Of a stretch of DNA of 35,124 nt, positions 1 through 35,124 are shown in pieces. Both the position numbers and the translations under genes were made by a program. Location of the stretch: positions 1-35,124 of IMG/VR virus record IMGVR_UViG_3300032318_000902; one strand, given 5' to 3'. Below the pieces are notes generated by a model. That model searched no databases and was not told where the DNA came from. It saw nothing but the letters and a program-made list of their open reading frames with translations. Position 1 is the stretch's first letter; each line of letters opens with the position of its first letter. Origin of the DNA: a virus. Its lineage: Duplodnaviria; Caudoviricetes.

Positions 1-66
1 AATTCATCGGGCATTAACTTTATTACGATTAACGAGGACTTTCCTTCTTTATCTTTGCTGTTATGA
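1..66 (+). CDS. 3' end of a CDS truncated by the window start
   Basis: Frame 1 is open from base 1 (NSSGINFITINEDFPSLSLLL) to TGA 64-66, which overlaps the next ATG (ATGA). Confidence 0.6.
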   Translation, partial: NSSGINFITINEDFPSLSLLL

Positions 67-767
67 AATTAGCCGTTGTTGCCTCAGGTTGGCACTTTCC
101 CTTAGATTTTTATGAATCAGTTGCACGGCAAATCGTGGTCAAAGATTGGCAGTACGATTTGTTTTGCATTTCACACCGTGACCCAAAATATTCAAAGGAA
201 GAAAAAACGGGATTAAACCTAAAGGAATTGGACACCATTCTTTATAAAGAAATTGCAACCATTGAGCAGATTAAACAACTGGGTTGGAATTATAAGGAAT
301 ATCCAAACACAGTCGGGGACTGGGGTTGTTCTAATCAATGGCTTGAAGAACACAATTTTACGGAATACGATTTGCTTTTATTTACCCATGATGACAATTT
401 TATTCACAATTATAAATGGTTTGGCAACATCATTCACTTTATGAACGAGGATTGGGAAATACTTAGTAATTCATGCGGAGATCCTGTTGGTTGGTTGCGT
501 GGTTCTTGCGAGTTCTTTAAACCCTCTTTACTGCATAAGATAGGCGGCAAGTTTGATTTATCCTTAGTTGACCTAAACCGGGAAGGGGAAATATATTCAC
601 CAGATAAATGGGTAGATTTGTTTGACTGGAACAACACGGTACACCCGTTAATGAAATTTATATCGGATAATAAAATAAGCGTTGGTCATTTATCAAAGAC
701 GTATCGGCATTCAATGTTTGTGTCTGAGGGCGAACGCGGATTTATTTCCCCAATTTTAAAAAAATAA
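63..767 (+). CDS. Putative glycosyltransferase (GT-A/GT2-like)
   Basis: 234 aa. N-terminal beta strand (MKLAVVAS) and a YDLLLFTHDDNF segment resembling the DxD metal-binding motif of GT-A enzymes. Adjacent to a second GT. Confidence 0.5.
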   Translation: MKLAVVASGWHFPLDFYESVARQIVVKDWQYDLFCISHRDPKYSKEEKTGLNLKELDTILYKEIATIEQIKQLGWNYKEYPNTVGDWGCSNQWLEEHNFTEYDLLLFTHDDNFIHNYKWFGNIIHFMNEDWEILSNSCGDPVGWLRGSCEFFKPSLLHKIGGKFDLSLVDLNREGEIYSPDKWVDLFDWNNTVHPLMKFISDNKISVGHLSKTYRHSMFVSEGERGFISPILKK

Positions 768-770
768 TAT

Positions 771-778
771 TATATTTG
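771..778 (+). promoter_or_regulatory. Bacteroidota-type -7 promoter box (TATATTTG)
   Basis: Matches the TAnnTTTG consensus in an AT-rich gap, about 20 nt upstream of ATG 797. Confidence 0.5.
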
Positions 779-796
779 TATAATAATTTAAAAAAA

Positions 797-967
797 ATGA
801 ACACAACGAAACCTCAAGAAATGTACGGGGTAACCTTTCGAAATAAGGTTATAAGGCAGCGGCTCCTTGACATTCAATACGATTTATGGAAGGCAACAGG
901 GCGCAAGCACTCAATGGAGTTGGTGCTGGAAGTATTATTGGATTCCTACAAAAACCGTCATAAATGA
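797..967 (+). CDS. Small hypothetical protein, possibly ribbon-helix-helix-like DNA-binding
   Basis: ATG 797 follows an A-run and is preferred over TTG 776. Strand-helix-helix pattern (YGVTFR...RQRLLDIQ...SMELVLEVLL). Overlaps the next gene. Confidence 0.55.
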   Translation: MNTTKPQEMYGVTFRNKVIRQRLLDIQYDLWKATGRKHSMELVLEVLLDSYKNRHK

Positions 968-1968
968 GAATAGGCATTGTTTGCAATCTTAGCAGCCCAA
1001 CGACCGACTACTATCGAACGGTTAATCCATTTATCAGGCTTCGGGAAGTTTTCCCGCAGTTCACGATTAAAATGATTAATCCTGACACGGTTAAGTGGTA
1101 CGATTTTTACGACGTCGATGTTGTTATCTTCCAGCGTGCCAACGGTAATGACTTACTTGGAATGATAAACGAGGTCAAACGAATGGGTAAGAAAATTATC
1201 TTAGACCATGACGACCTATTGCACGAGGTAAGCGCCGCGAATCCAGCAAGCCAACATTTTAATAAGCCTCAGGTAAAGGAATCAGTCGAAAAGGCTTTTA
1301 AATACGCTGACTGGGTGATGACGTCAACCCCGTACCTAAAGGAATTTTACTCCCAGTTTTACGATAAAGACAAGATCACGATTGTACCTAATGCGATTGA
1401 TTTTACCGTAACACCGATGCAGCCCGTGAAAAGGGATAAGTTAATAGACGCGAAGAAACGGGTAATCTGGCGGGGAAGTCAAACGCACTTGGAAGACCTT
1501 GCCACGGTTAAAAACTTTTGGATTGAGTTGCAGAAAAACGACAAAGTTGAATTAGGTATGGTCGGCTTGGCTGATTGGCTTGGCAAAACATTATACCCTA
1601 AGGCAATCATTGTGCCGTGGAACAATTCCCTTTTCCAGTATTTTGAGATGGTGAAGAACTCAGCGCCGCACTATGGCGTATTTCCCTTAACGATTGACAA
1701 TTTCAATCAGGCGAAGTCAAATAACTTTGCGATGGAAATGTTGGTTGCTGGTTGTATTTCCTACGCGCCTGAGGAAATCAAAGAATTTAATATTCCAGGG
1801 GTGCGGACATACAAAAACGAATTAGATTTAATCCACAAATTTACTAAGGCATTGGATAAAGATGATGCGTACTTTGTTGACTTAGAGGCTGGGCACAAGT
1901 GGTTGCAGGAGGAAAGGGACTTGAAAAAGGTAAATATTTTAAGGTTGGAAATAATGGAAAGTATATAA
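964..1968 (+). CDS. Glycosyltransferase, GT-B fold (GT4-like)
   Basis: 334 aa with motifs YYRTVNP, DVVIFQR, KIILDHDDLL, ADWVMTSTPYL, IVPNAID, VIWRGSQTH and FNQAKSN, typical of phage GT-B glycosyltransferases. Confidence 0.8.
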   Translation: MRIGIVCNLSSPTTDYYRTVNPFIRLREVFPQFTIKMINPDTVKWYDFYDVDVVIFQRANGNDLLGMINEVKRMGKKIILDHDDLLHEVSAANPASQHFNKPQVKESVEKAFKYADWVMTSTPYLKEFYSQFYDKDKITIVPNAIDFTVTPMQPVKRDKLIDAKKRVIWRGSQTHLEDLATVKNFWIELQKNDKVELGMVGLADWLGKTLYPKAIIVPWNNSLFQYFEMVKNSAPHYGVFPLTIDNFNQAKSNNFAMEMLVAGCISYAPEEIKEFNIPGVRTYKNELDLIHKFTKALDKDDAYFVDLEAGHKWLQEERDLKKVNILRLEIMESI

Positions 1969-2222
1969 TGGGAACATCTGGAGGAAATAATGACGTATCG
2001 TTTGACCCAAACGAAAAAGAAAGCACGGTTGAGGATTTATATAAATCAAACACCACGGTTAATGCTGACCTACCACAATGCTCAGGCGCTTATTGGGATC
2101 CAGAAGCCGAAAGACGGTGGAAAGAAAGGGCGGCTGCAATCAATGCACAAAGACGGTTGGAAAAGAAAATTGAAACAAAGGTTTACAAGCGATTAATTAA
2201 AGAGTTGCTAAAGAAAATATGA
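1968..2222 (+). CDS. Hypothetical protein
   Basis: ATG 1968 overlaps the previous TAA and its TGA overlaps the next ATG. Basic helical C-terminus. Confidence 0.7.
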   Translation: MGTSGGNNDVSFDPNEKESTVEDLYKSNTTVNADLPQCSGAYWDPEAERRWKERAAAINAQRRLEKKIETKVYKRLIKELLKKI

Positions 2223-3718
2223 AGCTAAAGGATATAAAACCAAATCCTAACAACCCACGCGTCCTGAGGGACGACAAGTTTCAAAAGCTAAAGCAAAGTA
2301 TCACGGAGTTTCCAAAGATGCTTTCGCTTCGCCCAATGGTCATTGATGAAAACAACGTGGTGCTTGGGGGCAACATGAGGCTCAGGGCTTTGCAAGAACT
2401 TGGATTCACGGACATTGAAGAAGCATGGGTAAAGCGAAGCAGCGATTTAACCGAGGAGGAAAAGAAGCGGTTTATCATTGCTGACAATGTCGCCTTTGGT
2501 GAATGGGACTGGGACACTTTGGCGAACGATTGGGACGTGGTGGACTTGGAGGCGTGGGGGTTGGAGATACCGCAGTTTGACAATGAGGCTAAGGAACTTG
2601 AGGCAAGTGAAGACGATTACGACGTCCCCGAAGGTGGCATTGAAACGGACATTGTCATTGGTGACTTGTTTGAGATTGGGGAGCATCGGTTGCTTTGTGG
2701 GGATTCAACGGACTCGGATGCCGTGGCGCGGTTGATGAATGGGGAGAAGGCGGATTTAGGACACAATGACCCGCCTTATGGCATGAAGAAAGAAAACGAA
2801 GGGGTTTTAAATGATAACTTAAATTATAACGATTTATTACAATTTAACCGTGAATGGATTGCTTTACAGTTTACTCATTTAAAAGATAACGGTTCTTTTT
2901 ATTGCTGGGGAACAGACGAGCCATTAATGGATATTTATACCGAAATTTTAAAACCATACATTAAAGAGCAAAAGGCAACGTTTAGAAATTTGATTACATG
3001 GGACAAAGGAAACGGACAGGGGCAAAATTCAGAGAACACCCGAAGTTATGCGATTGCAGACGAAAAATGTTTATTTGCAATGTGTGGTGTTCAAGGTTTT
3101 AATAATAATGCAGATAATTATTTTGAGGGATGGGATAGCATTGTAATTTATTTAGATAATGAAAAAGACAAAGCAAAATTAACTATAAAAGATTGCAAAA
3201 GACTTGCGGGACACAGTGAAAAAAGTGGCTGCCATTGGTTTGATAAAAGTCAATGGATGATGCCAACTAAAGACACTTATGATAGTTGGAGAAATTATTG
3301 CATTGAAAACAATATACAAGCGTTTCAAAAGGAATACGAGGAGTTAAAAAAGGAATACGAGGAGTTAAAAAAGGAATATTATAGTACACGAGCCTATTTT
3401 AATAATGTTCATGATAATTTTAATAATGTTTGGAAATTTGAAAGACATTTAAGACAAGGCGATGAAGGAGGACACGCAACGCCAAAACCCATTCCATTGT
3501 GCGAACGGGTTATAAAATCAAGTTGCCCAGAGAAAGGCTTGGTTCTCGATGTGTTCCTCGGTTCAGGCTCTACCATGGTTGCCGCGCACCAACTGAAACG
3601 CCGTTGTTTTGGCATGGAGTTAGAACCAAAGTATTGCGCCGTTATCATTGACCGCATGGCAAAGTTAGACCCGTCGTTAAAAATTACAAGGAATGGAAAA
3701 GAATATAAAACCGTGTAA
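2219..3718 (+). CDS. ParB-like N-terminal domain fused to an N6-adenine/N4-cytosine DNA methyltransferase (beta class)
   Basis: N-terminus has IKPNPNNPR...RPMVIDENNVVLGGNMRLRA (ParB/Srx). This is followed by HRLLCGDS, catalytic NDPPY, HATPKP and SAM-binding VLDVFLGSGST near the C-terminus. Confidence 0.9.
   Translation: MKLKDIKPNPNNPRVLRDDKFQKLKQSITEFPKMLSLRPMVIDENNVVLGGNMRLRALQELGFTDIEEAWVKRSSDLTEEEKKRFIIADNVAFGEWDWDTLANDWDVVDLEAWGLEIPQFDNEAKELEASEDDYDVPEGGIETDIVIGDLFEIGEHRLLCGDSTDSDAVARLMNGEKADLGHNDPPYGMKKENEGVLNDNLNYNDLLQFNREWIALQFTHLKDNGSFYCWGTDEPLMDIYTEILKPYIKEQKATFRNLITWDKGNGQGQNSENTRSYAIADEKCLFAMCGVQGFNNNADNYFEGWDSIVIYLDNEKDKAKLTIKDCKRLAGHSEKSGCHWFDKSQWMMPTKDTYDSWRNYCIENNIQAFQKEYEELKKEYEELKKEYYSTRAYFNNVHDNFNNVWKFERHLRQGDEGGHATPKPIPLCERVIKSSCPEKGLVLDVFLGSGSTMVAAHQLKRRCFGMELEPKYCAVIIDRMAKLDPSLKITRNGKEYKTV
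3327..3378 (+). repeat. 21-bp tandem repeat (2.5 copies) encoding KEYEELK heptads
   Basis: AAAAGGAATACGAGGAGTTAA at 3327-3347 and 3348-3368, plus a partial copy at 3369-3378. Confidence 0.9.
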
Positions 3719-3729
3719 AACCCCGTAAA

Positions 3730-4041
3730 ATGAGAGAAGGAAGGAACGGAGGCAAACTAAAAGATGGTGGAAGCAATGGAGGCGGTCGCCCTAAGAAGCT
3801 CCCTGCCCTTGACTTGATAATGGCAAATGTCATGGGTCAGGAAAAGGACGGCATCACGGCGGCGGAGGCGATTATCATGAAGCTAAGGGAACAGGCGGCA
3901 AAGGGTGATATCAAGGCGGCTCAGTTGCTCCTTGACCGTGCATACGGCAAAGCAAAGCAAAACATTGACATCACGACGCAAGGGGAAAAGGTGACCGTGC
4001 CAACGATTATATTTACAAAGGAAAACAATAACAATGAGTAA
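3730..4041 (+). CDS. terS: Terminase small subunit-like protein
   Basis: GGRPKK N-terminal motif and GDIKAAQLLLDRAYGKAKQNIDIT. Lies upstream of the large terminase. Confidence 0.7.
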   Translation: MREGRNGGKLKDGGSNGGGRPKKLPALDLIMANVMGQEKDGITAAEAIIMKLREQAAKGDIKAAQLLLDRAYGKAKQNIDITTQGEKVTVPTIIFTKENNNNE

Positions 4042-4378
4042 AATAATGATTAGTCAGCCAATGAATGGCTTAACAGAGGAACAAATTACTAACGCTCAAA
4101 ACAAGTTTCTTGAATATGCTAAAAAAGAAAACTTAGTAGTTGTTTATACTTTCTTTAAAGATGTATGGTATTCTCAAGATTCCATGAGTTTAAGAGGAGT
4201 TGTTCATTTACCTATATGTTTTTTAGCAAAGTCACTTGAATATATGAGCGAATGCAGTACTGTTTATTTTGCAAAAGACTGGGAGAATGCAAGAGGTTGT
4301 AAGATTGAGCATGAAGTAGCCTTGCAATATGGTTTAGATATTATTTACGAGGCAAATGAGTTGAACGAATCAGTATAA
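4034..4378 (+). CDS. DUF4406-like (nucleoside deoxyribosyltransferase-fold) protein
   Basis: KIMISQPMNG...MSECSTVYFAKDWENARGCKIEHEVA matches this family's pattern. AT-rich codon usage. Confidence 0.7.
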   Translation: MSKIMISQPMNGLTEEQITNAQNKFLEYAKKENLVVVYTFFKDVWYSQDSMSLRGVVHLPICFLAKSLEYMSECSTVYFAKDWENARGCKIEHEVALQYGLDIIYEANELNESV

Positions 4379-5608
4379 ATGGAGATAAAAGTTAGTGACA
4401 AATATCAATCCCTTTGGCAACCGCGAACGCGTTACTTCCTGATTACTGGGGGGCGTGGTTCGGCAAAGTCCTTTACCGTGGGGCTTTGGGCTTGTAATAT
4501 GTTATTGGCTTATAAGAACTGGAAGGTTCTGTTTACGCGGTACACGTTATCAAGCGCCAACATTTCCGTTATCCCAGAGTTCAGGGAAAAGATTGACTTG
4601 TTGGGCGTGGGTGATGAATTCAATATGACCAATGCGCAGATTGGGCACAAGGTGACAAAGAGTGAAATAATATTTTCCGGTATTAAAACAAGTTCGGGAA
4701 ACCAAACGGCAAAGTTAAAATCGATACCCGGGTTAAATGTTTTTATCGTTGACGAGGCTGAAGAGTTTGTAAGCGAAAAGGACTTTGATACCATTGATGA
4801 ATCAATACGTATGCCTGATACGCCCAACCTTGTTATCCTTGTCATGAACCCGCAGGACGTGGAACATTGGATTTGGAAGCGGTGGTTTGAAAAGTCGCAC
4901 CGTATGGAAACGATTGACGGGCATTCGATACCGATAAGCACGCATGAGGATATAACGCACATACATACAACGTACTTAGATAACTTTAATAATCTTAGTT
5001 TAGATTATCGTAATAAGATAGATGCGATTAAAACCAAGTACCCTGAGGCATACGCGCACAGGTTCTTGGGCAAATGGCTGGATAAGAAACAGGGCGTAAT
5101 ATTTCCAAACTGGGTGGAAGGCGAATTTGATACAAGCCTACCTTTCGCCTACGGGCTTGACTTCGGATTTTATCCAGACCCATTGGCGCTTGTTAAGGTT
5201 GCGGTTGACACGGGCGCAAAGAAGATATACGTTGACGAGGTGATTTATAAACAATCGCTTTCCTATGACGCAGTCATTGAACAGATGAAACAATTTGTTC
5301 ACCCAAATAGCATGATAATTGCGGACACAAGCGAACCACGTTTGATTGAGGCATTAAACCAAAGTGGCTTGAATGTACACAAAGCTGAGAAAGGGGCGGG
5401 GTCAATCGTGGAAGGGATTAAAAAAATGTTAGATTATCAAATTGTTGTGACTGAAAAATCATATAACATGAAGCATGAATTAAGAAATTACATTTGGAAC
5501 GATAAGAAATCGTCCACGCCCTTAGATGCTGATAATCACGGCATGGATTCACTCAGGTATATATTTTCACGGCTGGCACAAGGCAGCGATTTATTGGCTT
5601 ACAATTAA
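4379..5608 (+). CDS. terL: Terminase large subunit (PBSX-like)
   Basis: Walker A GGRGSAKS, Walker B FIVDEAEE, coupling motif MNP, and nuclease GLDFGF...DNHGMDSLRY. Confidence 0.95.
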   Translation: MEIKVSDKYQSLWQPRTRYFLITGGRGSAKSFTVGLWACNMLLAYKNWKVLFTRYTLSSANISVIPEFREKIDLLGVGDEFNMTNAQIGHKVTKSEIIFSGIKTSSGNQTAKLKSIPGLNVFIVDEAEEFVSEKDFDTIDESIRMPDTPNLVILVMNPQDVEHWIWKRWFEKSHRMETIDGHSIPISTHEDITHIHTTYLDNFNNLSLDYRNKIDAIKTKYPEAYAHRFLGKWLDKKQGVIFPNWVEGEFDTSLPFAYGLDFGFYPDPLALVKVAVDTGAKKIYVDEVIYKQSLSYDAVIEQMKQFVHPNSMIIADTSEPRLIEALNQSGLNVHKAEKGAGSIVEGIKKMLDYQIVVTEKSYNMKHELRNYIWNDKKSSTPLDADNHGMDSLRYIFSRLAQGSDLLAYN

Positions 5609-5619
5609 AATGAAAAGAT

Positions 5620-5907
5620 ATGACAGATAAAGAAAAGGCGGTTATCATTATTGACTTAATCGAAAAGGTTACGCAAGAAATAATTGACAAACCGCAACAC
5701 CGAAAGAAATATTTGCAGATGCGTGGACACCTTGAAAAAGCCGTGAAGCTCACAGGCAACGGAATCAAAAGGGAATGGTCACGACCGCCCAGCCTTCCAA
5801 TTTTCCAGCATGAAAAGGGAACGGCAAAGCCATTTGAACCCGAAACAAGCGGCGACGTATTGGCTGACAATTCACCCGAATCAACACGCAAAGGAAAGAA
5901 AAAGTAA
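5620..5907 (+). CDS. Hypothetical protein
   Basis: 95-aa ORF with translational coupling to the next gene (TAATG). Confidence 0.7.
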   Translation: MTDKEKAVIIIDLIEKVTQEIIDKPQHRKKYLQMRGHLEKAVKLTGNGIKREWSRPPSLPIFQHEKGTAKPFEPETSGDVLADNSPESTRKGKKK

Positions 5908-6800
5908 TGGTACAATTTCATTTATCTCATTCCGATAAAAAGTATTTTTATCCTGAGACGGCAGCGGATATAACGCTGGAACAATACGTTTACTTCCATA
6001 AATTTATCCTTCCTCAATACCCCGAAGTTGAGCTTGACGCATTGGTGGCACAAAAGCAAATGAAGGCGGCGTATGATAAAATCAAACCGTATGCAAAGAA
6101 GTTAGGCATTGACTTGCTTAAATTATGGGCGGACGTGGTTAAGGAATGTGAAATAATCCTTTTGACAGATAATGTCAAAGACAATGTGCGTCGTTTCCTT
6201 CCAGCATTGATTGAACAGTTTAATGCAAATGAAAAGGCATTGTACAAGTGTCTTGGAATCATGGACGAAGTCTGGGAGGCGCAAGTAAAATACCCGTACA
6301 TGGCAAAGGTGGTAAACTATTTTACGGGCATTCCCTTAGATGCCTGTTATGGCAAGGTTGCGGAAAGTCTGGAGTTGAAATATTTAACTTATATGTTTAC
6401 AAAGATCCTCAATGCAATAAGCGTACCTGAGGAATTGAAATATAAACAGATATACGACTTCAATGACACTTTGTATTATCTTCCTGATAAGCTAATGTCA
6501 AAGTCCACTTTGCTTGAGTTCGCTGAGGCGGCTCAATTTGACAAGGGACGCAAGGCGATTGAAAACAATGATGCTCAGGGGTTACTTCATGTCATTGCCG
6601 TGTTGCTCAGGAAGAAGGACGAGGCATATAGCGACGAGGTATTTCAAAGGAATTGCATTGACTTTTTAAAATTGCCGTTACAAGTTGGCTTTGAAATTGG
6701 TTTTTTTTTGACGAAGTTAAGCGAGAGTTATCAAGTCGATTTGCAGACCTCTATGCTTCGCAAGGCGATGCAAAGTATGCCAGCGCTTCAAGACAATTAA
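5907..6800 (+). CDS. Putative tail assembly chaperone (frame-0 product)
   Basis: 297 aa, helical. DITLEQY at the N-terminus and LHVIAVLLR...LPLQVGFEIGFF near a T9 slippery run at 6701-6709. Confidence 0.6.
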   Translation: MVQFHLSHSDKKYFYPETAADITLEQYVYFHKFILPQYPEVELDALVAQKQMKAAYDKIKPYAKKLGIDLLKLWADVVKECEIILLTDNVKDNVRRFLPALIEQFNANEKALYKCLGIMDEVWEAQVKYPYMAKVVNYFTGIPLDACYGKVAESLELKYLTYMFTKILNAISVPEELKYKQIYDFNDTLYYLPDKLMSKSTLLEFAEAAQFDKGRKAIENNDAQGLLHVIAVLLRKKDEAYSDEVFQRNCIDFLKLPLQVGFEIGFFLTKLSESYQVDLQTSMLRKAMQSMPALQDN

Positions 6801-6985
6801 ATGACAAATACGGTTGGTACTTGACAATAAAGAAAATAGCTGAATGTGGATTGTTTAACTTGGCAGGGTTGACGCCCTTACAATCAAGCGAAAGGGCAAA
6901 TTTGTACGAGGTATTTCAATACCTTGCGTCCAAAGCGGCTGAGGATAACTTGTATCATGAAATACAAAAGCAAAGTAAAAAATGA
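6701..6985 (+). CDS. -1 programmed-frameshift extension of the chaperone (G-T-like product 5907..6985)
   Basis: After GGT TTT TTT the -1 frame is open for about 92 codons (FDEVKRELSSRFADLY...KYGWYLTIKKIAECGLF...QKQSKK). It ends at TGA 6983-6985, overlapping the next ATG, and fills the otherwise empty 6800-6982 gap. Confidence 0.8.
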   Translation, partial: FFFDEVKRELSSRFADLYASQGDAKYASASRQLNDKYGWYLTIKKIAECGLFNLAGLTPLQSSERANLYEVFQYLASKAAEDNLYHEIQKQSKK

Positions 6986-8658
6986 ATATTAGGGAAATAA
7001 GCGACATTTTCAAGGATACCGCGGATAATATAACGGCGATAAAAAGCTACAATTTCGGTTGGGCTTCCGACCGTGTTCGACAAGGAAACACTGAGGACTT
7101 TCAGGAGTTGAACGAATTTCCCCGTGTTTTCTTTTCCGTGCCAACGATTATCGGCTCAGACCAAACACGCAAGCAAGACACATACCAAGTTACTTTGTTC
7201 TTTGACGATTTATTGGGATATAATAATGAAGGGGATGCGGATCTCACTTTGCAAATAGATAAGTGGGCAGCCCTGCAGGAATATGCAAATTACTTTGTGC
7301 AAAGGTTGAACAAGGTAAAACAAAGCATTTTACCTAATTACCTTTTTATTCCTGAGGCGCCGTCTATTACCTTTGATTCCTTCACAGGGTTGCAGCGAAT
7401 GATTACCGTGCAGCTTAGTTTTACTTTAGTTGTTCCAACAAACTGTGAACCTATTGTTTCTACTTTAATTGAATGCATTGCAAATATTATTACCTCAAGT
7501 AATTTAACTGCGTCAATAACAAGAATAATAAAGCTGACATCAACCTTACAGGCTTCTTCTTCGCTTAGTGCAACTGCCCTTGTTTCAAAGTTGGCTCAAT
7601 CAAATTTAAATACCGAAAGCTCTTTAGCTGCAAATATCCAATTAGCAAAGTTACCATCATCCTCTTTGAATGCTGGTGGCACATTGGTGGGCGACGCTTT
7701 TATCACAAGGTTATTTGCAGCAAGTTTAAACGGCAACGGAAGTATATTTGCCAATCCTTTGATTACAAAGTTTGCAGCTTCATCCTTAAACGCAAATGCA
7801 AGTTTAAACGCAAGTGCATTGATAAGCAAGTTGCCTTCATCGTCTTTAACAGGAGCGGGAACATTGGCAGCGGAGTTGACGGTGACGGGTTCAGCAACTT
7901 TACTTTTGGACTTGTATCCAAATGCAGCAGCCGCTTATTCCTTGCGTAAACTTCGCACGGCTTATGCAGGAAATGCAATAAGGGTAAGGAGGTCATCGGA
8001 TAACACGGAGCAAGACATTGGTTTTGTAAATGGTAATCTTGATACAGTTTCTTTATTAGCATTTTGCGGAGTTGGGAATGGTTTTGTATCAACGTGGTAC
8101 GACCAAAGTGGGAATGCAAATAATGCAACACAAGAAACGGCTGCAACTCAACCACAAATAGTAAGCAGTGGTGTTGTAATATTACAAAATACTAAGCCTA
8201 TTATTAAATTTGCTATTTCAAATCGTATGAATATATCTTTAATTAATCGAGAATTTTTAGATACGTCTTTTTTTATAACATACAAAAAATCTTCTTTAGG
8301 AAGTAATACTGTGTTTCTTCATGGTGCAGATGCTTATTTGTATTTAAATTATACTAATATTCAATATTATGGAAGCGTACAAGTTACAGATGCTGATTTT
8401 GACACAACTAATTATATGTTAATTTCTGTAACATCTGATTATAATGTAAAACTTAATTTTTATAAAAATAATGTTTTAGAACAGAGTAAAACAACTGGTA
8501 TTTCAGGAGGAGGACAAAAGGTAAGTATCATTTTTGATGGTACAGTTGGACAAAGAAAAGAATCATTTACAAATGAAATGATAATATATCCTACAGACCA
8601 AGATGTAAATGCATCTGCAATAAACACCAATATAAACACATATTATGGTATCTATTAA
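6982..8658 (+). CDS. Virion protein: tail-terminator-like N-domain, about 20-aa repeats, and a C-terminal ConA/LamG-like (arabinofuranosidase-B-like) domain
   Basis: About aa 1-155 has a terminator-like pattern (FPRVFF...YQVTLFFDD...TVQLSFTLVVP). About aa 165-300 holds Ser/Ala-rich repeats. The C-terminal part has AAYSLRKL...IRVRRSSDN...WYDQSGNANNATQ. Confidence 0.65.
   Translation: MNIREISDIFKDTADNITAIKSYNFGWASDRVRQGNTEDFQELNEFPRVFFSVPTIIGSDQTRKQDTYQVTLFFDDLLGYNNEGDADLTLQIDKWAALQEYANYFVQRLNKVKQSILPNYLFIPEAPSITFDSFTGLQRMITVQLSFTLVVPTNCEPIVSTLIECIANIITSSNLTASITRIIKLTSTLQASSSLSATALVSKLAQSNLNTESSLAANIQLAKLPSSSLNAGGTLVGDAFITRLFAASLNGNGSIFANPLITKFAASSLNANASLNASALISKLPSSSLTGAGTLAAELTVTGSATLLLDLYPNAAAAYSLRKLRTAYAGNAIRVRRSSDNTEQDIGFVNGNLDTVSLLAFCGVGNGFVSTWYDQSGNANNATQETAATQPQIVSSGVVILQNTKPIIKFAISNRMNISLINREFLDTSFFITYKKSSLGSNTVFLHGADAYLYLNYTNIQYYGSVQVTDADFDTTNYMLISVTSDYNVKLNFYKNNVLEQSKTTGISGGGQKVSIIFDGTVGQRKESFTNEMIIYPTDQDVNASAINTNINTYYGIY
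7530..7890 (+). repeat. About six degenerate 20-aa repeats (K/R-L/F-x-x-S-S-L-x-A/G...)
   Basis: KLAQSNLNTESSLAANIQLA / KLPSSSLNAGGTLVGDAFIT / RLFAASLNGNGSIFANPLIT / KFAASSLNANASLNASALIS / KLPSSSLTGAGTLAAELTVT, preceded by a 19-aa variant. Confidence 0.8.
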
Positions 8659-8884
8659 CGGCTACAAATACACTACGGAAAACCAAGCCATTGCGGCAAA
8701 GTTACAATGTAATGAATACTATGGCATTCCCTTGAATCCAAATGATGTAACACAAAATTGGGTTGACTACCAATTTGCAGAATTAAATGACCCTCAATTT
8801 TGGTACATTATTTACGATGAAACCTTGTTACCTATTTTAGGAACACCGATTGAATTTACAGTCATTTTTCCAGAATTAAATTAA
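8645..8884 (+). CDS. Small hypothetical protein, possible partner or chaperone of the lectin-like domain
   Basis: 79 aa, overlapping the end of the preceding gene. Confidence 0.7.
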   Translation: MVSINGYKYTTENQAIAAKLQCNEYYGIPLNPNDVTQNWVDYQFAELNDPQFWYIIYDETLLPILGTPIEFTVIFPELN

Positions 8885-8903
8885 CAAACAAAAAATAAAT
8901 ATC

Positions 8904-9293
8904 ATGGCATTTTCAAATTATTTAGAAGACGAAATTACAGGGTGGATAAATGGCACAACCTTTGACGCTGCTCCAACGTCCACATTTGTTCAATTGTATT
9001 CCCAAGACCCAACGGAAGCAGGCTCAGCAACAGGCGCATTGTACACGCGTGTTGCGGTGGCGGCTGGTGGATGGACAAGGGTAACAAGTGGTACGGCAAC
9101 ATTGAGTAATACAGCAGCGATTACCATTACTTCAAGTGCAGCAAGTGGAGCAACGGCAACTCACGTAGCTGTTTTTGATGCAAGTACATCGGGAAATATG
9201 TTATTCTATGGAACATTAGCCGCATCAAAGGTTATTGCAACGGGTGATGAAGTTAAGTTCAATGCAAGTGCATTGGTATTAACGGTAAATTAA
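8904..9293 (+). CDS. Small beta-rich virion fibre/decoration protein
   Basis: MAFSNYLE...FVQLYSQDPT...YTRVAV...THVAVFDASTSGNMLFYGTL...GDEVKF, a pattern common in small phage fibre subunits. Confidence 0.7.
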   Translation: MAFSNYLEDEITGWINGTTFDAAPTSTFVQLYSQDPTEAGSATGALYTRVAVAAGGWTRVTSGTATLSNTAAITITSSAASGATATHVAVFDASTSGNMLFYGTLAASKVIATGDEVKFNASALVLTVN

Positions 9294-9296
9294 ACC

Positions 9297-9818
9297 ATGC
9301 TTGAAAAGTTAGCCGAAGATATTAGCGTTTTAGCCATTTCCGTTGTTGCCAATGAATGGCGGCTACAGGGTCATGAGTTAACGGGAGCAGCCGTGAAACA
9401 AATGGAAACAATGGTAAGGTTTGAAATCAATACTTTGATTATCGAAGGCTTTATACCTGATTACATGGCTATAAATAATCAAGGAGTGCCAGCAAATAGA
9501 ATACCTTATTACCCTGGGAGCGGACGAAAAGAAAGCGAATATATTAAAGGCTTGATGAAATATGTTCAACAAAGAATGGGTAAAAGCGAAAAGGAATCTA
9601 AAGGCATTGCGTTCGCTATCGCAAGTAAGCATAAAAAAGAGGGAATGCCGACGAAAAATAGCGTTATTAAGTATTCCAAAACAGGTAAACGCACGGGCTT
9701 CATCGAACAGGCTTTGGACAAAAATAGTGCAAAGTTTATTGAACTAATCGAGAACGCGGTCACCTTTAGCGTGGAGGCAACGATTGAAAGTTATTACAAA
9801 TCAATTCTTAACAGATGA
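9297..9818 (+). CDS. Neck/tail-completion protein (HK97 gp10-like)
   Basis: 173 aa and basic, with YMAINNQG...IAFAIASKHKKEG...TGFIEQAL. Position in the tail cluster fits. Confidence 0.5.
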   Translation: MLEKLAEDISVLAISVVANEWRLQGHELTGAAVKQMETMVRFEINTLIIEGFIPDYMAINNQGVPANRIPYYPGSGRKESEYIKGLMKYVQQRMGKSEKESKGIAFAIASKHKKEGMPTKNSVIKYSKTGKRTGFIEQALDKNSAKFIELIENAVTFSVEATIESYYKSILNR

Positions 9819-11017
9819 GTTACACGATAAACCCTGATACCATATCAAGCAGCCTTTACCCCGTGGCGTTTCGCTCTATTGAACCCTCGGCGGTGATTCA
9901 GCAACAAATCAATGTTTACCTTGATGGAACGCTTGAAGGATCTTTTTTGGCGGCCCAGACGGGGACAAGTGGAACGTCGGCGGTATTTGATACAAATGTT
10001 CAATCGTTCTTGATTACTCAGCTTGCACCAAAGACAAATGCGAAAACAAGTTTCTTCGGAAACCTTTACGGATTCAGCCTCACAAATAATACCGACGTTA
10101 TTTCATCATTGTATTGCACGGCGTTTAATCAAACGATTAATTCATCGGGCTTTGTCGTTACCTCCACGGCGTCGCAAAGTAGCACCACGGCTTATGTTTT
10201 ACCTTCCTTGTTTGTCGATGGGGAATATGACATGGGGGATTTTTATCAACCGTCTGCAAATCCTTTTTTATTCCTAACACAAAGGAATGATTTTATTAAA
10301 TGCAATTCCTCAGGAAACATATTTTTAAGTTACCTCGGACGTGGCACCAATGCGGCTCAATTTGAATTTTATTTTAAGTCAGGTTCTTCAGCCGTTACCA
10401 TTGTTGACAATTTAAACTCAACGGCAACAAATGATTTATATTCATTGTCCGCTGGTGTTTCAAATATATTTGGAAGTAGCGCCATTTTTCATGCAGGCAA
10501 TTTTCCAACCAATCCAGATTTATACGATTATTACGATGTTTCCGTTGGAGTTTATTCAGGCACGTACACGCGCTTAAGCGAAAGTCAACGTATTTACATT
10601 TACCCAAATTGCAACGATAACATTGAGCTTCATTGGTTTGGTAAGCACGGCGGCGCGGAAAGTTACCAATTCACGGGACTAATAATTGATAAGCAAACAA
10701 GCAACGCAGATACGATTAACCTTGCGCAAAGATGGAACATTGCCGCAAGTCCAAAAGCTAATACGTTTGATAAAAATGTGATTAAAGTTAATCAAAGGTC
10801 AAACAAAAGCAAAACGGTCACAGTGGCGGTAAGTCATGAAGATGCTTTGTACATTGCCACAATGTTTAATAGTCCTGAGGTGTACATTATTGAGAATGGC
10901 AAATATGTTAATGTTACCATTGCCAACGGGGAGATAAATACGGATAACAACAGGGCAACGGATATTGGTGTTTCATTTGAAATTATTTATAAAAATACGC
11001 CAGTCGCTCAGTTATGA
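9815..11017 (+). CDS. Tail tip / distal tail-like structural protein
   Basis: 400 aa and beta-rich, with C-terminal LHWFGKHGGAESYQF...MFNSPEVY. Lies directly upstream of the hub-like gene. Confidence 0.55.
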   Translation: MSYTINPDTISSSLYPVAFRSIEPSAVIQQQINVYLDGTLEGSFLAAQTGTSGTSAVFDTNVQSFLITQLAPKTNAKTSFFGNLYGFSLTNNTDVISSLYCTAFNQTINSSGFVVTSTASQSSTTAYVLPSLFVDGEYDMGDFYQPSANPFLFLTQRNDFIKCNSSGNIFLSYLGRGTNAAQFEFYFKSGSSAVTIVDNLNSTATNDLYSLSAGVSNIFGSSAIFHAGNFPTNPDLYDYYDVSVGVYSGTYTRLSESQRIYIYPNCNDNIELHWFGKHGGAESYQFTGLIIDKQTSNADTINLAQRWNIAASPKANTFDKNVIKVNQRSNKSKTVTVAVSHEDALYIATMFNSPEVYIIENGKYVNVTIANGEINTDNNRATDIGVSFEIIYKNTPVAQL

Positions 11018-13449
11018 TAAAACTATTTATAAATAATCAAGAGGTCGATTTAAACCAAAAGGATGTTAATGTAACGATTGATTATTCGATTGAAAATATT
11101 GAACTTGGTAACATATCGGGAGCGCACTCAAAGAGGAATGTAACATTACCCGGCACAAAGACAAACATTGAAATATTTGAAAACATTGAGACGCCTAACG
11201 TCATTGTAAATAATGCTTACAAGTTACTTCCTGCACGCCTTGAGGCAAATGGCGTGCCAATTCTTACAGGAAAAGCGCGACTTGATTCAGGCGAATTGAA
11301 TGCAATGAACCACGGATTCAAGGCGAATAATTACAAGGTCGCATTGATTGGAAACAACGCGGATTGGTTCGCGGACGTGGGTAATATTTTAGTCAGGTCA
11401 TTGGGCTGGCAGGACATAACCGTTTCCACGGCGACGGTAAAAACCAATTACAATCCATTGACGTCCGAACATTGCTTCATCTTGATGAAATGGAAAGCGT
11501 GGGAGAATGAAACGTACATTGTTGACAATGAGTTGACGCCTGCCATTTTCATTTGGCAAATATTGGAAAAGGCTTTTGCAAACAAAGGGTATCAACTTAA
11601 TAGCATTTTTAAAACAGATCCTTTTAATCGTTTGATTATTCCGATGGGTTTAAACCTTGACGCGGATTACATTAAAGACTTTGTAAACATGAGGGTCTCA
11701 AACCCTTCGCCTTCTTCCTTTGTTTATTCCTCAGGTGATTATGGCACGGTAAACATTGCATTCACAAACGAAACAACGTCACCCAACTTTGACACGGGTG
11801 GCAATTATTCAGGCGGCGTTTACACGGTCCCGATTAATGCCTTATATGAATTAATCGCTGAGTTAAACGTTACCTTAACGGCTTCCATTGGTGACTTAAA
11901 CCAATTCGCAGAACTTATATTGTTCTTTGAGGTCAACGGAAACAACGTTTCAACGTATGATTTAACCAATGAAACCACGTTAAATGATTCTATTGCCCTT
12001 GAATTCCTGGGGGACTTGGTGGAAGGGGACACGGTCCGCATGAGGCTGAGATATGAGAACGTAACATTTAACCTTGTTATCGGTGGTTCATTCTCAGTGG
12101 TGGCACAAAAGGAAGGACTGGAGGAAGGAGAAACGGTAAATTTGCAATATGTTATACCTAATAGTTGGTATGTAAAGGATATAATCGCGGACCTTACAAC
12201 CGTTTTTAATTTAGCATGGGAGACCGACGTACTAAGCAAACAAGTGTACGCATATCCTAAGGACAATTATACGGTAAGATACAGAGCCAACGCCAGCGGA
12301 GCGATAACCCTTACAACCTTTGACGGCTTTTTTAAGGATACGAATAAATATGATTTAAATACCCGTGACATTGATGGAAGCGAATTAACGATATTAGATA
12401 ATTACAAATCAAGTCAGGTACTGGCGTATGCCACGGATGACGATACGACGAACAAAGAGGAAGCAAGGCGCGGGGTTAACATTTATTCAGGGGGTTACAA
12501 TTTCCCTCAGGACAGGTTTCCAAATGGCATTGAATTTCTTTATACAAAGTTCTTTGCAAAAGCTATTCATATAAACGACGTTGCAATAACCACCGGTGGA
12601 ACTTATGGCGCCCAGATGCCGCTTGTTTTTGGTGACGATTATAACACGGTGCCAGATGCAGAACCTAATTATAATTTGGCGCCTCGTTTGCTTTATTATG
12701 CAGGAAGGCGAAGCGGCTTAGATGGATATGTAAGACTGTACGATGAAGCAAGTTCAGCGGCGTCGGCTTTTGATTTTCCCGCAGCTTTCATGGTAAATTA
12801 CAATGACCCGAGTGGCGGAGATTTTAACTTGTCCTTTTCCGATGAAGTCACAAATTATACAAATGTGATGCAAGGCGTTTTCAAAACTTTTCATTTACAA
12901 ACTTATAAACGCATTGAACTTGGTAAGCAATATACCACCTTTGTAAAATGGGAAAACAAGGACATAACACAATTATCATTCAGGCGTAAGGGAATGATTG
13001 GAAGCTCAAATTTCATCATTCAAGAATTAGAATACAATCCTAAAAGCAATGGCCCAGCAAGAACGGTTATCTTATACGATGAAAAGCCAAATGTAAATGA
13101 CCTCAGTAAAGTAAGTAATACGATAACTTTGGCAGGCGCACCGCCTCAGGGTGGAACGGTAACAGGATCTGGAAGCGGCTTGGTTGGAGCAAATGGGGCG
13201 ACGGTAAACATTCAGTTATCTTATACGCCGTTCCTTAACTCAATGACCAATGTACTTGTATTGGCGGTTAACTCAGGTATAACGCAAGTAAGCAACACGA
13301 ATGCAAATGTACTTGTATTCCAGAACGGGCAAAAGTTAATACCAACGGTTCAATATATTATCAGTGGTTCAACCATTGGTATTAATGTGAATACCCATTA
13401 CGATGGGGCAAATTATGAAGTTATTGTAAACGGAGTAACAAAAGGATAA
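11014..13449 (+). CDS. Baseplate hub / central tail tip protein
   Basis: 811 aa with LFINNQEVDL...SKRNVTLPGTKTN, TPAIFIWQILEK, KDIIADLTTVFNL and PRLLYY. Lies upstream of the tape measure gene. Confidence 0.65.
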   Translation: MIKLFINNQEVDLNQKDVNVTIDYSIENIELGNISGAHSKRNVTLPGTKTNIEIFENIETPNVIVNNAYKLLPARLEANGVPILTGKARLDSGELNAMNHGFKANNYKVALIGNNADWFADVGNILVRSLGWQDITVSTATVKTNYNPLTSEHCFILMKWKAWENETYIVDNELTPAIFIWQILEKAFANKGYQLNSIFKTDPFNRLIIPMGLNLDADYIKDFVNMRVSNPSPSSFVYSSGDYGTVNIAFTNETTSPNFDTGGNYSGGVYTVPINALYELIAELNVTLTASIGDLNQFAELILFFEVNGNNVSTYDLTNETTLNDSIALEFLGDLVEGDTVRMRLRYENVTFNLVIGGSFSVVAQKEGLEEGETVNLQYVIPNSWYVKDIIADLTTVFNLAWETDVLSKQVYAYPKDNYTVRYRANASGAITLTTFDGFFKDTNKYDLNTRDIDGSELTILDNYKSSQVLAYATDDDTTNKEEARRGVNIYSGGYNFPQDRFPNGIEFLYTKFFAKAIHINDVAITTGGTYGAQMPLVFGDDYNTVPDAEPNYNLAPRLLYYAGRRSGLDGYVRLYDEASSAASAFDFPAAFMVNYNDPSGGDFNLSFSDEVTNYTNVMQGVFKTFHLQTYKRIELGKQYTTFVKWENKDITQLSFRRKGMIGSSNFIIQELEYNPKSNGPARTVILYDEKPNVNDLSKVSNTITLAGAPPQGGTVTGSGSGLVGANGATVNIQLSYTPFLNSMTNVLVLAVNSGITQVSNTNANVLVFQNGQKLIPTVQYIISGSTIGINVNTHYDGANYEVIVNGVTKG

Positions 13450-16385
13450 TGGCACAAGTAATAGGTTTTCAAATACAAATAGACGGGCTTGGTAAAACGG
13501 TTGAAACGGCAACGGAATTAAAAAGAGCCATTGCCGACGTGAATGCGGAGCTGAAGAAAACAACCGACGTTCAAGAAATCAAGAAACTTGAAACAAAGTT
13601 GGTTGACTTGAAGGCGGCGCAAATGGAGGTTAATAAAGTTGTTAAGGAGCAAATCAAAAGCCGCAACGAAGAAATAACCGCGACCGACAAAGCCAATGGT
13701 GCATATCGAAAGTTAAGCAAGGAGTTAAACGACCAGCGCAACCGATACAAGGATTTGGCGGCGGCTGAGCAAGAATCAAGTCAGGAGGCAAAAGACCTTC
13801 TTGTAAGTATAAATAATCTTGATAAAAAGCTAAAGGGCATTGATGCCACGGTTGGACAATTTCAAAGAAACGTCGGCGGTTATACTGAAGCATTGGGGCA
13901 ATTTTTCCCGAAGCTTGGGGGAACATTGGGACAAGTTACAGGTACAATAGGCGGTTTATCTCAGGGAATAAATGGATTAACACAAACCACGGGAGCTTTC
14001 AATAAATCGCTTGGCGCCATTGGAATAGCATTAACCCTCTTTAGTGGCATATCTGAAATATTTCAAAGTATAAATGAATCGGTTGCTGAAACAAAAGAAC
14101 TTTCTAATCAGGTGGCGGCATTCACTGGCGCTACGGGAAATGTTTTAACCGACTTTGTAAGCAAGTCAAAAGCAATATCAACCACATATAAAAAAGATGT
14201 AAACGACATAACCGTTGCAGCCAACGCGGCAAGTAAATCATTAGGCATTGGTTTTAACGAGGCATTGGATGCCATTGAGGCAGGATTTAGAAAGGGAGCG
14301 GATAGTAATGGGGAGTTCTTAGATAACTTAAAAGAATATCCCGCTCAATTTGCGGCGGCTGGATTAAGTATTAAAGATTATTTAGCCATTTCAATCGAGG
14401 CGGCAAATCAGGGTATTTATTCAGATAAAGGCTTGGATGTTGTAAAGGAATTTGGATTAAGAATTAGGGAACAAACAAAGACTTCAAAAGATGCTTTAGT
14501 GGGTGCATTTGGCGAAGAATTTACTGGAGAATTATTTGAGAATTTAAACAACGGCTCAATTACAACCGCCGAAGCTTTATCATTGGTTAGCGGAAAAATG
14601 GGTGATACTGAAGTTGCAGGTGATAAATTACAAACGGTTATCGCAGACGTTTTCGGTGCAGCTGGTGAAGATGCTGGGTTAGCTTATATTCTTTCGTTGG
14701 AAAAGATTTTAAAAAATACCAACGATGTAACAAAGTCAACAAACCAATATCAAACACAACAGGAAATTCTTTACCAAACAAACTTAGAATTAGAAGCAAG
14801 TCAATCGGAATTAAATGAATCATTCACAAAGTTTGGCGGAGAATTTACAATTATATCCTCCAAAGCAAAGATATTTTTTAACAACTTATTAGGCGGTTTA
14901 CTTGATTTTGCAAATGAGTTTCCTGCAACCTTAAAAGCCATGGGGGCAGGCTTAACAACATTTTTTACAACAGGAAGCATAAGTGGTGCATTAAAAGCAA
15001 ATCGAGATGTATTTAGAGCCGAAAAACAAAAGATAGACAAGGAGGATAAGTTAGCTATTGAGAAAGCTGAAAAGGATCGGATTGCACTTGAAAAGCAAAA
15101 CGCCGAAGAACAAAAGAAAAGGTTAAAAGCCCAAAATAAAGAATTAAGCACCACGGCAAATAAAGGAGGTAAGGATGTAGCCAAGTCATTCACCGAAGGT
15201 TCTATTTCAGCCCTTGAGGACGAAAGAAGCAAATTACAAACCGCCTTTTCCAACGCCGTGGTTGGCTCAGGAAGACAGAAAGAACTTGCGGTAAAGTTGA
15301 ACGCAATTAATAACCAAATCAAATCAGCGGTTGAACAACAAAATCAAATCTTAGCTGATGCCAGCCGTGGTAACTTGCTTAAAAACCTTCAAGATGCCCA
15401 GCAACTTGCGACGCTTCCATTGACGGTTGAGCCTTTAAAAAGTGTTAAGGCTTCCGATTTAGCAAAAAAGGAAGCCGACGATTTACAAAAGGTTTTTCAA
15501 CAAGTAATAAAAAACTCAGACGATTTTAGAAAAAAGGAAGCCGATGCAACGGCTGAATTTTACGAGGAAAGACAAAAGAAAGTTGAACTTTATTTACAAG
15601 GCGCAACGGCGATAACTGACCTTTTCTCCACGATTCAGCAAGCAAGGTTTAAAAAGGATACAGATTTATTAAATGAGGAAATACAAAAGACAGAGGAAAA
15701 TATTACAACCCTTGAATCAAAAGCGGAAAAAGCAACGGGCTTAAAAAAGAAGCGATTAGAAAAAGAAATTGTTCAGGAAAAAGCATTGTTGGATGCAAAG
15801 AACAAACAAGCCGAAGCATTGCAATTAAAGGCGGCAAAGGCTGAAAAGAAAATAGCCATTGTTCAATCAATCATTCAGGGAGCGTTGGCGGTTCAACGTG
15901 CCTTAAATTCATTTCCCTTCCCTCCATTATCCACAGGGCAAGCCATTGCCGCAGGTGTTTTCGCAGGCATACAAACCGCCACAATTATTGCCCAACCCCT
16001 TGCTGAGGGTGGCGTTGTAACTGGGCAAAGGGTTAATCAAAAGCAAAACATACCAACACGGTCAAACGGTGACAATGTACTTGCCTACGTGAAACGTGGT
16101 GAGGTTGTATTGAATCAACGCCAACAAAGTTTATTAGGCGGTTCTCCAACCTTTAGGCGGCTTGGTATCAAAGGTTTCGCGGAGGGTGGCATGGTTCCAC
16201 CGATAAGCCCACCGATACAAGGCATGGGTTTACAGGGGAACATGAATGAATTTTTGCAAGTCATGGAGGCAAAGACGGACGCGATAAACAATAGGATTGA
16301 CAGGCTTCAAGCATACGTTGTGAGCGAGGATATTGCCCGCGATCTTGCTGAGGGAAACAAGTTGAAAATAAACGCCACTTTATAA
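13449..16385 (+). CDS. Tail tape measure protein
   Basis: 978 aa, helical/coiled-coil and Ala/Gly/Lys-rich. Contains FQRNVGGY, EFLDNLKEY, SDKGLDVVKEFGLRI and duplicated (L/F)AEGG motifs near the C-terminus. Confidence 0.9.
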   Translation: MAQVIGFQIQIDGLGKTVETATELKRAIADVNAELKKTTDVQEIKKLETKLVDLKAAQMEVNKVVKEQIKSRNEEITATDKANGAYRKLSKELNDQRNRYKDLAAAEQESSQEAKDLLVSINNLDKKLKGIDATVGQFQRNVGGYTEALGQFFPKLGGTLGQVTGTIGGLSQGINGLTQTTGAFNKSLGAIGIALTLFSGISEIFQSINESVAETKELSNQVAAFTGATGNVLTDFVSKSKAISTTYKKDVNDITVAANAASKSLGIGFNEALDAIEAGFRKGADSNGEFLDNLKEYPAQFAAAGLSIKDYLAISIEAANQGIYSDKGLDVVKEFGLRIREQTKTSKDALVGAFGEEFTGELFENLNNGSITTAEALSLVSGKMGDTEVAGDKLQTVIADVFGAAGEDAGLAYILSLEKILKNTNDVTKSTNQYQTQQEILYQTNLELEASQSELNESFTKFGGEFTIISSKAKIFFNNLLGGLLDFANEFPATLKAMGAGLTTFFTTGSISGALKANRDVFRAEKQKIDKEDKLAIEKAEKDRIALEKQNAEEQKKRLKAQNKELSTTANKGGKDVAKSFTEGSISALEDERSKLQTAFSNAVVGSGRQKELAVKLNAINNQIKSAVEQQNQILADASRGNLLKNLQDAQQLATLPLTVEPLKSVKASDLAKKEADDLQKVFQQVIKNSDDFRKKEADATAEFYEERQKKVELYLQGATAITDLFSTIQQARFKKDTDLLNEEIQKTEENITTLESKAEKATGLKKKRLEKEIVQEKALLDAKNKQAEALQLKAAKAEKKIAIVQSIIQGALAVQRALNSFPFPPLSTGQAIAAGVFAGIQTATIIAQPLAEGGVVTGQRVNQKQNIPTRSNGDNVLAYVKRGEVVLNQRQQSLLGGSPTFRRLGIKGFAEGGMVPPISPPIQGMGLQGNMNEFLQVMEAKTDAINNRIDRLQAYVVSEDIARDLAEGNKLKINATL

Positions 16386-16649
16386 ATGTGTAATTGTATG
16401 AAAACAGGAAACATCTGGGGGGAACTTGGTTCACGCATACCAGAGGAATACAAGGCGCAAGTTACCGCCACGGTCAACAGGACTTACAGGGTTTTGAGCA
16501 TTGACCCGAATGACATGGATTATTTGTTCAATATTTATAACAATTTTGTGAATCATTATGAGCCTGAGCGGCGAAATTGTCCCGCGTGTCGGACAAAAGT
16601 AGTCGGTAAAATGAGGCAAATAGTGCAATATTGGAATGAAAATGTATGA
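16386..16649 (+). CDS. Small Cys-motif (CxC, CxxC) protein, possibly Zn-binding
   Basis: MCNCMK...RRNCPACR. Confidence 0.65.
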   Translation: MCNCMKTGNIWGELGSRIPEEYKAQVTATVNRTYRVLSIDPNDMDYLFNIYNNFVNHYEPERRNCPACRTKVVGKMRQIVQYWNENV

Positions 16650-16992
16650 ATTTGAAATGATTAACGAGGATTTATTGCAGGATTTTACGCATGAAATCCT
16701 TAATAAATACAGTGCATTTTGCCAAAAGGAAGGTATTACGCCCAGTTTCTTTCATCTTATTTCCTTCCTCGTAAAAACAGATGTGGTGAAGGAAAAGACG
16801 GTTGCAAAATATATGGTCATGCAGCTTTATCCAAATAGCCTTTATTCAAATGATTCAAAAATGGATGCCATGATGGAAATAAGCATACGAACGGGTATTT
16901 CAAAGAAGCACGTTTATAATATGGTTCAGCATCCTGAAAGGTTTGGTTATCAAATCAAGCAAAAAAGAAAAGATAAAAACGATACCGAGTAA
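16636..16992 (+). CDS. Putative HTH transcription regulator
   Basis: C-terminal KMDAMMEISIRTGISKKHVYNMV fits a helix-turn-helix. Confidence 0.55.
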   Translation: MKMYEFEMINEDLLQDFTHEILNKYSAFCQKEGITPSFFHLISFLVKTDVVKEKTVAKYMVMQLYPNSLYSNDSKMDAMMEISIRTGISKKHVYNMVQHPERFGYQIKQKRKDKNDTE

Positions 16993-16997
16993 TTTTG
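16990..16997 (+). promoter_or_regulatory. Bacteroidota-type -7 promoter box (TAATTTTG) for the head operon
   Basis: Matches TAnnTTTG, about 21 nt upstream of ATG 17019. Confidence 0.5.
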
Positions 16998-17018
16998 TAA
17001 ATAAATTATTTTTCTTTT

Positions 17019-18398
17019 ATGACATACGCCGATTATCCAGATGCCGCAAAGAACAACGCACGACGCGCACTTGACCACAAGGAAAAGAACGGGTCTGATT
17101 GTGGTACGCTTGTCGGCTGGCAACGTGCGAATCAAATCGCCAACGGTGAGGGATTGTCGGAAAAAACAGTGCAGCGTACTTATTCCTTTTTAAGCCGCGC
17201 GGAAACGTATGACCAGGGCAAATACTTTGATGAAGACGGTTCTGAAATTTGCGGCTCAGTAATGTATGACGCATGGGGTGGAAGCGCTATGAGGGTTTGG
17301 GCTGAGGCGAAATATAAAGCAATCCAAAAGGACAAAGTAAAAAACATGGCAAAAGTAAGTATAGATATTTTAGGAGAAATTTCGGAATCTGTTAATTCTT
17401 ACAACTCGGTAAGGGCAAAGATTAACCAGGCGAACGGGCAGCCAATTAATTTGACAATATCCTCAGGCGGTGGCTCAGTCACCGAGGGAATGGGTATTGC
17501 TGATTTAGTTGCAAATTACCCGGAAGAAACCACGGCAACAGGAATCGGCTTGGTAGCAAGCATTGCAACGGTTGTACTGTTGGCAGCGGATAATGTTAAG
17601 ATGACTGAGAACGCTTTTATGATGATCCACCGACCTTGGAGTTATACGATGGGTAACGCCGACGAACTTGAGGCAACGGCTGAATTATTGGACAAGATGG
17701 AATCAAAGTTACTTGACATTTACACGGCGGCGGTTCTTAAGCGCAGGGGATATCAAAATAACCTAAAAGAAATTATTACGAATATGATGGCAGCCGAAAC
17801 ATGGCTGACCGCTCAGGAAGCATTAGAATTTGGCTTCATTGATGAAATTGTGAAAGTTGGCGAAAAAAACATAGATATGTTACCGTTGCAAAATAGCCTA
17901 AACAAGTTCTTGAATGTACCAGCCGCATTATTAACAAATACAAAAAAAGAAGATGACATGGGTAATTCCATTTTAGAAAAAATCAAAAGCCTTCTTAATA
18001 GCATAGATGAAACTCCCGTTGTGGAAAATGTTATTGAGGAGGAGAAAGTAATTGAAGAGCCTGAGATGGATGAAGTTGAAAAGGCTATTTCCATGTTAAA
18101 GGAAAAAGGTTACATTGTAATGTCACCCGATGAAATGGACGCTATTAACTCAAAGCAAAAAGAGGAAATGGAATCTATGTACAAAAAAAGTGATGAGCAA
18201 AAGAACTCAATCGGTGAAATCGAAAGCGTTTTAGAAACCTTATCAACCGAACTGGTGGCACTAAGAAATCAAGTAAAAAAAGGCGTTGGTCTTCCTTCGG
18301 GCGGCACAACATCTGAAAAGATTATTGAAACAAAAGCAAAATCGAGTCCGTTTGATTCTTTTGCTGGATTAGTTAAAAACAAAATTTCACAAAGATAA
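17019..18398 (+). CDS. ClpP-type prohead protease with an extra N-terminal domain and a C-terminal scaffold-like region
   Basis: LTISSGGGSV, GLVASIAT (catalytic Ser), MMIHRP (His) and ETWLTAQEALEFGFIDEI. Acidic coiled-coil C-terminus. About 109-aa N-terminal domain. Confidence 0.9.
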   Translation: MTYADYPDAAKNNARRALDHKEKNGSDCGTLVGWQRANQIANGEGLSEKTVQRTYSFLSRAETYDQGKYFDEDGSEICGSVMYDAWGGSAMRVWAEAKYKAIQKDKVKNMAKVSIDILGEISESVNSYNSVRAKINQANGQPINLTISSGGGSVTEGMGIADLVANYPEETTATGIGLVASIATVVLLAADNVKMTENAFMMIHRPWSYTMGNADELEATAELLDKMESKLLDIYTAAVLKRRGYQNNLKEIITNMMAAETWLTAQEALEFGFIDEIVKVGEKNIDMLPLQNSLNKFLNVPAALLTNTKKEDDMGNSILEKIKSLLNSIDETPVVENVIEEEKVIEEPEMDEVEKAISMLKEKGYIVMSPDEMDAINSKQKEEMESMYKKSDEQKNSIGEIESVLETLSTELVALRNQVKKGVGLPSGGTTSEKIIETKAKSSPFDSFAGLVKNKISQR

Positions 18399-18871
18399 TG
18401 GCATTCAATCCAACCGCCCAAAATGTGAACAGTTTTGACAACGATTATACATACGTTGGTCGAAACAGTTTAAACAGAACAAACCCTTACGCCAACGTTG
18501 ACGGCTTAAATGCTGAAAAGTTGTACGGGGTTGATACCTTTGAAGACCGCATTCCTGTGTCGGTGACATACGCTATCGCTTCAGCGGGTGACAGAACTAC
18601 GATTACGCCTATTTACGGTGTGACAAGTGCTTCCAGTTATTTAAAGTTTAACTTGATTGACGAAAGTGGCAATGAAGCGCACGGACGCTGGATTTCTTCA
18701 GCACCTTCAGCAGCCTTTGACATTTCGACGACGGCGTTAAACCACGCAAATGATTGGAAGGCTTTCTTTGCCACGGCTAAGGCTGGAGCAAAAACCGAGT
18801 TCTCATTTAAAATTGAATCGGCAGCGCAGTTAACAAACACCACTGCAACGATTACATACGCAAACCTTTAA
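18398..18871 (+). CDS. Probable head decoration/structural protein
   Basis: 157 aa and beta-rich, lying between the protease and the capsid gene. Confidence 0.5.
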   Translation: MAFNPTAQNVNSFDNDYTYVGRNSLNRTNPYANVDGLNAEKLYGVDTFEDRIPVSVTYAIASAGDRTTITPIYGVTSASSYLKFNLIDESGNEAHGRWISSAPSAAFDISTTALNHANDWKAFFATAKAGAKTEFSFKIESAAQLTNTTATITYANL

Positions 18872-18883
18872 AATTAAATTAAA

Positions 18884-19867
18884 ATGCCAATAACAGAGGT
18901 AAGCCAATTAGACGTATCCTTCAGAGGTACGGAGGCGAATAACATATTTTTAGAGCCAGTTTTCTTTGACGATGATTTAAGGGGTCAATTTCGTATCCTC
19001 GGTAACGTTGCCAATAAAAAGAAAATGGTTTTCGTTCAGCAACTGGAAAACATTGTAAGAAAATACTCGGGCTGCGGTTTTAACCCCGTGGGCTCGGTGT
19101 CGATTTACGATAGAACAATCGACGTTGAAAAGATGAAGGTTGATTTAGAAATGTGCTGGGATGAATTTGAAGACACGGTTTTTGAGGAGTTGTTGAAAAC
19201 GGGTACGCGTCTTCCAGATGTTTCGGGTACGTTGATTGAAAACATTCTATTGACCCGTACACAACAGGCAATTCGTCAAGACGTTCAACGCTTAAGCTAC
19301 TTCGGTCAGCAGTCATCTAATAATCCAAACTATGATGCTTTAGACGGTCTTTGGACTGTTTATTATCCTGAGTTGGTTACCAATGCCTTAGTGCCAAGAA
19401 CAAACACGGGATCAGGTTCAGACCTTGCTTCGGGTGATGGTTTTGCAATCCTTAGGGCTATTTATGACCAAGCACCTTTGCAGTTAAAAGGTTTACCAGC
19501 GGCACAAAAAGTGTTTAATGTTACTGGTTCTGTTTACACTCAGCTTCGTGAAGACATTGAAGAAGGTGGCGGCGGTGACTACGGTCTATTGCAATTAATC
19601 AACGGGGTTGAGCAATTTACGTTCCGTGGTGTTCCTGTTGTTGCTCAATGGAGATGGGATGAGATTTTAACAAATCTTGGAACAACTAAGCCTCACTATG
19701 TGGAATATACAACGCCACAAAACAAGGTGCTTGCAACCGACGTGTTAAGCCCTGAGACGGCTTTAGAACTTTGGTACGACCAGAAAGACGAAAAGGTATA
19801 TATTAAGGCTCGTTTTAAAATGGGTGTTAATTATATTCACCATTCATTAATTAGCTTAGGCTACTAA
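18884..19867 (+). CDS. Major capsid protein
   Basis: 327 aa downstream of the protease/scaffold. Contains CGFNPVGSVSIYDRTIDVEKMKVDLEMC, DGLW and VYIKARFKMGVNY, consistent with an HK97-fold capsid. Confidence 0.85.
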   Translation: MPITEVSQLDVSFRGTEANNIFLEPVFFDDDLRGQFRILGNVANKKKMVFVQQLENIVRKYSGCGFNPVGSVSIYDRTIDVEKMKVDLEMCWDEFEDTVFEELLKTGTRLPDVSGTLIENILLTRTQQAIRQDVQRLSYFGQQSSNNPNYDALDGLWTVYYPELVTNALVPRTNTGSGSDLASGDGFAILRAIYDQAPLQLKGLPAAQKVFNVTGSVYTQLREDIEEGGGGDYGLLQLINGVEQFTFRGVPVVAQWRWDEILTNLGTTKPHYVEYTTPQNKVLATDVLSPETALELWYDQKDEKVYIKARFKMGVNYIHHSLISLGY

Positions 19868-19877
19868 TCAATAAAGA

Positions 19878-20426
19878 ATGAGTTCAATAACAAGCGGTTG
19901 GCTTAACCAATGCGTCGATGGAACTTGCGCTGGTGGTATCGGTAAACTTTATATCGCCAATGCGAATCAAGTTACCAGTATCACCACCAATGCCACGGCG
20001 GCGGTTACGGCAATCACAATGTCTTCCACGGCTTCAGTATTTTACGAGGTGGAATTTAGGGACAACTCAGGCGCGTTCACGGAAACGGTAACGCAAGACC
20101 CTGATACTTTATCGGTTGCCGTTGAGCAAAGTTTGGTTGGTGTCATTAATTGCCGTGACCAGGAATTGCGTAACCTTATTCAAGATATGGCAAATCAGGC
20201 TTGCGGCTTAGTTTGTGTTCACGTTGAAAACACGGGCAACTATTGGATCTGGGGCGCTGAGACGATTGGGGCAAAGAAAAGACCAGCAAGGTTAACAAAT
20301 GTCGAAGGTTTGTCAGGTGCTTTGTTTACCGATTCAAACCAAGAAACATTGACGATTGCATGCCGAACAACGGAAAAAGCAAGATTTATTGTTAATGGCG
20401 CAACCGTAATGGCTGCATTAGATTAA
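19878..20426 (+). CDS. Major tail (tube) protein
   Basis: 182 aa with C..GGIGKLYIA, SGAFTET, VHVENTGNYWIWG and SGALFTDSNQETLT, a pattern I associate with Bacteroidota siphophage tail tubes. Confidence 0.7.
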   Translation: MSSITSGWLNQCVDGTCAGGIGKLYIANANQVTSITTNATAAVTAITMSSTASVFYEVEFRDNSGAFTETVTQDPDTLSVAVEQSLVGVINCRDQELRNLIQDMANQACGLVCVHVENTGNYWIWGAETIGAKKRPARLTNVEGLSGALFTDSNQETLTIACRTTEKARFIVNGATVMAALD

Positions 20427-20432
20427 TAAACA

Positions 20433-20657
20433 ATGATAGTCAGGGAAAAAAGTAAGTTGATGATTTACGTCGGGGCTGATCCAACGGGAAAGGCGGGAAT
20501 ACTTAAAAAGGCTATCGGAGATTTTACACAAGCAGAATTAAGGGGTTGGTATAGTGCCAGCCCCGCATCTGTTAGCCAACACGTCATTTTTACTCCTGAG
20601 AAAAAAACCTATGAGCCAAATAAAGAAAACGATTCAAGCGACACCGAACAGGGGTAA
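20433..20657 (+). CDS. Hypothetical protein
   Basis: 74-aa ORF after an A-rich translation initiation region. Its end overlaps the portal start. Confidence 0.6.
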   Translation: MIVREKSKLMIYVGADPTGKAGILKKAIGDFTQAELRGWYSASPASVSQHVIFTPEKKTYEPNKENDSSDTEQG

Positions 20658-22041
20658 TAGAAATTTAAAAAGAAATCAAAGCCCTTTATTGGCTTCGGTG
20701 ACTTTAGATACCTCAAACACTATGTTAGTGCAAGAGGACATTTTCAATGAACCTTCAAGGGAGCGGCTTGATTTCACGGGGGCAAAGTGGGTAAGATTTT
20801 TCACTCAGAAAGATGACTTTCTTAAAAGTTTAATAGCCATCGTAAATAATTCGCCAACACTTAGGCGTATTATTGAGGATAAAGTAAACATGGTTGTAGG
20901 TGACGGATTTATCCCTATGAAAGGGAAATCTAACACATTACTTACAACCTCAATGAAAGGCGAAGTAATAACCGATGATTCCTTAAACGATATTGAGGAA
21001 GTTATAGGTCAGGTCAATTTACATTCCCAAAATTTACAAGAAGTATTAGGTGCTTTGGCTTTTGATTACGATGCTTTTGGTAATTGTTTTGCAGAAATTG
21101 TAAGGGGAAAGGTTGGCAGTCAGCCTTTCACTTACATTTATCATGTACCCGTTTACAACATTGGCATCAGAAAAGCCGAGGCTGACCAGATAATTCGTTC
21201 TATTGGCATTTATGACAACTGGGAAGAAGTGCCGTTGACGACCGAGGGCACGTACTACGAGAACGAAGGCTTTAGGGAAATACCAATTTATCCTGATTTT
21301 AAGAAATTGGAAGACGGAACGGAGCGTTCAATTATCCACGTTAAGCAATACGCGGCTGGGTATTTTTACTTTGGTTTACCTGAGTGGATTGGCGCGAAGA
21401 TGTGGGCTGAAATGGAATACCGTATTCAGCGGTTTAATACAAGCAAGTTTGAAAATGGCTTCATGCCGTCGGGTATATTACAGTTCTTCGGTTCAATGAC
21501 GCAGACGGAAGCCAAAAGCCTTGTTGAGGGAATTGAATCAAAGTTTACAGGCATGGGCAACAATCATAAATTGTTTGTCCAGATTTTACGAGATGAAAAA
21601 TTAAAAGCAAATTGGATTCCCACGTCAAAAGAAAACGAGGGCGAATTTTTAAACTTGCAAAACTTGGCAGCCTCAGCGATTGTCGTGGCTAACCGATGGA
21701 GCAAGTCACTTGCGGGCTTTGCAACGTCGGGACAACTTGGCACTAATCAGCAGATACGTCAAGAAATGGAATACTTGCAAAACACGGTTATTAAGCCGAG
21801 ACAAAACCTTTTGTTATCAAAGATTATTAACCCATATTTAAACGAAATAAGCGCGTATAATCCAGCGTTTGTTGACGTTACCTTTGGCATTTCTAACACT
21901 TTGCCCGTGTCCTTCATGGGTGATATTGCGGTTGAGCAGAATTTGTCAATGAATGAGAAAAGAGAAATATTAGGTTATTCCCCTATCGAAATAGAAACAA
22001 CAATAACACCAACCAATGAGCCAACTGATACAACCGAGTGA
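20611..22041 (+). CDS. Portal protein
   Basis: ATG 20611 is preferred over GTG 20554. Contains NNSPTLRRII, DYDAFGNCFAEI, YFGLPEW, FENGFMPSGI and EKREILGY. Confidence 0.88.
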   Translation: MSQIKKTIQATPNRGNRNLKRNQSPLLASVTLDTSNTMLVQEDIFNEPSRERLDFTGAKWVRFFTQKDDFLKSLIAIVNNSPTLRRIIEDKVNMVVGDGFIPMKGKSNTLLTTSMKGEVITDDSLNDIEEVIGQVNLHSQNLQEVLGALAFDYDAFGNCFAEIVRGKVGSQPFTYIYHVPVYNIGIRKAEADQIIRSIGIYDNWEEVPLTTEGTYYENEGFREIPIYPDFKKLEDGTERSIIHVKQYAAGYFYFGLPEWIGAKMWAEMEYRIQRFNTSKFENGFMPSGILQFFGSMTQTEAKSLVEGIESKFTGMGNNHKLFVQILRDEKLKANWIPTSKENEGEFLNLQNLAASAIVVANRWSKSLAGFATSGQLGTNQQIRQEMEYLQNTVIKPRQNLLLSKIINPYLNEISAYNPAFVDVTFGISNTLPVSFMGDIAVEQNLSMNEKREILGYSPIEIETTITPTNEPTDTTE

Positions 22042-22555
22042 AGTAATAGCTGGCGGCGTGGCACGACCAACCCCAGCGGATATAAGAATAGATAAGTCAC
22101 TTATTAGCCCTCACATTCAAGATGCAGAATATCGTTGGATTGTGCCTGCCGTTGGCTTAACGTTTTACGATACCCTTGTTTCGGACAAAGGAAGTTCCAC
22201 GGCGTTTACCTCAACGGCTTACCAGCAACTATGGGACAGTCAATTAAAATCCTTTTGCGCCAATGCCGTCCTATATGAGGCATCTCCATATATTGTAATG
22301 CAGATGGGTTCAAATGGTTTATATACCCTTGATAATGAATACGGTCAAAACGTGGGCGTTGAGGGTTTAAAGTTTTATCAAGATACTTTATTACAAAGGC
22401 TTGACGTAAAGAAAAAAAGGATTAAAGATTATTTGTGTTCATGTGCTACGGGGTTAACGGGTTTTGTTTCAACTGCTATTGGTTGCCCTGATTCAACTTG
22501 CGATGAGCATGAGGAAATAAAAGACATTTATAACACAATGGGAATAGTATTATGA
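22016..22555 (+). CDS. Head-tail adaptor-like protein
   Basis: 179 aa following the portal. Contains PHIQDAEYRWIVPAVGLTFYD and is helical. Confidence 0.6.
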   Translation: MSQLIQPSEVIAGGVARPTPADIRIDKSLISPHIQDAEYRWIVPAVGLTFYDTLVSDKGSSTAFTSTAYQQLWDSQLKSFCANAVLYEASPYIVMQMGSNGLYTLDNEYGQNVGVEGLKFYQDTLLQRLDVKKKRIKDYLCSCATGLTGFVSTAIGCPDSTCDEHEEIKDIYNTMGIVL

Positions 22556-24279
22556 GCGAAGAAATAAAACCAAAGAAAGAAAAACGATTCCTAAAAACAT
22601 TGGGCAAAGTAGGTGAAATTTTATTGCAGGAGGTATTATTAAAACTAGGGAGTAGTATAATTAAAAAGATTGGAGGCAAAAAAACTTTGCCTTCAATTCT
22701 TTTTATATTCCTTTCGTTTACCCTTTTCGCCCAATTCCCAAACACAGGAAATAAACAAAGACTTGGTTTTCAGACCACGGGCGACGGATTGACGTGGCGC
22801 GGGTCAATATCCGACACGGTTTCCATTCAACCGATAAACAACCAAAACGCATGGGTCATTCTCGATACAATCAACCTTAAATTTTATTCATTTGATTTTA
22901 CTTCGAATACTTGGAATGCGTTGCCTCAAGTAACAAATATTGATACAACTTCATTAAGCAATCGGATAAATCTAAAGCTAAATTTAAGCGACACGGCTTC
23001 GATGCTTACAAATTACTTGCGCACAGGAACGGCGGCTTCGACGTATCAAACAATTTTAAGCAACCCAGTCACGGGAACGGGAACAATAAATTATATTCCT
23101 AAATTTACAAGTACGGGAAGTACTATCGGTGATGCAAATTTATTTACAAATGGCAATAGATTTGTTCAAAACGAAAATACAGACCAGTCTTTTGGTTGGG
23201 ATAAAATGCTTAATACATCAAGTCCTTTTTTTGGAAACAATGTAAAAGCTGGAAGTACTAATGAAACAATACAAAGAGTAGCATCAACAACAAATTTCAA
23301 TCCATCTGCTATAATATTTGGATTACAAAGAACAAATAACGGAACTGGGGCAAGTTCTTTAGGTGGTATAAATTTTATGACTACTTCAGGAAATCCTTCA
23401 GGTGATATAAATCCAATAGACTCGTCAAGAATGTTTATCGAGCCAAGAGGTAATATTGGAATAGGTAAAATGCAACCTTATTCATTTGTAAAATTAGATG
23501 TAAATGGAAATTTAGCGGTAAATGGAATTTCTTATAATTTTAATAATGTAAATAATAGAAATGGATATTTATATTTAGATCATGCTGGAGTTCAAGTTTG
23601 GAAAATAGGACTATTTAATGACAATAACAGTACTTTAAGTTTAGGTAATGGAGGTAATTTTAATAGAATATTTAATATAACAAATAATGGAAATATTGGC
23701 ATAAACGATACAACGCCTTCATTTACCTTAGATGTCAATGGCACCCTCGGTGTAACAGGCGCAACGACATTGTCCGCACCTTTGACCGTTAATTCCTCAG
23801 CCGTGTTTAATGAAGGCTCAACCGATTCAGACTTTCGCGTTAAAAGCGACGGCAACGTAAACATGGTTTTCGTGGATGCCTCGACGGATCGCGTGGGCAT
23901 TGGAACAAATGCGCCAACAAAGGAACTTGACGTAAATGGTGAGTTAAGAATTGGCACGGTATCAACAACGCCTTCGGCTTTACTTGGAAAAAACGGGAGC
24001 AATGTGGTGGGTGAGGTTACAAGTGTTAATCAAAGCGGATTCATGTATGTTGCAAAAAGATTAAATAATACTACCGATGCAGCTGGCGAGTTGATTTTTG
24101 CTCATGGTTTATCTTGGACGCCAACAGTTGTATTTTCTCAAGTTTTATACGGAACAAACTTATACATTAATCCAAAATCAGTTGATGGTACAAATATTAC
24201 TTTAAGAGTTTACGATAATGATGGAAATGCAGTTGCAAATACATCTATTAACGCCTTTCAATGGATGGCAATTAAATAA
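22552..24279 (+). CDS. Tail-fibre-like protein with an apparent N-terminal signal peptide
   Basis: Fibre repeats GNIGIG..LDVNG, GNIGINDTTPSFTLDVNG and DRVGIGTNAPTKELDVNG. C-terminal tip FAHGLSWTP...FQWMAIK. aa 43-61 read KKTLPSILFIFLSFTLFA|Q. Confidence 0.75.
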   Translation: MSEEIKPKKEKRFLKTLGKVGEILLQEVLLKLGSSIIKKIGGKKTLPSILFIFLSFTLFAQFPNTGNKQRLGFQTTGDGLTWRGSISDTVSIQPINNQNAWVILDTINLKFYSFDFTSNTWNALPQVTNIDTTSLSNRINLKLNLSDTASMLTNYLRTGTAASTYQTILSNPVTGTGTINYIPKFTSTGSTIGDANLFTNGNRFVQNENTDQSFGWDKMLNTSSPFFGNNVKAGSTNETIQRVASTTNFNPSAIIFGLQRTNNGTGASSLGGINFMTTSGNPSGDINPIDSSRMFIEPRGNIGIGKMQPYSFVKLDVNGNLAVNGISYNFNNVNNRNGYLYLDHAGVQVWKIGLFNDNNSTLSLGNGGNFNRIFNITNNGNIGINDTTPSFTLDVNGTLGVTGATTLSAPLTVNSSAVFNEGSTDSDFRVKSDGNVNMVFVDASTDRVGIGTNAPTKELDVNGELRIGTVSTTPSALLGKNGSNVVGEVTSVNQSGFMYVAKRLNNTTDAAGELIFAHGLSWTPTVVFSQVLYGTNLYINPKSVDGTNITLRVYDNDGNAVANTSINAFQWMAIK

Positions 24280-24285
24280 ACAAAC

Positions 24286-24879
24286 ATGAAAAAAATATTA
24301 TTCCTTTTCCTTTTCCCCTTGTTTTCCTTCGCACAGGATACAATCATTATTAAAAAGGTGTTCATTGACCCAGACACGGTTTGGCAAGTAAAGCAAATCA
24401 CGGATGCCGATAATTCAAGTTTAACCGTGTTTGCAGATTCTAATTTGATTGTCCCATTCCTTACCAACGACTTGGTTGATGATGCACGGAAAATGGCTGA
24501 TGCTTTGAACCTGATTGAAAGGCAAAACAAATTTATTGCCAATGCAATTAAGTTAGACAAATCATTAACCAACGGAAAAATACAGGGTTCTTTTGATTAT
24601 CTGCAAGAGCAATTTAAAAGGTTTTGGCTCGGTAATTATCAAGCCATTGCCAACGGGACAAAGGTTGTGGCGGGTGCTGAAATATTTGTAAATCAAACTG
24701 GAAGCCTGAGGATTAAAATCGGGGAATCTTTAAACAAGCCTTTAGTTATCATTTCAGACACCTATGGTTATATTTCCAATTACCCAAATCAAGGCGATAG
24801 AATGGTGATTTATTTAACGAAGGCAAATGTTTATAAGGACTTTGAAAATAAATTAATCCTGAGAAAATCAAAAGAATGA
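24286..24879 (+). CDS. Putative secreted protein (Sec/SPI signal peptide)
   Basis: MKKILFLFLFPLFSFA|QDTIII is a classic Bacteroidota signal peptide with Gln at +1. No lipobox Cys. Central helical segment. Confidence 0.75.
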   Translation: MKKILFLFLFPLFSFAQDTIIIKKVFIDPDTVWQVKQITDADNSSLTVFADSNLIVPFLTNDLVDDARKMADALNLIERQNKFIANAIKLDKSLTNGKIQGSFDYLQEQFKRFWLGNYQAIANGTKVVAGAEIFVNQTGSLRIKIGESLNKPLVIISDTYGYISNYPNQGDRMVIYLTKANVYKDFENKLILRKSKE

Positions 24880-25280
24880 AAGCAATAATACTAAAACTAT
24901 TACATCAAAGTTATGAGTTCTTTGCCGTGGCATTAACTACGGGCTTTATTTTTTCGTTTATCGTCCCGATAAAAGGATTCCTTTTATTCACGGTCGCGGT
25001 TGTTTTTGCTGATACAATTACGGGAATCAAAGCGGCAAAAAAAGAGGGGCAAAAAATAAGCAGCAAAGGATTGTACCGAACAACGGAAAAGATTGTTGTA
25101 TATTTTGTATCAATCCTTATTTTTGAAGGAGCAAAAAATACTTTTTCAATTCCCGTTCCAATTACTTACATGGTGGCTATGATGATTGCAGGGACTGAGT
25201 TGTTCAGCATTGCAGAAAATGTAAAGCGGATCACTGGCGTTGAACTCGGAACATTAATATCAAGATTTTTTAAACGTTAA
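24876..25280 (+). CDS. Holin (phage holin family 4-like)
   Basis: Multiple TM segments with DTITGIKAA...ISSKGLYRTTEK...ELFSIAENVKRITG. Confidence 0.85.
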   Translation: MKAIILKLLHQSYEFFAVALTTGFIFSFIVPIKGFLLFTVAVVFADTITGIKAAKKEGQKISSKGLYRTTEKIVVYFVSILIFEGAKNTFSIPVPITYMVAMMIAGTELFSIAENVKRITGVELGTLISRFFKR

Positions 25281-25290
25281 AACAAATAAA

Positions 25291-25584
25291 ATGCAGACTA
25301 ATTTAAAAGAAGCCCTAAAATCGGCTGATACTATTAAGTCACCTTTGGGCGACGTGGCTTGTTATTCAATGAACTTTGCGGAGCTGGCTTCGGAAATAAA
25401 TGTTCATCTTGAGGGAAATAAAGTGAAATTCACTTGGCGCGAATACATCCAATTGGCTCAAATCATTTGGGATAAGATTAAGGAGACATCTAAAGAATGT
25501 GCTGGAAAGGAGATTTCAGTGAGTTTACCTCCCAAATTATCAATCGTAGGTATGGCTTTTGCATTGATTGGATTTAAGTTATAG
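25291..25584 (+). CDS. Hypothetical lysis-cassette protein with a hydrophobic C-terminal tail
   Basis: 97 aa between the holin and the endolysin, ending LSIVGMAFALIGFKL. Confidence 0.7.
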   Translation: MQTNLKEALKSADTIKSPLGDVACYSMNFAELASEINVHLEGNKVKFTWREYIQLAQIIWDKIKETSKECAGKEISVSLPPKLSIVGMAFALIGFKL

Positions 25585-25614
25585 GCGCAGAAGAATCGCT
25601 ACCTTAGGCAGCCG

Positions 25615-25642
25615 AGGGGAGTAGATTGATTTCTATTCCCCT
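25615..25642 (+). promoter_or_regulatory. 11-bp stem-loop upstream of the endolysin start
   Basis: AGGGGAGTAGA-ttgatt-TCTATTCCCCT (one G-U pair), 15 nt before ATG 25658. No U-tract. Confidence 0.5.
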
Positions 25643-25657
25643 TAAAAATATAAAAAT

Positions 25658-26320
25658 ATGAAAGCATCTAAATTTTGTGTATTCCTTGACGCGGGCCATG
25701 GAGGCATTGACGCAAAGAAAAAATTACCTTACAATTATACGACGTACCCGTCAAAGTGCGCTCAGCATAACAACGCAAAGTTCCACGGTTACGGTTGGTT
25801 CTTTGAAGGCGTGTTCAACCGCGACGTTGCGGCAAAGATTGAGCAGTATTTAATTGACTGGGGGTTTTCTGTGGTGCGCGTTTACGATCCTGTCTTAGAC
25901 GTTTCATTGACTAAGCGCGTGGCAAAGGCAAATATCAACGCCCAGAATTATGAAGCTTCGTTATACCTCAGCATTCACGGCAACGCGGGAACTTCGCCCA
26001 ATGCAAGGGGATTCGAGGTGTTCACGAGCAAAGGTAAAACAAGGTCGGACATTTACGCGGAGTTCCTTTTCAAAGAGGTTCAGGAAGCATTCCCTAAGTG
26101 GGTGTATCGCATGGATACCACGGACGGCGATAAGGATAAGGAAGAAAGTTTCTTTGTTATTACCCAAACAAATATGCCAGCGGTACTCAGCGAAAACGGC
26201 TTCTTTACAAATTACCACGACGCGCTAATGATGTTTGACCCGGTGTTTCAAAATACGTTGGCTTTGTCTCATGCTCGGGCGGTCGTGGATTATGCGAAAA
26301 CGCAAGGGGTAATATTTTAA
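25658..26320 (+). CDS. Endolysin, N-acetylmuramoyl-L-alanine amidase (Amidase_3)
   Basis: LDAGHGG, E (FFEGVFN), LSIHGNA and PAVLSENGFFTN zinc/catalytic motifs. Confidence 0.93.
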   Translation: MKASKFCVFLDAGHGGIDAKKKLPYNYTTYPSKCAQHNNAKFHGYGWFFEGVFNRDVAAKIEQYLIDWGFSVVRVYDPVLDVSLTKRVAKANINAQNYEASLYLSIHGNAGTSPNARGFEVFTSKGKTRSDIYAEFLFKEVQEAFPKWVYRMDTTDGDKDKEESFFVITQTNMPAVLSENGFFTNYHDALMMFDPVFQNTLALSHARAVVDYAKTQGVIF

Positions 26321-26322
26321 AT

Positions 26323-26350
26323 AAAAAAGGGCTGGTTCAAATGCCAGCCC
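26323..26350 (-). terminator. Rho-independent terminator at the convergence of the two gene blocks
   Basis: GGGCTGG/CCAGCCC stem (26329-26350) followed by T6 on the - strand. Confidence 0.75.
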
Positions 26351-26384
26351 CGATATACACATCAACAATTCAACAAATTAGTAA

Positions 26385-26669
26385 TCAATCAATTATAAGT
26401 TTTATAAGCCTTGCGGCTGATTCTTTCAAAATATCGGTTTCCTTTGAATGATAAAGTTGATAACAAATGCTTATCATTCTTTCTTTATTCATTGATTGAT
26501 AGGTGGGCATCGTCTCAGGAATCAAAGGATTAAGGTAAAAATTTATTACCGATTGCTTGCTATTTACCGTGTCGGCAAAGCGGATCGGAGCTGGGCGCGC
26601 GTTATAACATCTTTGCGCTTCCTTCCATTGTTCATTGGTTAAGCCGTCTGTTATTTCGTTATTTTTCAT
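26385..26669 (-). CDS. Hypothetical protein
   Basis: 94-aa ORF overlapping the upstream gene. Confidence 0.7.
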   Translation of the reverse strand: MKNNEITDGLTNEQWKEAQRCYNARPAPIRFADTVNSKQSVINFYLNPLIPETMPTYQSMNKERMISICYQLYHSKETDILKESAARLIKLIID

Positions 26670-26877
26670 TTGTCTTTGTTTTGTTTAGTTCCTCAATCAA
26701 GGCGTCTGCCGTGTCAACCGCACCTTCAACAATGCGTTCAATTTTAATATCAAGTCCATCTTTGTTGCCTATTATTCCTTGCATTGCCATTGCTGCAAAA
26801 TATTCGCGTTTGGTTAAGCCTTTTAACCATGGTGTATGAATGCTTGCAAAGGCTGGTTCATTTGATTTTGTCTCCAT
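26659..26877 (-). CDS. Conserved small phage protein (GLTKREYFAAMAMQG motif)
   Basis: The GxTxRxYFAAxAMQG...ADALI pattern is common in phage early genes. Confidence 0.75.
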   Translation of the reverse strand: METKSNEPAFASIHTPWLKGLTKREYFAAMAMQGIIGNKDGLDIKIERIVEGAVDTADALIEELNKTKTNEK

Positions 26878-27349
26878 GTTTCATATAATTTTTTGCCATA
26901 AGTGCAAGAAAGAAAGCGTCGATTTCATCTTGACTTATTTTGGTTGGTTTAAAATCTGGTTCAAATTTTAATCTCTCGCTTGCGACCACTCGCATAAAGA
27001 CGTCTTTATTAAACTTTTTACCCTTTGCCTCAGGTGAAATATTGTACGCTTCAAAACCGTTATCCTTAATCCATTCATAAGCAATGCGCGAAGCGGCTTG
27101 ATTCATGCCAACGTTTCGGGACATTCGCGAAAGGATCGCGCGGTTGATTGAATTGTTAAAGGTCACATTTTGAAGACTTGAATCTTCCACCAAAACAATC
27201 GGACTTTCGTATGCTACCCAGGTTATAACGTCGCCAATAAAATCGACAAACCTTTTATACCTTTTAAAAATCATGGTGCGGTCTGCAATTATGCAAACCG
27301 CCATTCCTTTTATTCTTAACGCTGGGTCAACGCCTATCAGTGTCCTCAA
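26858..27349 (-). CDS. RuvC-like Holliday junction resolvase / RNase H-fold nuclease
   Basis: Acidic motifs LIGVDPA, VLVED, NISP and DEIDAFFLA. Confidence 0.75.
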   Translation of the reverse strand: MRTLIGVDPALRIKGMAVCIIADRTMIFKRYKRFVDFIGDVITWVAYESPIVLVEDSSLQNVTFNNSINRAILSRMSRNVGMNQAASRIAYEWIKDNGFEAYNISPEAKGKKFNKDVFMRVVASERLKFEPDFKPTKISQDEIDAFFLALMAKNYMKHGDKIK

Positions 27350-27894
27350 AGTGTTATTGTTTTAAATGAAGATACAAAATGTTTTGCCGTTGTTCCGGTG
27401 TTTTCTTCCGTTGCTTTTGCCTCAACCTTTACACGTGGTTTCCTTTTGCGGCGCTTGATTGGCTCAGGTGCATTGATTCCATAAGCCTCCACGCCCTTGT
27501 CAACAAAGTTGATTTCCAGCAGGTAACCAAAAACAACGATGGTTCCCACGAATAAAAACATGGTGATAAATTCGCCGCCTTCGTATTGTTCCTGCAAGCC
27601 GAAGAAAATTTCAACCAATGCTACAAGCGTCGCGCCTAATGCTATTTTAGGTGGGTAAGTACTTCTACCCTTAGTCGGATTAAGAAAGTCCATGAAAACC
27701 ACGGCAAAGCGTCCGAGCTGCAAGATGCTTGCCGCAATGATCGCAAGCCAAAAGTCAATAGGGAGAAAAATGGCGGTTAGGTAGGCGTTGATGCCATACG
27801 TTAGGATAATGGTTAAAAGCATGATGGTTGGAATGTTATCTGAGATTGACTCAAATGTCCATTTAAATTGAAGGTTGTTAAAATTCTTTTCCAT
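27346..27894 (-). CDS. Integral membrane protein (about 4 TM) with a basic C-terminal tail
   Basis: Four hydrophobic segments, then KRRKRKPRVK. Confidence 0.75.
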   Translation of the reverse strand: MEKNFNNLQFKWTFESISDNIPTIMLLTIILTYGINAYLTAIFLPIDFWLAIIAASILQLGRFAVVFMDFLNPTKGRSTYPPKIALGATLVALVEIFFGLQEQYEGGEFITMFLFVGTIVVFGYLLEINFVDKGVEAYGINAPEPIKRRKRKPRVKVEAKATEENTGTTAKHFVSSFKTITL

Positions 27895-27918
27895 TTGATT
27901 TTGTTTTTTGTTGTGTGT

Positions 27919-27949
27919 AAAAAAGTAGGGCAGCTGGGGGACTGCCCTG
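27919..27949 (-). terminator. Rho-independent terminator
   Basis: AGGGCAG/CTGCCCT stem followed by ACTTTTTT on the - strand, just after gene 27962-28165. Confidence 0.65.
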
Positions 27950-27961
27950 TAAGGTGATTAT

Positions 27962-28165
27962 TTAGTTTTCGTTTCTGATTATTTTAAAATCTTTAAAGGA
28001 TTTTTGATAGTCAGCAAGAGTCCCAAAACTATTTCTATTTGGGCAAAACCAACTCTTGTCAGTTATTCTTGTTATTATCCTTTCTATTTTGCTACCTGAA
28101 TAATTAGTAAATGATATAGTATCACCTACTTTTAGATTCCAAATATTTGTTTTTACAGCTGACAT
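27962..28165 (-). CDS. Small hypothetical protein (moron-like, with its own promoter and terminator)
   Basis: 67 aa and AT-rich, with an SH3-like LKVGDTI start. Confidence 0.65.
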   Translation of the reverse strand: MSAVKTNIWNLKVGDTISFTNYSGSKIERIITRITDKSWFCPNRNSFGTLADYQKSFKDFKIIRNEN

Positions 28166-28211
28166 AATCTTTTTTTTAAGTGGCGAAATATCGTTTTGTT
28201 TGTTTCGATAT

Positions 28212-28270
28212 GTAAATATATAAATAAATATTTAAACAAAAAAATATTTACACAAATAAATAAAAAAAAA
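28212..28270 (-). promoter_or_regulatory. Repeated early promoter/operator, copy A
   Basis: + strand GTAAATATATAAATAAATATTTAAACAAAAAAATATTTACACAAATAAA, homologous to the copies at 29425 and 33964. Confidence 0.7.
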
Positions 28271-29113
28271 TTAAAAAACATTGTATTCTTTCTTCAAAGG
28301 GAAGTTATCCCTTTTGATCTGCCAGTACTCAGCCATTAATGAGGCACGGAATTTGTAATCGGTGTCAGTGTGATAACCTGATTTATAAACACATTTACAA
28401 ATGGATTCATACAACCGTATCCCTTTCATCTTGTAATTTGCCTTCTTACATTCCGCGTACCTTCCTGAGTTCAAAACACCCGCCCAAAGCTTCATGCCTT
28501 CTTCCGTGCTGGATGCCTTCATGAACTTGGCACGAATGTATTTGTCCCGTCCGCGAATGACCTCCCGTGTTTTGTAAGTAACTGACTTTTGATTTTTCAA
28601 AGCCTTGACGCCGCCAGCGTTGGCGTGCTTGCGCCAAAGTTCGGTTTCAACCCCTGAGGTGGTTGCCTCAATGATGAAAAATGAATAGATCATGGAAACG
28701 GGAAAGTCGGTCAGATAATGCACGTTCATTAACATGGCTTCGTAAGAATAGGCAAGCCATATACGACGCATTTTAAAAAGGTCAATTTTATCAAGGTTTC
28801 GGAAACCTTTGCCTTCAAGATTTTTCCTTAATTCATGGATATTCATTTTACGTATTTCCCAACCGTATGATCTTGAGCCATAAGCCATTTCGTTGACCTC
28901 GCTTTTTTCTTCCTTTGCTGGGAATGTCAGCGTTGTAATTTTGTGAACATATATCGTATCGCGTTCAATAATTGGCACGAAGGAAGTATAATGATATTGA
29001 GTATTTATTGGGGAGTAAATCAACCCAACCACGAAGGCAACGCCAACGCCTGCGGCGACTTGGTAAGGTAGGCGTTTGTTTTGTGGAACGTAATCAATAA
29101 TTCTGTCTTTCAT
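28271..29113 (-). CDS. Membrane-anchored GH73-like (glucosaminidase/FlgJ-type) peptidoglycan hydrolase
   Basis: N-terminal TM VAAGVGVAFVVGLIY. Catalytic-like IIEA, NAGGVKA, TREV...AKF and GYHTDTDY (compare the GH73 YATDPxY motif). Confidence 0.75.
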   Translation of the reverse strand: MKDRIIDYVPQNKRLPYQVAAGVGVAFVVGLIYSPINTQYHYTSFVPIIERDTIYVHKITTLTFPAKEEKSEVNEMAYGSRSYGWEIRKMNIHELRKNLEGKGFRNLDKIDLFKMRRIWLAYSYEAMLMNVHYLTDFPVSMIYSFFIIEATTSGVETELWRKHANAGGVKALKNQKSVTYKTREVIRGRDKYIRAKFMKASSTEEGMKLWAGVLNSGRYAECKKANYKMKGIRLYESICKCVYKSGYHTDTDYKFRASLMAEYWQIKRDNFPLKKEYNVF

Positions 29114-29379
29114 GGCCTTTCAATTACTGGTTCAGCGTAAAAATATCCACCGTCGTATTCGATGGTTTCGTCGTTGGCGTCTGCAATGACATTGCCGTCA
29201 CAATCGCGAATAAGTCCACCGTAAACAAATTCGTCCTCAGGAAAATAATCCTCATTGCGCATTTTTTCGTAAAACTTTTCAACGGCTTCTCGCTTGGTAA
29301 AGGCTTCGATTTCATAGTTTAAATCCTGGTATCTTGTGGCGTTGCCAAAGTACATAACGGCATAAAGTGTGGTTTCCAT
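29110..29379 (-). CDS. Acidic hypothetical protein
   Basis: 89 aa, downstream of promoter copy B. Confidence 0.7.
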   Translation of the reverse strand: METTLYAVMYFGNATRYQDLNYEIEAFTKREAVEKFYEKMRNEDYFPEDEFVYGGLIRDCDGNVIADANDETIEYDGGYFYAEPVIERP

Positions 29380-29424
29380 AATTTGTTTTTTAAGATTTGT
29401 AAACTGGTTAATTCCTTTCGGTTC

Positions 29425-29484
29425 GTAAATTTAATATTATTTATTTGAATAAAAAAATATTTACAAAAATAAAATAAAAAAAAA
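29425..29484 (-). promoter_or_regulatory. Repeated early promoter/operator, copy B
   Basis: Shares TTATTTGAATAAAAAAATATTTACAAAAATAAA exactly with copy C. Confidence 0.7.
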
Positions 29485-29508
29485 TGTCCGTATCATTTGA
29501 CACGGACA
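29476..29508 (-). terminator. Rho-independent terminator abutting promoter copy B
   Basis: TGTCCGT/ACGGACA stem (29485-29508) followed by T9 on the - strand. Confidence 0.75.
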
Positions 29509-29536
29509 CAAAAGAACACTTTTAACAACTAAACAC

Positions 29537-29683
29537 TCATTTCCTATATTCGCCAAACTTTGAGATACTTATCTCAAAGTTTTTTACGTCAATTTTCAAT
29601 TCTTTAAATTGTTCCAGCGCCTTCTCCACGCTTTCGGCTTCAATAATCATTCGTTTGTCATTGTACTTAATTTCGTATTTCAT
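29537..29683 (-). CDS. Small hypothetical protein (48 aa; not in the ORF track)
   Basis: MKYEIKYNDKRMIIEAESVEKALEQFKELKIDVKNFEISISKFGEYRK. Its ATG overlaps the upstream TAA. Confidence 0.65.
   Translation of the reverse strand: MKYEIKYNDKRMIIEAESVEKALEQFKELKIDVKNFEISISKFGEYRK
29555..29582. repeat. Perfect 13-bp inverted repeat with a 2-nt spacer
   Basis: AAACTTTGAGATA-ct-TATCTCAAAGTTT. Confidence 0.85.
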
Positions 29684-29811
29684 TAGTACCATTTTTTTAA
29701 AGTGTCAACAATGAAATAAATGGCAAAAGCCAAAGTAACAATGCCTCCAGCTGCAACAAAGATACTGGCAGCGTCTTTAATTAATTTTTGCTTTTCGTTT
29801 TCAGTTAGCAT
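29683..29811 (-). CDS. Small single-TM protein (42 aa; not in the ORF track)
   Basis: MLTENEKQKLIKDAASIFVAAGGIVTLAFAIYFIVDTLKKWY. Overlaps the flanking genes. Confidence 0.65.
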   Translation of the reverse strand: MLTENEKQKLIKDAASIFVAAGGIVTLAFAIYFIVDTLKKWY

Positions 29812-30056
29812 GATTCTTTTTTTTTGTTTTCTCGATAAATAGCCATTTTAGCTAATAATAGATCCTTATTGTTTTTGTAATAAATTCTACTTCTTTCCCT
29901 TACTTTTTCAAGTTGTTCTGGTGTCCAACTTTCGCGCACTTTCTTTCGGTATTGACTATTTTGCAACTTTCTTTTTTCTTTTTGGAATCGGCTTAAATTT
30001 TTTCTCCATTGAACCATATAAGCGGCTCGCTTTGCTTTCTTTTCTTCGTCGGTCAT
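29805..30056 (-). CDS. Basic helical hypothetical protein
   Basis: 83 aa, K/R-rich. Confidence 0.7.
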   Translation of the reverse strand: MTDEEKKAKRAAYMVQWRKNLSRFQKEKRKLQNSQYRKKVRESWTPEQLEKVRERSRIYYKNNKDLLLAKMAIYRENKKKESC

Positions 30057-30592
30057 GGCTGCTTATTTAGATAATTCTTTGAGGCGACTGGATCTTTGCC
30101 CTGATTTGAATATTTAGCATCTTCTTTTTTATCATAGCTTACATTTGGCATCTCTGAAATATCTTGATAAGTCAGCTGGGCAATTTTCATGCCTGCGTAA
30201 ATCTTCAGCGGTTGAATCACTAAAAGTTCCAGCGTCCAATGTCCGGCAAAGCCAATATCGCCAAATCCGGCTGTGATGTGTACGAATAAACCTAATCTTC
30301 CTAAAGAAGATTTTCCTTGCAAAATTGGCACGTGTTTTAAGGTTTGGGTATATTCAACAGTTGAGGCAAGATAAACAATGCCAGGCTGCAAAATTATCCC
30401 TTCATCGGGAATAATGATTGTTGTGGATGGGTTTTTCTTGCGCACGTCCAACACGCGCTCCGTGTAAAGCACCAAGGTATTTGACAAAGTAAGGTCGTAT
30501 GAATTGGTGCCAAGGTTCTCAGGGTTAAAAGGCTCAATGACGATATTACCTTCCGCGATTTCGTCGTTAATTGTCTTGTCAGTTAAAATCAT
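30053..30592 (-). CDS. dcd: dCTP deaminase
   Basis: MILTDKTI, NSYDLTL, GKSSLGRLGL, TAGFGDIGFAGHWTLEL, KIAQL and KYSNQ. Confidence 0.92.
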   Translation of the reverse strand: MILTDKTINDEIAEGNIVIEPFNPENLGTNSYDLTLSNTLVLYTERVLDVRKKNPSTTIIIPDEGIILQPGIVYLASTVEYTQTLKHVPILQGKSSLGRLGLFVHITAGFGDIGFAGHWTLELLVIQPLKIYAGMKIAQLTYQDISEMPNVSYDKKEDAKYSNQGKDPVASKNYLNKQP

Positions 30593-30801
30593 TTTGTTTT
30601 GTTTTTAAAAGTTTCGTTGTAATATTGTTCTGATTGTTTTGTTGCTTCCATTTCCATTGAAGTTATAAGACCAATCAAATGAGCATCTTTTATCTGCTCC
30701 TTTTCCTTTTCTTTGGCTTGTTCAATTTCATCTCTTAATCCCTCTTGTTGAATTAATGGTAATTTTTCTACAAACCATTCAACTGCCGTTTTTATATTCA
30801 T
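30589..30801 (-). CDS. Small phage protein, KTAVEW family, paralog 1
   Basis: KTAVEWF...QAKEKEKEQIKDAH...EQYYNETFK. Confidence 0.75.
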   Translation of the reverse strand: MNIKTAVEWFVEKLPLIQQEGLRDEIEQAKEKEKEQIKDAHLIGLITSMEMEATKQSEQYYNETFKNKTK

Positions 30802-31079
30802 TTTGTTTCGTTTTTAAAAGTTTCTTCGTAATATTCTTCGGCTTGTTTTGTTATTTCCACTTTAATTTCATCAACTGAAAATCCTTTGTAATTTTTCATT
30901 ATTAAAGGTTCAATGATTCCAGTTATATGAGAATTAATAATCTGCTTCTTTTCCATTTCTTTAGCTTCTTCAATTAATATTTCAAGATATTCTTTATGCG
31001 CATTTGATTGAATGCCGCTATACATTGGTTCGCATTGGTTTAATTTTTCAACCAACCATTCAACTGCTGTTTGTTTCAT
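30798..31079 (-). CDS. Small phage protein, KTAVEW family, paralog 2
   Basis: KQTAVEWL...EAKEMEKKQIINSH...EEYYEETFK. Confidence 0.75.
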   Translation of the reverse strand: MKQTAVEWLVEKLNQCEPMYSGIQSNAHKEYLEILIEEAKEMEKKQIINSHITGIIEPLIMKNYKGFSVDEIKVEITKQAEEYYEETFKNETK

Positions 31080-31435
31080 TTGTCGTATTTTTTACGGTTA
31101 TCAAAATCCTTTTTAGTAAAATAATATTCAGTCAACATTTGGGCGTTGCATTGTAGGTGTGCAGCGTGTAAACAACCGTCCTCTGGGTCAATGTCCTCAC
31201 CCAGGCGAATGGCTTCAAGGTGACGCAAAGCGGAGGCTATAACTTCAGTCCATGGCATACCTTTTTCCCAGTTGCCTGCGGGATATTTATCAAGTCTTTT
31301 TGTCCAAACTTTGGCACATTCACGGTTAGCCAACGGGGGAATAAGGTCGTACCTGATTTTTTCATCATTGAACCTTAATCCCTTTGTATCTGAACTCATT
31401 ATCTTTTTCAATTCACTTTCCAATTCATCGGTCAT
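31076..31435 (-). CDS. dATP/dGTP diphosphohydrolase-like domain protein (DUF5664-like)
   Basis: GLRFNDEKIRYDLIP...KY..GNWEKG...SALRHL...GEDIDPEDG..HAAH..CNA. Confidence 0.8.
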   Translation of the reverse strand: MTDELESELKKIMSSDTKGLRFNDEKIRYDLIPPLANRECAKVWTKRLDKYPAGNWEKGMPWTEVIASALRHLEAIRLGEDIDPEDGCLHAAHLQCNAQMLTEYYFTKKDFDNRKKYDK

Positions 31436-31446
31436 GGCTTATTTTT

Positions 31447-32049
31447 TTAATGGCTGTGTAAAAAACTTTTGTAAACCTCGCTTATCTGCTTACAAGTTTG
31501 CTCAATCAAAACAATGGCTTTTAATAAATCGTCCATTTCAAAGGTATGGTTTAATTCATAACTTTCACCCGTGAAAGATAAGCCGTCTTTCGTTCTCTTT
31601 GTCCCTAACCAGTTGATTTGGCTTTCGGGAATCCTGTCACCGTTTACAAACATTGCCAGGGCGTAAACTTTCATTTGAAGGCTATCTTTCAACGTGTCCA
31701 TTGTCCACGGTCTGCCTGAGGTTTTGAAGTCAATGACGCGGTTATTCTCCCTGTCCCATGCGTCAATGTAACCAACGACTTGAATGTCATTGATGCTCAG
31801 GCTAATTGGTTTCTCAGCCTCAAGCCCTTTAAAGACTTGAATCTTGTCAATGTAAAAATCTGGAAAGGTTTCCATGATTATACCGTTTTTTATAAACGCT
31901 TCCGTGTCCTCGGCAAAGCGTTTGCCAAAGTCCATGTAAATGGATGGTTCTTCGGGAAGGTTTAAAAAGTAACGGTCAATGTACTTTTGTCGGTCAGAGT
32001 ACCATAGATTAATTTGGCTGACTGATATATATTTTTTTGGAAGGAGCAT
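31447..32049 (-). CDS. PD-(D/E)XK nuclease (phage exonuclease-like)
   Basis: ISVSQI, EAEKPI, GYIDAW, VIDFKTS and QMKVYA. Confidence 0.85.
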   Translation of the reverse strand: MLLPKKYISVSQINLWYSDRQKYIDRYFLNLPEEPSIYMDFGKRFAEDTEAFIKNGIIMETFPDFYIDKIQVFKGLEAEKPISLSINDIQVVGYIDAWDRENNRVIDFKTSGRPWTMDTLKDSLQMKVYALAMFVNGDRIPESQINWLGTKRTKDGLSFTGESYELNHTFEMDDLLKAIVLIEQTCKQISEVYKSFLHSH

Positions 32050-32063
32050 GGTTTTTTTTGTTT

Positions 32064-32288
32064 TTAAAATGGGAATTTTTCGTCGCTTATAAGTCCATCG
32101 GTATATTTAACGCCTTCTTCGTATCCTTTTTCAAAAGCCTTAGCAATTTCCTCAGCATACATTTTCTTTGCATCGTTTAAAGCATCAATTAAAAAACCTG
32201 TATCAATACTTCTATTTTGAATAATAAAAAGCGATACTTTGCTTTCGTAATATTCCAAAGACGTTTCTTTTTCTTCTTGGTTTTCCAT
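32064..32288 (-). CDS. Hypothetical protein (distantly KTAVEW-like)
   Basis: ATG 32288 follows an A-rich leader and is preferred. Contains AKKMYAEEIAKAFEKG. Confidence 0.65.
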   Translation of the reverse strand: MENQEEKETSLEYYESKVSLFIIQNRSIDTGFLIDALNDAKKMYAEEIAKAFEKGYEEGVKYTDGLISDEKFPF

Positions 32289-32313
32289 GTTTCTTTTGTT
32301 TTTGCGGCGCGGT

Positions 32314-32341
32314 AAAACCCCAGCCATATTTCAGGCTGGGG
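32314..32341 (-). terminator. Probable terminator
   Basis: CCCCAGCC/GGCTGGGG 8-bp stem followed by TTTT on the - strand. Confidence 0.6.
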
Positions 32342-32360
32342 AAAAAACGTACCAAATTGA

Positions 32361-32819
32361 TTAAAAATATTTTCCGATTTGAATAAAGATCGTGGCAGCG
32401 GCTGGTTGCGCCTGGGCAGGCTCAAGTCCTGAGGCTTGCAACTGGTGAAATATGTCCGCATATACCGAGGTCATAAACGTGGCTTTCTCGGTTATCTCAT
32501 CGGGTGTTAGCTTACCGTTGTTTTTAGGGGCTACATTTGCCGCCTGTTGCACGTTTGCGCCTTCGGTGGGTGTTTGTACCTTTTCAGGTATTTCGTCGGC
32601 TGTGACCATGTCAAAAGCGACTTTATAACTTTTGCCGTCGTGAATAATGGTCACGGCGTCATCTTTCTTGAGTGCCATTAACTTTGTGTCATCTGGTTTT
32701 CCGTAAACCCTGATGTCCGTTCCGTTATCTAATGTGATTGCGGCGTTAATGGATGGTCCATATTGACCCTCGAACACTTTGCCCGCCGTGTATTTAACCT
32801 TGCCTTTTAGAATATTCAT
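32361..32819 (-). CDS. Hypothetical protein, possibly OB-fold ssDNA-binding
   Basis: Beta-rich N-terminal half, a linker and a helical C-terminus. Lies near the exonuclease. Confidence 0.55.
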   Translation of the reverse strand: MNILKGKVKYTAGKVFEGQYGPSINAAITLDNGTDIRVYGKPDDTKLMALKKDDAVTIIHDGKSYKVAFDMVTADEIPEKVQTPTEGANVQQAANVAPKNNGKLTPDEITEKATFMTSVYADIFHQLQASGLEPAQAQPAAATIFIQIGKYF

Positions 32820-33054
32820 TTCCTGCTTGAATTTGAAAATTTAATGAATCGTACCACATTTGTTTTTTATGGTCGCTTATTTTTTTCCAGTTGATTTCGT
32901 CGTCGTATTTAACCTTTTTACCAGTACAAAAGTATTTTTCAAGTTCACCCACTCCGCGTTCCCTCCACCATTTTTTTAGGTGAAGGGGTTCAACGATGTG
33001 CGAAGGACAAATGGTCAATGAGGCATTGAGCGCGAAGTCTTGTATGTTGATCAT
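32794..33054 (-). CDS. Hypothetical protein
   Basis: ATG 33054 overlaps the upstream TGA (ATGA). Confidence 0.65.
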   Translation of the reverse strand: MINIQDFALNASLTICPSHIVEPLHLKKWWRERGVGELEKYFCTGKKVKYDDEINWKKISDHKKQMWYDSLNFQIQAGNEYSKRQG

Positions 33055-33392
33055 TGTACTGGTATTTTTTCCATTTCCTTTAATGCTTCCGTGCAATATT
33101 CAATGATGCTAATATTTAATTTAAACAACCTTGAATCTTTGTTATTTGCGGCGTGTCCTTCAAATTTGTGCATCATTCCCAAAACTTCATCTTTGTAAAA
33201 TTGATACGGCCTTGTCTTGTAAACATCGGATAGTCTGTGTGTATAGCGAAGGCAATACATATACATATCTAAAGACATAAGCCAGTCATTGTTGGCTTCC
33301 TTTTGCAGCTTAGCAATTTCATCCCTTAGCTTAATTTGCGTTTCTTCGTAATAATTTAGAAGCCTGTCGGCTTGTTCTAATGAATTGTTCAT
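33051..33392 (-). CDS. Hypothetical protein
   Basis: 113-aa ORF with an A-rich leader. Confidence 0.7.
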   Translation of the reverse strand: MNNSLEQADRLLNYYEETQIKLRDEIAKLQKEANNDWLMSLDMYMYCLRYTHRLSDVYKTRPYQFYKDEVLGMMHKFEGHAANNKDSRLFKLNISIIEYCTEALKEMEKIPVQ

Positions 33393-33405
33393 TTTTGGTT
33401 TGTTT

Positions 33406-33669
33406 TTAAAGTGATTGATTTGTTAATATTACCCAGTCTATTTCGTTCTCAGCCACAAGGGGCATAAGGTTGTAATGGGTGATTAATGGATATAATTCAA
33501 GGTCAATGTCATGCGGCTCAAATGTCCAGCCGTGGATCTCCATGTTATCCTCGGGGGAATAATTCTTTGTTTGCCCATACAAGCCGAAGCCGTGGGAAAA
33601 AGTCACGTGTACAAAGTGACCCAGCTTTTTATCAAGGCAACATTTAACCGTGTATTTTGTAATATTCAT
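33406..33669 (-). CDS. Hypothetical protein
   Basis: 87-aa ORF. Confidence 0.7.
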   Translation of the reverse strand: MNITKYTVKCCLDKKLGHFVHVTFSHGFGLYGQTKNYSPEDNMEIHGWTFEPHDIDLELYPLITHYNLMPLVAENEIDWVILTNQSL

Positions 33670-33688
33670 TTGGTAAGTTTTTAAAGGT

Positions 33689-33708
33689 GGGCGGATTGGT
33701 TACCGCCC
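33689..33708 (-). terminator. Hairpin / weak terminator after gene 33716-33934
   Basis: GGGCGG/CCGCCC stem with only a short U-tract. Confidence 0.4.
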
Positions 33709-33715
33709 TGATTAA

Positions 33716-33934
33716 TTAATAATTTACTCTTCTTGCGCCTACTAACTGGTTTTCATTGAACTTGCATTGCTGCACTGCTATCATTAAGCATTCAGAATAA
33801 TCTTTGCCATCGGTTACAATGAAAGAACATTTACTATTTCTTCCTTCTTTCAATGCGCCAGTTTTTGTAACGGCTTGTTTTACACTTGAATGTTTAGTGT
33901 ACAAAAATCTCCAAGATTGCATTTCGTTTGTCAT
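33716..33934 (-). CDS. Small hypothetical protein (moron-like)
   Basis: 72 aa, directly after promoter copy C. Confidence 0.6.
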   Translation of the reverse strand: MTNEMQSWRFLYTKHSSVKQAVTKTGALKEGRNSKCSFIVTDGKDYSECLMIAVQQCKFNENQLVGARRVNY

Positions 33935-33963
33935 GATTGATACGTTTTTGTTATTTTCAATAC

Positions 33964-34022
33964 GTAAATTTAAAAATAATTATTTGAATAAAAAAATATT
34001 TACAAAAATAAATTAAAAAAAA
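33964..34022 (-). promoter_or_regulatory. Repeated early promoter/operator, copy C
   Basis: GTAAATTTAAAAATAATTATTTGAATAAAAAAATATTTACAAAAATAAA. Confidence 0.7.
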
Positions 34023-34047
34023 GTGAGGCATAATTTCTATGCCCCAC
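34015..34047 (-). terminator. Rho-independent terminator abutting promoter copy C
   Basis: - strand GTGGGGCATA-gaaat-TATGCCTCAC followed by T8. Confidence 0.75.
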
Positions 34048-34071
34048 CAAAACAAAACCAAATCATGAAAA

Positions 34072-34809
34072 TTATTCCCTTAGCAACACCTTGCGCCAGA
34101 CGGCTAACTTGTAAGCAAGTGCGCGCGCGCGTGGCATATTTCCTTCCTCAATCTTGCGCAAATGATTCTTGCGATCGATCATGTTATCCGAGTCAGGCTT
34201 TTCTTGCTTTGCCATTTCCTGCGCCTCAGCCCACAATGCTTCTTTTTCTCCTTCCTTCCATTCATTGATATAACCACGCTTTACACATTCGTCGTACCAA
34301 AATACGGGTATTTCTTCCAGCGGCTTTTGAAAGTTTTTCAGCTTATTATCAAAGTCCTTATCGTATTCCTCAGCAACCTTCCCCAGGCGTTTAATCCGAT
34401 CTTCTTCTTCCTTCTTCGCCTGCAAATCGGAATCCATTGCGAAATATATCTTTTGCCGCCAGTTAATATACGCGGTAAGGATTCTCCCAATGGCATGAAG
34501 GTCAACTTTGCCATAAAGTTTGTGGTCATTTATATCAAGTTCCTGTTTTGCAAATTTTTCAAAAGCCAATTTTATTTCATCCACGGCAAGTAACTTGTAA
34601 TTTGAAATAAAGTCCGTGACCTCCATTAAGTGTTCTGGCTTTGGCTCAATGCCATACACGGGGAGTAAGTGGCTGAGGACTTGCGCAATCTTTGGTATGG
34701 CTTCCTTTGTTCCTGTTTTAAAAATCCTAAGTTCGCGGTTCTGAATAACAAGCTGCACGTCTTGTATTTTCTCTTCCACGCGGTTTGCAATCATTGGTAA
34801 ATTGTTCAT
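34072..34809 (-). CDS. Hypothetical replication-associated protein (possible helicase loader-like)
   Basis: 245 aa and helical, with LAVDEIKLAF. Follows the putative initiator gene. Confidence 0.5.
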   Translation of the reverse strand: MNNLPMIANRVEEKIQDVQLVIQNRELRIFKTGTKEAIPKIAQVLSHLLPVYGIEPKPEHLMEVTDFISNYKLLAVDEIKLAFEKFAKQELDINDHKLYGKVDLHAIGRILTAYINWRQKIYFAMDSDLQAKKEEEDRIKRLGKVAEEYDKDFDNKLKNFQKPLEEIPVFWYDECVKRGYINEWKEGEKEALWAEAQEMAKQEKPDSDNMIDRKNHLRKIEEGNMPRARALAYKLAVWRKVLLRE

Positions 34810-34824
34810 AATTGGTTGTTTTTT

Positions 34825-35124
34825 TTAATCTTGAAACTTTGCCATTCTTTCGGCAAGCAATTCCTGAATCCTGTCATTATACGCCTTGTCCTTTGCCGCT
34901 GGGCTTGTCGTTTGATACGCGGTAAATATCTTTGAGGCTTGTCCGTAAATGTTTGCAATGGTAAAATTTGCCCTCAGCCATTTGTCATTCAAGTTCCATG
35001 CCGCTTGAATAAACACCTTCAATGCTTCAAGGCTATCGCCCTGCCTGTCTATTTTATCAATGTATCTCAGGAGGTTTGTCATTTGTCCCGCGTCTTTGGG
35101 CATCATGATGTAATGTCCGTTTTG
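34825..35124 (-). CDS. C-terminal part of a putative replication initiator-like protein, truncated by the window end
   Basis: The frame stays open to base 35124. Contains DKWLRANFTIANIY. Confidence 0.5.
   Translation of the reverse strand, partial: QNGHYIMMPKDAGQMTNLLRYIDKIDRQGDSLEALKVFIQAAWNLNDKWLRANFTIANIYGQASKIFTAYQTTSPAAKDKAYNDRIQELLAERMAKFQD

Follow-up and report, generated by a model that had tools for sequence, protein, structure and literature searches.

In textbook tailed phages, every virion part is made in the cytoplasm, and we know of no tail fibre with a lectin tip or an S74 chaperone that carries a signal peptide. The original prediction for this locus was that a tail-fibre-like gene and its neighbour both encode Sec/signal peptidase I (SPase I) signals, which raises the question of where these fibres go and whether they become part of the particle. 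We analysed the whole 35,124-nucleotide stretch (IMG/VR record IMGVR_UViG_3300032318_000902; hereafter, the window) and its relatives. The explanation that we favour, at a probability of roughly two in three, is that the fibres would be exported by Sec, cleaved, probably glycosylated and attached to a dock on the particle at lysis. A 2026 preprint describes the P22 tailspike as lacking a signal peptide.

The gene for fibre 1 (22552..24279, plus strand; 575 aa) encodes a leader and signal peptide, an N-domain, a stalk, repeats and a tip, and is followed by the partner ORF (24286-24879), as had been described from the letters alone. It is a tail-fibre-type protein. We confirmed three GIG..LDVNG fibre repeats within 23455..23940 (plus strand; 23455-23508, 23695-23742 and 23893-23940, or residues 302-319, 382-397 and 448-463), and residues 421-467 matched PHROG tail fibre 9942 (E 6e-9); fibre 2 and long forms of fibre 1 also had PHROG tail-fibre matches. 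The C-terminal beta-sandwich tip (24025..24276, plus strand), whose last 77 residues were modelled by AF2 at a pLDDT of about 87-95, resembles H-lectins and phage fibre tips. Nearly all top matches in the fold search were of these two kinds, with middling Z scores (AP22 gp53 fibre, Z 7.5, rmsd 2.5, 77 aligned; Pam1 RBD, Z 7.3; R-pyocin fibres, Z 6.2-6.5). The conserved mature N-domain (22732..22923, plus strand), a predicted anchor common to fibres 1 and 2, contains two invariant D-T pairs in the alignment and forms 505 clusters at 50% identity. Between it and the repeats lies the stalk, a short DT-helix; in related fibres, stalks reach up to 1,400 aa. The family combines a constant N-domain with shuffled tips and a place in the tail or late module. 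Pfam Peptidase_S74 was present in 18 of 28 hand-picked family representatives, including second fibres, and an S74-like end was recognised by pattern in 79 of the best 150 representatives. These S74 domains, together with repeats of the type found in Bdellovibrio MAT fibres, suggest that fibre 1 is a homotrimer. No Pfam family matched fibre 1 at E 0.01, PDB sequence searches gave nothing useful, and among cultured phages only 46-50-aa pieces of three Roseobacter phage fibres matched. Contigs from another study's DNA run match 22295-22856, 22827-23297 and 23380-26400 with 0, 0 and 1 differences, respectively, so the unusual N-termini are not assembly errors. RNA-library contigs also cover pieces of the region, without showing transcription.

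Residues 43-61 of fibre 1 read KKTLPSILFIFLSFTLFAQ and contain the h- and c-regions of a predicted Sec/SPase I signal (22684..22731, plus strand), with cleavage at A60|Q61. We called signals with a rule of our own (a hydrophobic window, no acidic residue and small residues at -3 and -1), and Q at +1 was partly built into the search profile. An h-region followed by A|Q was present in 80 of 80 related loci listed, many of them near-duplicates. Among distant relatives, taken from the best 150 representatives at 50% identity (4 truncated), all 146 scorable proteins, that is, those with 14 or more residues ahead of the mature domain, had a signal, with the A-x-A|Q geometry and Ala at -1 in 144 of them. 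Textbook signals of 16-18 aa are found on second fibres, on partners and on a divergent fibre 1, and no conserved start codon was found downstream of the fibre 1 h-region. The A-x-A|Q geometry is shared with Bacteroidota SPase I substrates, which are cleaved before Gln (PMC5837995); here it occurs on phage late genes. Because the signals are conserved, the view of fibre 1 and its partner as predicted Bacteroidota-type Sec/SPase I substrates is well supported, and export of the fibres is very probable on sequence grounds.

The signal is preceded by a basic amphipathic leader of 44 aa (22552..22683, plus strand), whose start codon shares bases with the stop of the gene before it (ATGA); residues 1-60 have a net charge of +7 and a hydrophobic moment of 0.65. 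The idea that the leader is a separate ORF or a mis-called start was rejected on the basis of purifying selection (pN/pS 0.22 over 46 distinct loci) and the missing start past the h-region. Of the 46 loci, 42 have a TTG codon at -15, ahead of the h-region; the second phage group lacks it. The leader had been proposed to delay or regulate export, but it is lineage-specific rather than general: the divergent relative G416 has a plain 18-aa signal instead, and second fibres never carry the long form. The ESPR (PF13018) of autotransporters and cationic lysis peptides such as phiKT gp28 are likewise long basic N-terminal extensions with an amphipathic helix, although the leader has no match to PF13018. 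We regard it as an optional add-on; its likeliest effect, on weak grounds, is to retard export or to hold the precursor at the inner membrane.

The exported partner (predicted; 24286..24879, plus strand; 197 aa) has its signal at 24286-24333, with cleavage at A16|Q17. A low-confidence model (pLDDT 51) shows beta-hairpins, a long helix and a small C-terminal beta domain, the last with weak fold matches to PBP/aminopeptidase C-domains (Z 5.4-6.0); the one other match was a viral protein without a name, and the ESM Atlas gave none. Q17, D18, T19, D42 and D51 are invariant across four subfamilies that share 18-22% identity with the window's member, and we found 818 homologues. None came from a cultured phage, and of three hits in 301 cellular genomes, one was a phage contig and two were weak matches on the signal region. 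The partner does not look like a spanin: its signal is of the Gln type, and it lacks both a Cys lipobox and any other hydrophobic segment. A lipobox scan of the window, G403 and G002:C10 (a pattern without a positive control) detected no ORF resembling a spanin. Co-export of the partner, part of the original prediction, is well supported by conservation, but an obligatory or tip-specific role did not. Of 53 loci, 4 lack it, and the same partner types occur with different tips instead of varying with them, so we rejected a tip-specific chaperone. In partner-less phages it was found elsewhere in 0 of 5 records, all of them fragments, and comparison with the DT stalk repeats gave no clean pattern. 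For the partner, the most likely role, a reading we hold weakly, is that of an accessory in the periplasm that helps fold, hold or join the fibre base.

Fibre 1 and its partner here represent the short version of a conserved cassette, comprising fibre 1, an optional fibre 2 and an optional partner, then the holin, that recurs in two groups of siphophages whose head modules differ. The fibre had been placed between a head-tail adaptor and a holin. Upstream is a DUF6712 protein (Pfam; 22016..22555, plus strand), a probable adaptor from its position after the portal, and directly downstream, as in every case, is the lysis module (24876..26320, plus strand; holin PF05105 24876-25280, a 97-aa ORF 25291-25584 and amidase PF01520 25658-26320). 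The order before the holin is kept in both groups. In the second group it runs tape measure, a 740-aa gene, a 123-aa dock gene, fibre 1, (fibre 2), partner and holin, which, judging by gene order, puts the fibre in the usual receptor-binding-protein slot. These phages are a common and abundant group of uncultured lake siphophages. The best 15 amidase matches are all Bacteroidota phages and the sole capsid match is a Bacteroides phage, which together with the predicted cleavage before Gln makes a Bacteroidota host likely; two related contigs are binned in different phyla (Sediminibacterium versus 'Pseudomonadota'). A search limited to tyrosine integrases (PF00589) found none in five relatives at least 98% complete (control, 14/14), suggesting that the phages are lytic.

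A dock for the exported fibres is predicted at the C-terminus of an 811-aa tail protein without a signal (11014-13449), which adjoins the tape measure gene and has no homologue in any cultured phage. This dock, delimited by alignment (13216..13446, plus strand), is a 75-aa Ig-like domain; sequence searches gave only weak Ig-like matches (Shr-like_HID in 30 of 40 members, best E 1e-4). Two further copies lie within fibre 1 in precisely those loci where another exported fibre comes next (63/63 loci). Fibre 2 follows in 21 of 21 loci with two docks and in 0 of 34 without; among the latter, the window and L001 represent a single phage, and a run of N interrupts L096. Eight of eight new loci agreed. 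Complete genomes fit the same count, with two N-domains and three docks in G417, and one of each in G416 and G418. Three tip classes occur in both dock states, and a tree of upstream DNA shows 11 switches of dock state, at least 6 of them forced. The dock and fibre 2 may still move together as a single linked unit. The domain sits on three different structural genes without signals: the end of the tail protein, a stand-alone gene and an insertion in the adaptor of the divergent relative L222. From this pattern, we infer a dock for the fibre N-domain that would tie exported fibres to the cytoplasm-built particle; that the two bind each other is, on balance, the slightly better bet. Two internal docks and a fibre 2 would then give a branched fibre. 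In branched receptor-binding complexes (T4 gp10, CBA120 TSP4 XD and G7C gp66-gp63.1), the first fibre has extra domains to which the second protein's N-terminus is inferred to dock. Those complexes differ from the cassette in being assembled in the cytoplasm without signals, and their domains had no sequence match to the dock. The dock pattern in this abundant lake group is the window's own new contribution.

A cultured phage offers a parallel. Cellulophaga phage phi18:3 (GenBank KC821620) encodes gp085-gp087, consecutive genes before the lysis genes whose products have signal-like N-termini ending S|Q, A|Q and A|Q; gp086 has one GIG..LDVNG repeat, and the record annotates all three as structural proteins by experimental MS/MS, without remarking on signals. 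They resemble the window's cassette in position, Gln-type signals, repeat and structural annotation, but phi18:3 belongs to another phage family (Pachyviridae), there is no detectable shared N-domain, and the glycosylation motif considered below is not enriched. Co-purification could account for their detection by MS in phi18:3 preparations. Of the three fates originally offered for the exported fibre, late attachment to the virion is favoured by the dock pattern, the receptor-binding-protein position in the second group and this proteomics annotation, and we consider attachment probable.

If exported, the fibre stalks would probably be O-glycosylated by the host. The Bacteroidota motif, D-S/T-A/I/L/V/M/T, is generally occupied in non-cytoplasmic proteins (PMC12871550, a review whose main text makes no mention of phage); here it occurs on phage late genes. 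In 75 fibre-1 stalks, we counted 660 motifs against 229 expected (about 2.9-fold), compared with 1.24x in the last 250 aa of the same fibres and 0.36x for an E-S/T control, the related sequences not being independent. Mature proteins of distant relatives reached 2.4x, and beyond the N-domain 70 of 140 distant representatives exceeded the expected count. The window's own proteins were not significantly enriched (fibre 1, 5 versus 2.1 expected, p 0.052; partner, 2 versus 0.65, p 0.12), and cytoplasmic classes were also above 1 (adaptor 2.3x, 97-aa ORF 3.4x, capsid 1.9x, type-B 740-aa protein 1.9x). The strongest competitor concerns only this step and is compatible with virion attachment: export may serve folding or timing alone, with the D-S/T pairs being structural (helix caps or beta-turns) and unglycosylated. 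Consistent with this, the reverse motif is also enriched in stalks (1.47x), many sites precede helices, and neither the phi18:3 proteins (0.3x) nor six of seven chromosomal look-alikes are clearly enriched. However, stalk motifs occur in many unrelated contexts, followed by A, T, L, S or I and almost never by K, E or G, and the general occupancy of such motifs also counts against it, so that we think the structural account unlikely, at about one chance in four.

Less probable is that the exported fibres are soluble receptor blockers or decoys, released free at lysis to mask receptors on debris and neighbours or to block superinfection; the benefit would be that progeny are not wasted on either. 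T5 Llp is a functional precedent for receptor blocking, the cassette lies beside lysis genes in both groups, and a signal-less connector-lectin fusion also encoded by these phages (6982-8658) could be the true receptor binder. Decoys, however, need neither 1,400-aa stalks nor an invariant N-domain, nor a dock pattern tied to signal-less structural genes. A phage-encoded adhesin on the infected cell surface, with the partner as anchor, is a little more doubtful again. As PMC10769870 describes them, Bdellovibrio MAT fibres are cell-surface adhesins with the same anatomy of signal peptide, constant N-domain, mosaic trimeric shaft and variable S74 or beta-sandwich tips, and their capping-loop motif (V-G-G/N-x-x-x-P-x-x-x-L) resembles the GIG..LDVNG repeats; they differ in being chromosomal and cell-displayed, with an N-domain of about 130 aa and no virion dock. 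Bacteroidota chromosomes also encode signal + GIG + S74-type proteins, one of which, in a Sediminibacterium bin, has the same DT stalk repeats. Our comparison with MAT is one of how the proteins work, as the fibre genes here lie in phage late operons. That position and the missing tyrosine integrase (5/5 complete relatives) speak against display on a lysogen, the fate we disfavour among those proposed, as do a partner that lacks a lipobox or membrane anchor and is sometimes absent, and an N-domain that a search of 401 genomes of the Sediminibacterium bin's phylum detected just once, on a phage contig. [quoted passage not shown] The atypical leader and the rule-based signal call might speak for this, but it would have to explain the A-x-A|Q geometry and the textbook signals elsewhere as one coincidence in three different proteins.

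Taking these results together, we return to late attachment of exported fibres. The core particle and tail would be built in the cytoplasm, with the dock on a signal-less tail protein; the fibres would pass through Sec into the periplasm, be cleaved before Gln and probably be O-glycosylated there on their stalks by the host; lysis would then mix the compartments, and the fibres would clip onto the Ig-like dock through their shared N-domain. AP22 gp53, the R-pyocin fibre and T5-type S74 fibres are comparable in tip fold, in S74 in second fibres and in PHROG matches. We found no description of such an export-then-attach route for tailed phages in the literature, nor a precedent for exported fibres in that on HFTV1.

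Because the fibres and partner bear a conserved export signal, the host-recognition parts of these phages likely mature outside the cytoplasm. A broader proposal, which we advance tentatively, is that Bacteroidota tailed phages build virions in two compartments, a cytoplasmic core and a periplasmic kit of modular, branched, host-glycosylated fibres that snaps onto a portable dock at lysis; evolution would have moved this dock between tail tip and neck, and progeny would therefore wear the last host's glycan. The dock rule points to a defined contact that can be tested, and for the general claim phi18:3 is available in culture. If the fibres are indeed exported and joined to the particle at lysis, a second compartment would take part in virion assembly, glycosylation in the host's periplasm could affect both host range and the particle surface, and 'hypothetical' genes that carry signals and lie next to lysis modules would need to be reinterpreted as virion parts.

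Two adjacent genes ahead of the holin, one for a tail fibre (fibre 1, 22552-24279, 575 aa) and one for a partner protein (24286-24879, 197 aa), encode predicted Sec/SPI signal peptides with cleavage at A60|Q61 and A16|Q17, respectively. All features that the original prediction had listed for 22552-24879 were found in the sequence, and the DNA encoding the two N-termini was reproduced in an independent run. From 126 candidate stretches, 110 encoded a relative; the hydrophobic segment and A|Q were present in all of the best 80 of these 110. A profile search with the mature N-terminal domain of the fibres (N-domain) returned 505 clusters at 50% identity. Among the best 150, four were truncated, and the N-domain directly followed a signal-like segment in all 146 that could be scored, with signal peptides called by our own rule rather than by SignalP. 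In Bacteroidetes, about 71% of SPase I substrates have Gln immediately after the cleavage site (PMC5837995). The signal-bearing fibre and partner are real and conserved.

These genes belong to a cassette (fibre 1, optional fibre 2, optional partner) common to two siphophage groups. In group A, which includes the window, the order is portal, adaptor, cassette and holin; group B, with an HK97-type head, has tape measure, 740-aa and 123-aa genes, cassette and holin. Fibre 1 ranged from 575 to 1,424 aa, and fibre 2 carries the same N-domain behind a plain 16-18-aa signal. Shafts and tips were shuffled among loci. The window's fibre 1 tip has a high-confidence predicted fold resembling phage fibre tips and H-lectins; Peptidase_S74 was found in 18 of 28 hand-picked representatives and in none of ten fibre-1 proteins from the loci. 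The partner, of about 200 aa, was present in 49 of 53 loci extending to the holin, and its four subfamilies (identity down to 18%) all kept the signal, Q17, D18-T19, D42 and D51. Partner types 197 and 204 never accompanied fibre 2 (0/27), and types 200 and 203 usually did (19/22).

A basic, amphipathic 44-aa leader (22552-22683) precedes the fibre 1 signal in groups A and B alike, starting at an ATG that overlaps the upstream stop codon. Constraint on the leader matches that on the N-domain (pN/pS 0.22 against 0.21), and it had no ESPR match in Pfam. The leader is dispensable: in a divergent relative, a fibre 1 with a short signal is likewise followed by partner and holin. Slower export, membrane tethering and a lysis-related action of the cleaved peptide are guesses at its role. 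Codons around the h-region start (22666-22704) showed little synonymous variation when 46 loci were compared, and 42 of these loci have a TTG at -15, possibly reflecting a nucleotide-level signal or a second start.

Similar anatomy also occurs on cells. Bdellovibrio MAT fibres, as described in PMC10769870, resemble the exported phage fibres but serve cells, as do chromosomal Bacteroidota proteins combining a signal, GIG and an S74-type end (matches in 3 of 151 genomes). Two rival readings, that the exported fibres are adhesins or that they are decoys, therefore stay alive. On the phage side, Cellulophaga phage phi18:3 encodes gp085-087 upstream of its lysis genes; these three proteins have Gln-type signals at their N-termini and a structural annotation based on MS/MS, a detection that may represent co-purification.

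Attachment to the virion is suggested by a 75-aa Ig-like domain, here called the dock, which forms the C-terminus (13216-13446) of a signal-less 811-aa tail protein (11014-13449). In group B, it makes up the 123-aa gene immediately ahead of fibre 1; in one related locus (L222:5791-6633), it is inserted midway in the head-tail adaptor, and the contig stops before the next gene. Fibre 2 came next in all 21 loci whose fibre 1 has two internal docks and in none of 34 whose fibre 1 lacks them, leaving out loci in which fibre 1 ran off the contig, fewer than 300 bases followed or the last 400 aa were identical; in this count, the window and L001 represent a single phage, and Ns interrupt L096. The rule was upheld in eight of eight new loci and in the whole records G416-G418. 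Plain linkage of docks and fibre 2 is an incomplete explanation, because three tip classes, whose place is between docks and fibre 2, are each seen in both dock states, and because a 50-row tree built from upstream DNA shows 11 changes of state (at least six forced). The simplest reading of the gene content is that the dock binds the N-domain common to both fibres: the virion copy would hold fibre 1, and the internal copies of fibre 1 would hold fibre 2. Branched receptor-binding complexes are arranged in a comparable way.

The fibres of the cassette family are probably glycosylated, judging from their motifs. Bacteroidota non-cytoplasmic proteins undergo periplasmic O-glycosylation at D-S/T-hydrophobic motifs, according to PMC12871550. 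Relative to shuffles, this motif reached 2.88x in the stalks of 75 fibre-1 proteins but 1.24x over the last 250 aa of these proteins (stalk controls: E-S/T 0.36x, reverse motif 1.47x), although the sequences are related and hence non-independent. Fibre 1 has 12.7 motifs per 1,000 aa, compared with 3.3 over the remaining 47 genes of the window. Ratios above 1 also occurred in some cytoplasmic protein classes, and enrichment in the window's own proteins was non-significant (fibre p 0.052, partner p 0.12). The motif reached only 1.32x in the bodies of distant relatives and 0.3x in phi18:3 gp085-087, and only one of seven chromosomal look-alikes was clearly enriched. We do not treat glycosylation as a general reason for export. 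A chromosomal signal-bearing protein in a Sediminibacterium bin (L162:1476-7947, G001:C7) has the same D-T helical stalk repeats, an S74-like end and 17 motifs (3.2x), a likeness that suggests exchange between host secreted fibres and phage fibres.

The lysis module (24876-26320) comprises a holin, a conserved 97-aa ORF and an amidase. No recognisable spanin pair was found in this module or in those of relatives G403 and G002:C10; the 97-aa ORF and the cleaved amphipathic leader are candidates for outer-membrane breakage. An early-region ORF at 28271-29113 (minus strand, opposite that of the lysis genes) encodes an N-terminal membrane segment with weak endolysin-like PHROG matches (E 2e-5), and G403 has a similar TM-bearing ORF.

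The virus record is 87% complete, with terminase, tape measure, Clp protease, portal, holin and amidase genes; apart from the possible source, seven lake, freshwater or sediment studies contained runs with at least half of 20600-26300. Its host is probably a member of the Bacteroidota, from protein matches. The 15 best amidase matches were all Bacteroidota phages (the largest group over all 123 records being Bacillus phages), and the single cultured capsid match was a Bacteroides phage at 23%. Two related contigs were binned under conflicting labels, Sediminibacterium and Pseudomonadota, so the bins do not decide the host. No tyrosine integrase was found in five of five near-complete relatives. 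Gene order in 16386-22555 is unusual, with tail genes ahead of the protease, capsid and major-tail-like genes, and portal and adaptor last before the cassette. At the start of the late strand (63-1968, plus strand) lie a gene for a glycosyltransferase (PHROG 7162) and, next to it, one for an unannotated 234-aa protein. At 6982-8658 (plus strand), a connector/terminator-like N-terminus is joined to a lectin-like domain (PF09206; PHROG virion structural protein), a possible neck appendage lacking a signal peptide; some group A relatives have a short counterpart without the fusion, and in group B a comparable fusion involves a different connector gene (L158:11270-12823).

Our best reading, to which we give a probability of about two in three, is that the fibres are exported, probably glycosylated, and dock onto the virion at lysis. 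No description of Sec-exported tail fibres was found in the literature searched, from which subscription journals were mostly missing, and against that literature such a route would be new in kind. The window's addition is the dock rule, whose importance is that it connects proteins that leave the cytoplasm with a virion protein that stays there.
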